Assembly: GCA_963676835.2 (NCBI GenBank)
Contig: CAXXFF010000004.1
Coordinates: 320,001-384,000, forward strand
Direction: 5' to 3'
Length of the DNA: 64,000 nt
Origin: Marispirochaeta sp.
GTDB lineage: Bacteria > Spirochaetota > Spirochaetia > JC444 > Marispirochaetaceae
Both the position numbers and the translations under genes were made by a program. Below the pieces are notes generated by a model, which made no database searches, was not told the DNA's origin, and saw only the letters and a list, made by a program, of their open reading frames with translations. Shown piece after piece: positions 1 to 64,000 of this stretch. How positions within the stretch are numbered: the stretch's first letter is position 1; every line of letters begins with the position of its first letter.

Positions 1-2
1 GC

Positions 3-674
3 CCCACGGGCTCGGGCAAGAGCAGACTGCTGGCTGACATAGAGTGGATGGCCCAGGGAGATACTCCCACGGGAAGACGAATTCTGGTGGACAGCAAAGA
101 ACCGGATAAAAAGTGGCGCTTCTCAACATCGGATAAGTTGGTGGCCCAGCTCTCTCAGAATATGAACTTTGTGATGGATCTGACGGTGGAGGAGTTTCTT
201 ACCCTCCATGCGGAGAGCCGGCTGGTTCAGAATACGGAGTCGGTGGTACAGACAATCTTCGAGAAAGCCAATGAACTGGCGGGTGAAGCTTTTACCCTGA
301 ATACGGCTATTACCGCCCTGTCCGGCGGACAGTCCCGGGCATTGATGATTGCAGATACTGCCATACTCAGTAAATCGCCCATAGTGCTGATTGACGAGAT
401 TGAGAACGCCGGAATCGACCGCAAGAAAGCCCTGGCGCTGCTGATATCGGAAGAGAAGATTGTTCTCATGGCAACCCACGACCCGCTGCTGGCCCTGATG
501 GCGGACAGAAGAATAGTGATTCAACACGGCGGGATTCACCGCATTCTGGAAACCGGTGAGGATGAGCGGGGTGTGCTGTCTGAAATTGAAGCACTGGATA
601 AAAAAGTTCAGAACCTGCGGGCAATGCTCAGAGCAGGAGAAAGTCTTAACCATACAGCCCTGAATGAGCTGTAA
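3..674 (+). CDS. ABC-type ATP-binding protein (5'-truncated by window edge)
   Basis: Frame is open from base 3 with Walker A PTGSGKS; signature LSGGQ, Walker B VLIDE, H-loop ATHD. Confidence 0.85.
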   Translation, partial: PTGSGKSRLLADIEWMAQGDTPTGRRILVDSKEPDKKWRFSTSDKLVAQLSQNMNFVMDLTVEEFLTLHAESRLVQNTESVVQTIFEKANELAGEAFTLNTAITALSGGQSRALMIADTAILSKSPIVLIDEIENAGIDRKKALALLISEEKIVLMATHDPLLALMADRRIVIQHGGIHRILETGEDERGVLSEIEALDKKVQNLRAMLRAGESLNHTALNEL

Positions 675-689
675 CACAAGGAGAATAGT

Positions 690-932
690 ATGCACGATGG
701 ATGTTCCGGCAGTTTTGAGTCCGGCAAGGCAGTAATAGATAAGGTACGAATGATGGGATTTTCCGACCAGCTTATGCCGATACCCCTGGAAATAGTCTGT
801 ACCACCTGCAGCAAGCCGTTTATGATGGAGACATTTGAAGCGGTATGCCCGGAATGCGGGGCAGTGCACGGGGTTACTCCCTGTCATGCCTTTGACGCTT
901 CCGGAGTAATGAATGCCGGAGTAGGTTATTGA
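690..932 (+). CDS. Small Zn-ribbon/metal-binding protein
   Basis: CTTC...CPEC plus H/C residues; AAGGAG RBS. Confidence 0.7.
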   Translation: MHDGCSGSFESGKAVIDKVRMMGFSDQLMPIPLEIVCTTCSKPFMMETFEAVCPECGAVHGVTPCHAFDASGVMNAGVGY

Positions 933-936
933 ACAT

Positions 937-1923
937 ATGCGGATTCTTTTTAACTCCTACCTGGCTCTGGAGTTTCCGGAGCAAGTAGAACAGTTACGGC
1001 GGCTCTTTCCTGAACACGAAATGGTGATTGCAGAAAGCGAGGCGGAAGTTTTTGAAAAGCTGCCGGATACGGACGTACTTATAGCTCATAAGGTTACGGA
1101 AGAACAGATAGCTGAAGCTGATAAGCTTCAGTGGGTTTTTATTCCCTACACCGGGGTAAATCTTATTCCCTTTACCTCTCTTCGGGACAAAGGTGTACAG
1201 GTAAGCAACAACCATGGAAACTCAATGGCGGTGGCCGAACGGGCGGTGGCCCTGGCCTTTGCAGCCTGCGGCAGGGTCCCGGAGTTTGATCAGGATCTCC
1301 GCAAAGGGAACTGGCACCGTACCGATGATCCCCGGCACCCTTTTGATTTCTGGACATCCCTGCTTAATAAAAAGATTTCAATTCTGGGCACCGGTGAAAT
1401 TGCCCGGTATATAGCAGCCTTTCTTGCTCCATTTACCCGGAACATCCTGGGCTTCCGGCGCAGGGAAGGCCAGCCTCTGCCTGAAGGCTTTTCCGCAGTA
1501 ACAAATGACCTGGCCGAGGCCATGGCTTATGGGGAAATCTGCTTTGTAACCCTGCCCCAGACAGAGTCAACCATAGGTCTTATACAGAAGCCGGAACTGG
1601 AACTGCTTAAGGGCGGTTTTCTCATCAATATCAGCCGGGGAAAGATTGTAGATGAAGAGGCGCTTTTCAATGCTCTTTCAAAGGGCCTTTTAAAAGGAGC
1701 CGGCATCGACGCCTGGTACCGCTACCCCAAGCCCTTTACCGCAGACACCCTGCCGGGAAATCTGCCTTTTCATACCCTGAAAAACGTGGTCCTCTCTCCC
1801 CATGCGGCAAGCCACACGGATGATGCCAAGTTACTCCAGTTTTCGGAAACCATGAGAAATCTTGAGCTCCTGCTTCGGACAGGAAAGCCTGAAAATATTG
1901 TCGACCCGGCATCGGGCTACTGA
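937..1923 (+). CDS. D-isomer-specific 2-hydroxyacid dehydrogenase
   Basis: ILGTGEIA Rossmann motif, INISRG, SPHAA. Confidence 0.9.
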   Translation: MRILFNSYLALEFPEQVEQLRRLFPEHEMVIAESEAEVFEKLPDTDVLIAHKVTEEQIAEADKLQWVFIPYTGVNLIPFTSLRDKGVQVSNNHGNSMAVAERAVALAFAACGRVPEFDQDLRKGNWHRTDDPRHPFDFWTSLLNKKISILGTGEIARYIAAFLAPFTRNILGFRRREGQPLPEGFSAVTNDLAEAMAYGEICFVTLPQTESTIGLIQKPELELLKGGFLINISRGKIVDEEALFNALSKGLLKGAGIDAWYRYPKPFTADTLPGNLPFHTLKNVVLSPHAASHTDDAKLLQFSETMRNLELLLRTGKPENIVDPASGY

Positions 1924-3506
1924 GAATCGGTTTTTGCCAGAGCCACAGACTTACCGCCTTTTTTAGCCCTTTTTTTTGCAGCATACATGGCCGTATCTGC
2001 GGCTGCCATAAGCTTGTCCGGGGTGTCGCCGTTTACAGGGAACAGGGCCACACCGATGGAGACACCCGGGACAGGGGCGTTTTCACCGATAATAACCGGT
2101 TCCCCCACGTATTGAGTAATCTTTTCCGCTACCCGTAGAGCATCCTCCGGGTCTTCAATATTACTGCAGAGAACAACAAACTCATCGCCCCCCATGCGGG
2201 CGGCAATGTCGGAAGAACGGATGGCAGAGACAACCCGCTGGCTGCTGGTAACCAGTACCTTGTCTCCTGCATCATGCCCAAGGGTGTCGTTTATATCCTT
2301 AAAGTTGTTCAGATCGAGAAACAGCAGGGCAAAACGGCCCTTACTGCGGCGGGCTATTTCGAGGATCTTTTCAAGATAGGAAAGAAAGTATGCCCGGTTG
2401 GGAAGCTTGGTGAGAGTATCCTGGGATGCCATCTGCTGTAGCTGATACTCGATCTGCTTCCGGGCACTTATATCCTGGGCAACAAAGACGGTACCCACCG
2501 CATTCCGGGGGCTGTCATATAGATCTGAAGCCCTGACAATAACCGTATGAGGATGATCCTGAGCGTCCTTCCAGGAAACCTCAAGCCCCGATTGAGTCCG
2601 TAAAACCGGAGCATCGATGTCGAGACTGCAGAGCCAGGGAACCGCCTCCAAGCGCTGATTAATCAGGCTGGGATAAGGCAGATCGTTAATGGTATGGGCA
2701 AATCTATTGGCAAGCCGGACAAACCTGCTCTGGTCAACCACAACCACGGCGCCCCTCATGGTTTCAAGCACCGGAACCGCAACATTTTCCGCTGCAATAT
2801 CCACCAGTCGAAACCGCATAATCGCATAGCCCATGAGGGTAACATAGACCGTCATGGGGAGATATCCGAAGGCATAGACATCAACACCAATGGTAGGCAG
2901 GAAATCCACAGCACCGAACAAGCCTATACCCAGGGCGGACGAGGAGATAACCATTCTCTGCCGCTGCATGGGATCTTCCGATCCACGGTACTCCAGAATA
3001 AAGTTCAGAAGTACCGCCGACATTACCAGAGCAAAGTAGAGCAGAAAAAGCTGTCCCATGCTGCCAAAAACCGGAAACCAGCCCCAGAACATCTGCTTTA
3101 CTCCGGTAATATGAAAATGTCCGGATAGAAGAGATACGGCAAAAACGGTGGAAACAACAAACAGGATTTTCCTCCACCTGAGCAGGACCGGAGTCTCCCC
3201 GAGAAGAACCCCGGTGGTGGCAAGGACGGAATGGGGCAGATAGACCGTCCCGATGTTTGCAATGACAAACCAGGCATAGGCGCCTTCCGGACTGCGGTTC
3301 ATATAACCGAGAGCTGCCCCTGTAAGGTAGAGAGAAAGACAGAGGGAAAACATAAGGTACTTGAATATGCTTGAGTTTGCATTTTTTTGTGCATAGATAT
3401 AGAAAGCAAGCCCCGCTGTATACAGGCCGGCAGCAAGAACCGGAATGGCCCAGGGATTGGGATAGAGATCCGCAAAATTTGATAAATAATAGAGAATAAC
3501 CTTCAC
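1917..3506 (-). CDS. 7TM (HisKA_7TM-like) PAS diguanylate cyclase
   Basis: About 7 N-terminal TM helices; DTLTKLPNR, FLDLNNFK, GGDEF. Confidence 0.9.
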   Translation of the reverse strand: MKVILYYLSNFADLYPNPWAIPVLAAGLYTAGLAFYIYAQKNANSSIFKYLMFSLCLSLYLTGAALGYMNRSPEGAYAWFVIANIGTVYLPHSVLATTGVLLGETPVLLRWRKILFVVSTVFAVSLLSGHFHITGVKQMFWGWFPVFGSMGQLFLLYFALVMSAVLLNFILEYRGSEDPMQRQRMVISSSALGIGLFGAVDFLPTIGVDVYAFGYLPMTVYVTLMGYAIMRFRLVDIAAENVAVPVLETMRGAVVVVDQSRFVRLANRFAHTINDLPYPSLINQRLEAVPWLCSLDIDAPVLRTQSGLEVSWKDAQDHPHTVIVRASDLYDSPRNAVGTVFVAQDISARKQIEYQLQQMASQDTLTKLPNRAYFLSYLEKILEIARRSKGRFALLFLDLNNFKDINDTLGHDAGDKVLVTSSQRVVSAIRSSDIAARMGGDEFVVLCSNIEDPEDALRVAEKITQYVGEPVIIGENAPVPGVSIGVALFPVNGDTPDKLMAAADTAMYAAKKRAKKGGKSVALAKTDSQ

Positions 3507-3666
3507 CAGTCTTTCCTGTCGGTACTGCTCCCTGTCCCCTAAGTATTAACCCTGAAAAAGAGAAAGTCAAAGATGCTTGCTATTTGCTATTTTTGCAGCA
3601 AAGATACTAATCTTTATAGCAGTGGTCAGGATGGCAGATAGGGCCGGAATGCAAAGAGGAGAAAAA

Positions 3667-4179
3667 ATGGAAAATCAGGAACATAACTATGACAGGGATT
3701 ACCGGATTGCAAAGCTGATTGCCATGGCCCATTTCGGCAGCTCAGCCGTGCTTATTGCTGTTGCAGAGCTGCTGCGGAGAGGAGCTTTTGCCGCCCCACT
3801 CTCTCCTCTATTTGAAGGATCAACCTTAAGCTTAATACGCATTATTTTTTATGCTCTTGCGGCGGCAATTATTCTTGCAGCGGTACTGTTAAAACTGGCC
3901 ATACGCAATCCCGAAGACAGCCTCTTCAGCCGGCCGCTGAAATTTCTGATCCGCCAGGCCCGGTCCCACCGGAACACATCCGCGGTGGCCATGCTGATTC
4001 CGCCTTCGGCCATGGGTGAGGCATGTGTTGTCCTGGGTTTTGTACTGTTTATCCTGTCCGGAGGCCTGCGGCCGGACCTCTATATTTTTGGAAGCTCAGG
4101 GCTTGCTGCAATGATACTTCTGTTTCCCACGGAAGAAGAGAAACGGAACCTTGTACGCCTCGATCGGGAGCAGGAATAG
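3667..4179 (+). CDS. Hypothetical membrane protein (about 4 TM)
   Basis: AGAGGAG RBS before ATG 3667; hydrophobic helices. Confidence 0.65.
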   Translation: MENQEHNYDRDYRIAKLIAMAHFGSSAVLIAVAELLRRGAFAAPLSPLFEGSTLSLIRIIFYALAAAIILAAVLLKLAIRNPEDSLFSRPLKFLIRQARSHRNTSAVAMLIPPSAMGEACVVLGFVLFILSGGLRPDLYIFGSSGLAAMILLFPTEEEKRNLVRLDREQE

Positions 4180-4369
4180 AACAAGGGCACTTCTAAAAAC
4201 GTGGTATTTTTACCATAGCCTAGGAGGATAGATTTTATAGCGCCCACAAACTCTTGTGGTAACAAGAGTTGAGGACCGCGGGAAATCTTGACGACGCAGG
4301 ATATGGAGAAAAGAGTAGTTTTTAGAGGTGCCCACAAACCAGAATAAGGTTAGTATATCGAGGCGTTAG

Positions 4370-5215
4370 TCAGCCTATTCCCATAAGTGCCACGCCGGCT
4401 GCGGCGGCAAGCAGCCCTGCCCAGCGCAGGGGATGAACCGCTTCTTTGTTTATCAGCCGAGCCAGCAGAACCGTCGGTGCAGGATAGACCGAGGTGACTG
4501 CGGTAACCAGTATAATCATACCGCTCTGCACGGCCAGCATAAATGCTATGTTTGCAGCCATATCCAGCACACCTGCAATAAGGGTCGGGACCATACCGGG
4601 TCCTCTCCCGACAAGAAGCTTCTTTCCCCTGACAGCACTGAAGGTACCTACTAACAGCAGGGAAGCAACTCGAGCCCCTGCCAGCGGCCAGAGTCCCGCT
4701 TCAGAACTTGTTCTGGAGATGATTATAAAAAACAAGCCGAAGCCAAGCCCCGCATACAGTCCGTAGAGAAATGCCTGCAGTCTCTGTTTTGGCGTTGTTT
4801 TCGCATCTGCATGCTCATAGCCCAGCAGGACCACCGCGGGCAGGATACAGGCTACCCCGGCCCAGCCGGTGCCGCCGATACTGTCACCGATAAGCAGACC
4901 GAAGCCAAGGGGGAGTACTGCTCCTGCCAGGGCCGCCACGGGGGAAACAATGGAAACCACGCTGTTGGCAAGCCCGGCATAGAGAAAAAGGATTCCCCCT
5001 GCTCCGGCAAGCCCGGCACCGGCACCCCAGAAAAGATCTTCAATACGGGGAACTCCGGTAAAAAGCAGCGGCCCCGCAAGCAGCACCAGTACAAGACCGC
5101 AGATCTGGGAAGAAAAGAGTACTGCACCTACCGGCTTGGTTCTGGAAGCGTATCCCCCGGAGAAATCACTGACACCGAAAAAGAATGCCGACGAAAGGGC
5201 AAGAAAGAAAACCAC
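4370..5215 (-). CDS. DMT/EamA family transporter
   Basis: About 10 TM helices in two repeats. Confidence 0.85.
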   Translation of the reverse strand: MVFFLALSSAFFFGVSDFSGGYASRTKPVGAVLFSSQICGLVLVLLAGPLLFTGVPRIEDLFWGAGAGLAGAGGILFLYAGLANSVVSIVSPVAALAGAVLPLGFGLLIGDSIGGTGWAGVACILPAVVLLGYEHADAKTTPKQRLQAFLYGLYAGLGFGLFFIIISRTSSEAGLWPLAGARVASLLLVGTFSAVRGKKLLVGRGPGMVPTLIAGVLDMAANIAFMLAVQSGMIILVTAVTSVYPAPTVLLARLINKEAVHPLRWAGLLAAAAGVALMGIG

Positions 5216-5259
5216 CTGCTTATACCATCACCTTGTGCTTTGATCTTAACACGTCAATC

Positions 5260-8200
5260 TTATACAGCCGCTTTGGGCCGTGGAATAACTGAAAGTATGG
5301 CAGGTATGACAAAAAGGGTGAACAGGGTAGAGATGAAGAGCCCCCCCGAGACCGCAATTCCCAGGGGCTGTACGATATTTGAGCCCTCCCCCATACCGAT
5401 GGCCAGGGGCAGCATACCTAAAATGGTAGTCAGCATGGTTATCAGAATCGGCGGAAAGCGCAGACGGGCAGCTTTGAGTACCGCCTCCAGGGGGGAGTCC
5501 ATGGTATCCGCCATACGCAGGTAGAAATCAATCATGATAATCGCATTATTCACCACAATACCTGCAAGCAGGATATTTCCCAGAAGAGAGTTCAGGCTGA
5601 GGGTGGAATGGAAAAAATAGAGGCTCAGGACCACCCCGATAAAGCCCAGAGGAACGGTGACCAGAATTACCAGGGGCAGTCTGAGGGAATTGAACTGCAT
5701 TGCCAGCACCAGAAAAATAAGGGCTACAGATGCGGCAAGAGCAATAAAGAGAGAGCTGATAGCCTCATCGAGCTCCTCCTGGGGATTGTCGAACACCATG
5801 GAATAGCCCGGGGGTATCTCTATTTTCTCCGCAGCGAGGTCCCTGATCTGCTGCTCATAAACCAGGCGCTCCGCCGCGGGAGTACCGCTGGGCATGCGGG
5901 CATATACCCGGAAGATATGTTCGCCGTTTTCGCTGGCAATACCTGCAACACCGGTACCCCGGGAAAAATCGAAAAAGTGCTTTAAAGGGACGATCCCCTG
6001 ATCGGTATAGATGAGAAAATCTTCAAGCTCTTCGATGGAATCAAGCTGTTCATCGGGGAACTGCGCGGAAACACTGATGGAATCCTGATCATCCTCAAAC
6101 TCCAGAGATGCGGTCCCCCTGAGGATTCTGCCCAGAAGGGTTGTCAGCTGGGATGCGGACAGTCCACTGAAACCCTGAATAACCTCCGTCCGGGCAGTAA
6201 TGGCCAGGTGATTGCTTAAGCCCGTAGGCGGATCGGTAAAAACCCGGCCGTAAAGATCGGAATCGTTAACCAGGTCGCGGATCCGCTCTAAAAGCTGCAC
6301 AATCACCTTTTCGTCGGCCCCATGAACACTTATCTGCAGATCGTTGGTTCTGGGCAGCGGCAGCTGCGCGGGATCCCACATATCAACATTGAAATAGAAG
6401 CTGTTGTCGCTTACCAGGGCTTTCTCAAGCCGGCCGAGAACATCCTCGGCGAAACCTGCATCGGCAAGATCAACAAACATAATATTGAAGCGCCCGGAAA
6501 CAAGGGCAAAGGTCTCCTTCACCGCATCTCCTCCCGCCTCATGGATACGCCTGTCCAGGCCGGGAACAACGTCTTCAACTAACTCAACCCGGTCGGTAAT
6601 TTCCGTGGAGCGGAAAAACACGACAATCCTGCTGCTCACCGGAGGTGACAGAATCTCCCGGGGAATACGGGGCAGCAGGGTAATTACCACCAGCACCAGA
6701 CAGGAGAAGGAGAATAACACAACCAGTACAGCCCGGAGCCTGGTGCGGATAAGTACCCGGAGAGCGGAGCTGTAGGAACGGATAAGGCCGTTCATAAAGG
6801 CCAGGCTAAGGCGGGTCAGCCCCCTTGGTTTAACCGATTCATTGCCGGTCTTCAAAGGGTGAACCCTATAGGCAACCAGAGGAATAAGGGTCAGGGATAT
6901 GAGCAGGGCGAAAACCAGGGCAAAGATAACCGTGCTGGCCTGATCACCCAGAATCGCATTGGTCAGGGGAGCGGTAAAGGAGATAGGCAGAAATACCAGA
7001 ATGGTTGTAAGGGTGGATGCGAAAACCGGGGCGGCCACTTCTGCAACGGAGGTGACTATCACAGACCGCAGACCGGTCCGGTCCGGGATAAGCCCTGCCT
7101 CCCCGTAATGGCGGTGGATATTCTCGAGCACAACGATAGAGGGATCAATGACCATCCCCACCGCAAGGGCAATTCCTCCCAGAGATATAAGGTTGAGACT
7201 TACATCGAAGAGATACATAAGAATAAACGAAAGGATCAGGGTGGCGGGAATGGAAATCCCGATAAGGATGGTGTTTCTCAGCTCCCCCAGGGTAAACAGC
7301 ACTATCATCATGGCAAGGAAGGCCCCAAGCAGCGCGGCGGTTATAACATTGCGGATGGAACGGTTTATATAGTGGGCAGGGTCTACATAGAGCTGAAAAC
7401 GGGTATCCTCCGGAAGCACCCCGGAAACAACTGATTCATCGAGAATGGCAAGAATATCCCGGGACATCTGCCGTATGTTGCCGCCGTCCAGGGGCGTACC
7501 ATTAATACGCACCGCAGGCTCTCCGCCGATAACCAGGGCCTGACCCGGCAGGGTATAGCGTATTTCAATATCCGCAATATCCGCCAGACGGATAACCGCA
7601 TTTCCCCGCTCGGTAATAATCAGGTCCTTGAGATCGTAGATTCCCGAGGTATCAGTGATAAACCTGACAGCGAAATCCTGGCCCGAATCCTCAATATTTC
7701 CCAGCGGTTTCGGAAGGTAACCGGTCCTGAAGGCGGTATCAACATCGGAGATTGTCAGCCCGTAGGCGAGCAGAGCCTCCTGCCGCAGCCTGACATCCAC
7801 CTCGCGGTCTTCAATATTTACAATTTCAACACTTTCGGCATCTTCAACCTGAGAAAGCCGGGTTTCCAGGGACCCTTTCAGCAGGGAATACAAGGCCCTG
7901 GGAGCAACACTGGGAGAACTTATGCCCAGGAGCAGAAATCCGGCGTTTTCCCCGGTAAAGAAGCGCACCGTATAGTTATCCCGGATCTCCTCGGGCAGCT
8001 GACTTCTGAGGGTTATCATGGCGGATTCAACATCGGCCTTGGCGGTGTCGCTGTCAACATCCCAGTCGAAGGTAAGCCGGAAATCACTGGCATCACTGCG
8101 GTATTCCACCTCCTGTGAGGCGATTCCCTGAATACTTAAAAGCTGGGATTCAACCTCGTCTCCGTACTGGCGGGAGAAATCTACGGCGGAATAGCCGGTA

Positions 8201-8361
8201 TGCTGAATGCGCACGTTAACTCTGGGACGCTGGGTCTGAGGGTAGAGCTGCACCGGCAGCCGTATAACCAGATAGATGCCCAGGGCGCAGAGAAGCAGAA
8301 ATGCGAAGGTAAATACCTTCTGACGCTTGAAGATCTGATTAATGGCGTTCTGATTAAGCAT
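5260..8361 (-). CDS. RND (AcrB/AcrD/AcrF family) permease
   Basis: 1033 aa; GIVVNNAI and RFPPILITMLTT motifs. Confidence 0.9.
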   Translation of the reverse strand: MLNQNAINQIFKRQKVFTFAFLLLCALGIYLVIRLPVQLYPQTQRPRVNVRIQHTGYSAVDFSRQYGDEVESQLLSIQGIASQEVEYRSDASDFRLTFDWDVDSDTAKADVESAMITLRSQLPEEIRDNYTVRFFTGENAGFLLLGISSPSVAPRALYSLLKGSLETRLSQVEDAESVEIVNIEDREVDVRLRQEALLAYGLTISDVDTAFRTGYLPKPLGNIEDSGQDFAVRFITDTSGIYDLKDLIITERGNAVIRLADIADIEIRYTLPGQALVIGGEPAVRINGTPLDGGNIRQMSRDILAILDESVVSGVLPEDTRFQLYVDPAHYINRSIRNVITAALLGAFLAMMIVLFTLGELRNTILIGISIPATLILSFILMYLFDVSLNLISLGGIALAVGMVIDPSIVVLENIHRHYGEAGLIPDRTGLRSVIVTSVAEVAAPVFASTLTTILVFLPISFTAPLTNAILGDQASTVIFALVFALLISLTLIPLVAYRVHPLKTGNESVKPRGLTRLSLAFMNGLIRSYSSALRVLIRTRLRAVLVVLFSFSCLVLVVITLLPRIPREILSPPVSSRIVVFFRSTEITDRVELVEDVVPGLDRRIHEAGGDAVKETFALVSGRFNIMFVDLADAGFAEDVLGRLEKALVSDNSFYFNVDMWDPAQLPLPRTNDLQISVHGADEKVIVQLLERIRDLVNDSDLYGRVFTDPPTGLSNHLAITARTEVIQGFSGLSASQLTTLLGRILRGTASLEFEDDQDSISVSAQFPDEQLDSIEELEDFLIYTDQGIVPLKHFFDFSRGTGVAGIASENGEHIFRVYARMPSGTPAAERLVYEQQIRDLAAEKIEIPPGYSMVFDNPQEELDEAISSLFIALAASVALIFLVLAMQFNSLRLPLVILVTVPLGFIGVVLSLYFFHSTLSLNSLLGNILLAGIVVNNAIIMIDFYLRMADTMDSPLEAVLKAARLRFPPILITMLTTILGMLPLAIGMGEGSNIVQPLGIAVSGGLFISTLFTLFVIPAILSVIPRPKAAV

Positions 8362-9260
8362 CAGGGGCGCCTTTTGGGCTGATCACCGGGAGCCGGCAGG
8401 GGGGCATCGGCCCGTTCCCGGCCTGTTGGTTTGAGCAGGTACTCCTCGCCTTCGCTTAAGCCGGAGGCAATCAGAATATCACTACCCATGGATCCCCCCG
8501 GAACCACCTCCCTGCGGACATAGACCTGTTTCTGCCGGTCCGCAAGCCAGAGAAAGTTCCGGCCGTATCTGCGGTCCAGGGCATCGGCAGGGACAAAGAA
8601 GCCGGTAAGGGTATCTGCGGGCAGATCCACCAGCACAAAGGTTCCGGGATGAAGATCCGGAGAAGGGGGAAAATCAAAACGAAGACTGTACAAACCGGTA
8701 CTGTAATCCGGTTCGGGGCTGCGGTTTGTCAGGGTACCGGAAAAGAGCAGTCCCGCAGCAGTTCCGGCCTGGACCTTCTGGCCCAGGGCTACTTTATAGG
8801 CATCCTTGTCGCTTATCTGGGCTTCGAGAATATAGCCGGAGCGGCCGATGACGGTTACCAGGGACTCCCCGTCGGAAACCTCCTGCTCCGGTTCTGCCTG
8901 AACCGCGGATATTGTACCGGCTATGCGGGACCGTACCGCCGCGAGACGGAAGGACTGTCCGGCTTCACTGCGGTCGACTGAGAACAGCAGATCACCTTCG
9001 GCCACCCCGTCGCCGGGGGAAACAAACACCTCCCGGACAACTCCGGCGGCAGGTGAGCTGTGCTCAATGCTGGCAGCAGGCCGGAGCCTGCCGCCCACCT
9101 GAATCATCCGGCTGCGGGTTGTTTTTTCCGCAGGAGCAAACAGTGCGGGAACTCCTCCGGGACGTCCCGGCCCGCCCTCCTGGGCGGAAACAGCGTAAAG
9201 GCAGATAAACAAGGCAGCTGCCGCAAAAACGGCACTACGCAGATTTTTCAGGTTTTTCAT
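8361..9260 (-). CDS. RND periplasmic adaptor (MFP)
   Basis: Signal peptide, lipoyl-like halves, translationally coupled to the permease. Confidence 0.85.
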   Translation of the reverse strand: MKNLKNLRSAVFAAAALFICLYAVSAQEGGPGRPGGVPALFAPAEKTTRSRMIQVGGRLRPAASIEHSSPAAGVVREVFVSPGDGVAEGDLLFSVDRSEAGQSFRLAAVRSRIAGTISAVQAEPEQEVSDGESLVTVIGRSGYILEAQISDKDAYKVALGQKVQAGTAAGLLFSGTLTNRSPEPDYSTGLYSLRFDFPPSPDLHPGTFVLVDLPADTLTGFFVPADALDRRYGRNFLWLADRQKQVYVRREVVPGGSMGSDILIASGLSEGEEYLLKPTGRERADAPLPAPGDQPKRRP

Positions 9261-9279
9261 TGTTCTACATCCAGTTTTA

Positions 9280-10473
9280 TCAGGAGAGTGCGTACTCCTT
9301 CATCAGACCCAGTCCACGGTTAATAAGATCTACATCAATTCCGGAATAGGCAAGACGAATATAGCGGCGGGTTTCTCCCGGAAGTTCCCGTCCGAAATGC
9401 AGACGGGTGCAGAAACTGACACCGGTTTTGTGCAGCACATCCTTGCGGAAAGCCTCATAATTATCAAAGCCCTTTGCAGCCATAAGCTCGGTAACTTCGG
9501 GATAAAGATAGAACGTAGCCTCCGGGCGATAGCAGCTTACCCCGGGGATGGTATTGAGAAGATCAACCGCAGCATCCCTCCGGCCTTTGAGCACCTGGAT
9601 AATCTCCTCTGAACCGGACTGGTCACCTTTCAGAGCTTCAATGGCTGCAATCTGAACAAAATGGTTGGAACAGGACTCATCGTTAAGGTTCAGCTTGGCA
9701 ATCACATCTATAATATCAGCGGGACCTATGGCAGCGCCGAGACGCCAGCCGGTCATGGCAAACTTCTTGGAGAAGGTATAGAGCATAACACAGCGCTCTT
9801 CCATGCCGGGAAGCGAAACAAGGGAGCGCGATTTGCCGGAATAGCGCATATCAAAATAGGCTTCATCACAGAGAACAAGAAGATCGTGACGGATTACAAA
9901 GTCGGCAATTGCCTTGAGCTCTTCTTCCGAGGCTTCGGCACCGGTGGGGTTCTGAAGATCGTTGAAGATAAGCAGTCTGGTTTTGGGAGTAACCGCTTTC
10001 TCAAGGGCTTCCATATCCAGGGCAAAATTGTCCTTTCCAGGCAGGAAACCGTAAGGGACCGCCTTGCCGCCATGAAATTCAATCTGGGATTCATAGATTG
10101 GGTACCCCGGATTCGGGTAGAGCACTTCATCGCCTGGGTTCATAAGGGCGAGAATAAATTTTCCTATTACCGGTTTGCCCCCGGGCTGAACAGCCACACT
10201 GCCGGCAGTATAGGATGTGCCGTGGCTGGCATTAATATCTGCAGCAAGGATTTCCCGCAGTTCCGCGATTCCTGCATTGGGCGCATACCCGGTCTTTCCA
10301 TCCATCATGGCTTTAGAGGCTGCTTCAATTATATTTTCCGGAGTCCGTATATTGATATCTCCAAGGTGGAAAGGGTAAACAGTATTGCCGCCGGCACCAA
10401 AGGCTCTTGCCTCAGCTGAAACCTCAAAGGCTGTTTCTGTCCCGAGGCGCTGTATTCGTTGCGCTGCTTTCAA
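9280..10473 (-). CDS. PLP-dependent aminotransferase class I/II (aspartate aminotransferase-like)
   Basis: DEAY, TFSKKFAMTGWRLG, YIRLAYS. Confidence 0.9.
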   Translation of the reverse strand: MKAAQRIQRLGTETAFEVSAEARAFGAGGNTVYPFHLGDINIRTPENIIEAASKAMMDGKTGYAPNAGIAELREILAADINASHGTSYTAGSVAVQPGGKPVIGKFILALMNPGDEVLYPNPGYPIYESQIEFHGGKAVPYGFLPGKDNFALDMEALEKAVTPKTRLLIFNDLQNPTGAEASEEELKAIADFVIRHDLLVLCDEAYFDMRYSGKSRSLVSLPGMEERCVMLYTFSKKFAMTGWRLGAAIGPADIIDVIAKLNLNDESCSNHFVQIAAIEALKGDQSGSEEIIQVLKGRRDAAVDLLNTIPGVSCYRPEATFYLYPEVTELMAAKGFDNYEAFRKDVLHKTGVSFCTRLHFGRELPGETRRYIRLAYSGIDVDLINRGLGLMKEYALS

Positions 10474-10582
10474 AGTGGTGTCTCCTTAAAATAAATGAAA
10501 AGTGGCTTCATTATGCACGGTTAAAAGAGTGTTAGCAATCCAAATATTCTGCATACAAATATGAACTATTTAGTAGCGATTA

Positions 10583-10611
10583 TTGACAGCATAACCGGCA
10601 CATCGTATTAT
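10583..10611 (+). promoter_or_regulatory. Sigma70 promoter of rubrerythrin
   Basis: TTGACA-17 nt-TATTAT, 65 bp upstream of the ATG. Confidence 0.7.
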
Positions 10612-10675
10612 TCGAAGTGCGGGACCATTTCTTTACAGGAATATCTCAAAATAAACTTACACAGGAGAGTAACTA

Positions 10676-11197
10676 ATGAGTAAGACACAGGAAAACCTGG
10701 CATCTGCATTTGCCGGAGAATCCCAGGCACGGAACAAATATACCTTTTATGCTCAGGTAGCACGCAAAGAAGGTTATCACTATATCGCAAAGATTTTCGA
10801 AGAAACCGCTGACAACGAAATGCGTCATGCCAAAGACGAATTCAAGATGATGGGCGGACTGGGCGATACAGCAAGCAACCTGAAGGATGCAATGGACGGT
10901 GAAAACTACGAAACCACCGACATGTACCCTAACATGGCTAAAGATGCAGAAGCTGAAGGCAACAAGGAAGCTGCAACACTCTTTTCCCAGATTGCCAAAG
11001 TAGAAGCACACCACCGCGACCGCTACGGAAGACTCCTTGATATGGTTAAAAACGACACCGTTTACAAGAGAGATTCTGCGATTGCATGGAAGTGCGGAGT
11101 TTGCGGATACATCTACGAAGGTACCGAGCCTCCAGCAAAGTGCCCCTGCTGCAAGCACCCCAAAGAGTACTACGAGCCTGCAAATCTGGACCTATAG
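10676..11197 (+). CDS. rbr: Rubrerythrin
   Basis: AFAGESQA, ExxH diiron motifs, C-terminal CGVC...CPCC rubredoxin domain. Confidence 0.95.
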
Positions 11198-11217
11198 GCC
11201 GAATTCAGGTTAATATG

Positions 11218-11248
11218 AACCCGGTACATTAAGTGCCGGGTTTTTTTT
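11218..11248 (+). terminator. Rho-independent terminator
   Basis: AACCCGGTAC-ATTAA-GTGCCGGGTT hairpin followed by a T run. Confidence 0.85.
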
Positions 11249-11332
11249 GTCCTTTTTTATAGGGAAATTTTAATAGGGAAAAGGCCAGAAAAGTATTTAT
11301 TTTTAAGTAACGCAAAATAGAGGAATTATAGT

Positions 11333-11743
11333 ATGAAAAAAATTCTACTGTTCCTGCTGGTAGCCCTGCTGCTTGCATCCTGCGCTTCTGCGCCGGAAAC
11401 CGAACCTGCTCCATCATTTGACATCAGCGGATTTAAACAGAAGGCGGACGACGCCAAAGCCCAGGCAGACAGCCTTAAAGCCGTAAAAGGCGCCCCCGAA
11501 AGCTACGCTGAAGCCCAGGCCCTGTATACCGAAGCGGAAAATGCCGCAGCCGCTGAAGACTGGGAAACTGCACAGAAGAAATACACCGAGGCGGAAGCAG
11601 CCTTTACCAAAGCCTTTAAAGAGGCGGAACAGAACAAGAAAGATGCCCAGAAAGCCCTGGAAGAAGCACTGCAGGCCATTTCGGCGGTTGAAAAGAACGC
11701 CGATGATGCCCGTAAAGAAGCCGGGATAGAAGGAGAAGAGTAA
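11333..11743 (+). CDS. Ala/Glu-rich helical lipoprotein
   Basis: Lipobox LLASC; coiled-coil composition. Confidence 0.8.
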   Translation: MKKILLFLLVALLLASCASAPETEPAPSFDISGFKQKADDAKAQADSLKAVKGAPESYAEAQALYTEAENAAAAEDWETAQKKYTEAEAAFTKAFKEAEQNKKDAQKALEEALQAISAVEKNADDARKEAGIEGEE

Positions 11744-12453
11744 TGAAAAAGCTGATCTTTTCTCTCTTCATGCTGCTTACAGCATCCCTGCTCTTTTCCC
11801 AGAGCCTGAAGGATAACCCCGATTACCGCGAGTCTGTCCGCTATAAGGGCCTTGCAGAAGCAGCTATTGAGGAAGGCGAATACAAGCAGGCAAAAGAGTA
11901 CGCGGAGCTTTCCGCTGAATATGCCCGCAAGTCTGATGAATACGTAGCCTTCATGCTGGCGAAGTACCGGGCAAACTCCCTGCTGCAGAGAGCAGCATCC
12001 CTGCAGGGTCAGGTGGAACGTTCGGGCCGGATACAAGAAGACCCCGCGGTTTTTGCCGAGGCGAAGGCTCTTATAACTGCAGCGGGAGAATTTTACAGCA
12101 ATGATGACTTTACCCTGAGCGCCGACAATAGCCGTACAGCCATTGCTATGCTGGAGGAGACCTTCGGCGGCCCCAGGGCTCAGACAGGTTCTGTCAGCGG
12201 ACTTCCCGCCTCCTACCTGGTACGCAAAATCCCCGGAAATGAAGACTGCTTCTGGCGTATTGCAGGATACGACTTTGTTTACGACAATGCTGCCGGCTGG
12301 AAACCCATATATGAGGCAAACAGGAGTAAACTTCCTGAACCGGGAAACCCGGACCTTATCCTTCCGGGCATGGTGCTGGACATTCCCTCCCGTCCGGGAG
12401 AGACCCGCAGCGGAGTATGGGTAGACGGAGAAATCCGCGCAAGCTATCCATAA
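11743..12453 (+). CDS. LysM peptidoglycan-binding protein (spirochaete type)
   Basis: Signal peptide; C-terminal YLV...DCFWRIA...WKPIYEAN...NPDLILPG. Confidence 0.85.
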   Translation: MKKLIFSLFMLLTASLLFSQSLKDNPDYRESVRYKGLAEAAIEEGEYKQAKEYAELSAEYARKSDEYVAFMLAKYRANSLLQRAASLQGQVERSGRIQEDPAVFAEAKALITAAGEFYSNDDFTLSADNSRTAIAMLEETFGGPRAQTGSVSGLPASYLVRKIPGNEDCFWRIAGYDFVYDNAAGWKPIYEANRSKLPEPGNPDLILPGMVLDIPSRPGETRSGVWVDGEIRASYP

Positions 12454-12456
12454 TCA

Positions 12457-13221
12457 GTGTTCCGCAGCGGCAGTTATCTTTTCGGCATAAAGGAGAAGGA
12501 ACCCGGGTATCGCTACTCTACCAATGAGTATGATATAAGCCAGGTTATTCTGGTTACCCGGGGAACCCTCCTTTTCGAATGCAGTCAGGGAAGGGAAGAG
12601 ATTGGAGCTCACAGTTTCTGTTTTCTTCCTCCCGGCTCCTCCTTTACATTAAGCTGCAGAAACGAAGGCTACAAAGGTATTGCATTTGAGATGTGGGAAC
12701 CGGAAGCCCCGGCATTGCCGCCGGCGGCCGGAGTATATCAGGCCGATCAGCGGATGCAGCTCCTTGCCGGCTGGGCGGAGGAGGAATACCGCAAATCCCC
12801 GACAATAGATACATCCCTGCTCATGGATATATGCCGGCTTATCTATACAAGCGGAAGATCGATCCATGTGTCCGCCACCGCATCCGCACCTTCCCGGGTG
12901 GAGGAATACCATACAGCCAGGGCGGCACAGCTGCTGAAGGCCCACGCATCGAGCGGCAAATCCGTTACCGGGATTCTTGAACCGCTGCCCATAAGCTACC
13001 GTCATCTTTCCCGTTATTTCAAAAAAGAGACAGGTGTGACGCCTAAGCAGTACCGCCACAACTGCCGCATGGAACTGGCAAAAGAATACCTTGAACATAC
13101 GAACATGCCCCCTTCCGCCATCGCCGCGGAGCTCGGATTTTCATCTTCCCAGCATTTCAGCAGTTCCTTTCTCTCTTTTACCGGTCTTTCTCCGGTAAAA
13201 TACCGAAAATCAATTCAATAA
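12457..13221 (+). CDS. AraC family regulator
   Basis: Cupin N-terminus; IAAELGFSSSQHFSSSF...GLSPVKYR. Confidence 0.9.
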   Translation: MFRSGSYLFGIKEKEPGYRYSTNEYDISQVILVTRGTLLFECSQGREEIGAHSFCFLPPGSSFTLSCRNEGYKGIAFEMWEPEAPALPPAAGVYQADQRMQLLAGWAEEEYRKSPTIDTSLLMDICRLIYTSGRSIHVSATASAPSRVEEYHTARAAQLLKAHASSGKSVTGILEPLPISYRHLSRYFKKETGVTPKQYRHNCRMELAKEYLEHTNMPPSAIAAELGFSSSQHFSSSFLSFTGLSPVKYRKSIQ

Positions 13222-13348
13222 AAACCAGTCTGTACTTGTATAAAAACCGGACATGAATTATCCCTTAAAGTCTCTTTTCCCAGACCTCTCTGGTATAATG
13301 ACCTTTGTACAGCAGACTTAATACCATGGTTTCAGGAGCAGAGAGAAT

Positions 13349-14083
13349 ATGATAACAATCGATCTGACAGGAATGCGCGGCATTGTTACCGGCGCATCCC
13401 GGGGAATAGGTGCAGCCATTGCAGCCGCCCTGGTAGAGGCAGGCGCGGAGGTTCACAGCCTGTCCCGCTCACTGCCGGAGGAAAAAACAGATAACATTAA
13501 TTATCACCTCTGCGATATCACCGACCGGGAAAAAACTTCCGGGCTTATTCAGGAAATAGGCAGTGCCGGAGGCATCGATTTTCTAATTAATAATGCAGGG
13601 CTTACTTTAAGAAAACGGGCGGAGGATCTGGAAGATTCCGAATGGGAGAGTATAAGCGCCCTTAATATCGACGCCCTCTTCTTTCTCTGCCGGGACTGCT
13701 ACCCTTTCCTGACAAAGTCTCCCTTTACCGGCAGGATTCTCTCCATCTCCTCCATGGCCGCCTATAAGGGTTTCTCCGAGGTTGCCCCCTACTGCATTAC
13801 CAAAACCGCTGTGACAGGCCTTACCCGGTCCCTTGCTTCAGAGTGGGCACAGGATAATATCCTGGTAAACTCCATAGCCCCGGGCTGGTTCCCCACGGAA
13901 CTTACCCGCCAGGTAATGGACAACGACCGCAAGGCAAAGATTCTCTCCCGCATTCCCATGGGCCGTTTCGGCGACCCCGCCGAGCTTGCACCCATGGCGG
14001 CTTTTCTGCTGAGCCCTCTCGCAAAATATATAACCGGACAGGATATCGCCGTTGACGGCGGAGCCCTGGCGTTCGGCTACTGA
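13349..14083 (+). CDS. SDR oxidoreductase (gluconate 5-dehydrogenase-like)
   Basis: TGASRGIG, NNAG, YCITK. Confidence 0.9.
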   Translation: MITIDLTGMRGIVTGASRGIGAAIAAALVEAGAEVHSLSRSLPEEKTDNINYHLCDITDREKTSGLIQEIGSAGGIDFLINNAGLTLRKRAEDLEDSEWESISALNIDALFFLCRDCYPFLTKSPFTGRILSISSMAAYKGFSEVAPYCITKTAVTGLTRSLASEWAQDNILVNSIAPGWFPTELTRQVMDNDRKAKILSRIPMGRFGDPAELAPMAAFLLSPLAKYITGQDIAVDGGALAFGY

Positions 14084-14108
14084 TACAGTAATAACCAAGG
14101 AGTAAACC

Positions 14109-15194
14109 ATGAAAAACAGCTTTAAGGATATTCGCCTTTATAAGGCAGTTTCAACCATAAGCAAACCAATTGCAGATTCCACCCACACCATCAGCACCAT
14201 CGCCTTCAATGTAGTAGAGGTGGAGCTTGAAAGCGGTGTTACCGGACAGGGATATCTGTTAGCTTTCCACTACTCTCCCAACGCCATTGCCGGTGCGTTG
14301 AAAGACATACGCACCCATATTCTCGAAACAGGTTATGAGGTTCAGGAAACTGTACGGCTGACAGAGGACTATACTATTGAAACCGAGTACTTCGGCAGTA
14401 ACGGTCTGCAGAAATGGGCCCTGGCGGCAGTTAACGTAGCCATGTGGGATGCCTGGGCCAAAACTCTGAACACCCCTATCTGGAAGCTGCTGGGTACGGG
14501 GATGAAGAAAATCCCCGTTTACGGTTCCGGCGGCTGGCTCTCCTACTCCGATGAGGAACTCCTGGATGAGGTTCTGGGTTATAAAAAACGGGGCTTTCCT
14601 GCGGTAAAAATAAAGGTGGGTTCAAAACAGGGTGTTGCCCACGACTTGCACCGCCTTAAGAAATGCCGGGAAGCCCTGGGACTGGATGTACGCATTATGA
14701 TGGATGCCAACCAGGGGATGGATGTGCCTTCCGCTATTGAACTTTCGGAAAAGGCAATGGACATTGGTATTCAATGGTTTGAAGAACCCCTGAAGAATAC
14801 CGACTATGCAGGTTACCAGCTGCTTCGGGGGAAATCGGGCATTGCCATTGCCATGGGAGAACGGGAGTACGATACCCAGACGTTAAAGGCCCTTATTGAG
14901 AGGAATGCCCTCGATTTGTGGCAGCCGGATATTATCCGCATCGGCGGAGTTGAAGGCTGGAGGGATTCGGCTGCACTGGCGGTGCAGTACAATATTCCTG
15001 TGCTGCCCCACTACTATAAGGACTACGATGTTCCTCTGCTGTGTACTGTACCTAAGGCCTTCGGGGCTGAGTCTTTCGACTGGATTGACGGGATTATTGA
15101 CAATACCATGCGGATTGAAGATGGCTGGGCGTATCCCCGGGAAGGTGCGGGATGGGGGTTCAGCTTTAAGAAGGAGTTTCTGGAGGAGATTTAA
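14109..15194 (+). CDS. Mandelate racemase/muconate lactonizing enzyme family (likely sugar-acid dehydratase)
   Basis: KIK, MDANQG, WFEEP, GE, QPD, PH motifs. Confidence 0.9.
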   Translation: MKNSFKDIRLYKAVSTISKPIADSTHTISTIAFNVVEVELESGVTGQGYLLAFHYSPNAIAGALKDIRTHILETGYEVQETVRLTEDYTIETEYFGSNGLQKWALAAVNVAMWDAWAKTLNTPIWKLLGTGMKKIPVYGSGGWLSYSDEELLDEVLGYKKRGFPAVKIKVGSKQGVAHDLHRLKKCREALGLDVRIMMDANQGMDVPSAIELSEKAMDIGIQWFEEPLKNTDYAGYQLLRGKSGIAIAMGEREYDTQTLKALIERNALDLWQPDIIRIGGVEGWRDSAALAVQYNIPVLPHYYKDYDVPLLCTVPKAFGAESFDWIDGIIDNTMRIEDGWAYPREGAGWGFSFKKEFLEEI

Positions 15195-15388
15195 GGTCGC
15201 AAAACGACCGGGGTCTGTTACATGAGATGATATTCACAATTAACTGTTCATTCTTATACAGACCCCAACAAGTTTACCAGGCATCATTTAAACAAGTCCC
15301 ATCCGCCCAGGCCTTGCATCTTTCCACATAGAAAAACCGATATCAGCATTCTATCTTAAATTTTTTAATGGCAAAGCTATTGTTGCAG

Positions 15389-15411
15389 AGTTATACTGCA
15401 GAAGTATAACT
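15389..15411. promoter_or_regulatory. Perfect inverted repeat upstream of the candidate attI
   Basis: AGTTATACT-GCAGA-AGTATAACT. Confidence 0.45.
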
Positions 15412-15509
15412 GTAACTTTCCGACTGTTAATACTACATACTAAGGTAAATTATTATGCATAGCGAAGGTTTTTATTTCGTTTTTACCATTCCCAATAACT
15501 TATATATAA

Positions 15510-15534
15510 AAGTGGTTAAGTGATTATGTTATAT
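15510..15534 (+). mobile_element. Candidate integron attI site (crossover G|TT at 15528/15529)
   Basis: GTTATATACAA (15528-15538) is the exact reverse complement of TTGTATATAAC (16373-16383), the R'' end of cassette 1; upstream sequence is not attC-like; extra GTTRRRY (GTTAAGT) at 15515. Confidence 0.6.
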
Positions 15535-15741
15535 ACAAAATTTTTCGAAATATGAAGTATTTTCAATCGAGTTTTCTACTGGTGAAAAAAATTGAAGTTT
15601 ATCCTCATTGAAGATATAATTGGATTGAAGTGTGGTTTTCAGACGAATGAAGAACTTCAGGAGATGCAGAACAAACATAGGCTGTTTATAAATTAACCAT
15701 ATATATGATTAATTGGATAATTTCGGGTAAATGGGAATAAT

Positions 15742-16323
15742 ATGAAAAATAAATTACAAGTGTTCGGAATTATAGTGTTGTCTTCTATTATTTCACTGGG
15801 TTGTGTTACACAACAGACATCCGATGAACCTATGTATCCCGTAGAAGAATATAAAATAGAGGACGATTCTGAATGGCAATCGTTAAAAGAAGATGAAAAA
15901 GTCTCGCCGAATGACACAGACGGATTTCCCGAAAATATCTTTGAAGTGGCGTTCGGGAAACTGCTTAATAGTAAGGAAACAACGTTATATTTCTATAAGT
16001 TTAGAAACACTGATGTCGACTTGCGTCAGAACCAGGAAGATGCCGCCCGACATATGTTAAATCTCAAAGAAATTGGCTTTTCTGAAACTATTGATCCCAA
16101 GGCAGCTGATTATATTTTAGAGGCCTCTTTTAAAAGAACTGTTTCAGAAATAAGATCAGGCACCCATAGTATTACAGATAGAGAAATAACTATCAACTAC
16201 AGATTGATCGAAACAGGTGATAGTGTAGTCGTAGCTGAAAACAGATTTTTTCTACGCTATTATATGCTATCAGTAGACTACGAAATTGTAGATGAGATTA
16301 TTGTTCAGAAGATATGGCAGTAG
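15742..16323 (+). CDS. Hypothetical lipoprotein (cassette 1)
   Basis: Lipobox ISLGC; followed by attC1. Confidence 0.75.
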   Translation: MKNKLQVFGIIVLSSIISLGCVTQQTSDEPMYPVEEYKIEDDSEWQSLKEDEKVSPNDTDGFPENIFEVAFGKLLNSKETTLYFYKFRNTDVDLRQNQEDAARHMLNLKEIGFSETIDPKAADYILEASFKRTVSEIRSGTHSITDREITINYRLIETGDSVVVAENRFFLRYYMLSVDYEIVDEIIVQKIWQ

Positions 16324-16376
16324 TTGAGTAGAATTAAAACGATCAAAACCAAATACATACTTGTTAGATAAATTGT

Positions 16377-16547
16377 ATATAACAAGCAATTGGAGCAGAC
16401 ATGGCTACTGTCATGGTTTGTGCAGTAACGGAAACCAGGTGAATGTAAGTTTCAGGTGATTCCGAGCTGAATCCGTAGTAAAATGGGATAGAGTTACAGC
16501 ACAAACCACGCCAGCTTAACGCCACGCAGCTCAATTGGATGTTATAT
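16377..16547 (+). repeat. attC site 1 (171 bp)
   Basis: R'' ATATAAC, L'' CAATTGGAGC pairs with L' GCTCAATTG leaving one extra G, inner stem TGGTTTGTGC/GCACAAACCA, R' GTTATAT. Confidence 0.93.
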
Positions 16548-16606
16548 TTACTTTCAGAAAATTTAGTAGTAAAATATCGGTTGTAAGGTAATAAGGGTTA
16601 GCCGAT

Positions 16607-17536
16607 ATGGATGAAAAGCTTCTATCGAGCATAGAAGGCAAGAAACGAGAACTTGATAAACATAGGCCGCTGAATGCTTCAATCTCGCGGAAATTGCATG
16701 AACAACTCGTATTAGAATGGACATACAACTCAAACGCAATTGAAGGTAATACTCTCAGCCTGCAGGAAACAGAAGTCGTCCTGAATCAAGGCATCACAAT
16801 AGGTGGAAAATCGGTTAATGAACACCTTGAGGCGATTAACCATAAAGAAGGCATTGAATTCCTCAATACAGTTATTCAGAAGAAAGAAGATCTTAGTGAC
16901 AGCATAATCCGTGAATGTCATAGGCTTATTCTCAAAGGAATTGATGATTTAGAAGCTGGTGCGTATAGAAGAACCAATGTAAGAATAGTAGGAGCGCGAT
17001 TGATACCACCTCAGGCAATAAAAGTAAAGCCTAAAATGGAAGAACTCATCGCCTGGTATTATGAAAACCGATATTCAATGCCAATTGCAGTACTTGCAGC
17101 TCAGTTTCATTATAAATTTGTATGCATACATCCCTTTATTGATGGTAATGGAAGGGTAGCACGTCTTCTTATGAACCTTATTCTAATGGCAAATGGTTAT
17201 CCACCAGCAGTAATCTTGAAAGTGGACAGGAAAAAGTATTATCGGGTACTAAATGAAGCGAATACAGGAAATGAGGAATCGTTAGAAGATTTCATAGGAA
17301 AATCCATTGAACGAACTCTTATCATATATCTGAACAGTATTCAGCCGAATACTGATGAAAAACAAGGCTTCATCAATCTTAAAGAAGCGTCACAGTATTG
17401 TGATTACTCCCAGGAATACCTATCTCTTCTCGCGCGAAAAGGTAAACTCTCGGCAATTAAGCTAAATAAGGAATGGGTTACAACCCGTGAAGCGCTTGAA
17501 GAATATGTAAATAGCCAGAATAAGGTGAATAATTGA
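16607..17536 (+). CDS. Fic family protein with C-terminal HTH (cassette 2)
   Basis: HPFIDGNGRVAR Fic motif; SNAIEGN inhibitory motif; excisionase-like HTH at the C-terminus. Confidence 0.92.
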   Translation: MDEKLLSSIEGKKRELDKHRPLNASISRKLHEQLVLEWTYNSNAIEGNTLSLQETEVVLNQGITIGGKSVNEHLEAINHKEGIEFLNTVIQKKEDLSDSIIRECHRLILKGIDDLEAGAYRRTNVRIVGARLIPPQAIKVKPKMEELIAWYYENRYSMPIAVLAAQFHYKFVCIHPFIDGNGRVARLLMNLILMANGYPPAVILKVDRKKYYRVLNEANTGNEESLEDFIGKSIERTLIIYLNSIQPNTDEKQGFINLKEASQYCDYSQEYLSLLARKGKLSAIKLNKEWVTTREALEEYVNSQNKVNN

Positions 17537-17541
17537 AAAAA

Positions 17542-17714
17542 ATATAACCAGCAATTGGAGCAGACATGGCTACTGTCATGGTTTGTGCTAATAAAGATAA
17601 GTCTTGAAATGCTCTTTCCAGGTGATTCCGAGCTGAAATCGTAGTAGAATGTATGAGTAGTTGCGGCACAAACCACGCCAGCTTAACGCCACGCAGCTCA
17701 ATTGGATGTTAAAT
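17542..17714 (+). repeat. attC site 2 (173 bp)
   Basis: ATATAAC...GTTAAAT; same arms as attC1. Confidence 0.93.
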
Positions 17715-18033
17715 CGCCATTGAGAAAATGTATCAGGCCCTGCGCTGAAAACGCATGGAAATGTGGGTCACATGACAGGATAATCGAAATGGTTGGATCT
17801 ACTTGGATTAACAATTTATCGGGGAAGAATAGGGCCCTCCGATTGTTTATGGGCAAGATCCGGGTAAAGGTATAGAGATTTCAGGTGATATCCAGGTAAT
17901 GCACCCGATGAATAAACAAAATGAAAGTTCTGCAAGGGCCATCTTTTTGAATGGTCGTGCGCTTCGAAATCTAAAAGTCATCCAACCTATGGCTTCGTTT
18001 TCCAAGTGCGTTATGTAAGGCATCACAATGTCG
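17709..18033 (+). other. ORF-less gene cassette, copy A (cassette 3)
   Basis: 325 bp between attC2 and attC3, no conserved ORF; about 91% identical to 19155-19479. Confidence 0.85.
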
Positions 18034-18208
18034 GTTTAACCAGCAATTGGAGCAGTCATGCCTATTGTCATGCTTTATGCAATGGAAGGTTGAAAGTGAA
18101 GGGCAAAGAATCCATGTGATTCCGAGCGAAAGTAATTGTATAATACTGGTTATAAAACAGCATAAAGCACGCCAACTTGACGGCATGCAGCTCAATTGGA
18201 TGTTATAT
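18034..18208 (+). repeat. attC site 3 (175 bp)
   Basis: GTTTAAC...GTTATAT; inner stem TGCTTTATGC/GCATAAAGCA, compensatory relative to attC1. Confidence 0.92.
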
Positions 18209-18459
18209 AGGAATCGGGGGTACAGATCAGATTCTGGGTGCCAATTGCACCATTACGCAGTATAAAAAATTACTGTAGGTAAAGGGTTCAGTTGAATTAC
18301 AGAGAAGAAGATTATCGAAACTTAAAAAAGGATTAGATTAACGTTATTGATTATAGTTTTCACTCCTAAACAAACTGAAGAAATGATTTATAAAACTATA
18401 CTATATTTTCAGAATGTTAGTTTCAAACCAGAAATAGAAAATCTAAGGAGAGGTAAAAA

Positions 18460-18972
18460 ATGGAAATCAACATAAATATTGTTGTCGTTCTCGTCGTAAT
18501 ATTTGTAATTGCCTTTGCAGGAAAAATTAAAAAGAATTCAAATAAGGAAGAAGAAAATAACGGAGACAATTCTGAGAAAGCTATTGAAGATGAATTTATC
18601 GATTATAATGATAAATTTACGCAGGCTAATAGAAGCGAACCTGTTATGCCGTTAGTCAGGACCTTTTCTATTGAAGATAAAATGATGCTACGGTCAATGC
18701 TGGATGCTGAGAAAATACCAACATATGTAAAGGGTGAACATGTCAATAACATGCTTCCTGGTATTGGTGTGCAAGGTTATTCAGATAGCATTATCTACGT
18801 ATATAGTAACGACTATGAGGATGCAGAAAGTATTGTCCATGATTATGTTCAAAATTTAATTGATTCGATTGAACCGGAAAGGGAATCAGGATTTGTTGAT
18901 ATTGTAGCTGTAGTAAATACAGCACCAACAAAATATAATCAATACATTCCAGAAATTATAAAAAAGAAATAA
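18460..18972 (+). CDS. Membrane-anchored DUF2007-like (PII-like) protein (cassette 4)
   Basis: N-terminal TM; LRSMLDAEKIPTYV...IYVYSNDYEDA pattern; AAGGAGAGG RBS. Confidence 0.7.
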   Translation: MEININIVVVLVVIFVIAFAGKIKKNSNKEEENNGDNSEKAIEDEFIDYNDKFTQANRSEPVMPLVRTFSIEDKMMLRSMLDAEKIPTYVKGEHVNNMLPGIGVQGYSDSIIYVYSNDYEDAESIVHDYVQNLIDSIEPERESGFVDIVAVVNTAPTKYNQYIPEIIKKK

Positions 18973-18989
18973 ATTAAACGCGAGATTCT

Positions 18990-19160
18990 ATATAACCAGC
19001 AATTGGAGCAGTCATGGCTACTGTCATGGTTTGTGCAGTAACGGAAACCAAATGAATGATTATTTCAGGTGATTCCGAGCTGATATTGTAGTAGAATGGA
19101 ACTGAGTTGCAGCACAAACCACGCCAGCTTAACGCCATGCAGCTCAATTGGATGTTAAAT
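18990..19160 (+). repeat. attC site 4 (171 bp)
   Basis: ATATAAC...GTTAAAT; closest to attC1. Confidence 0.93.
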
Positions 19161-19479
19161 CGCCATTGAGAAAATGTATCAGGCCCTGCGCTGAAAACGC
19201 ATGGAAATGTGTGTCACATGACAGGAAAATCGAAATGGTTGGATCTACTTGGATTAACGATTTACCGGGAAAGAATAGGGCCATCCGATTGTCTATGGGC
19301 AAGATCTGGGTAAAGTTATAGAGATTTCAGGCGAGTTCCTGGTAATGCACCCGATGAATAAATAAAATGATAGTTCTGCAAGGGCCATCCTTTTGAATGG
19401 TCGTGCGCTCCGAACTCAGAAAGTCATGTAACCAGTGGCATCGTTTTCTAAGTGCTGGATGTAAGGCATCACAATGTCG
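19155..19479 (+). other. ORF-less gene cassette, copy B (cassette 5)
   Basis: 325 bp, colinear with copy A without indels. Confidence 0.85.
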
Positions 19480-19660
19480 GTTTAACCAGCAATTGGAGCA
19501 GACAAAACCTATTGTCATGGTTTTTGCTAACGGTTTTATCCTGGTGAATTGGAATAAGTCGCTTTCCAGAGTAAAAACTGTTGTATAATGCTGTAATCAG
19601 GCAGCAAAAACGCATGCCAATGCCTTCGGCACGGCTTTGCAGCTCAATTGGATGTTCTAC
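19480..19660 (+). repeat. attC site 5 (181 bp)
   Basis: GTTTAAC CAGCAATTGGAGC...GCTCAATTGGAT GTTCTAC; inner stem GTTTTTGCT/AGCAAAAAC. Confidence 0.9.
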
Positions 19661-19948
19661 TGACTGGCGGTATGTTCATTTATCTTCCATGTAAAAATCA
19701 GTACCTGAAAATGCAAAATTAATAATATTTCCTCCGGAAGGGAGAGTAAATATTGGGCTTAAAACCCCAGTGGGAGAATAGGTATTGGGAATGAATGGTG
19801 GTATATTGAAAACAATCGAATTTTCATGAAAATATTTTAAAATAGATGTGAAGTTTACTTATGGTATGAGCCATATTTAAGGTTGAGTAATATTCTATAG
19901 GATAAATCAAAATATTGTTGTAATTTTATCAATAAAGGATAAAAACGA

Positions 19949-20857
19949 ATGAGAACGTACATGATTTTTTTAATAACTCTTGCTATTCCTCTTAGTCTTT
20001 TTTCAATCGATTTTATAGGGAAAACATATGAGGATCACATTTGGATGGGATTCGATGGAGAAAGAAATACAAGTGGAAGTCAAAGAATATCATTTGGTGA
20101 TGATGAGGTCCTATACGAAATCGATGATAATAGTCATAAGGTAAAATCTGTCGTTTATGACGAATATAAATATAAGTATAAAGTTATAGATAATTGTGGT
20201 TTGACATTTATTGTTCTTGATAGCAATACGAAATGGCTGGCTATATATAATGAAGATATCCTAGCCCTCTATGATGATAATGATTACCCCTTTTTTGTTG
20301 GCTTTAATACAGAAAAAAATTATAGCATTTATGGAATTGGTATTTTCCCAAGGAATAGTGGGGATTATACTGCTTCTTCTTTTTTAGTTGAAGAAATAAA
20401 CGGTAAATTAATTAAGTATTCTCCTGATGATATTACAAATCTTTCCAATCCTACTCCTTGGGTAGAAGGAGTCGATGGAAATGGAATAGGAGAGAAATTA
20501 TACTATCGTCTAAAAGATGAAAGTTACATGAAATTAGTACAAGTATCAGGGGAGTTAGATTATTATTCAAAGTGGACATTTTTTATATCTAATGGGTATG
20601 TTTCATACAGTAGACCAGATTTATATAAAGGAAATAATAGAATTAAAGAAATAAGATTTACTCAACCTGAAACAAATGAAACGTATATCACTAACATTCT
20701 TGATACACCAAATATTCAAAAAATAAGTTTTCCTGATGATGCAAAAATGGATGGAAATATAATTATTATGGAGATCACGGATATATACGAAGGTTCAAAA
20801 TATCAAGATACATGCGTAAGTTTTATAATACAATATGAAGAGAAAGAAAGAATTTAG
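19949..20857 (+). CDS. Secreted protein with C-terminal NADase-type glycan-binding (discoidin-like) domain (cassette 6)
   Basis: Signal peptide; PWVEGVDGNGIGE, NGY...NNRIKE, YEGSKYQDTCVS pattern. Confidence 0.7.
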   Translation: MRTYMIFLITLAIPLSLFSIDFIGKTYEDHIWMGFDGERNTSGSQRISFGDDEVLYEIDDNSHKVKSVVYDEYKYKYKVIDNCGLTFIVLDSNTKWLAIYNEDILALYDDNDYPFFVGFNTEKNYSIYGIGIFPRNSGDYTASSFLVEEINGKLIKYSPDDITNLSNPTPWVEGVDGNGIGEKLYYRLKDESYMKLVQVSGELDYYSKWTFFISNGYVSYSRPDLYKGNNRIKEIRFTQPETNETYITNILDTPNIQKISFPDDAKMDGNIIIMEITDIYEGSKYQDTCVSFIIQYEEKERI

Positions 20858-21031
20858 AATCTATTTCAAAAATACTGAGAATTTGCTTTCTGAAGGGAGA
20901 ATAGTTCTGAACACTTAGATAAACATCTGATGGTGGTATACATTTGGGGGTCCTTTCTATTTTACTAAGTGATTAATAATACTTCAAAGAGACCCGAAGA
21001 AATTAGCGGAGATGTTTATGTAATTATGGCA

Positions 21032-21140
21032 GTAGAACAAGCTTTTGAAACTGTCAAATCTTTTTGTCATGTAAAATGCGATACGCATTTTTCACGCCAA
21101 ACCCTTCGGGACAGATTTGCAGCTTAAAAGGGCGTTATAT
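21032..21140 (+). repeat. attC site 6 (109 bp, divergent)
   Basis: R'' GTAGAAC complements the cassette-6 start GTTCTAC; arms CTTTTGAAAC/GCTTAAAAG; AAAATGCG/CGCATTTT hairpin; R' GTTATAT. Confidence 0.85.
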
Positions 21141-21381
21141 AGTCCCAAATTTATAATACAAAAATAGTCATAAAATGTTGCATGCTGGTTATTTATTGAG
21201 CAGTTCATAAAATATTCGCAATCCAGAGAATGGAGTTGTGGAAGCAAAATTGGTGCTGCAAAACGCCTTTAAAGAAGTGAAAAAACTCCGAATGTTGCTT
21301 GTAAGTTAGAATACCGCTAAAAGCACCTATAATAAAGATATTCGATGTTCATCAGTCGTGGCTAAGCTCGAATGAAAAAAG

Positions 21382-21410
21382 TTGACGTTGTATATACATC
21401 TGTGTATTAT
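21382..21410 (+). promoter_or_regulatory. TA promoter with palindromic operator
   Basis: TTGACG-17 nt-TATTAT; TGTATATACA palindrome at 21389-21398; ATG begins 6 nt after the -10. Confidence 0.75.
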
Positions 21411-21415
21411 TACCT

Positions 21416-21682
21416 ATGAATTCAATCATCTGGGACAAAGAAAAGAATGAAAAACTCATTCTTGAGAGAAATGTTTCTTTTAATGACATAAGTCAGATGA
21501 TAATGGATGGAAACTATCTGGATATTATTGAGAATCCAGTACGTGAAGGACAGCTGTATTTTGTGATGAAAATCGATGATTATACGTGGATTGTCCCGTT
21601 CATCGTAAATAAAGACGAAAACATTGTTCTAAAAACTGCCTTTCCAAGTCGCAAATACCATAATAAATACACGGGGGACTGA
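21416..21682 (+). CDS. BrnT/RelE-fold type II toxin (cassette 7)
   Basis: WDKEKNEKLILERNVSF...LKTAFPSRK; 88 aa, toxin-first order. Confidence 0.85.
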   Translation: MNSIIWDKEKNEKLILERNVSFNDISQMIMDGNYLDIIENPVREGQLYFVMKIDDYTWIVPFIVNKDENIVLKTAFPSRKYHNKYTGD

Positions 21683-21683
21683 T

Positions 21684-21995
21684 ATGAATCCAAAATATAA
21701 ACTTACAGACGAAGAAAAACAGATTGAGAATAAAATTGAATCCTATCAATCTGTTACAGGCGAAAAGAGAAAAAGGATTGAGAAAATAATATCTTCCGCA
21801 AAAAAGAAAAATGCCATAAGCCTGCGTATTGCTAATTATGATCTCGAAAAACTAAAAGAGAAGGCTGAAGAGGAAGGTTTACCCTATCAGACTTTAATTA
21901 CCACAGTACTACATAAGTACATTACGAATCAGTTATATGAAAAAGATGAAATTTTAAAATCAATACGATTGTTGAAAGAGGAACAAGCTATTTAA
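21684..21995 (+). CDS. CopG/BrnA-type RHH antitoxin
   Basis: ISLRI...LKEKAEEEGLPYQTLI; stop codon overlaps R'' of attC7. Confidence 0.85.
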   Translation: MNPKYKLTDEEKQIENKIESYQSVTGEKRKRIEKIISSAKKKNAISLRIANYDLEKLKEKAEEEGLPYQTLITTVLHKYITNQLYEKDEILKSIRLLKEEQAI

Positions 21996-22090
21996 CCAGC
22001 AATTGGAGCAGTCAAACCTACTGTCACGATTCTTGCATGCGCAAGAATACGCGCCAGCTCAACGGTTTGTAGCTCAATTGGATGTTATGA
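21990..22090 (+). repeat. attC site 7 (101 bp, short form of the family)
   Basis: ATTTAAC CAGCAATTGGAGC...ATTCTTGC-ATGC-GCAAGAAT...GCTCAATTGGAT GTTATGA. Confidence 0.92.
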
Positions 22091-22194
22091 TGTAAAGAGT
22101 ACATTCCACCCACATCGTTTATAAAACTCTTGGCACATCCTTTATGTACACCATAAACCCGAGCCCATAGATTATCCGCCGACCCTTGCTGCAC

Positions 22195-22677
22195 TTACTG
22201 CCTGAGTTTGTCCAGCCTGCCGCTCAGGGCCTGCGCAATTTCCCCGGCCGCTGTGAGCTGATCATTGCTGAGGGCATCGATGAATATTTCCTGGACGTCG
22301 GAAAGATGCGGCCGAACAGCCTGTTTGAAGGTCTTTGACCCGATTGCCGTAATCTGCACCTCGGCACCCCGCCCGTCCACAGGACATTCCTGCCGATTAA
22401 CGAGTCCTCTCTTTTCCATTCGGCGCAGGTGATGAGACAGCCTGCTGCGGTCCCAGTTTATGAGAGACGCCAGTTCTGAAGATCTGATCCTGTTTCCCTC
22501 CGCCTCGCTGAGAGCAAGAAGCACACTGTAATCCGGGGCTGAAAGCCCCGACTGAGTTTGCAGCCGGTTGAAGAGTTCAGTCCTGAGGGCTTCGGTTGTT
22601 TCCAGGAAACAGCGCCAGATTGCCAGATCCTCTTCAGAGGGCAGTGAAAGGCGTTTATTCCTTATTTTTTCACTCAT
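22195..22677 (-). CDS. MarR family regulator
   Basis: wHTH RSRLSHHLRRMEKRGLV...DGRG; AGGTGGAG RBS before ATG 22677. Confidence 0.9.
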   Translation of the reverse strand: MSEKIRNKRLSLPSEEDLAIWRCFLETTEALRTELFNRLQTQSGLSAPDYSVLLALSEAEGNRIRSSELASLINWDRSRLSHHLRRMEKRGLVNRQECPVDGRGAEVQITAIGSKTFKQAVRPHLSDVQEIFIDALSNDQLTAAGEIAQALSGRLDKLRQ

Positions 22678-22692
22678 TTTCTCCACCTATTG

Positions 22693-22732
22693 TTGACGCG
22701 TCAATTATATTTTCATATTTTTGAGATGTCAA
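22693..22732. promoter_or_regulatory. Two MarR operator palindromes (TTGA-N4-TCAA)
   Basis: TTGACGCGTCAA 22693-22704 and TTGAGATGTCAA 22721-22732 in the divergent intergenic region. Confidence 0.7.
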
Positions 22733-22746
22733 TCAGGAGTTTGGAT

Positions 22747-23796
22747 TTGAGAAAGAAGATAGACGCAGACAACATTGAATTTGGAATTGATACCTTTGGA
22801 GACCTCCCGGAGAATAACAACGGAAAGCTGGTCTCACATGCCGGGGCAATCCGCCAGGTAGTTGACGAAGCGGTGCTTGCGGACGAAGTGGGTATTGACG
22901 TTGTTGCCATCGGCGAACATCACCGCCCGGATTATTCAATATCCTCTCCGGAAACAGTTCTTGCGGGAATCGCAACTAAAACTTCCAGGATACGTTTGGC
23001 ATCAGGGGTTACAGTACTCAGCTCGGACGATCCGGTCCGGGTATTCCAGCGCTTTGCCACGGTGGATGCATTGTCCAACGGCCGGGCAGAGGTGATTCTG
23101 GGACGGGGTTCATTTACCGAATCATTTCCCTTATTCGGATACGACCTGTCAGATTATGAAATTCTTTTCGAGGAAAAAATAGAGCTATTCGCAGAACTGC
23201 TGAAAGAAAAACCTGTAACCTGGAAAGGCACAACCAGAGCCGCACTGGAGAAGGCAGATGTATTCCCCAAGACAGAATCAGGCCGCTTGAACACCTGGGT
23301 CGGCGTCGGTGGTTCGCCTCAGTCAGTTATACGAACTGCAAAATACGGTTTTCCTTTGATGCTTGCCATCATCGGCGGGCCCGCAGATCGGTTTGCGCCA
23401 TACGTAGACCTGTATTACCGGGCAGTCGAAGAGTTCGGCAAACCCGCACAGATGGTGGGAATGCACTCTCCGGGATTTGTTGCTGACACGGATGAAGAGG
23501 CAAAGGAAATTGTCTACCCGAGGTACAAGGAAAACCGGGACAGAATAGGGTCAACCAGGGGATGGCCGCCTGTTACCCGGGCGAGCTTCGAATCTGAAGT
23601 TGCACAGGGTTCGCTCTATGTGGGTGCTCCTGAAACAGTTGCAAAGAAAATGGCTGCTTCTATTAAAACCCTGGGTGTGGATCGATTTGATCTCATCTAC
23701 ACTACCGGTTCCCAGCCCGGACCTGCCCGGATGCATAATATCGAACTCTATGGTACCAGGGTGATTCCCATGGTTCGGGATTTACTTGCGGAGTAA
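22747..23796 (+). CDS. LLM-class flavin-dependent oxidoreductase
   Basis: GEHHRPD, VLSSDDPVRV, GRGSFTES; AGGAG RBS before TTG 22747. Confidence 0.9.
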   Translation: MRKKIDADNIEFGIDTFGDLPENNNGKLVSHAGAIRQVVDEAVLADEVGIDVVAIGEHHRPDYSISSPETVLAGIATKTSRIRLASGVTVLSSDDPVRVFQRFATVDALSNGRAEVILGRGSFTESFPLFGYDLSDYEILFEEKIELFAELLKEKPVTWKGTTRAALEKADVFPKTESGRLNTWVGVGGSPQSVIRTAKYGFPLMLAIIGGPADRFAPYVDLYYRAVEEFGKPAQMVGMHSPGFVADTDEEAKEIVYPRYKENRDRIGSTRGWPPVTRASFESEVAQGSLYVGAPETVAKKMAASIKTLGVDRFDLIYTTGSQPGPARMHNIELYGTRVIPMVRDLLAE

Positions 23797-23803
23797 AAAA
23801 GAT

Positions 23804-24442
23804 ATGAATCAGTCAGGAATTGAAACTATCGGTATACTCGGAGCGGGAAAGGTGGGTACCGTACTGGCCAGGCTGGCAGTAGCCGCCGGGTACCGCACCC
23901 TCATCTCCGGTTCCGGAGATCCCGCAGGTATCGCACTGATAACAGAAGTGCTGGCTCCCGGCGCACAACCTGGACATCCGGATGACGTAGCACGGGAGTC
24001 CGATGCGGTTATCCTTGCCCTCCCCCTTGGCAAATATCAGCAAATCAACAAAGAGGCATTAGCCGGAAAGCTGGTTATTGATGCCATGAATTACTGGTGG
24101 GAAACCGACGGTCCCCGGCCAGACCTGACGGAAACCGGCAAGACATCCACAGAGATAATTCAGGATTACCTCTCAGAATCCTATGTGGTGAAGGCGTTTA
24201 ACCATATGGGCTATCATGACCTGGAATCTGAAGCGAGACAGTCCGGAGAAGTAGAGCGCAAGGCGATAGCTGTTTCCGGCAACCAAAAGGAATATACGGA
24301 GGCTGCGGCTGAAATTGTGGACAGGCTTGGTTTTGATCCGCTGTTTATCGGAAATCTCGATATGAGCAGGAGCCTTGAACCCGGCGGCCCCGCCTTCGGT
24401 GCAAACTTGCAGGCGAAAGAGCTTGAAAGCGTACTAGGATAA
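23804..24442 (+). CDS. NADPH-dependent F420 reductase-family oxidoreductase
   Basis: GILGAGKVG, DAMNY, VVKAFNHMG. Confidence 0.88.
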   Translation: MNQSGIETIGILGAGKVGTVLARLAVAAGYRTLISGSGDPAGIALITEVLAPGAQPGHPDDVARESDAVILALPLGKYQQINKEALAGKLVIDAMNYWWETDGPRPDLTETGKTSTEIIQDYLSESYVVKAFNHMGYHDLESEARQSGEVERKAIAVSGNQKEYTEAAAEIVDRLGFDPLFIGNLDMSRSLEPGGPAFGANLQAKELESVLG

Positions 24443-24677
24443 ACCGGATACTCTTTGGAGGCATATGTTGAGTTGACTCAGCAGGAAAATCCAGCATCTC
24501 AAACACATTCATATTTTCTTTGAAGTAGTCCGAGTAGTGCGTATAAAAGAAAACTCTTCTTTTGGACAGTTCATAATGGACTTTCTTCAATGAGAAGGCC
24601 AGGCGTGTAGCATATTGCATCAATTTCGCCTGACTATGCCTATCGAGAATACGCACACTTTTATCAATGCTGAAACC
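24440..24677 (-). pseudogene. IS91-family (Y2) transposase remnant
   Basis: Minus-strand translation GFSIDKSVRI...QYATRLAFSLKK...LDFPAESTQHMPPK resembles the Y2 transposase GFSVD-xSVRI / YxxRPP / LEFLARLxQHIP segment; no start codon, truncated. Confidence 0.65.
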
Positions 24678-24718
24678 TTTGATGAAGATGACAACTACAG
24701 CTCAGCAAATTCCATTCA

Positions 24719-25342
24719 TTATGAAGTAAAACGCTTTAAAGCGCAGTCAAACAGGTATTGACTGATACTGTGATCAACTCCGTCTTCTGTATCCAAACTC
24801 ACTATAGCACCCAGGCCTTTCAGCTTTTCATAGGCATCAATGGCATGTTGAACCGGTATAACGGAATCCGCTTTTCCATGAAATAAATGAATAGCCGTTT
24901 GCTTGGGGGCTTCATTGGGCAGCTGGGCATAGCGACCGGAGAACCCCAGTACTTTTGCGGCGATCCCATCATGTGCTTTAACCGCTTCAAGGGACATAAT
25001 GGTTCCTTGAGAAAAGCCAAGCAGCACGGTTTGCTTCTCCGAAAAACCAAATTGTTTTTGCAGCGTTTTAATCATATCTATAAATTGGGGTAAGGCAGAA
25101 GCGATGCGTTCGGATCGATTTTCCTCAGTCACATTTGTTATAGAAAACCATTGTTTACCGCCGAAACCGCCATCAAAGTCATCGTATCCATCTACAACCA
25201 CGCAATGAGCCGCAGGATAAGCTTGATTCAGTGCTTTTCCGATTGGCGCCATATTCTCTTTATAGCTGCCTACACCATGAGCAATAATAACCAGGTATTC
25301 CGCTTTGTCTTGCGGCAGATACTCGATGTAATTTACCGACAT
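24719..25342 (-). CDS. Phospholipase/carboxylesterase (YpfH-like)
   Basis: HGVG, GFSQG, HGKAD, DH catalytic triad. Confidence 0.88.
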   Translation of the reverse strand: MSVNYIEYLPQDKAEYLVIIAHGVGSYKENMAPIGKALNQAYPAAHCVVVDGYDDFDGGFGGKQWFSITNVTEENRSERIASALPQFIDMIKTLQKQFGFSEKQTVLLGFSQGTIMSLEAVKAHDGIAAKVLGFSGRYAQLPNEAPKQTAIHLFHGKADSVIPVQHAIDAYEKLKGLGAIVSLDTEDGVDHSISQYLFDCALKRFTS

Positions 25343-25765
25343 TTATTCCCCCTCGGAAATGCGCTGTATGCAATATTTAATGCAAATAAGATACTTCCAA
25401 ATGCTAATGGAAGATAGGAAAAGTCATATTATCTGTGAAAGAAATTAAAGACGAAAATGGCTGTTTACGAAAAAGTGGTATAGAATATGATCTTCACCCA
25501 CAATCCGGATTAGAACATTGAGATTTTTCTGTCTATGAAACCCGGAATTTATTACTGATGCAGGTGTTTTTCCTTGATCTATTGGAAATCCGGTTTTTAA
25601 TCTAAATCAAGGCAGTTATGCAAATGGAATTAATTTCCACGTTGAAACAAGATTATTATTAGCAGGGATGATATCTCAAACAGTTCAAACTGCTGATAGA
25701 GTATATCCTGGATTGGGAAGTTAATAAAACAAAACAAATTTTGAAGTTGTTACAGAAGTTTGATA

Positions 25766-25863
25766 AAATAACAAACGCCCGAAACAGTCAGTTCTATCAT
25801 CATGCCTTTTGCTAAGCAAAAATCACACCCATACACAGGCTGCAGCTGAAGCGGGCATTACTT
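25766..25863 (+). repeat. Degenerate attC
   Basis: AAATAAC...CAGTCA...TTTTGCT-A-AGCAAAA hairpin...TGCAGCTGAAGCGGGC ATTA; R' GTT appears mutated to ATT. Confidence 0.6.
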
Positions 25864-25885
25864 AACAACAGGTACAAGGATAGAT

Positions 25886-26521
25886 ATGGAATATAAAATA
25901 CGCTTAGAAAAACCGGACGACTATTCGAAGGTCGAAGAAATGACTCGTGAAGCTTTCTGGAATTTATACACTCCAGGTTGTGATGAACATTACTTATGTC
26001 ATATTATGCGGAGCCATAATGATTTTATTAAAGAATTAGATTATGTTGCTGAGATTGATGGAAACATTATTGGATCCATAATGTATTCTAATTCTGTTCT
26101 AATTGGTGAGAATAAAGAAGAAATTGGGATAGTCTCATTTGGCCCATTATGTGTTCACCCTGATTATCAACGGCAAGGTGTAGGGACTGCACTAATAAAT
26201 AAAACAAAAGAGATAGTCATACAAAAAAATATCCCAGCTATTGTTATATATGGTGATCCTCATAATTATTGTAAACATGGGTTTAAAAACGGAATTGATT
26301 ATTCAGTCAGCGACATGACTGGAAAGCAACCATTGGGCTTGCTGGTTTTAGAACTTGAATCAGATTTTTTTGGAAGCCAAAAATGGAAAATAAAGCAAAG
26401 TGATGTTTTTTCCTTCGACCACGCCAAGGTCATAGAGTTTGATAAAAGGTTCAAGAAGAAAGAAAAACAGACACAATATAGTCAAGAAATATTCAGCATG
26501 CAGATAAGGGCTTTTTTATAA
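25886..26521 (+). CDS. GNAT N-acetyltransferase (YhbS-like)
   Basis: VHPDYQRQGVGTAL, GDPHNYCKHGF. Confidence 0.88.
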   Translation: MEYKIRLEKPDDYSKVEEMTREAFWNLYTPGCDEHYLCHIMRSHNDFIKELDYVAEIDGNIIGSIMYSNSVLIGENKEEIGIVSFGPLCVHPDYQRQGVGTALINKTKEIVIQKNIPAIVIYGDPHNYCKHGFKNGIDYSVSDMTGKQPLGLLVLELESDFFGSQKWKIKQSDVFSFDHAKVIEFDKRFKKKEKQTQYSQEIFSMQIRAFL

Positions 26522-26630
26522 ACAAATATCTGCCCATAACAGTTTGAGCAGATATTACTTAGCAAAGAAACGAACTATTAGCGGTTTTCCAGAATTGACC
26601 GCTGCATAATTCAAATGTTAAGATTAAGAC

Positions 26631-27041
26631 ATGAAAGTTACCACCCCGATAAGTGATTTTTTAAAAGTTTCCAGAAACAACAACGGAAATCTGGCATTGC
26701 CTGCCATAGACGAAACACGAAACCATATAGGCACTGCTCATGCGGGAGCGCAATTTGTCTTAGCCGAAATGGCAAGCGGAGCCTGTTTAAAGGAATCCTT
26801 TCCGGAGTATGCAGATAGGGTTATAGCGGTAGTCCGACGTGCTGAAGTTAAATATTCAAAACCCGGTGAGACTGAATTGGAAGCCACTGCCTCTATTACA
26901 GGTGATCCTTCAGATATCTTAAAGCACCTCACCTCTTCCGGCCGAGGATTAGCAGTAGTGGATGTACAATTATTTGACAATAAAGGTCAGATAACATTTA
27001 GAGGAAAGTTCACCTGGTTTTTGGAGTTAAGAAAAAGCTGA
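26631..27041 (+). CDS. PaaI/YiiD-like hotdog thioesterase
   Basis: NHIGTAHAGAQFVLAE. Confidence 0.8.
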   Translation: MKVTTPISDFLKVSRNNNGNLALPAIDETRNHIGTAHAGAQFVLAEMASGACLKESFPEYADRVIAVVRRAEVKYSKPGETELEATASITGDPSDILKHLTSSGRGLAVVDVQLFDNKGQITFRGKFTWFLELRKS

Positions 27042-27055
27042 TATGAAAGATAGCC

Positions 27056-27505
27056 ATGGCCATTGATTTCCAATCAGTGCTTCACTGGGCAAAGTTAAAC
27101 GCTCCTTTATCTTTCTCACATATTCATGGAGAACTTCACTGGATAAAAGTGCGCGAAAACGGGATTAAGCTGGCAGAAGATACACCTGGTGCAGATGCAG
27201 TACTTATTGAGCTGTTTGGTTTTCTGCATGATTCTCAGCGGGAAAATGAGAATAAAGACCCCGATCATGGGAAACGTGCTGCAAGACATATTATAAAAAT
27301 TAGAAACAATCTTTTGAAAGATCTTACAGACGAACAGTTTGAAAAACTGCAGTATGCTATAAGCAATCACAACAGCCCAATGATAGAAAAGGATCCAACT
27401 GTTGGGTGCTGTTGGGATGCAGATAGATTAGACATTTCCCGTGTTGGAATCCCGGTGCAAAAAAGCTTTTTATCAACTGAAGCAGGTAAGAGGCGGGTTC
27501 GCTGA
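27056..27505 (+). CDS. HD-domain protein
   Basis: IHGELHW, LHDS, DPDHG, WDADRLD. Confidence 0.85.
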   Translation: MAIDFQSVLHWAKLNAPLSFSHIHGELHWIKVRENGIKLAEDTPGADAVLIELFGFLHDSQRENENKDPDHGKRAARHIIKIRNNLLKDLTDEQFEKLQYAISNHNSPMIEKDPTVGCCWDADRLDISRVGIPVQKSFLSTEAGKRRVR

Positions 27506-27569
27506 TACATACTGTGCAATGCTGGAAAAATAAGTAATCGATTGTATCTGTTATCCTGGATAGTCAGCA

Positions 27570-28004
27570 ATGAAGGTAAAAATGGAAGAATATTGGAATC
27601 CGATGGTTCCTGAATTATCCGTAACAGATTTTGCTAAATCTCTCGAGTTTTATCGCAAGACACTCGGGTTCAAACTCAGGGATCGAAGATCAAATCCTGA
27701 ATTCTCATATTTAGAAATTGAAAAAGTCCAGATAATGATTGAACAAATTCACAAGACAGCCTGGATCACTGATCCACTTGAATATCCACTCGGGAGAGGG
27801 GTGAACTTCCAGATTGAACTGTCAGAAATAGCCCCTGTGTTTAACCGTCTAAAAGAAGCTGGCATTAAGCTGTACCGTAATCTTGAAGAAAACTGGTATA
27901 ATGCAGGCAATAACCTAACTGGACAATTAGAATTTATTGTACAAGATCCGGATGGTTATTTGCTGAGGTTTACCCAGTATTTAGGTGAAAAAACAGTTTC
28001 GTAA
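27570..28004 (+). CDS. VOC/glyoxalase/bleomycin-resistance family protein
   Basis: PELSVTDF..SLEFY; QDPDGYLLRF. Confidence 0.88.
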   Translation: MKVKMEEYWNPMVPELSVTDFAKSLEFYRKTLGFKLRDRRSNPEFSYLEIEKVQIMIEQIHKTAWITDPLEYPLGRGVNFQIELSEIAPVFNRLKEAGIKLYRNLEENWYNAGNNLTGQLEFIVQDPDGYLLRFTQYLGEKTVS

Positions 28005-28100
28005 ACACCATGCGATCATATATAGGCCATAATCCCTTACATACCAACATAGAACCGGGACAGATAAGCATGCAACGGCATCCATTGTTGAGGGGACTTT

Positions 28101-28910
28101 ATGGAATATAAAATTATTTCAGCATGGAACGGCACGGAAGGAGACTTCCTGCAATTAAAGAAAGGCGACATAGTTCAATTAGGCAATAAATCCGAAACAA
28201 CCAAATGGAAGAACTGGCAGGAATGCAGCCTCGATAATATAACAGCATGGGTTCCCATTCAAATAATAAATGCCATATCTGAAGTTAAAGGTGAGATTAG
28301 AGAAGATTATTCTGCATTTGAGTTACAAACCGATGTTGGAGATACCTTCAAATGTATCAAAGAAATGAACGGCTGGTTATTTGGATATATTATTTCCCGG
28401 GAATCAACTAAAGGCTGGATACCTGAAGAGACAGCTCAATTGACAGAGACTGCGGTTACGCCAGTCAACAATACTGATATTAAAGATTTGGTCCATTTTA
28501 TAGAAAAGTATAAAATCGAGAACAACAGAAAAATCACACAGGAATTATTGGAAAAATCAGAATCTGCAATCAGGGAAGTAATTACAGCTGAACATTCTTA
28601 CGCCTATAAATATTTAAATAGCGAGGGGAGATTCTCGGGGTATATGATATTTCATATCTTAAATTTCCCCATGATTAATGGAAGAGAAGCCTATATATCT
28701 GAACTGTTCATTGATAAAGAGCACCGGGGAAAAGGTATTGGTAAAGATTTTCTGAAAACTGCTGAATGTATTGCACGCAGGAAACAATGTACCAGGATAA
28801 TGCTGAATAATCCAAAAGAAAACGAAAGTTATAACCGCGGGTTTTATGCAAAGAATGGATATACAGAAAGGACCAATTTTGCTAATTTTGTAAAGGATTT
28901 GAGCAAGTGA
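28101..28910 (+). CDS. Tandem SH3-like domains fused to a GNAT acetyltransferase
   Basis: LQLKKGDIV..W..AWVP and DY..ELQ..GD..NGW..GWIP; C-terminal HRGKGIG...FYAKNGY. Confidence 0.75.
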   Translation: MEYKIISAWNGTEGDFLQLKKGDIVQLGNKSETTKWKNWQECSLDNITAWVPIQIINAISEVKGEIREDYSAFELQTDVGDTFKCIKEMNGWLFGYIISRESTKGWIPEETAQLTETAVTPVNNTDIKDLVHFIEKYKIENNRKITQELLEKSESAIREVITAEHSYAYKYLNSEGRFSGYMIFHILNFPMINGREAYISELFIDKEHRGKGIGKDFLKTAECIARRKQCTRIMLNNPKENESYNRGFYAKNGYTERTNFANFVKDLSK

Positions 28911-28941
28911 GTACTGTGTATATACAGAGGAGAATGAAATA

Positions 28942-29238
28942 ATGGAAAAGAAATTCATCGTAGTAGCAGAGTTCTATCTCAAACCGGGTGCAATGGATAA
29001 ATTCCTGGAACTGGCACTGGAAGATTCAGCAAAATCCGTGGCCAATGAAGAGGGATGTCTTGGTTTTGATGTTCTGGTTCCTCAAAACAAGAAAGATACG
29101 GTTATATTGTTTGAGACCTATACAAGTAAGGATGCCTTCGAGGTTCATAAAACCATGCCTCATTTCAAACCCTTTGTTGATGGAATTCCTCCGCTGCTTT
29201 CAAAAGAGCGGACAATTCAGTTTCTTTCGGATTATTAA
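28942..29238 (+). CDS. ABM-family putative quinol monooxygenase
   Basis: EEGCLGFDV, FETY, H...PHF. Confidence 0.85.
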   Translation: MEKKFIVVAEFYLKPGAMDKFLELALEDSAKSVANEEGCLGFDVLVPQNKKDTVILFETYTSKDAFEVHKTMPHFKPFVDGIPPLLSKERTIQFLSDY

Positions 29239-29401
29239 GAATCCTGTTCTAAATCAAACCCGCAGCCAGATATAATACACCTTCCCGTCAAAGGAATAAT
29301 AAAACCTTTGAAGGGAAGGCTGTGCCTGGAATAGAAACAAAGAAGTAAGGTGGAATATGGAAATTTTCTGTACGTATTTCATCTTTTCCGGTAAAATCTC
29401 A

Positions 29402-29483
29402 ACATAACAACCGCATACTGCTGTTAATGTATTTGTCACGGTTTTCGCCTCAGGCTCTCCTGCAGCTGATACGGATGTTACGT
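29402..29483 (+). repeat. attC-like site, second family, partly decayed (82 bp)
   Basis: ACATAAC AACCGCATACTGCTG...TGTCACG...TGCAGCTGATACGGAT GTTACGT. Confidence 0.7.
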
Positions 29484-29512
29484 AGAATTTATTTTTCTTA
29501 AACGGGGATATT

Positions 29513-32095
29513 GTGAAACGAATTGGTTATTTGATTTTTGCCTTAACTGTTTTTATTGCTTCCTGTACAACAAACGACAGCAGATTATCCGGCCAGAGAA
29601 TCAATTCCAGGGATGAGATCCCTTCCCGCATTATTTTCAATACCATCGATATACAAGAGAGGTCTGTCGGCGGAAAACGTCAAACCTGGTTCATTCTGGG
29701 ATCTGACACATACTACGGTGTGAAGATGTATATCCCGGAACAGGATCTGAACAGTAACAACCCTTTAAATTTCAATGCCGGCCGGAAAGAAGTCTACTTG
29801 GACATGGATGGTGTTATTAAAGAATGGGTGACTTTGCGGGGCAACTACAGGACTGATCAGAACAACATGTTTTCCGGCGGAGGCCTTTATGAAACAGCAG
29901 ACGGTCGCTTCGGTAAAGAATGCGGTTTCGCGGTTAATCTGATTAAGGCAGGATTGAGAAGTGCCCCCGGGGATAAACAGGAGCCTGCTGAAAAAGAGCG
30001 GCTCTTTGAAAGAATTTTTGAAGTGGATGCACAGCCCCTGCCGGTACTGTATAAAATGGACAGCCAGCCGAACTTTATGGGCTACGGTTCCGACGGCGAC
30101 CTGCTGATAACAACCTTTGATCAGTATATTGCCGTATCCCGGGACCGGGGAGAAACCTGGACCCATACCCTGCTGCCGAACTCGAAACTGCCGGACGGCT
30201 CATTCCGCTTTAACCAGTACGCCCGGATGGTCACGAATAAAATTACCATTGACGGTAAGCAAATCCTCATTACCGGCGCTATCGATGCCTACAGTTCGGA
30301 TAGGGGAAAAACATGGATTTTTCACAGAAGAGATGAAAATTCAGTCTTCGGAAAGATCCCTTTCGGTACTGAAGGAGAATTCCGTGCTGATGTTTTGTTT
30401 GAAGGAAAAATCCTGTTTGACGGTAGAGAGCATGCAGCAGTCTGGGATCCATCAGGGACTACATCCCCTACCCTCATCACACCCCCGTTTACAGGAAGAT
30501 ACCAGTATTTCTCCGGAGACTATATTTCCTTTTTTGCAGACGATTATACGTCTGCGGCTTTCTATAATATCGAAAATGGAGAGTGGCAGATTATCCGGCA
30601 GGGAAGCCATGGTCTAAAAGGCGATATCCGGATAGCCGTAAGAAATAATGACACCCTTATTGTCGGAGGGGCCGCGGGATTATTTCTGTCCCGGGACAGG
30701 GGCGAAACATTCAGACCCATCGATAACGGCATCGATTTCCCCGCAGGATGGCATCCCTGGGTGGTAAGCCGTCTGGAAGGAGATAGGATTGTCCTTAAAC
30801 TGCAAAGGTCACGGCCGCCTCTGCAATATATATGGCATGTTTCCGATATAGAAGAATTCAGGGAGAGACTTGGGTATGTCAGTATCAGCAATGACGGCGG
30901 AGAAACATGGGAGCACAAAACATACAATGTTGATAATGACCTTGATTTTTTCAAACAAATGAAAAGCTCCGATCCAGACGGAAGAACCCAGCTGATTGCC
31001 TACATGCCGGCGGAATTCGAGATACAGGACCAACACGATAAAACAATCCTGTACCGGCCAGCTCCCCTGGACAGGGATTATCCCTGGGAAAGGAGCCTGG
31101 ACGGGGGAAAATCCTGGCAGCGTTACGATGAAGAGTGGACCGGCCTGGATATAGAGTCGGACAACCGGCGCCATCTCGAAATATCCACAGACTACGGGAA
31201 AAGCTGGCATGAAGCTCCTTTCCATTTTACGAACGGCAGCAGATCGCAGACCGGACTCGAGCCGGGGGATATACCGGTTATGGAAGATCTGATATTTGCG
31301 GCAAAGTATTCGGACGGCAATTTTCAGAAAGACGGGGAAGCCGGGAAATACCTGGATCTTCTGAACCGGCTGTTCGATAAATTCAACCGGCGCTTTATAC
31401 CCGATCATAACATTGATATCCGCGGCGACCGTATAATCCTGAGAGTAAATGATGAACTCTATTTAAGTGAGAATTTCGGCCGAAGCTTTTCAAGGTTGGA
31501 GAATCTGCCATTTTCTAGCTTACAGGTTGAGAATCCGCAGTTTTTCAGAGACACTATCATAATTAATAAAAATTACAGATCCTACTATGCAGCGAATGCC
31601 ACCGGTACAGGCTGGAAATATATCGAAGAAAATAACGATAGTAAAAATGAAGCTGGACTGGACTTCACTCCCCACTCCAGCCGGTTTGCATCAAGTGAAG
31701 ATTATTTCTACGCCATATTTTCACAGAGAAGTTCCAATGGATTCCTCTTCTATCCATACAGAAGGAACAAGGTTGCCTTTGGGGAGGATAATTCCTGGGA
31801 AGCAATTGCCGAACCGGTTCGGGTTTTTATGGATCGTCCCACGTTTACCGCAGCCGGGGATAATATGGCAATCCTGGAGTATAATTCCACCATGCAGAAA
31901 ATTCAGAACAATACGCTTCTGCTGCATCTGAGTCATGACGGGGGGAAAACCTGGAAAGACTATAATACTTATGCCATGATCGAAGAGAGCAGGGTCCTTG
32001 AATATATAGAAAAGGGAGACTTTGAACTGCTGCCCGTCAGCAACGGGGTCATATTGGGAACCCCCTCGGGGATTTACCGGCTTGTAATTGAATAA
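29513..32095 (+). CDS. Large lipoprotein with BNR/Asp-box repeats (sialidase-like beta-propeller)
   Basis: Lipobox FIASC; repeated SxDxGxTW motifs (SRDRGETW, SSDRGKTW, SNDGGETW, SLDGGKSW, SHDGGKTW). Confidence 0.85.
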   Translation: MKRIGYLIFALTVFIASCTTNDSRLSGQRINSRDEIPSRIIFNTIDIQERSVGGKRQTWFILGSDTYYGVKMYIPEQDLNSNNPLNFNAGRKEVYLDMDGVIKEWVTLRGNYRTDQNNMFSGGGLYETADGRFGKECGFAVNLIKAGLRSAPGDKQEPAEKERLFERIFEVDAQPLPVLYKMDSQPNFMGYGSDGDLLITTFDQYIAVSRDRGETWTHTLLPNSKLPDGSFRFNQYARMVTNKITIDGKQILITGAIDAYSSDRGKTWIFHRRDENSVFGKIPFGTEGEFRADVLFEGKILFDGREHAAVWDPSGTTSPTLITPPFTGRYQYFSGDYISFFADDYTSAAFYNIENGEWQIIRQGSHGLKGDIRIAVRNNDTLIVGGAAGLFLSRDRGETFRPIDNGIDFPAGWHPWVVSRLEGDRIVLKLQRSRPPLQYIWHVSDIEEFRERLGYVSISNDGGETWEHKTYNVDNDLDFFKQMKSSDPDGRTQLIAYMPAEFEIQDQHDKTILYRPAPLDRDYPWERSLDGGKSWQRYDEEWTGLDIESDNRRHLEISTDYGKSWHEAPFHFTNGSRSQTGLEPGDIPVMEDLIFAAKYSDGNFQKDGEAGKYLDLLNRLFDKFNRRFIPDHNIDIRGDRIILRVNDELYLSENFGRSFSRLENLPFSSLQVENPQFFRDTIIINKNYRSYYAANATGTGWKYIEENNDSKNEAGLDFTPHSSRFASSEDYFYAIFSQRSSNGFLFYPYRRNKVAFGEDNSWEAIAEPVRVFMDRPTFTAAGDNMAILEYNSTMQKIQNNTLLLHLSHDGGKTWKDYNTYAMIEESRVLEYIEKGDFELLPVSNGVILGTPSGIYRLVIE

Positions 32096-32110
32096 GAGTC
32101 AATAAAAAGT

Positions 32111-32134
32111 CTACATGACAACCGCATGCGCCAG
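32111..32134 (+). repeat. attC remnant (left end only)
   Basis: CTACATGAC AACCGCAT matches the 29402 attC start and is 7/9 complementary to the cassette start GTTACGTAG. Confidence 0.55.
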
Positions 32135-32392
32135 TTTGTTCCTGGACATACATCCTGCTTTTTAATTCATCCCGGGCAGTTTTTTCACCATGGACAGAAA
32201 ACAGGTTTTACGGGGATTATAAGTACAAATATTTTTACGCTTTTACCAGTATCTTCGACAGGGAACTAATAGCAAAACATTGTAATCCCTGGTTATACCA
32301 GAGCCCCAAACCTTAGGGAAAATATAATTTATAGTATTGTTGCCATTTAATATGTACTATCAAAACTCGTTGAGATAGCATAAAATGATAGT

Positions 32393-32737
32393 ATGAGTAC
32401 GGTTTCACCAATGAAATACCTTACTGAAACAGTAGAATCTCTAAAAACTCTGAATCCACTTAAAATTGTCCTGTTTGGATCTGCCGCACGGGGAGAAACA
32501 CATGAATGGAGCGATTTAGATATTCTCATTGTTTTAGACGATGATAAGATCCCGGAATCGTATGAAGAAAAAATGAAACTCAAACTTGCTGTTCGAAAGA
32601 CAATTCGCGAGCAAAGTTATAAGATACCAATCGACCTTCTCGTCTACACAAAACCTGAATATAATGCGATCAAAGCCCAAAACAGCTCTTTTATAAGAGA
32701 AATCAGTATGGAAGGAAAAACCTTATATGAAAGATAA
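32393..32737 (+). CDS. Minimal nucleotidyltransferase (MNT) antitoxin
   Basis: LFGSAARG...SDLDIL. Confidence 0.88.
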   Translation: MSTVSPMKYLTETVESLKTLNPLKIVLFGSAARGETHEWSDLDILIVLDDDKIPESYEEKMKLKLAVRKTIREQSYKIPIDLLVYTKPEYNAIKAQNSSFIREISMEGKTLYER

Positions 32738-33122
32738 GGTGAAGGAATGGGTTCGATTTGCAGAATTAGATTACAAATCTGCAATAAAGTTGAATGAAGA
32801 TGAAAACCTCACATCCTCTGCAGCATTTCATTGCCAGCAAGCTGTTGAAAAATATTTAAAAGCATTGATTGAAAATCTGGATATAGATGTGCCAAGAGTC
32901 CACACACTTTTGGTTTTAATGAACATTGTAATGAGAAATTATAAAATAGAGTTTGATCGGGATATTTTAGATCAAATTAATGAAGTTTATATAGATACAC
33001 GATATCCATCCTCAACCGGATTAATCCCGGATGGGATTCCGCAAAGAGAAACAATTGCTCTTTTTCTTTCATTTGTTGAAAATATTAAAGATAAAGTAGC
33101 GAAGATACTGAATAAGGAATGA
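32727..33122 (+). CDS. HEPN-domain protein
   Basis: AAFHCQQAVEKYLKA, PRVHTL, YIDTRYP; overlaps the MNT gene. Confidence 0.88.
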   Translation: MKDKVKEWVRFAELDYKSAIKLNEDENLTSSAAFHCQQAVEKYLKALIENLDIDVPRVHTLLVLMNIVMRNYKIEFDRDILDQINEVYIDTRYPSSTGLIPDGIPQRETIALFLSFVENIKDKVAKILNKE

Positions 33123-33125
33123 TGG

Positions 33126-33158
33126 CGTATACCAGCAGTTGGAAAGTCAAACCTGCTG
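33126..33158 (+). repeat. attC remnant (left end, attC7-like)
   Basis: TATACCAGCAGTTGGAAAGTCAAACCTGCTG vs attC7 TTAACCAGCAATTGGAGCAGTCAAACCTACTG; directly after the HEPN stop codon. Confidence 0.65.
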
Positions 33159-33265
33159 AGACAGTCTGGACAGCTACAGATGACTATGATTGCATATAAA
33201 AACATGAAAGAATTTACCAGAGTAGCTGGTTTATTGGTGGAAGATTGGGCAGAACAGGAGAAGCC

Positions 33266-33895
33266 ATGAAAAAGTTACCCCTGACGGCGCTGCTGATAAT
33301 TCTGGCCGGGTCCATTCTCTATGCGGATTCCGATGCCGGGCAAAAAAGACTTTTTAATCTGGCCATATGGCAGAACGGAAAATATATAACTCCCGAGGGA
33401 AACAGGTTTGACCTGGAACCGGCCCCGTTTAAAATCGAAGTAAGCATGGCAGACGGAGAAGAGCTGTTTGCGAACTTCCAGACCTCCGACAATCTCTACC
33501 GGGCCGTGGTTGAAGGAAGAAATTTCCGGAAGATTCTCGGGTTTGACGGCACCGGCCTGGCGGAGTCGATCGGAAATGAAAACCGGGACATCTGGCTGCA
33601 GAACCGCGGCTGGCAGGTATGGACCATTACCGGAGATGGACCACACCGATTCGATCAAATCCGCCCGGGAGACGGGAAAAGAACGGGAATACGAACGGTG
33701 GAACACCTCTACAGCCTGTCCGATTCAGGAAACGTGGAGTTTACCGAGGTGGATCAAATCTACTGCGTTATCTGCGATATTAAACGGATCGACTGGCTGA
33801 ATCAGAAATTGAAGGATGCTCAGGGATTTATCCTGAACTTTCAACAGAAGGGATTTGCCATGGATGTTTTCTCCCCGGGTTATCGTAGGCAATGA
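33266..33895 (+). CDS. Hypothetical secreted protein
   Basis: AGGAG RBS, signal peptide MKKLPL...LYA. Confidence 0.7.
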   Translation: MKKLPLTALLIILAGSILYADSDAGQKRLFNLAIWQNGKYITPEGNRFDLEPAPFKIEVSMADGEELFANFQTSDNLYRAVVEGRNFRKILGFDGTGLAESIGNENRDIWLQNRGWQVWTITGDGPHRFDQIRPGDGKRTGIRTVEHLYSLSDSGNVEFTEVDQIYCVICDIKRIDWLNQKLKDAQGFILNFQQKGFAMDVFSPGYRRQ

Positions 33896-33921
33896 GTCTA
33901 TAAACCACATTGACTTACATA

Positions 33922-34452
33922 CTACAGATATCGCCAGCTAATTCTCTGGCCGATTTTAAAGGCGAAAGAAAATCCGCTGGGAATACGCACATCATACTGA
34001 TCACTAACGAGCCAGTTATCACCGTTCTGATCGGTATAATAGGTCATACGGAAAAAATGGGGCAGTACACTGAGTTTACCGCTTGTAAGATAGCTGTGAT
34101 TGGTCATTTCCAGATACTGATCATCGCCGTAAAAAGTAATAATCTCGTTGTCCTCGGTTACGATACTGCCGCCGATTCTGACTTCATACTGCTGCATGCC
34201 AATAACGCCGGTGATATCAGGGTTGGAACCCGAACCAATAACAATGCCCGTATCACTGACAAATTCCACCTGCATGGTAATTTCAGCATTGAGATTATTC
34301 ATATCCATACTATGAATCAGTTCAATTGTATTGCTTGGTATACCCTGGCTTGTATCCTGGGGATTCTGTTCTTCATCCAAAGGTGTGGTACAGGAAGTGA
34401 GCAGCCCGTACAGGGCTGTAATGGTCAGGAAAATTCGAATACATTTTCTCAT
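33922..34452 (-). CDS. Hypothetical lipoprotein
   Basis: AAGGAGGT RBS; lipobox LLTSC. Confidence 0.7.
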   Translation of the reverse strand: MRKCIRIFLTITALYGLLTSCTTPLDEEQNPQDTSQGIPSNTIELIHSMDMNNLNAEITMQVEFVSDTGIVIGSGSNPDITGVIGMQQYEVRIGGSIVTEDNEIITFYGDDQYLEMTNHSYLTSGKLSVLPHFFRMTYYTDQNGDNWLVSDQYDVRIPSGFSFAFKIGQRISWRYL

Positions 34453-34649
34453 GCATACCTCCTTTTTATTCTGACACTTTCGCTCAACATTGAGAAAATC
34501 TAACACACCCTAGGGGAAAAAACATTTTTTTATTCTCTTATTATTTCCCATCAACAAGAAGGGAAGAGATAAGTGCTCAGGAAAATCTGACTGGATTAGA
34601 ATTACCGTTTATTACAGTGTTCTTTTCAGACTCTTCATGCTACCTTCAT

Positions 34650-34659
34650 GGAACGTTCC
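34650..34659. promoter_or_regulatory. Possible LacI-family operator
   Basis: GGAACGTTCC palindrome with central CG, 30 bp upstream of the sugar isomerase. Confidence 0.45.
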
Positions 34660-34688
34660 CGCTATTCAATAACCGGAGATAAGAAAGA

Positions 34689-35501
34689 ATGATCAAATTC
34701 AGTACAACCGTAACCTGTCAGTATAACACCGCATTCTCGCCTTTCAAGGCATCCGAATACAGCAAGTCCCTTGAATGGGTAAAGAAAAGCGGTTTTGATT
34801 CCGCAGAAATCTGCATATCCAACTACAGCGGAGTAGATGTAAAGGCTATGAAAGAGGAGCTTACAACCCTCGGCCTCGGCTGTTCCACCATCTCCACCGG
34901 ACAGAGCCGAACCCTGGAGGATATATCCCTTATCCACGAAAATCCCGCCCAGAGGAAAAAAGCACAGGCGCGGATCAACGAGCATATCGATGCCGCTTCC
35001 GTTCTCGGCAGTAAGGTTACCATCGGCTTGCTTAGGGGCCTCGGCAGCACTGCAAAAGCTGCTGAAGAGATGAAACTCCTCACCGACAGTCTTGCACCCT
35101 GCCTTGAGCATGCGGAGAAGAACAATATTGTCCTGTTAATGGAAGCCATCAACCGCTACGAAACCGCCCACCTGAACAGCGCAGAGGATACCGTGAAGTT
35201 TATCGACACCATGGGTGGATCATCTTCCCTGGGAATTCTCTGGGATGTTTTTCATGCCAATATCGAAGATCCGGGGTTTGAAGAAGCCGTAAAAATCATG
35301 GGGCCAAAGCTCCGTCATGTCCATATGGCAGACTCCAATCGCTGGTTTCCCGGTTACGGACATCTTGATTTTGAAGGACTCTACAGCATTCTTTCTGCTG
35401 CAGGATATGATGACTACATGTCCTTCGAGTGCCTGAACCTGCCATCGGTGGAGGTGGTAATTGAAAAGTCCGGCGATTTTATCCGCAAGCTGAAAGGCTG
35501 A
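34689..35501 (+). CDS. Sugar phosphate isomerase/epimerase (IolO-like TIM barrel)
   Basis: EAINRYE, DVFHANIE, HVHMADSNR.FPG.GH. Confidence 0.88.
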   Translation: MIKFSTTVTCQYNTAFSPFKASEYSKSLEWVKKSGFDSAEICISNYSGVDVKAMKEELTTLGLGCSTISTGQSRTLEDISLIHENPAQRKKAQARINEHIDAASVLGSKVTIGLLRGLGSTAKAAEEMKLLTDSLAPCLEHAEKNNIVLLMEAINRYETAHLNSAEDTVKFIDTMGGSSSLGILWDVFHANIEDPGFEEAVKIMGPKLRHVHMADSNRWFPGYGHLDFEGLYSILSAAGYDDYMSFECLNLPSVEVVIEKSGDFIRKLKG

Positions 35502-35504
35502 TAA

Positions 35505-36311
35505 TCAGGGATACTTTTCCGGAATCCAGCGCTGGGAATCGATGGGCGGCCGGGTGTAGTTTTCTGCATCCTGCCGCGGGGGCAGCGCAATGGGCTCAGG
35601 GGTAAGATCTTTATACTCAAACTGTGATAAAAGATGCCGGATACAGTTGAGCCGGGCATGTTTTTTGACATCCGCATTGACCACCCACCAGGGAGCCTGC
35701 TCAGTGTCGGTATACATGAACATTGAATCCTTGGCTTTGGAATACTCCACCCATTTTGACCGGGATTCAAGATCCATAGGGCTCAGCTTCCAGCGTTTGG
35801 AAGGATCATCAATTCTGTCCCGAAACCGCTTCTCCTGCTCGTCATCACTGACGGAAAACCAGTATTTAATCAGTTTAACTCCTGAACGGACAAGCATGCT
35901 TTCGAATTCCGGGCAGCTGCGCAAAAACTCCCGGTACTCCGCATCGGTACAGAATCCCATCACATGCTCAACTCCGGCCCGGTTGTACCAGCTGCGGTCA
36001 AACAGCACCATCTCGCCTGCAGCCGGCAGATGGGCGGCATAGCGCTGAAAGTACCACTGGGTTTTCTCTTTTTCCGTAGGAGTTCCCAGAGCTGCGATCC
36101 GGCAGTACCTGGGGTTGAGACTCTCGGTAATACGCTTAATTACACCGCCCTTCCCGGCGGCATCCCGCCCCTCGAAGATGACCACAACCTTAAGCCCTTC
36201 ATGCTTAATCCATTCCTGCAGCTTTACCAGTTCTGTCTGCATACGGCTGAGTTCCTTCTCGTAGTCGGCATTACTGATCTTTTCCGCTTTGTTTTTGTTT
36301 TTCCTGCCCAT
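35505..36311 (-). CDS. ppk2: Polyphosphate kinase 2
   Basis: FEGRDAAGKGG, FDRSWYNR, WKLSPMD. Confidence 0.95.
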   Translation of the reverse strand: MGRKNKNKAEKISNADYEKELSRMQTELVKLQEWIKHEGLKVVVIFEGRDAAGKGGVIKRITESLNPRYCRIAALGTPTEKEKTQWYFQRYAAHLPAAGEMVLFDRSWYNRAGVEHVMGFCTDAEYREFLRSCPEFESMLVRSGVKLIKYWFSVSDDEQEKRFRDRIDDPSKRWKLSPMDLESRSKWVEYSKAKDSMFMYTDTEQAPWWVVNADVKKHARLNCIRHLLSQFEYKDLTPEPIALPPRQDAENYTRPPIDSQRWIPEKYP

Positions 36312-36397
36312 AAGTAGAGTATAGGACCCGGCATTTCAGGTGTCAAAGAATCTCTTCTGTCTTTATTCAAGGGGAATATATTTGAAGTAGATAAACT

Positions 36398-38221
36398 CTA
36401 ATTCCGGGGTACCTGTTTAACCGGATCTGCCGCAAACTTTACCTCAGAGGAAAAGCCCTCAGAAGTATGGACATTGGAGAAGACACCGTTAAGCTGTTCA
36501 GTCAATATTGAAACCAGCATGAGACCAAAGCCTTCACGGCCCATGGAATCCGGAATGCCCCTGCCTGAATCAATAACCTGCAAGAGCACCGTTTCTCCGC
36601 TTTTTTTAACAGAAACTGAAAGTCTCCCCCGGGTATCCCCGGGGAATGCATACTTCATCGAGTTGGTAACCAGCTCATTTACAATAAGACCAAGGGCAAA
36701 GAGGTCTTTAATGCCCATATCAAAATCATCAAGATCAGTACTTATTTGAATGGTATTGCTGCGGGGAAATATATCAAAAAGAGCGCTTAGCAAATCACCA
36801 ATATACAGGCTGACCGACAGGATCGTATAGCTTTCTGTCATAAAAAGCTTGTCATAAATAACCCGCATACTCCTAACCCGACTGATCGCATCCTGAAGTA
36901 TTTCAACAGAAGGACCATCTTTAATACCGTCAGCCTGCGTCTGAAGAAGAGTCTCCACAGAACTGATATTATTTTTAATTCTGTGATTGACCTCTTTCAG
37001 AAGAATCTCTTTTTCAGCAGTCTGATTTTTAGCCAGGGCTTCCGCCTGTTTCATATGCGTAATATCATGAAGGAACCAGATTCTGCCAAGATATTTTCCC
37101 GAATTATCCAGAATGGGCGAAGAATAGCGGTCATAACAGGTTCCATTTTTCAGGTAAATTTCATCTCTACTGGTTTCAGATTTATGATCATACAGATAGC
37201 GTATTTTTGTAAAAAATGCATCGGGATTAACAACTTTTGTCATTGAATTTTGAAGCAGAAGGTTATCATCTTTCAGCTGGATCAGATCTTCCGGGACTTC
37301 AAAGATCTGACAGAATTTTTCATTAAATGAAATTACCTTCCCGTCGATGTCTACAACCAGGATTCCATCCAGCGATGTATTATGCTCCGCTTCCAGGATA
37401 GCATGCACCATCCGGTTATCTTTTTCCATATGGACTTTCTCAGTGATATCCATAAAATATCCGTACAGCTGTTTAGGCTTATTATTTTCAACCAAAGCCT
37501 GGGTAACCGACCAGATCCACTTCTTTTTACCCGCAGGTGTGGTGAAGGGCAGTTCCATACTATAGGGTTTACCGGTTTTTACACATTCATCATAAGCTTC
37601 CAGAATACACTGCCGGGATTTCTCATCATAGCAATTAATACTCAAATCGAGCTTTTCCTGCAGGGACGAAACTTCACTCTTTTTTATATCATGGATTTCA
37701 TACAGGGCATCAGTCCATTCCATTGTCCCGTACTCAAGGTCTTGAATCCAACCTCCTATCTTCGCCAGAGACTGGGTAAGGCCCAGTAGTTTTTCGCTCT
37801 TCTTAAGAGAAATCTCCTTCTCTTTTTCCGCCAGTTTTGATGCAAAAAGCTTAAATGCCATCTTAATAGATGCATCGAGGACTACAATACCGGAGTTCTT
37901 GACCACGTAACCATAGCTGGTAATACGCTCTGTTTTTTCGACAACTTCTTTCTCTATGTGAGAGGAGAGAAATACGATGGGAATATCTTTTACTGTGAGA
38001 ATCTGCTCTGCTGCCTCCGTTCCGTCAATTCCCGGTCCGAGATTTATATCCATAAGAATAAGATCCGGAGGATCAGCATCCTCAAGCGCTTTGAAGACGG
38101 CAGCTTCACCGGTATGCACAAGAGAAACAGAATAGCCGTAGGACTGCAGCTCCTCCCGCTCTGCAAGACCGATAATTACCTCGTCTTCTACAAGAAGAAT
38201 CTTTTTTGCATTTACATTCAC
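36398..38221 (-). CDS. REC-PAS-PAS HisKA_2-type histidine kinase
   Basis: N-terminal receiver; KEVNHRIKNN; ELVTNSMKYA; DSGRG. Confidence 0.88.
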   Translation of the reverse strand: MNVNAKKILLVEDEVIIGLAEREELQSYGYSVSLVHTGEAAVFKALEDADPPDLILMDINLGPGIDGTEAAEQILTVKDIPIVFLSSHIEKEVVEKTERITSYGYVVKNSGIVVLDASIKMAFKLFASKLAEKEKEISLKKSEKLLGLTQSLAKIGGWIQDLEYGTMEWTDALYEIHDIKKSEVSSLQEKLDLSINCYDEKSRQCILEAYDECVKTGKPYSMELPFTTPAGKKKWIWSVTQALVENNKPKQLYGYFMDITEKVHMEKDNRMVHAILEAEHNTSLDGILVVDIDGKVISFNEKFCQIFEVPEDLIQLKDDNLLLQNSMTKVVNPDAFFTKIRYLYDHKSETSRDEIYLKNGTCYDRYSSPILDNSGKYLGRIWFLHDITHMKQAEALAKNQTAEKEILLKEVNHRIKNNISSVETLLQTQADGIKDGPSVEILQDAISRVRSMRVIYDKLFMTESYTILSVSLYIGDLLSALFDIFPRSNTIQISTDLDDFDMGIKDLFALGLIVNELVTNSMKYAFPGDTRGRLSVSVKKSGETVLLQVIDSGRGIPDSMGREGFGLMLVSILTEQLNGVFSNVHTSEGFSSEVKFAADPVKQVPRN

Positions 38222-38387
38222 GGATATATTCTAACTGCATTTTTATTTCGACGCAAAGAATATTATTCCGGCAGCCAACATGACTTGCAGTACAAATGCG
38301 AGGTTTACTACGAAAAAATACCTAAAGGACACTCCAAAAAAACTTGGCATTTTTACCATAGCTGAGAAGGATAGTTTTAGAGGTACT

Positions 38388-39470
38388 TTAAAGCTGATCT
38401 TCCTGTTTCCAGGCAGAGAGAGCAGTTCCTTTATGCACCCTGCCCCTCAGATTTCTGCCGGAACTCTCCGCTCTTTCCACTTCTCCTGCGTTAAGCCCGA
38501 TAAGCAGCAGCCCCCGGTCCACCGTTGCCTGGTATATCTTCTCCATATCATTCAGCTCCGGCTGGGAAAGGTTGAAAACAGACAAGCCCGGAATAGACGC
38601 CGCCTGTTCAATATAATGATCCCCCCGACCGCAAAAATGGATCCCCCCTCCAAAGCGCGAGAGAATCGCCGCATCACAGGGCTGGACAAACGCAGCGTAC
38701 ATTTCACCGGAAATGTTCATGGCCGAATCGTTGCGGATAATGGTATGGCCTCTATGCAGCATCCCCCACTCCACACTGTATTCCGGCGAATAGGGCGCCG
38801 CAGCTTCATGCCACTTTTCAGTAAAGTCGATATAGAGCCTGGTAAAGAAATCAAGGGCAGCCCTTACTTCATCTTCAAGTTCGTACATGGCTATGTAGAT
38901 ATCGCTTCCCCACATGGATTCACAGAGAGAAAACGGCCCCTGCAGGTCGGGATTATACATCTTTACAAACTCACTAATACGCGGATAGTCCTTCACCTCT
39001 TCCCGGAACTTGTCTGCAAACTCAAATACCTTTCCTGCAAGACCGCCGGTATAGTCATATTTATTGTTTTCAATGAGTTCAAGGATAGCTGTTCCTCCCT
39101 CCGGCAGGGGCCGGGTGGAAGGCAACGTATCAATCTCCCTGTCGAGAAGAAACAGTTCAGCACCGAACATGGCGGGGATTATGCCGGTTCCGTAATTGGG
39201 GCGGACAGAAAGAATATCCCCGGAACCCCGGGCCAGGGCCTCCGAACAGAGCCTGAGCTGGGAGTAAATCATCAACTCCATATTGTTGAAGGCATCATTT
39301 ATCAGGATCTTCGGCCATTCAATGCCGGGAGAAACCGGCCTGCGGGAAGGAGAGAATACTTCCCCGGAAAAATCAAGATCCGCGAAGCTTTCCCAGGAGG
39401 AAAGCAGCATGTTCTCCTGTTCCGGGTTTATCCGTTTTTCAAGGTCGATAAGATACTTATATAAATCCAT
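38388..39470 (-). CDS. Uroporphyrinogen decarboxylase (URO-D)-like TIM-barrel protein
   Basis: PDLQGPF, ND.A..IS.EMY..FV.P, IHFCG. Confidence 0.7.
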   Translation of the reverse strand: MDLYKYLIDLEKRINPEQENMLLSSWESFADLDFSGEVFSPSRRPVSPGIEWPKILINDAFNNMELMIYSQLRLCSEALARGSGDILSVRPNYGTGIIPAMFGAELFLLDREIDTLPSTRPLPEGGTAILELIENNKYDYTGGLAGKVFEFADKFREEVKDYPRISEFVKMYNPDLQGPFSLCESMWGSDIYIAMYELEDEVRAALDFFTRLYIDFTEKWHEAAAPYSPEYSVEWGMLHRGHTIIRNDSAMNISGEMYAAFVQPCDAAILSRFGGGIHFCGRGDHYIEQAASIPGLSVFNLSQPELNDMEKIYQATVDRGLLLIGLNAGEVERAESSGRNLRGRVHKGTALSAWKQEDQL

Positions 39471-39501
39471 GCGCAAAATCCTTTACCCTCAATAAAAATC
39501 C

Positions 39502-40302
39502 CTACTCCACCCGGTTCATCATCTTCCCCTTCATGGTGCAGTAGATGATCTTCCTGGGGGTAAGCTTGTGGATCATATAAATAAACTTGTAGAAGAGCCC
39601 GGGCACAAGGATTACCGGCGGGTTCTTTTTCTGCAGGGATTTCACTGAATCCGCAACTATCCGGGCGGGCTCCATCCAGCGGAAGACGCCTGAGTTCTTC
39701 TGGTTAAACCCCTTCCCAAGCCCAAGCTGCTCATGAAAACCGGTGCGGATAAAGCCCGGGCAGAGGGCCTGAACCTTCACGCCTGTATCAACCAGTTCCT
39801 GCTGCAGCGCCTCCGACCAGCGAACCAGAAAGGCCTTGGTGCCGCTGTACATTGAGTCCAGGGGCGCCGGGAAAAATCCGGCAATGGAGGCTACATTAAT
39901 AATTGCCCCGGAACCTTTCTGCTTCATCCCCGGCAGCACTTCGTGGGTCAGCCGGGTAACCGCCAGGACATGCACAGAGAGCATGGCGTACTGATTTGCA
40001 TAGCTGTCGGCCGAGAAGGGCTTCGGACTGCCGAATCCGGCATTATTTACCAGCACCGCAAGGTCTTTAATACCTGAAAGCTCCCGGGCCAGATTCTCAG
40101 TCTCTTCTGCGGAAGAGAGATCCACCTTGCGGATTTCCACGGAACAGCCGTAACGGCTAGATAGGTCGTTCTGTATCTTCTGAAGGATTTCTATACGCCG
40201 GGCGGTAAGTATGAGGCTATAGCCCTGCCGGGCATAATACTCGGCATAGGCCAGACCTATTCCGGAACTGGCTCCGGTAATCACTGCGGTTAAGTTTTCC
40301 AT
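39502..40302 (-). CDS. SDR oxidoreductase
   Basis: TGASSGIG, NNAG, YSGTK; likely start MENL at 40302. Confidence 0.9.
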   Translation of the reverse strand: MENLTAVITGASSGIGLAYAEYYARQGYSLILTARRIEILQKIQNDLSSRYGCSVEIRKVDLSSAEETENLARELSGIKDLAVLVNNAGFGSPKPFSADSYANQYAMLSVHVLAVTRLTHEVLPGMKQKGSGAIINVASIAGFFPAPLDSMYSGTKAFLVRWSEALQQELVDTGVKVQALCPGFIRTGFHEQLGLGKGFNQKNSGVFRWMEPARIVADSVKSLQKKNPPVILVPGLFYKFIYMIHKLTPRKIIYCTMKGKMMNRVE

Positions 40303-40363
40303 TCTTTTACTATACCGGGAAATAAGGCCCGGCACACCCTTTGCCCGGAAAATTTGAGATTTG

Positions 40364-40401
40364 AAAAAGAAAAAAAAGCCGGGACTTAAAACAGCCCCGG
40401 C
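40364..40401 (-). terminator. Rho-independent terminator of the ankyrin gene
   Basis: GCCGGG...CCCGGC hairpin with an A run on + (U run on -). Confidence 0.7.
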
Positions 40402-40423
40402 AAACACGAAAAAGAAACAGCAA

Positions 40424-41932
40424 CTATAATGCAGATGCCGATTTTGCACCGGCAGCGGTAATCAGGTTACGCATTTCATCGTAGCGGGAACTGGTCGGCA
40501 GAGTATCCAGCGGAGTTTTCCCGCTCTCATCCACAACATTCAGATCAATTCCCTTTTCAATGCAAAGCTGAACAACTTCCATGCGCTTGTTGCGTACTGC
40601 AAAATGAAGCAGGGTTTTTCCCCGGAGATAGACCCGGCTGAGGTCCGCACCATGAGCAGCAAGGTAAATTATCTTGTCGTCTTCCGGATGCTGCTGCAGA
40701 GTGCTCAAAAGAATATTGCTGTCCGAAATATCAGCACCTTTATCTATCAGATAGCGGGCAACCTCAAAGTTATAGCACAGGTTGTTAAGATCAAAAGCAT
40801 TAACCGAGCATCCTTTTGAGAGAAGCAGATCAATCAGCTTCAGCAGATCATCCGTGGGCATAACGGAACTGATCTTATATGCAATCTTCGCAGGATCGGC
40901 GCCATACTTCAGCAGAATTTCAGCACATTCGCTAATGCCGTTGGCACTGTAGTCACCATCGGAAATGACTGCACCGCTTTTGAGCAGCGTCTCCACTGTT
41001 ACAGGCTTACGGATTTCAATGGCTCTTACGAGGGGCGTCTTCCCCTGGCTGTCGGCAATATTGATATCCGCACCATTTTTAATCAGCAGCTCAGCAAGCT
41101 GTACAGGACTGCCCATTTTGTCGCCCTGATCTTTACCGTCGGCTTCCATAAGCATTCTAAGAGGTGTCATGCCTTTACCATCGGTTTCATTTACCCCGAG
41201 TCCGGCATCTATGAGAGCCTGAACCATCTCAAGGCGGTTATCGAATACCGCAGTTGATGGATAACTATCGCAGGCCATATGCAGAACAGGTTCTCCCTTT
41301 CGGTCGGCAAGTCCAACAGGACTTACCCCTTTATCAAGAGCCCAGGCAGTGATTTTACCCGCCTTGGCATGGACCGCATCAAGCAGGAATCTGCCGTCCA
41401 CCGGCGTGTAGGCGGTAAATGCTTCCATTGCAGCAAGGTCATCAGCCTTCAGGACTTCATAGAATCTTTTAATCTTGTCTCCCACCAGGTTGTTGGCGAA
41501 CTCCCACCGGGGACTTCCGGCCAGTTCTCCATTCATGGCATGGGGAAAGCTGTTTCCCCGGTCATCCCGCTGGAGGATCCAGGCTTTCTTCTCCACCAGC
41601 AGTTCTGTAACTGCATTACCGGCTCCCACCATGGGAAAATGCTTCTCCGCCAGATGGAGTAGAAGCACATCATCTGCCACAAGGGTTCGTACATCGTCCA
41701 CATTGCCAAGCAGATCGTTCAGGGCATCGTAATCCCCGGCGGTAACGGCTTCGACAATGGTCTCCTGGTTAACCTCCTTGCCGGAAAGAGAGAAAACCAC
41801 CTTCCGTTCAACAGATTTAACCTTGGTGTCCACAGCCTTGTTCAGGTTCTCTTTCAGAGAAAGACTTGTGGGCAGACCGGAACAGCCAGCAAAAACAAAA
41901 ACTGCTATAAGTACTGCTATTATTTTTTTCAT
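40424..41932 (-). CDS. Ankyrin-repeat lipoprotein
   Basis: Lipobox VFAGC; GxTPL...GADIN repeats. Confidence 0.88.
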   Translation of the reverse strand: MKKIIAVLIAVFVFAGCSGLPTSLSLKENLNKAVDTKVKSVERKVVFSLSGKEVNQETIVEAVTAGDYDALNDLLGNVDDVRTLVADDVLLLHLAEKHFPMVGAGNAVTELLVEKKAWILQRDDRGNSFPHAMNGELAGSPRWEFANNLVGDKIKRFYEVLKADDLAAMEAFTAYTPVDGRFLLDAVHAKAGKITAWALDKGVSPVGLADRKGEPVLHMACDSYPSTAVFDNRLEMVQALIDAGLGVNETDGKGMTPLRMLMEADGKDQGDKMGSPVQLAELLIKNGADINIADSQGKTPLVRAIEIRKPVTVETLLKSGAVISDGDYSANGISECAEILLKYGADPAKIAYKISSVMPTDDLLKLIDLLLSKGCSVNAFDLNNLCYNFEVARYLIDKGADISDSNILLSTLQQHPEDDKIIYLAAHGADLSRVYLRGKTLLHFAVRNKRMEVVQLCIEKGIDLNVVDESGKTPLDTLPTSSRYDEMRNLITAAGAKSASAL

Positions 41933-41950
41933 ATCTACTCTCACTTTTCT

Positions 41951-43180
41951 CTATTTCAGCAGGAAATCGCCGCGGCGGCCGGAGATAAGCGAGTAGAGCA
42001 CTCCAGTCAGATCACCTTCTTCATCGCTGGAAACAGTCTTAACCAGGCCGCCGTTTACAGAAGTGGTATCAGAGAAATACCAGGTGTAGCTGCCGGTTTC
42101 ATCTTCCTGAACAACCACGTAGCAGCCCGGGTAGGAGCCGGCGGGGACTTTCACATCCTCCCTGCGGGCAGACCTGGTGAGGGTCGCAATATAATCTTCA
42201 TCTGCGGCATCACCTTCGGCAAGAACAGCATCGGAAGAACCTTCGTAGTTATACTCTTTAACCACACCTTCCGAATCCCGGTAAAGAATAGTAGTCAGGG
42301 CAAGACCTGCATCGAGCCTGAACTCATAGACAACCTCTTCGGTGTCATCATAGAAGCGCATGCGCCACCAGGTTGAGCCGTCACTCTCTTCTTCCAGCAG
42401 AAGACGCTCTACGTAGAACTGATCCTCACCATCATCATACTGCCATACACTGCCGCTTCCCACTGCATAGCTTTCGGGAGCCCAGAAATAACCGCCGGAG
42501 TAAAATGCAAAAGCCATAAGAGTGTAGAACTGAGTCAGGTATACAGACTCTTCAACTGCGGCAATTGCGGCTGCCCCTTCTTTCCATACCCCGGCCATAC
42601 CGTTCACAACCGGGGTCTTCCCGATACGAAGGCCGATATTCAGGGCAAACCCGCTGTTGTCACCCCAGTCGGTGTAACCGGCACCTACAAAAAGCCTGTT
42701 ATTGAGAAAATAATTTACCCCTGAAGCGACCCGGAGCCGTAAGCCGGGATCCTCATCGACAATATCCATGCCCAGGCCGAGTTTTGCATAAAGGTCAACG
42801 CGGTCGAAGATCTCAGCCCCCGGAATATCCAGCCCCTTAAGGCCGAAGTGCATGGTACCGGAACCAAAGGCACCCATGGAAAGATCATCATGTACAATGG
42901 GCAAACCAAAACGTCCGCCGCCTTCTATACCGAAATCAATAAAGGAGAGCCCCCCGATCTGGGGCTTATAAAGAATAACTTCCAGGGAGGGATAGAGCCC
43001 GAGAGACACAGCGTCCTCGTAGTCGTCAAACTCAATGGCAGCAGAGCCTGTGGGGATAACATTTCCAAGGGCATAATTACTGCCCCAGAGAACCTCATCA
43101 GCAGAATCATCACCGAATGCACTGCCGGTAAAAAACAGCATAATTATTAATAAGCAACACCATATCGTATTCACTTTCAT
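41951..43180 (-). CDS. Secreted/outer-membrane protein (N-terminal beta-barrel-like, acidic C-terminal domain)
   Basis: Signal peptide; amphipathic strands (SGVNYFLNN.LFVGAGY). Confidence 0.65.
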   Translation of the reverse strand: MKVNTIWCCLLIIMLFFTGSAFGDDSADEVLWGSNYALGNVIPTGSAAIEFDDYEDAVSLGLYPSLEVILYKPQIGGLSFIDFGIEGGGRFGLPIVHDDLSMGAFGSGTMHFGLKGLDIPGAEIFDRVDLYAKLGLGMDIVDEDPGLRLRVASGVNYFLNNRLFVGAGYTDWGDNSGFALNIGLRIGKTPVVNGMAGVWKEGAAAIAAVEESVYLTQFYTLMAFAFYSGGYFWAPESYAVGSGSVWQYDDGEDQFYVERLLLEEESDGSTWWRMRFYDDTEEVVYEFRLDAGLALTTILYRDSEGVVKEYNYEGSSDAVLAEGDAADEDYIATLTRSARREDVKVPAGSYPGCYVVVQEDETGSYTWYFSDTTSVNGGLVKTVSSDEEGDLTGVLYSLISGRRGDFLLK

Positions 43181-43351
43181 ATAGATACAGCCTCCAGTTT
43201 AAACTGATCTATTCTTTCCTAAATGGGGCGTTACCGGGAGTGTTATTCTTCCAGAATCAGAGGATCTTTGGTCATGGAGCAAAAATTACCTAAGTAACGG
43301 TTTATCCATGATTGATATGACTTTGGTAATGGTGCATAATTGCACAAGTCC

Positions 43352-44233
43352 ATGGAGTACAGTTACACCTTTGCAAACTTTTTTCACATCCTGTTGTGTA
43401 CCGCAGGACTGGCCGTAATAATTCCTCTTTGCATTCTTGCACCTTTAAGTACACATAATCCCCGGCTGCGTCGTATTGCTTTGGCTGCTGCGGTTACCGG
43501 AACTACTGCTCTGGCGCTGCATACTGTCTGCCCCTGGGTTTTTTTCAGGGAAATGCTGTTTCCCTTTCAGCTCCTTTTCATCCCTTCCGGCCTCTATCTT
43601 GCCTACACCCTGAGCCGCTCCTACCGGAATAGAAAAATAGAGGATTACAGCAGCTGGATAATCGATACTCTCAGAGAAAAAATCATCATTTTCGATAAGG
43701 ATATGCGCACCATAAGCTGCGGAAAAACCGGCCTTCCGGCACAGTGGTTTCCCTACGGCAGCCGCCCGGAACTGCCGGAGACTGACTCAGATACAGACTT
43801 TTCCCTTTTAGCAGCGCTGATGAAAAAACCTGTTAAAAGCTCCGGGTCCTTCTCCTGGAGAGGGACAGACCTCTCCTACCGGCTTATCCCCATTGAGAAG
43901 GGATACCTGCTGATTCTGCTGGATATTTCCGAAGAAACCACTCTTCTCAAAGAGCTGCGCATGAAAAATATTCAGCTGGAAAACAGCCGGCGCTCAATTG
44001 AGCAGCTGGAAGAAAAACGGCTGAAAGAGGAACAGGAGCAGTACAGAAACAGGGTATCTTCACGGATAAACAGAACAGTAAGTGAAAACCTTGTGGCCCT
44101 GCTGGCAGATATCGAAACCGTCGCTGCCTCGGGCAACAATCCTGAGAAAGATAAAATTCATACCATGCTCAAGCATGCCGAGGAGAGTATGTCCTCCATC
44201 CGCAGCATGGTCCGTCGACTGGCGTCGGAATAA
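43352..44233 (+). CDS. Membrane protein resembling a sensor kinase without the HATPase domain
   Basis: TM helices, PAS-like region, coiled coil ending SMSSIRSMVRRL. Confidence 0.65.
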   Translation: MEYSYTFANFFHILLCTAGLAVIIPLCILAPLSTHNPRLRRIALAAAVTGTTALALHTVCPWVFFREMLFPFQLLFIPSGLYLAYTLSRSYRNRKIEDYSSWIIDTLREKIIIFDKDMRTISCGKTGLPAQWFPYGSRPELPETDSDTDFSLLAALMKKPVKSSGSFSWRGTDLSYRLIPIEKGYLLILLDISEETTLLKELRMKNIQLENSRRSIEQLEEKRLKEEQEQYRNRVSSRINRTVSENLVALLADIETVAASGNNPEKDKIHTMLKHAEESMSSIRSMVRRLASE

Positions 44234-44244
44234 GGAACCTCTGA

Positions 44245-44892
44245 ATGAGTTATACAATCATCCTGGCAGAAGACCAGAAGCTGATCCGTGATTCCCTGGA
44301 AATACTCCTGAATAAAGATCATCTTCTGCATGTAGCAGCAACGGCCTCTGACGGAAAACAGGCAATTGAACTCTTTGACCGGCACAATCCCGACCTGATG
44401 GTGCTGGATATCAAGATGCCGGAAATGAACGGTCTTGAGGCAGCACGCCGGCTGAAGGAAAAGAAGAAGGATCTGAAGCTTGTACTGCTTACCACCTTTG
44501 AAGAAGAGGCCGCATTCAGAGAAGCCCTGCAGATTGGTGTGCATGGAATTTTTCTGAAGGATATCGACCCTGAGCTTTTTGTTATTTCCCTGAAAGCGAT
44601 TATGGGCGGACTTCTGGTGTTTCATCCTGCGGTGGAGGAGTTTCTCAAGCAACCGATGAAAAATCATTCCGCCCCGGATATTTCGGGCTTCGGATTAACC
44701 GACAAAGATATGGATGTAATACGGCTTATTGCGGAAGGCTGCAGCAACAAACAGATTGCCGCCACTGAAGGCTGTTCCGAAGGAACAATTAAAAACCGGG
44801 TCAGCTCTGTTCTGGGCAAAATGGGGCTTCAGGACCGTACACAGATAGCCGTATATGCTATAAAACACAACCTTCTGTCTGAACTTGACTGA
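44245..44892 (+). CDS. NarL/LuxR family response regulator
   Basis: REC (LDIKMP) plus LuxR HTH (SNKQIA...EGTIKN). Confidence 0.93.
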   Translation: MSYTIILAEDQKLIRDSLEILLNKDHLLHVAATASDGKQAIELFDRHNPDLMVLDIKMPEMNGLEAARRLKEKKKDLKLVLLTTFEEEAAFREALQIGVHGIFLKDIDPELFVISLKAIMGGLLVFHPAVEEFLKQPMKNHSAPDISGFGLTDKDMDVIRLIAEGCSNKQIAATEGCSEGTIKNRVSSVLGKMGLQDRTQIAVYAIKHNLLSELD

Positions 44893-44900
44893 TAAACCCT

Positions 44901-46514
44901 ATGGTGCCCTATCTTTCCCGTCTGATTTTCACCATTGAAGTCTGGCACTTTATTGCTCTTATTCTCATCCTTACTGTAAATACCCTGCTCTACCGATATG
45001 CGGAAAAATCTGTACTGCTCTACCGGTATCTGGCCCTGCAGACAGCACTCCTTGTATGGGTGGTCAGCAAAATTCTCAAGACAGTCTCCCCCGACATAAC
45101 CCTGCGATGGAGCTTTATTGTGACCCAGTATATGGGCATAAGCGCCCTGGGTCCGCTGTTCTTCTCCTTCGCCTGGCAGTATATCTTCAGACGCTCCCCT
45201 CCGGCGGTGCTGAAATACCTGCTTATCCTCTTTTCCCTCTCATTTTCTCTGGCCGTACTGACCAATCCGCTGCACTACTTGTTCTACGCAACCTTTGCCT
45301 TTCATGGAGACAGCTTCGGCCCGTTATTCTATCTTTTTCAGGGAGTTTCCTACGCCCTTACAATTTCGGGCATTCTTCTGATAAGTGCCGCCATACTCTA
45401 CCGGCGAAGAACCCTCTGGGATATATTGATAATCGCAGCGGCCCTGCTTCCCCTGGGAGGAAACATCGCCTATATATTCGATCTCATGGAAACCATGTTC
45501 GACTACACTCCTCTGTTTATGACAGGGTCTCTCTTCTTTTTCGGTCTTGCGGTCTTCCGCTCCTACTTTCTGGGGATTGTTCCCGTTGCCAGAAGCATCC
45601 TGCTCACCCACCTTACGGACCCCATCATTCTCACAAACCGCAAAGGAAGGATCCTGGGGCAGACAGGTATTTCCGGCCATGTTGAAGTCCGCAGTAGAAT
45701 CACCAGGAACAACAGGAAATTCAAGCTCTACCATTCAAGAAAAACCCTCCAGGGAACCCTGCATCACTATATCGATATTACCAACATGGAGGAGCTGCAG
45801 ACAAATCTGGCGAAACAGAACAGCAACTTAAGCGAATCTTTGAAAATACTGAAGTCCCGCTACAATGAGGAAGCTGTCCGAATACGGAGGGATATAATCC
45901 GCCATTCCCGGCGGGAACTTCACGATATACTCGGCCATTCCCTGACACAGGTAATCTACCTGCTGCGCCGGATTCTTGAGAACGATAGCGGAAAGCCCCA
46001 GCTGATTCCCCAGCTCGAACAATGCGGAAGCCTGATAATCCGCTCCATCGATGAACTGAAAAACACCCTCAAGGGAAAGGTACGAAACCTCAGCATTCTC
46101 TCCATTGCCCTAAGAGAAACAGTGGATAACTTTATTCTGGAACAAACCCGTATCGAACTGACTGTCCGGGGCAGAGAGCGCTCCCTTACACCGGAGATAG
46201 TCGCTTCCCTGCTCCGCTGCTGTCAGGAGGGGATTACCAATGCGGTAAAACACGGTCAGGCCTCCCGTATTGATATTGCCCTTCTTTATGGAGAAGAAAA
46301 AATTGCCCTGATAATTGCCGATAACGGCAAAGGGTTTAATCACAAAAACAGGGGCAGCGGCCTGTCACTTATGCAGACTTCAGTGGAGCAGAATGACGGG
46401 GTACTGCGCATCTGGAGTGCCGTCGATGACGGCTGCCAGATCACCATACGCCTGCCCTATCCGGCCACTGCTGCGACCGCCCCCTCATCCCTGCCGGAAC
46501 CCGCGATGACTTAA
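44901..46514 (+). CDS. 7TM sensor histidine kinase (HisKA_3)
   Basis: RELHDILGHSLT, QEGITNAVKHG, DNGKG. Confidence 0.9.
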   Translation: MVPYLSRLIFTIEVWHFIALILILTVNTLLYRYAEKSVLLYRYLALQTALLVWVVSKILKTVSPDITLRWSFIVTQYMGISALGPLFFSFAWQYIFRRSPPAVLKYLLILFSLSFSLAVLTNPLHYLFYATFAFHGDSFGPLFYLFQGVSYALTISGILLISAAILYRRRTLWDILIIAAALLPLGGNIAYIFDLMETMFDYTPLFMTGSLFFFGLAVFRSYFLGIVPVARSILLTHLTDPIILTNRKGRILGQTGISGHVEVRSRITRNNRKFKLYHSRKTLQGTLHHYIDITNMEELQTNLAKQNSNLSESLKILKSRYNEEAVRIRRDIIRHSRRELHDILGHSLTQVIYLLRRILENDSGKPQLIPQLEQCGSLIIRSIDELKNTLKGKVRNLSILSIALRETVDNFILEQTRIELTVRGRERSLTPEIVASLLRCCQEGITNAVKHGQASRIDIALLYGEEKIALIIADNGKGFNHKNRGSGLSLMQTSVEQNDGVLRIWSAVDDGCQITIRLPYPATAATAPSSLPEPAMT

Positions 46515-46603
46515 CAATCGATGTACCGCCCTTAGCTCCATTTCTTGACCGTTGAACAAAGGTTTGAGACAGGGTAGACTGATTTTCCCGTAAATTCCCC
46601 ATA

Positions 46604-47632
46604 ATGGAGGAACAGATGATTACATCAGAAGAACTTTTCAGTAAGCTCCAGAAGGTCCGCTTTGCTGCTGCCGGAGATGATGAACTGAGAAAACATATAG
46701 AATCCTCAATGCGTACCATTGAAGAGATAGAAGAACTGAAGCGGAAAAAGAATGCGGTGGTTCTGGCCCACTCCTACGTAACTCCGGACATAATCTATTC
46801 TGTAGCAGACTACTCCGGCGACTCATATGAGCTATCCAAAAACGCCCTGGAGGCAGACGGCGAACTGATTGTTTTTGCCGCTGTACGCTTTATGGGCGAA
46901 ACCGCCAAAATCCTGAATCCGCAAAAAGACGTTCTGGTTCCCGGAACCGATGCAGGCTGTTCACTGGCAGACAGTATTACCGGCGAGGATGTACGCAAAC
47001 TCAAGAAGGAGTTCCCCGATTACGCTTTCGTATGCTACATCAACACCACCGCCGATGTAAAAGCCGAGTGCGATGTCAGTGTTACCAGTTCAAACGTTTA
47101 CAAGATTATCGAAAACTACCCATCCGACAAGATTTACTTCCTTCCCGACCGTCTCATGGGGGGAAATATCATTACAGAAATGAAACGCCGGGGAGTAAAG
47201 AAGGAGATACGGCTCTGGGACGGAACCTGCTATGTCCACGAAGCCTTTGATCCCGGTATGATTGATCAGTTCCGGGAAGCACACTCCGATCTTTACGTTA
47301 TGGCACACCCGGAATGCAAGCCCGAAGTAACCGAAAAATGCGACTATGTGGGCTCCACCAGCCAGATGTTCAAGGTAATCCCCGAGGTTAAAACCGACAA
47401 GATCATGCTGCTTTCAGAATGCGGGCTCATAAGCCGCATAGAGGTTGAACTTCCGGGCAAGCAGTTTCTGGGCACCTGCCAGATGTGCAAGTACATGAAA
47501 TCCAATACCCTGGAGAATATCCTGCGGGTTTTGAAAAATCCTGAACCTGCAGATTATGTACAGCTTGATGAAGATATCATAAAGCGTTCCATGCGCAGCC
47601 TGGAGAACATGTTCAAGTACGCGGAGATGTAA
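46604..47632 (+). CDS. nadA: Quinolinate synthase A
   Basis: LAHSY, AGCSLA, YINT, CYVH, AHPEC, GSTS, CKYMK. Confidence 0.95.
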   Translation: MEEQMITSEELFSKLQKVRFAAAGDDELRKHIESSMRTIEEIEELKRKKNAVVLAHSYVTPDIIYSVADYSGDSYELSKNALEADGELIVFAAVRFMGETAKILNPQKDVLVPGTDAGCSLADSITGEDVRKLKKEFPDYAFVCYINTTADVKAECDVSVTSSNVYKIIENYPSDKIYFLPDRLMGGNIITEMKRRGVKKEIRLWDGTCYVHEAFDPGMIDQFREAHSDLYVMAHPECKPEVTEKCDYVGSTSQMFKVIPEVKTDKIMLLSECGLISRIEVELPGKQFLGTCQMCKYMKSNTLENILRVLKNPEPADYVQLDEDIIKRSMRSLENMFKYAEM

Positions 47633-48740
47633 CCGCCGGTTCCAGCCGGTAGACTCCGCCGCTTGAAGAATCCGTAAGCAGATACAATTCCCCATCAGGC
47701 CCCTGACGGACATCACGTATACGCCCGATACGTCCCTTAAGCAGAACCTCTTCACCGGTAATAAGACCCGAGTCGTCCCGCTTAACCCTGCGCAGATGCT
47801 GTCCGGCAAGAGCACCGACAAAAAGATCACCCTTCCACCCGGGGAAAAGAGTGCCGGAATATACTGCCATTCCTGAAGGTGCAATGGAAGGATCCCAGTA
47901 CAGCAGCGGTTGTTCCATCCCGGGGGCGGCAGTACCCCGGCCGATCTTCGAACCGTTATAATCTGTACCATAGGTAATCTCCGGCCATCCGTAATTTCTG
48001 CCGGGACGGATGAGATTTATTTCATCCCCACCTTTGGCTCCGTGCTCATGAGCCCAGATTTCTGCCGTAACAGGATCAAAGACCATTCCCTGGGGATTTC
48101 GGTGACCGAAGGAATAAACCCTGTCACCGAAGGGGTTATCCTCAGGAACTGTGCCGTCATCCCGGATACGTATAATGGAGCCGGCCTCATCGAAGCGATT
48201 CTGCGCCCGGTGCATTTCTCCCCGCTCACCAAGGGTAATATACAAATATCCCTCATTATCAAATGCCAGCCGGCTTCCGAAATGTCTGGTGGTGCTTCCG
48301 CCCCGGTTGGCGGTAAAAACAGGCTCAACCCCGGCAAGACGGTTTCCTTCAATCCGGCCCCGGCTTACGGCAGTAGCGTTTCCCGTGTTTGTAGATACTA
48401 CATGGCTCAGGTAGATCCACCGGTTCTCTGCATAATCCGGATGCAGCACAATATCCAGCAGGCCGCCCTGTCCGCCGGCCTGTATATCCGGCAGGCCGTC
48501 AACCTCTTCACGACCGCTGCCGTCTGCCTCAAACAGCCAGAGACGTCCGGATCTCTGGCTTACCAGAAAGCTGCCATCGGGAAGAAAAGCGATGCTCCAG
48601 GGATTGGCGATTCCACCGGCAATCTGAACCAGGCTGAAATCAGCATCCTCTGATTCTATCCCCGCATCAATGACGGACATTTCTGCAGTAAGGGTCTGTA
48701 CAAAAAACAGAAGCACCATGAGTTTTATATATCTGTTCAT
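47613..48740 (-). CDS. PQQ-dependent sugar dehydrogenase (YliI/Asd-like)
   Basis: GQGGLLD, HFGSRL, GHRNPQG, NYGWP, RIRDV. Confidence 0.9.
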   Translation of the reverse strand: MNRYIKLMVLLFFVQTLTAEMSVIDAGIESEDADFSLVQIAGGIANPWSIAFLPDGSFLVSQRSGRLWLFEADGSGREEVDGLPDIQAGGQGGLLDIVLHPDYAENRWIYLSHVVSTNTGNATAVSRGRIEGNRLAGVEPVFTANRGGSTTRHFGSRLAFDNEGYLYITLGERGEMHRAQNRFDEAGSIIRIRDDGTVPEDNPFGDRVYSFGHRNPQGMVFDPVTAEIWAHEHGAKGGDEINLIRPGRNYGWPEITYGTDYNGSKIGRGTAAPGMEQPLLYWDPSIAPSGMAVYSGTLFPGWKGDLFVGALAGQHLRRVKRDDSGLITGEEVLLKGRIGRIRDVRQGPDGELYLLTDSSSGGVYRLEPAVTSPRT

Positions 48741-48779
48741 ATAGAGAAGATAGCTATTTATGACTTTTTTTGTCAAATT

Positions 48780-49391
48780 TCAGTAGGCGTTGCCGAGAAG
48801 ATCAATATCTCCTTCCGGCCATTCTGCTGCGGCAGGATAAATCATTACAACATCATCCCAGAACACTGAGCGCTTGAGTTCTTCCGGAGTCAGATCTGTT
48901 CCGGCAAGGGAGTTGACAAAACGGTTTTCCACCCGGCGGCAGCCAAGCTTTTCATAGAAAGGCTGAACCCGGAAGCTGGTCTGAAAAAGGCAGATATCAT
49001 AGGCGTTCCGGTCAACATTATTACCGGCAAAAGAGAAGGCTGCTTCAACAACCCTTCGTCCCAGGCGTTTACCCCGCAGGGCGGGATCAACACAGACCCC
49101 ACCCAGGGCCATTACCGTCATATCACCGGAGGCGGTCCGTATGGTTCTGGGAAAAATCATGCATTGGGCGGCATGGGCTGATTCCGACTCAAGCACCACA
49201 TAGCCGCAAGGCTTTCCCGCGGTATCAAGAAGAGACATGGTATCCAGCCGTTTCCGGTAATATGACCCATCCCGATTGGGCCAGACCTTAAGCCACAGCG
49301 CAATCAACCGGTCTGCAGCCTCCCCGGGGACTGCAGCGGCATCGATAAACAGTGCCTCACCGCCGACATTACCATTCATACGTTCTACCAC
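48780..49391 (-). CDS. GNAT N-acetyltransferase
   Basis: VDPALRGKRLG, FYEKLG. Confidence 0.8.
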   Translation of the reverse strand: MVERMNGNVGGEALFIDAAAVPGEAADRLIALWLKVWPNRDGSYYRKRLDTMSLLDTAGKPCGYVVLESESAHAAQCMIFPRTIRTASGDMTVMALGGVCVDPALRGKRLGRRVVEAAFSFAGNNVDRNAYDICLFQTSFRVQPFYEKLGCRRVENRFVNSLAGTDLTPEELKRSVFWDDVVMIYPAAAEWPEGDIDLLGNAY

Positions 49392-51349
49392 TCATAATAG
49401 GTATAGCCCCTCAAGCCTGCCTCGTAGGCGTCCACAATTTCCCGCCGCTCCGCAGGGGAGAGAAGCCGGCAGCGGACAGCCCGCTCCGCAAGGCTGCGGA
49501 AGCCGCGGATAAGCTCGTTGGGATCGTATTCCACATAGGAGAGAACATCCGCCACAGAGTCACCCTTGGTCTCATGGTCATACACCAGAGCCCCTTCTTC
49601 ATCCAGCCGGATATTTACAATATTGGTATCGCCGAAAAGATTGTGCAGGTCTCCCAGGGTCTCCTGATAGGCCCCGACCAGAAAAACTCCAACCAGGTAT
49701 TCCTCACTGTTTTTCAGTCTGTGAAGGGGAACCGACTTGCGGACCCCCTGACGGTCGATAAAGTTATCTATCTTTCCGTCGGAATCACAGGTAATGTCCG
49801 CCAGCACCGCCTGATGTTTAGGCTCTTCCTTCAGGCGATGGATGGGCATTATGGGAAACAGCTGATCAATGGCCCAGGAATCGGGGAGGGACTGAAAAAT
49901 ACTGAAATTGCCATAATAGGTATCGTGGATAACACTCTCTATACCCGCAAGATCTTCGGGAATATAGTCCATCTCCTTGGATACCTCCACCACCTGATTG
50001 ATAATGCTCCAGAAGATCTTTTCCGCGAGACTCTTTTCCCGCAAAGATATTGAACGGTGAATAAAAAGACTGTGAATTTCATCGCGGTAGTAGAGGGCAT
50101 CGTTAAAGGCTTCCTGGGCGTTATCCACGGTGATATTACGTCCGGATTCCATCAGGTTCTTCAGATAGGTATGAGAATCCTCAGGCAGACTCAGGGGCAG
50201 ATCATCGTGGGAAGCCTTGTTGATATCGAGAATATTGAAGACCAGCACAGAAGAGTAGGCAACGGTAGCCCTGCCTGATTCGGAGACAATAATGGGATGC
50301 TCCACCTCCTCCTCATCGAGAACGGACTTTATGATCTCTACAACATCAAAGCAGAACTCTTCAATGGTATAGTTTTTACTGGAAGCGAAATTGGTTTTTG
50401 ATCCGTCATAATCGACAGCAAGGCCGCCGCCGATATCCAGAATCCCCATTTTTGCCCCTTCCCGCTTCAGTTCCGCGTAATAACGGCAGGCTTCAGTCAG
50501 GGCGCCCCGGATGTTGCGGATATTGGGCATCTGGGATCCCTGGTGATAATGAAGAAGTTCGAGACAATCCAGCATACCCCGGTCCCGCAGAAGATCAACA
50601 CAGTCGGTTATCTGCATGGCCGTAAGGCCGAAAATACTCTTGTCTCCCCCCGACTCCGTCCAGTGCCCCTCATACTTGGCAGTCAGCTTGATCCGCAGAC
50701 CGATGGAGGGCGAAACCTTAATCTCCTCTGCACGCTTAAGCACCAGTTCAAGCTCCCCCGGACGCTCAACAACAATAATAACCTTGATCCCAAGCTTGTT
50801 GCCGAAAAGAGCAAGATCGATAAATTCTTCATCCTTGTAGCCGTTACAGACAATATAGCTCTGGGGATCATGCATATATCCCAGGGCCGCAATCAGCTCA
50901 GCCTTGCTGCCGGCTTCAAGTCCGTGATGATATTTCTGACCTGTACGGCAGATCTCCCGGATAACTTCCTGCTGCTGATTGACTTTAACCGGAAAAACAC
51001 CTCTGTAGTCGCCATTATAGCTATACTCAGCTATGGCTTTACGGAAACTCTCATTTAAAAGCTCAATCCGGGCATCGAGAATATCTGCAAAACGGAAGAG
51101 AACCGGCATACTCAGGCCCCGTTCCTGGGCGCCCAATGCTGCAGAGTAGAGACTTACATGGCTCCACTCCTCATCATTTGCCTCAGTATCACCTTTTTCC
51201 CCTTTCCCCTTCTCTCCAAGGCGCAGCTGTACCGTTACTTCACCGTCATTATTGACGCCAAAATAGCGGTTACCCCAGTAGTCAATTCCGTAGAGTTCCC
51301 GGGAATCGTCAAGGGTCCAGGATCCGTTCAATCTGCTTCTCTTTTCCAA
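49385..51349 (-). CDS. speA: Biosynthetic arginine decarboxylase
   Basis: FPVKVNQ, GLEAGSKAEL, DIGGGL, SESGR, DITCDSDG, GAYQETLG. Confidence 0.95.
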   Translation of the reverse strand: MEKRSRLNGSWTLDDSRELYGIDYWGNRYFGVNNDGEVTVQLRLGEKGKGEKGDTEANDEEWSHVSLYSAALGAQERGLSMPVLFRFADILDARIELLNESFRKAIAEYSYNGDYRGVFPVKVNQQQEVIREICRTGQKYHHGLEAGSKAELIAALGYMHDPQSYIVCNGYKDEEFIDLALFGNKLGIKVIIVVERPGELELVLKRAEEIKVSPSIGLRIKLTAKYEGHWTESGGDKSIFGLTAMQITDCVDLLRDRGMLDCLELLHYHQGSQMPNIRNIRGALTEACRYYAELKREGAKMGILDIGGGLAVDYDGSKTNFASSKNYTIEEFCFDVVEIIKSVLDEEEVEHPIIVSESGRATVAYSSVLVFNILDINKASHDDLPLSLPEDSHTYLKNLMESGRNITVDNAQEAFNDALYYRDEIHSLFIHRSISLREKSLAEKIFWSIINQVVEVSKEMDYIPEDLAGIESVIHDTYYGNFSIFQSLPDSWAIDQLFPIMPIHRLKEEPKHQAVLADITCDSDGKIDNFIDRQGVRKSVPLHRLKNSEEYLVGVFLVGAYQETLGDLHNLFGDTNIVNIRLDEEGALVYDHETKGDSVADVLSYVEYDPNELIRGFRSLAERAVRCRLLSPAERREIVDAYEAGLRGYTYYEW

Positions 51350-51507
51350 TTATCAACCTCATTTGCCCTAGGGGCTGACAAAAAGCGTAACTCTCCAAAG
51401 GCATCCGGGTCAAGCAGAAACAATATAGAATCAGTGTAGAATCAATAGGCAGGAATATGGTTTTAGAGCTGATTTTTTTCCACTGATGATTTATACTAGG
51501 CAGCTGA

Positions 51508-53199
51508 ATGACGGAAGTTACTCCGGTTAAAAAGTTATTTCTCATTTTAGCAGGGCTTATCCTTGGGTTGATTATCTACGCCGTCTATTTTGTGGGCGGA
51601 TTCTTTACCCTGGCGGGATTCCTGGTTGAAAGAGCCACCCAGCCCGTATCTCTTTCTGTCCCGGCGGAAAAGGCGCTGGAGAACCGACAGGAAATAAGCC
51701 TGGAAAACAGCCTGCTCCAGTTCATCGGCAGGATTAAGCTCGGAGGACTGACCGGAATAGACCAGGATGCGCTAAATGTTCTGGCAGAGCAGGGCCTTGC
51801 CGCCCTGCCGGATCAGCCGGGATACGCCCTTACCGGTATAGAAATTGCACTATCACCGGCCACCATCAAGCTGAATCTCGACCTGGCAGGCAGAACACGC
51901 ATTCCTCTTACCAGTGCTGCAGCTTTGCGGCCGGTCGCTACCAGCTTAAAAATCCAGATACACGCTGTTCCCGGGGAAAAGGGCATGCTGCTCTCTTTGA
52001 AAAAACTCAAGCTCAATAAACTTCCCCTGCCGCTCTCCCTGGTGGAAAGATATCTGACCCCGGAAACAATCAGCTCCTTTGGCCTTCCTCTAGTGCCGGT
52101 GGAGCCTCTGACGGTATCACTGCCCTACACCTGGTTTGATGCAATGCTGCCTGGAGGAATCGAGGTTGCGGGACTGGAAATCAGGCAGGGGATGCTGGCT
52201 GCCAGGCTCAATGTGGACAGCAGACTGAAAACAGATATTCTCAATGAACTTTCACCCTTTTTCCATCAATACGGAACATCCCTCTACGAAGCGGTGGAGG
52301 CTGCATTTCCCGATCCGGACAGCAGCCAGAGGGAACTTCTGCGCACCGCCAGCGAACTGGCAAGAATGTACAGCTCTCCGGATCTTTTTCCCGACCAGCC
52401 CTCCGCCCTTGTGAGTTTACGTGAAAACGAAGTCTGGGCAGAACCGCCGGGGAAAAGTCCCTTTATGCCGGAAGTCGGCAGCGATCTTTTTGCCGGTACC
52501 ATTGTCCGAACCGAAGAAGAATCAAGTCTTGAGATGATCCTCAGAGATGGATCACTCCTTAAGGTGGGGCAGAAAAGCCGGTTTAAACTGGATGTACTGC
52601 CCGAAAACAGTGAAAACCATCTGGCCAGATTCACCCTCGAAGACGGAATTATCCGCGGACAGGTTGCAAGAACCGAAGCAACGGATTTTGCCTTTGCCAC
52701 ACCCCATGCAGTAACCGAGGTGCGGGGCACTGACCTGGTAATAGAAACCGACAGAGGAAAAAAGCTTTCCGTAAAAGTCCTGGTAGGAAGCGTAGCGGTA
52801 ATCCCCGCGTCACAGCAGGAAAGCCTGCTACGGGGTGCGGAAAAACTGCAGGCATCCCGCCGTGAACAAGAGAGCCGGAAAGACCTGCTGCTGCCGGTAG
52901 AGGCATTCTCCGGAGATGAAGCAACAGTAATAGAGAACGAGATTCCCATTCTGACCAGACCGGAGGCGGCTGAAGAAATCCGCAGCAACACCCTCTTCTG
53001 GAGTACTGCTGACGGACTCACAAAAATGGTTACCCACATTATGATAATGGAAGAGGAACAGCGGGAGATCCTCGGACAGGAGCTCGAAAAGAGGATTCCC
53101 CCGGAAGCCATAGACCGCAGCTTCAGCAGGCTGATGGAAAATCCGGATATAGCCGAAACAGTTCATGGATTGGCAATTGAAGGAATTCCCTATCCATGA
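51508..53199 (+). CDS. Membrane-anchored FecR-domain protein
   Basis: N-terminal TM; FATPHAVTEVRGT...VLVGSV. Confidence 0.8.
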   Translation: MTEVTPVKKLFLILAGLILGLIIYAVYFVGGFFTLAGFLVERATQPVSLSVPAEKALENRQEISLENSLLQFIGRIKLGGLTGIDQDALNVLAEQGLAALPDQPGYALTGIEIALSPATIKLNLDLAGRTRIPLTSAAALRPVATSLKIQIHAVPGEKGMLLSLKKLKLNKLPLPLSLVERYLTPETISSFGLPLVPVEPLTVSLPYTWFDAMLPGGIEVAGLEIRQGMLAARLNVDSRLKTDILNELSPFFHQYGTSLYEAVEAAFPDPDSSQRELLRTASELARMYSSPDLFPDQPSALVSLRENEVWAEPPGKSPFMPEVGSDLFAGTIVRTEEESSLEMILRDGSLLKVGQKSRFKLDVLPENSENHLARFTLEDGIIRGQVARTEATDFAFATPHAVTEVRGTDLVIETDRGKKLSVKVLVGSVAVIPASQQESLLRGAEKLQASRREQESRKDLLLPVEAFSGDEATVIENEIPILTRPEAAEEIRSNTLFWSTADGLTKMVTHIMIMEEEQREILGQELEKRIPPEAIDRSFSRLMENPDIAETVHGLAIEGIPYP

Positions 53200-53244
53200 T
53201 AAGTATTGAAAGGACAGGCATTTGAGAGCAGCAGGATTGTAGTC

Positions 53245-53496
53245 ATGAGCGATAACACGGAAAAGAAAACCACCTATTTTACCACGTCTCTTAAACGGCT
53301 GATTCTGCTTGGAATACCCGTGCTCAATGTTATTGCCGCCCTGCTCTGGACCTATGCCGGCAAAGATGATGAAACCCGTGCCTTCGGCAAAGCGGCACTC
53401 CTGGTAATTATACTTTTTGCCCTGCTGACTCTGGTACTCGGTCTTACTGCCTTTACCTTTCTCTCAACCCGCCTCTTTGAATTAATCCCCGGATAA
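53245..53496 (+). CDS. Small membrane protein
   Basis: Two TM helices, IPVLNVI motif. Confidence 0.6.
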   Translation: MSDNTEKKTTYFTTSLKRLILLGIPVLNVIAALLWTYAGKDDETRAFGKAALLVIILFALLTLVLGLTAFTFLSTRLFELIPG

Positions 53497-53550
53497 TTTC
53501 CTATTCTCTTTCTGCCCTGATCCCGCTTCTCGCCTATTATGATCCAACTC

Positions 53551-56500
53551 TCAATTCTCTGAAGAATCCGATATTTCGGAGCGGTCTTGTCTGCCCCTCT
53601 TTATTTTCGCCCGGTCATAGAAAAAGCCGTAGAGCAGGGGAATAACCAGCAGGGCACTGAGGGTCGAGAAAATCAGTCCAAAGATGATGGTACTGGCCAT
53701 GGGCCCCCATACAACGGACCGTCCGCCTATGCCGACAGCTGCCGGGATAAGTCCGGCAATAGTGGTAACCGAAGTAAGCAGGATCGGACGCATGCGAATC
53801 TCTGCCGCAGAAAGCACTGCGGAGGAGACAGACTCGCCCCTGTCCCGCTCCTCATTGATAAAGCTTATAAGCACAATGGCATCATTTACTGCTATTCCCG
53901 CCAGGGCCACCGCCGCATACAGTACCGTCGTGGAAAAAGGGGTTCCCGAAACGGCCAGATACAGAACGATTCCCCCGAAGGCAAAGGGCAGCGTAGCCAG
54001 AACAAGAAAGGGCTGGGAATAGGAATTGAACTGGGTACCGAGAATCATGTACATGAGAAAGATTCCAATAAGAAAAATCCGGGCGATCTGAATTATCAGG
54101 TCATCCAGGTCGGAAAACTCTCCTCCCACCTGAAGCTCCAGATCAAGGGCACCGGGACGAACCTCTTCATCGAAATAGCGTTCAATTTCAGCATTGATTT
54201 CCCTTATGCGGCTTTCATCCCAGGCAGAGGCCTCCACGGTTACTTCCCGTTTGCCGTCAAGCCGCTTGATACTCGCAGGAGGATCACCCTCCACAATACG
54301 GGCAATGGATGAGAAGGGAATCATCTTTCCCGAAGGAGAGGGAATTTTCATATTTTCAATTGCAGCAACACCGGAGCTGGTATGGGAAAAATCGTAGTTT
54401 ACCCGAATATCCAGCTCCTTATTTTCACCAAAGAAAACCCCTGCACTGGTTCCGTCTATAACGCCGCGCAGATAGGCCCCCACTGATGCGACACTCAAGC
54501 CAAGTTCGGCAGCGCGGACCTCATCGACCCTTATGCGCAGTTCAGGAGTGCCTGCATCAATATTGTTTTTGATATTATACAGTTCCGGATACTCATCCAG
54601 TCTGGCAGTAATTGCTGAGGCAATATCCTGCAGCTGCCGGTAATCGTCACCAAAAACCCTATAGGATACCGGAGCAGAAACAGGAGGACCGTTGGTGGCC
54701 TTCCTGAAACTCACTTCTTCTGCACCGGCAAAGGTCCGGATACGCTCCTGAGTCTCCTGCATTATTTCACCGATGGACCTCTCCCTGCCCTCTGAGCGCT
54801 CCGGGAGATCAACAATAATCTGCCCTCTGCTGCTGAGGTAACTGCCGCCGGAATCTCCGCTGCCGAATCCGATGGTTGACAGCACCCCTGTGATTTCTCC
54901 ATTCCCCAGAGAGGGCAGAACAGCATCTTCAATCCGGGAAAGAAATTGTCCGGTAATCTCCGCCGAGGTTCCTGCGGGCATCTCAACATCAATATAAAAA
55001 AGGGTAAAATCCTCGGCACTGAAAAGATCCTGTTTTACAAAAGGGGAAAGACTGAAAAGACCGGTTACCAGCAGTACAAGAATAAGCAGGCTTAACCCCC
55101 GGCGCCTGTAGAGATGCCCGGCGAGGGAACGAAACCGCTTCTGCAGCCGCCGGACCGGCCGGTCCAGCAGTCCTGCAGCCTGCTTCTTACCCCCGGGCCA
55201 GTCGGCATAGTGGGAGGGTAGAAAAAAAAGAGCTTCCAGGGTGGATGCCGCCAGGGCAACGGAGACCGTAAAGGGTATAACCCGTAAAAAGCGGCCGATT
55301 GTCCCGGGAAGAATCATCAGCGGCAGAAATGCGGCTACCGTTGTGGCGGAAGCGGCAATTACCGGCCATACAACCTGGTCCGTCCCCTTTACTGCGGCTT
55401 CATGCCGGACCAGACCCTGCTGCTGCAGACGGTAGGCATTCTCTGTAATGACAATGGCATGGTCAACAATCAATCCCAGCACCAGAACCAGTCCGAAGAG
55501 GGTGTTTGTATTCAGGGTTTCCCCGCTGAACTCGAGAATAAGAAATGTCAGGGCAAAGGTTACAGGAATTCCCAGGCTGGTTATAAGGGCGTTTCTCAAA
55601 CCGGTAAACAGAAAGAGAATAAGAACCACCAGAAACAGCCCGAAAAGGGCATTTGACTGCAGAACACCGATACTTTGACTTATCTGCACCGTGGAATCAC
55701 TGAAGAGCTCAGTGTTGATCCCCACAGGCATGTACCGGGAAAAATCATTGAGCTCATCCCGGACACTCTCCACGATGGATGCGGAATCGCCGCCGCTGAC
55801 CTTGGTAATTTCCAGGTAAAGTGCGGGACGCCCGTTAAAACGGACGCTGCTGCCGACAGGATCATAAACTTCGCGGATTTTTCCGAGATCCTCAATACGT
55901 ACAGTTTTTCCCCCGGAGGAACCCCTCAGGACAACCGTATCTGCATACGCACGGAAATCCTCAAGCTCTCCGGAGGTTCTCAGCACATATTCCCGCAGAT
56001 CGGTCTGCACCGTACCGGCAGGGACGGAGACCGCCCGTGAAGCCACGGCGGTACTTACCTGATTAAGGGAAATCCCGTAGGACTCGAGGATTACCGGATC
56101 GAGACTGATTTCGATATACCGGTCCCTGTCGCCGACGATTTCCGCCGATGCAACCTGACTGAGCCCCTCCAGGCGGGACTGCAGTGAGCCGGCGGTTCTG
56201 CTGAGGAGATCAAAACCGGTATCCCCGTAGAGAATTACCTGCACCACCGGCAGAAAGTCTGCTGCGGAAAAATCATCAAGCACCGGAGAGAGGACGCCGT
56301 CTGGAAGAACAACTCCGGAAAAACGGGTCCGGACCTCCTGATAGAGCCGCAGGAACTCATCCCGGTTCAAGCCGTCGTCAAACTCAAGCCGGAGACTTGC
56401 CACCCCTTCGGAGCTTACAGAACTCATTTTCTTGAGATCCTGCATATCCTCCATGGCATTCTCGATTTTTACCGTTACCGTTTTCTCTATATCCTCCGCC

Positions 56501-56664
56501 GAGGTTCCCGGCCAGGGAACAGTAATAATTACCCAGTTGAAAGGGACTTCGGAAAACTGCTCCCGGGGAAGCCGCATCAGACTGAGAGCCCCCAGCAGCA
56601 GTACCGCAGTCATGAGAATATTTACAAAGACCCTGTTTTTAACCGAGAAAGAGCCGATACTCAC
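53551..56664 (-). CDS. RND (AcrB family) permease
   Basis: 1037 aa; GLIVDHAIV, RMRPILLTSVTT. Confidence 0.92.
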   Translation of the reverse strand: MSIGSFSVKNRVFVNILMTAVLLLGALSLMRLPREQFSEVPFNWVIITVPWPGTSAEDIEKTVTVKIENAMEDMQDLKKMSSVSSEGVASLRLEFDDGLNRDEFLRLYQEVRTRFSGVVLPDGVLSPVLDDFSAADFLPVVQVILYGDTGFDLLSRTAGSLQSRLEGLSQVASAEIVGDRDRYIEISLDPVILESYGISLNQVSTAVASRAVSVPAGTVQTDLREYVLRTSGELEDFRAYADTVVLRGSSGGKTVRIEDLGKIREVYDPVGSSVRFNGRPALYLEITKVSGGDSASIVESVRDELNDFSRYMPVGINTELFSDSTVQISQSIGVLQSNALFGLFLVVLILFLFTGLRNALITSLGIPVTFALTFLILEFSGETLNTNTLFGLVLVLGLIVDHAIVITENAYRLQQQGLVRHEAAVKGTDQVVWPVIAASATTVAAFLPLMILPGTIGRFLRVIPFTVSVALAASTLEALFFLPSHYADWPGGKKQAAGLLDRPVRRLQKRFRSLAGHLYRRRGLSLLILVLLVTGLFSLSPFVKQDLFSAEDFTLFYIDVEMPAGTSAEITGQFLSRIEDAVLPSLGNGEITGVLSTIGFGSGDSGGSYLSSRGQIIVDLPERSEGRERSIGEIMQETQERIRTFAGAEEVSFRKATNGPPVSAPVSYRVFGDDYRQLQDIASAITARLDEYPELYNIKNNIDAGTPELRIRVDEVRAAELGLSVASVGAYLRGVIDGTSAGVFFGENKELDIRVNYDFSHTSSGVAAIENMKIPSPSGKMIPFSSIARIVEGDPPASIKRLDGKREVTVEASAWDESRIREINAEIERYFDEEVRPGALDLELQVGGEFSDLDDLIIQIARIFLIGIFLMYMILGTQFNSYSQPFLVLATLPFAFGGIVLYLAVSGTPFSTTVLYAAVALAGIAVNDAIVLISFINEERDRGESVSSAVLSAAEIRMRPILLTSVTTIAGLIPAAVGIGGRSVVWGPMASTIIFGLIFSTLSALLVIPLLYGFFYDRAKIKRGRQDRSEISDSSEN

Positions 56665-57764
56665 CGATCACCGTCCACCACTTTGGCGCCGCGCTCAACC
56701 ACGGTCACATCGACGGGAGATCCGTCACTGATGCGGCGGGTGCCGGAAATAATAACCAGACTCCCCGGCTCCAGTCCCCGGAATATCACTACAAAATCAC
56801 CCATGGATTCACCGGGACTGACAGTGCGCCGTACAGCCCGTCCTTTTTCCGCAACATACAGATAGGAGGCGGAGCCGCTGTTCATCAGGGCGGAGGCCGG
56901 CACCAACAGCCGGGAGGGCTCCAGATTGGTCTCTATCTCAACCCGGGCAGCCATTCCTGATTTAAGGGTCAGATCTTCGGGAACAGAAAAGGTAATTACC
57001 GCCTGATATCCTCCGGAATCATCCCGGATTCCCGAGGCAACCGCACTCACCGTGCCGGGAAGACCTTCTCCCGGGAGATTCCCCGGATAAATACGCACAG
57101 CCGCACCGGGGCCTACAAGATTAGTCTGCCGCTCCCCAAGATCCGCATAAATACTGTAGGCGCTTGTATCAACTACCTGTGCCACAGCAGTACCGGCGGT
57201 CAGATAATTTCCTGCGGATGAATCCGGATCAGTCCAGGCAACTACCCCGTCCAGGGGAGAGCTTATGGTGCGGTCTTTAAGGTCTTTCACCGCCTGTTCC
57301 CAGGCTGCCCGGGCACCGCTTTCGGCACTTCTGGCCCGAAGCAGATCGGTTCTGGACGCATTGCCTTTTTCATGAAGACTGCTGATCGCATCCAGGTCCA
57401 GCCGGGCATTTTCCCAGGAGGCCTTTGCCTGTTCCGCAGTCAGGCGGCTGATGGTATCATCCAGCCCGGCTATCTTGTCACCCTTCTTTACCTTCTGGCC
57501 GGGGACAACATCAAAGGACTGGACAATTCCCCGGGCCTCTGAAACCACCAGAGCTTCATTAATTCCCCGGATTCTTCCAGCAGTGATAACGGTACCATAG
57601 AGTCTGCCCTCTTCAACCTTTACCGCCTCAACAGCGCTGGAGAGCTCCTCTGAAGAGTCCCAGGTAGCAGAACTGATGGAATCTTCTTTTCCGGAGCAGC
57701 CTGAGACAATTACCAGCATTACGAGGCTGAAAATTGAGAGAATACCTGCAGTTGCGGTTTTCAT
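56661..57764 (-). CDS. RND periplasmic adaptor (MFP) lipoprotein
   Basis: Lipobox VSGC, lipoyl motifs, coupled to the permease. Confidence 0.88.
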   Translation of the reverse strand: MKTATAGILSIFSLVMLVIVSGCSGKEDSISSATWDSSEELSSAVEAVKVEEGRLYGTVITAGRIRGINEALVVSEARGIVQSFDVVPGQKVKKGDKIAGLDDTISRLTAEQAKASWENARLDLDAISSLHEKGNASRTDLLRARSAESGARAAWEQAVKDLKDRTISSPLDGVVAWTDPDSSAGNYLTAGTAVAQVVDTSAYSIYADLGERQTNLVGPGAAVRIYPGNLPGEGLPGTVSAVASGIRDDSGGYQAVITFSVPEDLTLKSGMAARVEIETNLEPSRLLVPASALMNSGSASYLYVAEKGRAVRRTVSPGESMGDFVVIFRGLEPGSLVIISGTRRISDGSPVDVTVVERGAKVVDGDR

Positions 57765-57861
57765 ATATTGAAAATACAATACAGAAAATACCGATTCAAG
57801 CAATTCTCGAAATTTCAAACCCATTTTATGATATGATTCCCGGAAGGAAAGAGGGAAAAGC

Positions 57862-59277
57862 ATGACCAACAATCCTGAACAGCTTGAACATGAACTGAAA
57901 AAATCCTACGGATCCCGTATCCATATCTCCAAAGCCCCTATCCCGGCAGACAGCGCATATGTGATTCTCTGGGTACAGCAGGCTATACGGATAAAGAACA
58001 ATCACGCCCTGACTGCGGCAATACAGATTGCCAACAGCCTGAACCTTCCCCTCTACGCCTACTATGGGCTTTTTCCCCGCTACCCCGGGGCCAACGCACG
58101 GCACTTCTCCTTTCTGCTCCAGGGGATCATCGACCTCGAGGCTGAACTGGACAAAGCCGGAATCCCGCTGGTCCTTGATCTTGCAGAACCTCCGGAAGGT
58201 GTGCGGAAAACCCTTAAAAATGCTGCCTGGCTGGTATGTGACAGCGGATATACTGCCATTCAGCGCAAATGGCGCAGACAGCTGCTTGATCATCCCCCCT
58301 GCCCTCTGGCAATCCTTGAATCGGATATTGTAGTCCCCGCAGCCCAGGCTTCAGGAAAAGAGGAGTATGCAGCGGCCACCATACGCCCGAAAATACGGCG
58401 GCTTACGGATCTTTACCTCTCTCCTGTACATACTCCGGAACTGAAAAACCGCCGCAGCAGGCTGCAGCCTGTCCCTTTTCCGACGGTTTCTCCCGTAAGC
58501 CCCAAAGACGCCCTGAACAGGCTGGAAGAGCTCGGAGTGGACATGAGCACAGGCCCGGTCGACTCGATAAGCGGAGGAGAGTCCGCAGCAGAAAGAACCC
58601 TGGAGAAGTTTATTGAAGGCAGCCTGCGCCATTATCATGATTCCCGCAATGATCCGGGCCTCAATATCCAATCCGAACTCAGTCCCTACCTCCATTTCGG
58701 CCAGATTTCACCTCTGACTGCAGCCCTTGCGGTAATGGAAGCATCATCAGACGACCCCGCACTGTTAGAAGGTGCCGGAGGATTTCTTGAACAGCTGATA
58801 GTGCGTAAAGAGCTGGCAATTAACTTTGTGCTCCACAACCCTCATTGCAATGGCCCCCAATCGGTTCCGGAATGGGCAGCAGCAACACTGGACAGCCACA
58901 GCTTTGAGCGGAAAACCGAGCCTTACAGCTATGAGCAGATGCTTGCGGGAGAAACCGGTGATCAGTACTGGAATGCCGCCCAGCATGAACTGGTAAGCAC
59001 CGGCAAAATGCACGGGTATATGCGTATGTACTGGGGAAAAAAGGTTCTCGAATGGACTGCCGACTGGCGGGAAGCCTACAACCTGCTGGTAAACTGGAAT
59101 GATACCTACAGCCTCGACGGCAGAGACCCCAACGGCTATGCCGGAATCGCCTGGGTTTTCGGCAAACACGACCGACCCTTTCCGGAGCGTCCGCGATTCG
59201 GCAAAGTACGCTCCATGGTAGCAGCAGGGCTGAAGCGGAAATTCGAGATGGATCTTTATCTGTCCAGAAACGGTTAA
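57862..59277 (+). CDS. phrB: Class II CPD DNA photolyase
   Basis: LSPYLHFGQIS, MHGYMRMYWGKK, DGRDPNGYAG. Confidence 0.93.
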   Translation: MTNNPEQLEHELKKSYGSRIHISKAPIPADSAYVILWVQQAIRIKNNHALTAAIQIANSLNLPLYAYYGLFPRYPGANARHFSFLLQGIIDLEAELDKAGIPLVLDLAEPPEGVRKTLKNAAWLVCDSGYTAIQRKWRRQLLDHPPCPLAILESDIVVPAAQASGKEEYAAATIRPKIRRLTDLYLSPVHTPELKNRRSRLQPVPFPTVSPVSPKDALNRLEELGVDMSTGPVDSISGGESAAERTLEKFIEGSLRHYHDSRNDPGLNIQSELSPYLHFGQISPLTAALAVMEASSDDPALLEGAGGFLEQLIVRKELAINFVLHNPHCNGPQSVPEWAAATLDSHSFERKTEPYSYEQMLAGETGDQYWNAAQHELVSTGKMHGYMRMYWGKKVLEWTADWREAYNLLVNWNDTYSLDGRDPNGYAGIAWVFGKHDRPFPERPRFGKVRSMVAAGLKRKFEMDLYLSRNG

Positions 59278-59369
59278 GCGAAATACGAACAGAAATCCCC
59301 GCCCACCCCTGTTAACAATGAAAGCTATAGTGGTATTATCCTAAAAAAGCTGAACAGGACCGGAATTTC

Positions 59370-61697
59370 ATGGATAACTTCCTCGACAGACTGGATAAGG
59401 AAATAGATACTTTCGATCAGCGCTTCTCAGATATCCAGAAAGCACTGAATTCACTTTCCGCCATCCCGGCGGCACCTCCAGTCCGGGAAACAGCTGTTTC
59501 AACTCCGGAAAACAACCTCCCCGGAGAATCCCTTTTCGACAACATAATAGGCAGAACCCTTTACGGAACAATATTCAGCTTCGATTCGGGAACCGCCGAC
59601 GAAACCAGTTTCTCGATTATTGTCGACAACACCAGCGATCCGGTTATCCTGCTCAACCGCCATGGAGAAGTTATCCGCTTCAATCCTCCCTTTGCAGAAC
59701 TTTCCGGCTTCAGCCTGCATGAACTGGAAAGCCGGGATATTCTGAACTGGATTCCCGACACCTACCATCCGGCATTGAAGGCACAGTTCGCCAGGGTACT
59801 TCAGTCCGGAGAAGAACATCTTCTGCCGGAAGACAGCATTGCCGTAGTACGTACCCGCAGTAAACGGGGAGAATACATCTCCCTTGAATGCCTGTTTACC
59901 GTCTATTTTCACAACGGAGAACCGGAAGTTGCGGTTATTCTCCGGGACATTGCCCGCAGTCAGGAAATTGTCTCCCAGCTTTCTGAAAGCAAAGAAGAAT
60001 TTGAAAACCTCTCGGAATCAATAACCGAAGCCCTGCTGCGAATCTCCGAGGATTTTTCCATTATATTTGCCAACTCAGCGGTTCACTCCACCTTCGGCTA
60101 CACCAGGGAAGAACTTCTTTCAATGTCCCTGCGGGACCTGTTTCCCCCGGAGATATTCAGCCGGCACGAAGAGGAGTTCAGAAAATACTTCTATGTAGAT
60201 GATAAAGACCGCCGCGATCTGGGCCTCAAACGAACTCTCGAACTCCTGGGGCGTCACAAGTCGCGGGGGATTCTTCCCATGGAAATGTCCTTCGGCAACT
60301 CCGCTAGTTTTCAGGGACGAACCCTTACCTGTATTATTCGGGACATCAGCCGGCGCAAGGATACGGAGCGGCGCCTGCGCACCCTGGCCTATTACGACCA
60401 GCTTACCGGTCTCGGCAACCGGGATCTCTTTGTCAAAGAGATTAAAGATCTGCTTAAACGCTGCGGGTCTGATGATGACAGGTGCGCCTCCCTCTTTTTT
60501 CTTGATCTGGACGGATTCAAGCAGGTTAACGACACCCTGGGTCATGAGGCAGGAGACGAACTGCTGGTAGCCGTTTCTCACCGCCTGAGGGGTTCACTGC
60601 GCAACAGCGACGCCATCTACCGTTTTGGCGGTGATGAGTTTGTGCTGCTGCTGGCCTCGGTACCGGATGAGCAGGCTACGTCAAGAATTGCATCCAAGCT
60701 GCTCCACAATCTCTCCACCCCCTTTCAGCTGAAGACCCCCAATACGGCAAACAAAGAAGAGAGCACCACAATCCGGGTGGGTGCCAGTATCGGTATAGCC
60801 ATGATTCCCCGGGACGGCAGGGATATAAACAAGCTCACCAAACGGGCCGATCTTGCCATGTATACCGCCAAGGAATCGGGAAAAAACCGTTTTCACTTTT
60901 TTGAAGAAGGTATGGATACAAAGGCCGTAGAAAGGCTCCACCTTGAACAGGGCATACGGGAAGCCCTGGGAAGCGGCGGCTTCCACCTCTGTTTCCAGCC
61001 CATCGTTGACCGTGAAGGGCATATCTACGGCGCGGAGGCACTGGTACGCTGGGACAGCTCTGAATACGGTTCTGTTTCCCCCGAAGTTTTTATTCCCATT
61101 GCGGAAGAGACCGGCATGATCATACCCCTGGGCAACTGGATTATCGATCAGGCCTGCCGCAAGCTGAAAGATCTTCAGGATTCGGGGATTGAAGGGTTCA
61201 CCTTCTCCATCAACCTCTCCATGAATCAGTTTCTCGATAAAAACACCTGCCTGGTTCTTCAGACGGTAATAAACAAGTATCAGCTTAACCCGGAGAACCT
61301 GCTTATAGAACTGACCGAGTCGAATATAATGAAAGACCCGGAGAATACAATCCGGCAGATTCACCAACTGAAGAATGATAACCCGGGTATCCGCTTTGCC
61401 ATAGACGACTTCGGAACCGGCTACTCCTCTCTCAACTACCTGAGCCGGCTGCCCCTGGATATTATCAAGATCGACCGCTCTTTTATTATGGATCTTCACG
61501 AAGAACAGAATCTGAAAGTGGTAAGTGCCGTGATCAACCTGGCGGAAAACCTGGACCTGGGTTACATTGCCGAAGGGGTGGAAACGGAAGAACAGTACAC
61601 AATGCTCCATGAATGGGGCTGCCCCTATATGCAAGGGTATTATCTCCACAGGCCGATGGAGTTCAGTGCTCTGCACACCCTGCTCCACCAAATTTGA
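59370..61697 (+). CDS. PAS-PAS-GGDEF-EAL c-di-GMP enzyme
   Basis: GGDEF; EALVRW; DDFGTGYSS. Confidence 0.93.
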   Translation: MDNFLDRLDKEIDTFDQRFSDIQKALNSLSAIPAAPPVRETAVSTPENNLPGESLFDNIIGRTLYGTIFSFDSGTADETSFSIIVDNTSDPVILLNRHGEVIRFNPPFAELSGFSLHELESRDILNWIPDTYHPALKAQFARVLQSGEEHLLPEDSIAVVRTRSKRGEYISLECLFTVYFHNGEPEVAVILRDIARSQEIVSQLSESKEEFENLSESITEALLRISEDFSIIFANSAVHSTFGYTREELLSMSLRDLFPPEIFSRHEEEFRKYFYVDDKDRRDLGLKRTLELLGRHKSRGILPMEMSFGNSASFQGRTLTCIIRDISRRKDTERRLRTLAYYDQLTGLGNRDLFVKEIKDLLKRCGSDDDRCASLFFLDLDGFKQVNDTLGHEAGDELLVAVSHRLRGSLRNSDAIYRFGGDEFVLLLASVPDEQATSRIASKLLHNLSTPFQLKTPNTANKEESTTIRVGASIGIAMIPRDGRDINKLTKRADLAMYTAKESGKNRFHFFEEGMDTKAVERLHLEQGIREALGSGGFHLCFQPIVDREGHIYGAEALVRWDSSEYGSVSPEVFIPIAEETGMIIPLGNWIIDQACRKLKDLQDSGIEGFTFSINLSMNQFLDKNTCLVLQTVINKYQLNPENLLIELTESNIMKDPENTIRQIHQLKNDNPGIRFAIDDFGTGYSSLNYLSRLPLDIIKIDRSFIMDLHEEQNLKVVSAVINLAENLDLGYIAEGVETEEQYTMLHEWGCPYMQGYYLHRPMEFSALHTLLHQI

Positions 61698-61739
61698 CAA
61701 CAATCTTCCGGAATACCTATAATTTTATCCAGGAATTAT

Positions 61740-62891
61740 ATGGAGATTTCAATAAAACCGATTGATAAGAGTACATATGACAAGACTGAGCGCAGGACAT
61801 CCGAAGAGATCCTGCGGCAGGCACGTATGATCTCTCAGATATCGATTCTTGACATAATGTCTCAGCACAGCACAGATTTTGTCGGCGTCCTGAACAGTAC
61901 CCGCCAGTTTATCTATCTCAACAAAAAATCATTGCCCGAGGATGCTCAGCCGGCGCTGCTTCTGGGTATGCGGCCTGGGGAAATGCTGGGCTGTGTACAC
62001 AGCCATGAATCGGCCTACGGCTGCGGATTATCCGGAGCCTGTTCTTATTGCGATGCGGTTCAGACAGTGATGCAGACCCTTACCACCGGAGAAAGCGCGG
62101 AAAGGGAAGGGCGTATTCTGGTGGAACATGATGGCAGGACTGACTCTCTGGACGTCCTTATTCATACTTCACCCTTTGTCCTGGAGGGGGAACTCTTCGT
62201 AATCCTGCACCTGAAGGATATTTCCGTAGAAAAGCGCATGGATATTATGGAACGGATTTTCTATCACGATATCTACAACTCCATCGCATCCCTGAACAGC
62301 ATAATAAATCTCTCCGAAATTACCTCCGACGAGATACCCGATGTTGAGCAGTACCTCCTGTCAGGAGTCAACGATATTATTGAGCAGATTGAATACCAGA
62401 GACTGATAAAAACCATCGAACAGGGAAAATCTGTTGATGAACCGCCGCTGACGGAAATAAAGGAAATGCTCGAAAATTTCCTGCCCCTGATAAACCACTC
62501 TGCCTTTCTGGAGGGAAGAAAGTTCAGTCAGGAGATCTCTCCCGATCCGGTCTTTGTTAAGGCGAAACCGGTAATTCTCCGGCGGATTCTCATGAATCTG
62601 CTGAAAAATGCAAAAGAGGCCTCCGATCCCGGGGATACATTGAGCATTGCAATAGACTCAACTGGAGAGAACTGTACTATCCAGGTACGCAATCCTCAGT
62701 ACATTAGCCCCGAAGTTCAGGCCGGAATATTTCAACACTCCTTCAGCACCAAGGGAATCGGCAGGGGCTACGGAACCTACAGCATGAAAATCCTGAGCCA
62801 GCGCTATCTGGGTGGCGATATAGATTTCACCACCACCCCCGAAGAGGGGACCTGCTTTACTTTACAGATTCCCCTTTTCAGGGATCAGTAA
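61740..62891 (+). CDS. Cytoplasmic sensor histidine kinase
   Basis: Cys-rich PAS-like region, FYHDIYN, NLLKNAKEA, FSTKG.GRG.G. Confidence 0.88.
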   Translation: MEISIKPIDKSTYDKTERRTSEEILRQARMISQISILDIMSQHSTDFVGVLNSTRQFIYLNKKSLPEDAQPALLLGMRPGEMLGCVHSHESAYGCGLSGACSYCDAVQTVMQTLTTGESAEREGRILVEHDGRTDSLDVLIHTSPFVLEGELFVILHLKDISVEKRMDIMERIFYHDIYNSIASLNSIINLSEITSDEIPDVEQYLLSGVNDIIEQIEYQRLIKTIEQGKSVDEPPLTEIKEMLENFLPLINHSAFLEGRKFSQEISPDPVFVKAKPVILRRILMNLLKNAKEASDPGDTLSIAIDSTGENCTIQVRNPQYISPEVQAGIFQHSFSTKGIGRGYGTYSMKILSQRYLGGDIDFTTTPEEGTCFTLQIPLFRDQ

Positions 62892-64000
62892 CACCTGCGC
62901 CGGAACTGACCGCCGGCGGCCGCTTTGAGAGTAGGGAAAGAATAAAAATCACAACCCCCGCCGCCACACTTATCCAGCAGGCAGTGCTGTAACTGCCGCC
63001 ATAGCGCAGGGAGAGGCTGAACAGATAGGGCCCAAGGGCGGAACCGGCAACAACCAGCCCCATGGCAAAGCCGGAAATAGCACCAAGATGCTTTATACCG
63101 AAATGTTTCGGCCAGACAACGGTGCTGATAAGGTTCATGAGACCACCGCTTATGCCGTGTCCGGTAATAACCAGAATATACATAAGCCCGGGCTGCAGAA
63201 ACGAGAGAGCCACTGCCTCAAGAAGAATTCCCCCGATTAAAAGCAGCAGAAACACCTTAAGGGGCATGCGGTCACTGAGCCAGCTTGCGGAGACATTCAC
63301 AAAGAGAGATATAACCGCCGCAGGAAGAAAAACCCCGACGCCGGCCTCTTCGCTCATGCCGGCCTCTGCAAAAATTGAGACAACATGAAAGCTCATAGCA
63401 GTTATGAACAGGCCGAAGAGCATAAGACTTAAGGCATATACCCAGAAATCGAGCTGAGCCTTTGCCTCTTCCAGGGTATAACCCTCCAACGCTTCCTCGC
63501 CTTTTTTTGCTTCTTCTGTTCCTGCTGCTCCTTCAACTCCGGCAGTGCCGCAGGTTTTCAAATCCGGGACCATTCCGCAGATGTAGGGGTTATCCCGGGC
63601 AAGCAGCCAGAACAGGGGTGCAGAAAGAACAATCAGAAAAAGCCCGATGAAAAGCCAGGCACCCCGCCAGCCGACCGCCTGAATAATGCTGTGGAAAAGC
63701 CTGGGAGCATAGGAAAAACCGAAGCTTACGGTAATTCCGATGAAAACATTGGCAAATCCCCGTTTGCGGCTGAACCACTTCATGGCCATATTTCTGCTGG
63801 TAAGGGTGAGAATCCCCTGCCCCATAAGGCGCATGAGGAAAAATCCTATACTTACCAGTACAAAACTGAATATCCAGGCCCGGATAAAAGGAAAAAGCCC
63901 TCCCAGAGCCCCTGCAGCCTTGTCCAGCATGGACATTCCAAGCAGCGTAAGTCCCAGAAACGCCGTAACAGCTGCACCGGTATACCTTGCACCTGTACGA
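62878..64000 (-). CDS. MFS transporter (5' end outside the window)
   Basis: Multiple TM helices; WLSDR motif; frame appears to continue to the window edge. Confidence 0.8.
   Translation of the reverse strand, partial: RTGARYTGAAVTAFLGLTLLGMSMLDKAAGALGGLFPFIRAWIFSFVLVSIGFFLMRLMGQGILTLTSRNMAMKWFSRKRGFANVFIGITVSFGFSYAPRLFHSIIQAVGWRGAWLFIGLFLIVLSAPLFWLLARDNPYICGMVPDLKTCGTAGVEGAAGTEEAKKGEEALEGYTLEEAKAQLDFWVYALSLMLFGLFITAMSFHVVSIFAEAGMSEEAGVGVFLPAAVISLFVNVSASWLSDRMPLKVFLLLLIGGILLEAVALSFLQPGLMYILVITGHGISGGLMNLISTVVWPKHFGIKHLGAISGFAMGLVVAGSALGPYLFSLSLRYGGSYSTACWISVAAGVVIFILSLLSKRPPAVSSGAGVTDP

Follow-up and report, generated by a model that had tools for sequence, protein, structure and literature searches.

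The 64,000-nucleotide stretch of Marispirochaeta sp. DNA that we analysed (the window) carries an array of gene cassettes in which every gene and recombination site described here reads on the forward strand. At the head of the array is an attI-like site (15500-15535) that aligns with the attI regions adjoining the integrase gene intI in this genome and in genome G004. It is preceded by a palindrome, GTTATAC-N7-GTATAAC (15390-15410), whose single further exact copy in the genome lies directly upstream of intI and which is a candidate platform operator. The first cassette gene (15742-16323) encodes 193 amino acids without a Pfam or NCBIfam family and is followed by the long site attC1 (16377-16547, 171 bp; loop at about 16424-16498) and a 309-aa Fic/DOC and HTH gene (16607-17536), homologues of which are found on contig C3 behind other attC loop types. 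Next come attC2 (17542-17714, 173 bp), a gene-less cassette of 319 bp (17715-18033) that occurs four times in the genome and has neither a conserved ORF nor an Rfam match, attC3 (18034-18208, 175 bp), a 170-aa gene that is DUF2007-like below the cut-off (18460-18972), and attC4 (18990-19160, 171 bp). A second copy of the gene-less cassette (19161-19479) is 91% identical to the first and joined to a different attC type; it ends at attC5 (19480-19660, 181 bp), which belongs to another arm subtype. The remainder of the array consists of a 302-aa gene with an NADase-type glycan-binding (discoidin-like) domain (19949-20857), the short, diverged and loop-free attC6 (21031-21141, 111 bp), which has a bottom-strand fold, a BrnT-like/CopG toxin-antitoxin cassette (21382-21995) with its own promoter, TTGACG-17-TATTAT, and the short attC7 (21990-22090, 101 bp), the final site. 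No structured RNA was detected between 15200 and 33000 (0 Rfam matches at E<=1).

The preliminary description of this DNA had called the long sites oversized attC sites, and both their identity and their sizes (171, 173, 175, 171 and 181 bp, attC7 having 101 bp) are borne out. AAC/GTT cores are present in all five, the bottom strand is predicted to fold as in attC sites, and the genome encodes IntI. Each long window site corresponds to the 101-bp form plus a loop of 72-79 nt, and loop-free 101-bp sites have the same arms as long ones. Among 82 aligned long sites the AAC core is invariant and GTT is kept in at least 99%. The predicted median pairing probability in 79 long sites is 0.998 for the L box and 0.79 for the R box, the latter against 0.72 in 14 short sites, so that folding appears equally good in the two forms. 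An arm-pattern search of the genome returned 25 complete sites, of which 24 are long, at 170-185 bp, and the remaining one has 101 bp; with the diverged attC6 this makes 26. Homologous cassettes sit behind different upstream sites of different attC types, which indirectly indicates exchange among sites, as shuffling predicts. Most of the named records in which these sites occur are Marispirochaeta.

The only integron integrase gene in the genome is on contig C3 (G000:C3:27840-29099; TIGR02249, 355.7 bits against a cut-off of 265), where it is divergent from a neighbouring main array of about 27 kb; further cassettes are found at the start of contig C1. The window array is on contig C4, away from the contig with intI, and a tblastn search with IntI gave no hit on C4 and revealed no intI or remnant beside the array. 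With seven attC sites between 16377 and 22090 and no neighbouring intI, the array is by definition a CALIN, a cluster of two or more attC sites without an integrase (PMC4889954). The genome further encodes LexA, RecA and RpoD, together with three sigma factors that are smaller (297-337 aa) and contain region 1.2.

The preliminary description had further reported that the loops share GTGATT-17 nt-TAnAAT, and we find this motif in attC1 (16456/16479), attC2 (17622/17645), attC3 (18116/18139) and attC4 (19069/19092). The GTGATT block at the -35 position (16456-16461 in attC1) is semi-conserved and unlike TTGACA, and the -10 boxes read TAAAAT (16479-16484), TAGAAT (17645-17650), TATAAT (18139-18144) and TAGAAT (19092-19097), respectively. 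attC5 has TATAAT (19584-19589, as described) and no -35. The claim that the loops diverge everywhere except in the hexamers is incorrect, since all four copies begin the spacer with the same six bases, CCGAGC. The 17-nt spacing is exact in these copies, as stated, but they are not independent of one another, and GTGATT at exactly 17 nt occurs in only 12 of the 24 long sites of the genome. Over the full site, attC1 is 88.9% identical to attC4, 83.2% to attC2 and 74.0% to attC3. Because identities of 74-89% leave room for shared descent, we turned to 82 unique loops from related genomes. A generic promoter consensus scan passed none of the five loop boxes and gave 25 matches in the region against 29.7 expected.

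For the larger set, arms-only HMMs were run on fetched stretches and recovered 105 complete sites, 86 long and 19 short, after three more had been dropped for a missing core; all seven of the seven genomes of the family carry the sites. The loops are 72-79 nt long, fall into 10 clusters and have a mean identity of about 56% outside the last 22 nt. Of the 82 unique loops, 73 contain a TAnnnT box at the homologous register (13-17 nt ahead of the right arm) and 76 contain one within a 10-nt window preceding that arm, compared with 23.4 +/- 4.7% of shuffled loops and 5-44% in other windows of the loop. Nine of the 10 clusters carry it, and in this genome a single register is occupied by TATAAT, TAGAAT or TAAAAT in every one of the 24 long sites. 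One loop type (4/82) lacks the box at the register and five more loops have a damaged or shifted one.

Site rates were estimated from an alignment built without the promoter as an anchor and a maximum-likelihood tree. The mean rate was lowest in the arms (about 0.45), followed by the -10 box (0.59), the GTGATT block (0.97), the spacer (1.73) and the upstream loop (2.51); the loop averaged 2.02. No other positions among the 71 of the loop evolve as slowly as T-12 and A-11, and the last T of GTGATT comes third. Thus, in the larger alignment that the preliminary description had proposed as a check, the -10 is conserved beyond the rest of the loop (0.59 versus 2.02). Since kin and converted copies are not independent, this contrast in rates carries more weight than the counts. 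The variants of the box, TATAAT, TATACT, TAGAAT and TAAAAT, differ only in their middle bases, the positions known to vary in sigma70 -10 boxes, and the loops conserve T-12, A-11 and T-7 around a variable middle. Conservation by base pairing was considered and rejected: the box is paired less than the loop average in predicted folds of both DNA (0.33 versus 0.41) and RNA (0.49 versus 0.55), and no common pairing partner for it was found across the predicted folds. We regard this comparative evidence for a -10 as strong; it indicates that selection has maintained in the loop an element of the -10 type that faces the next cassette.

The second half of a sigma70 promoter is a different matter. 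The preliminary description had proposed a conserved sigma70-like promoter in the loop; the -10 part of this stands, being kept in 73 of 82 loops, whereas the -35 region resembles TTGACA only as much as shuffled sequence does. A TTGACA-like -35 at 16-18 nt was therefore rejected (2.52 of 6 matches versus 2.52 +/- 0.10 in shuffles). As a reference for the host, 47 unique upstream regions of tRNA and tmRNA genes gave 26 calls fitting TTGAY-16/18-nAnnnT, 20 of which had TTGACA and 20 a 17-nt spacer. In the loops the -35 positions read GTGATT, TTGTTC, GTGTTT, GCGGTT or nothing recognisable. An extended -10 (TGn) is found in 23 of 79 family loops and in none of the five window sites. By sequence, the element is a strong -10 joined to an upstream block specific to the loop type. 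By membership, then, the sites are oversized attC sites, and the box they carry resembles a sigma70-family promoter but falls short at the canonical -35.

GTGATT-17-TAnAAT was rejected as a host promoter class, 13 of its 18 genome matches being in attC loops. The loop palindromes were likewise rejected as a genome-wide SOS box, with TATACGTAT close to the start of a gene at 2 of its 23 locations, and a genome-wide search with the other loop palindrome gave no clear regulon. An AACAAT-N7/8-ATTGTT palindrome is common to one loop type and the DNA flanking intI.

Long sites with the box are not confined to this family. In a second spirochaete family the box is present in 11/11 (G075) and 10/10 (G098) long sites, most of whose loops represent a new type with TGnTATAAT. 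Scans of the collection with the left-arm pattern found the box in 41 of 47 cases, a sample that overlaps the family set, and the same loop types recur across genomes, including on contigs labelled as other phyla. One of the scan hits, on a record labelled Polyangiaceae (L148), is a GC-rich site of 148 bp with a different architecture and GTGATT-17-TAGAAT. In the genome to which it belongs, G401, each of the eight sites of 148-149 bp carries, 45 nt from its end, TAGAAT or TAGACT (null expectation 0.05), some of these loci having been fetched with a query that contained the loop; TGn is present in seven of the eight and GTGATT at 17 nt in four. A ninth site, of 143 bp, has TAAAGT, and sites of this type are 55-63% GC. 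A motif pattern occurred in 5 of 301 genomes of its phylum, with attC sites found in G401 alone, and a search in its class was positive in 1 of 251 genomes; the type was not found in the other relatives sampled. Length by itself does not imply a promoter, as only one of eight sites of 190-197 bp in G226 scores for the box, and the short sites of G226, G007 and G159 are without it. Among the 80 loci listed from 86 matches in viral contigs there was no attC site.

If the loops supply promoters, this could be reflected in the cassettes behind them. Genes start 45 nt or less from the site, too close for a promoter of their own, in 13 of 44 cases behind long sites and in 1 of 6 behind short sites, and leader length does not differ between the two (medians 69.5 and 68.5 nt). 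After clustering of downstream sequences, an own TTG-type promoter was found within the first 100 nt in 8 of 24 cassettes behind short sites versus 7 of 80 behind long sites (p=0.006), a contrast noticed post hoc and in which some of the short sites end an array. Other thresholds gave p=0.022 and 0.017 and a stratified permutation p=0.005; without the six cases that prompted the comparison it is 4/18 versus 6/79 (p=0.085). The contrast is driven by G005 and G002 and is reversed in this genome (0/2 short, 4/18 long), where the fic cassette has an own promoter candidate matching 9/12 positions at 16547-16575.

On these comparative grounds we consider it likely that the hairpin apex carries a -10-dominated, probably regulated promoter that fires into the next cassette. 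The terminal loop would then be a promoter module of about 75 bp. As a single strand, the bottom strand is predicted to fold into the R/L-box hairpin used by IntI, with the module looped out; in the double-stranded form, a sigma70-family holoenzyme would bind the near-consensus, often TGn-extended -10 and initiate transcription towards the next cassette some 57-65 nt ahead of the recombination point. For attC1 the predicted start is at about 16490-16492, 116 nt 5' of the fic ATG. Given the poor -35, the promoter probably needs an activator or a group-2-like sigma factor, or is weak; the three smaller group-2-like sigma factors of the host are candidate readers. A start at the apex would omit the left arm, so that the mRNA would lack the attC stem. 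The predicted RNA fold is -41 to -55 kcal/mol for a whole site versus -5 to -15 for a leader started in the loop, and attC stems are reviewed as hindering downstream translation (PMC8876359). The preliminary description had pictured a mobile promoter that makes expression depend on which cassette lies upstream. The orientation of the box towards the next cassette agrees with this, but with 24 of 26 complete sites long and the box in all 24, the chief consequence would be transcription all along the array irrespective of position, adjusted by the type of loop. An upstream promoter would thus be available to most cassettes at any location, also in the integrase-less window array.

Could the box instead serve recombination, as an AT element that melts readily or is opened by polymerase, or as a host-protein site, that aids extrusion and folding of a long attC? 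Long terminal loops reduce recombination by up to 4 logs under replicative conditions and extrusion requires melting of the loop (PMC8946536), and both the tightly held loop length (72-79 nt) and the chance-level -35 would suit such a role. Yet the hindrance to folding comes from the loop itself, there are 101-bp forms that have the same arms and no loop, and the long sites are predicted to fold as well as the short ones. Conservation is moreover specific to base and strand, beyond AT-richness, and the AAC of the IntI core never falls in the box; we therefore think this role unlikely. The hexamer might also be a neutral relic of one ancestral insertion, spread by duplication and conversion and surviving by descent and AT bias. 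The similarity of the window copies, the recurrence of loop types across genomes and on contigs labelled other phyla, and the exchange among sites implied by homologous cassettes with different attC types are all compatible with this, and all loops may indeed share one ancestor and have been homogenised by conversion. A relic, however, should not persist in a loop that elsewhere changes 3-4 times faster (upstream loop 2.51, box 0.59), nor in otherwise dissimilar loop types and in GC-rich sites of different architecture, and we give this explanation little credence.

Finally, the promoter could be real and its selected product another one: the own gene of an excised circle, a short RNA or an RNA intermediate of cassette formation. 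By the geometry of attC x attC recombination, the loop in a circle would immediately precede the gene of that cassette. Of the five long window sites, two are followed by gene-less cassettes, and the distance from predicted start to gene exceeds 300 nt in two cases, as might be expected if the next gene were not the target. Excised cassette circles are transient, however, the scarcity of own promoters in cassettes behind long sites argues for a role within the array, and the region from 15200 to 33000 gave no Rfam match, leaving this the least probable of the alternatives, if narrowly so. A promoter at the apex that serves the next cassette remains our preferred reading. An extension of it, that attC sites are exchangeable regulatory modules with the same -10 and different operators or sigma dependence, by which regulation is shuffled apart from genes, is possible but rather doubtful; bearing on it are the occurrence of the same cassette with different attC types and the AACAAT palindrome shared between a loop type and the intI flank. 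Were it so, the GTGATT-17-TAGAAT match in a genome labelled Polyangiaceae would mean an old or recurrent cross-phylum design.

The sites resemble the Vibrio cholerae VCRs in their AAC/GTT cores, bulged L boxes, bottom-strand hairpin, the presence of an IntI in the genome and homogeneous repetition between cassettes. They differ in size, being 170-187 bp compared with an attC range of 57-141 bp (PMC5371416), and, unlike attC sites of sedentary chromosomal integrons such as VCRs, in having a mostly unpaired loop with a conserved -10 box; a VCR has served as a passive control downstream of Plac (PMC11014356). The nearest published case is a single promoter in Vibrio DAT722, where an attC contributes to an intra-array sigma70-type promoter that drives the next cassette and yields about 40-fold more transcript downstream (PMC2945992). 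There the attC provides the -35 only and the -10 is unique to one cassette, whereas here almost all sites have the -10 and predicted start within the loop. Promoter-bearing gene-less cassettes in Treponema (PMC6557892) and Vibrionaceae (PMC11014356) are mobile and break the distance-from-Pc rule, but are a dedicated minority whose promoter is not assigned to the attC loop in the accessible text. Group IIC-attC introns inserted at attC supply an outward promoter for downstream cassettes (PMC3001079); this is a mobile intron, in contrast to an ORF-free 75-bp loop within an intact site. Treponema integron arrays likewise combine long and short attC sites (63-68, 115 and 132 bp), but these are shorter, no loop promoter is described in the accessible text, and intI is co-oriented with the array rather than divergent (PMC3607928). 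Our literature search, which covered passages of largely freely available papers, found no description of a promoter inside attC loops.

Under the integron's working model, promoterless cassettes depend on one Pc and silent distal cassettes are a cheap memory (PMC8946536), and attC sites are considered to have no effect, or a mildly inhibitory one, on downstream expression (PMC11511950). If a promoter is present in nearly every attC loop, whole arrays would be expressible, including those cut off from the platform, and long terminal loops, costly for recombination efficiency, would gain a function. Overall, the comparisons suggest that these long hairpins probably let stored cassettes be switched on at any position in the array.

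The gene-less cassette is present in four copies, two in the window (17715-18033 and 19161-19479) and two on contig C3 of the source genome, which carries intI and the main array (G000:C3:24388-24071 and 14385-14067). The left-core ends are identical in all four copies, while the attached attC sites are of three different types. The own attC loops of the fic cassette, with its Fic/DOC and HTH gene, differ between copies. It would seem that cassettes trade attC bodies, with the switch point in the left arm or close to it, through either top-strand recombination or homologous exchange. Genomes G002 (L068-L069) and G005 (L048) hold another family of gene-less cassettes, about 253 bp long and with repeated GGCCAAACGC-like units, whose members are often in tandem or first in the array. 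Two attC sites in the source genome (G000:C3:626-726 and 15789-14386) are split by insertion sequences, inside the -10 box in one and in the left arm in the other, leaving the loop and right arm intact. Two more degenerate attC-like sites lie 3' of the window array, at about 25766-25870 and 29404-29480, with GNAT, VOC and other small genes as neighbours.

One loop type contains two TATACGTAT motifs and lacks the box at its usual register, with TATACT or TATGCT in mid-loop between the motifs (G003:C288:261366; G003:C473:237815 and 243019; G003:C493:3977; L095), and may represent a repressed promoter. Contigs labelled Geopsychrobacteraceae, Mesotoga and KSB1 carry the same long attC types (L141-L147, L155, L095), reflecting either mis-binning or cross-phylum cassette sharing. 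On contig G226:C8 (L343, L505, L506), attC sites of 190-197 bp have AT-rich loops with GTAGAAT near the left arm and no box at the usual register. An unrelated 141-bp attC (L326:14551-14691) has TTGTTG-17-TACAAT 70 nt from the site end.

An orphan integron platform copy, consisting of a palindrome and an attI-like site without intI, immediately follows a sugar-acid enolase gene (window 15390-15535). In the attI regions of G002:C34 and G005:C1, TAGAAT or TATAAT is found 2 nt 5' of the GTT crossover, possibly a Pc overlapping attI. An AACAAT-N7/8-ATTGTT palindrome, which overlaps the -35 position of one attC loop type, is also found immediately 5' of intI and past its 3' end (E 0.0006-0.5; G002:C34:2789-2812 and 4174-4217; G005:C1:1690060-1690096; G006:C49:1964-2005). 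It is possible that intI and the palindrome-bearing loop type share one regulator.
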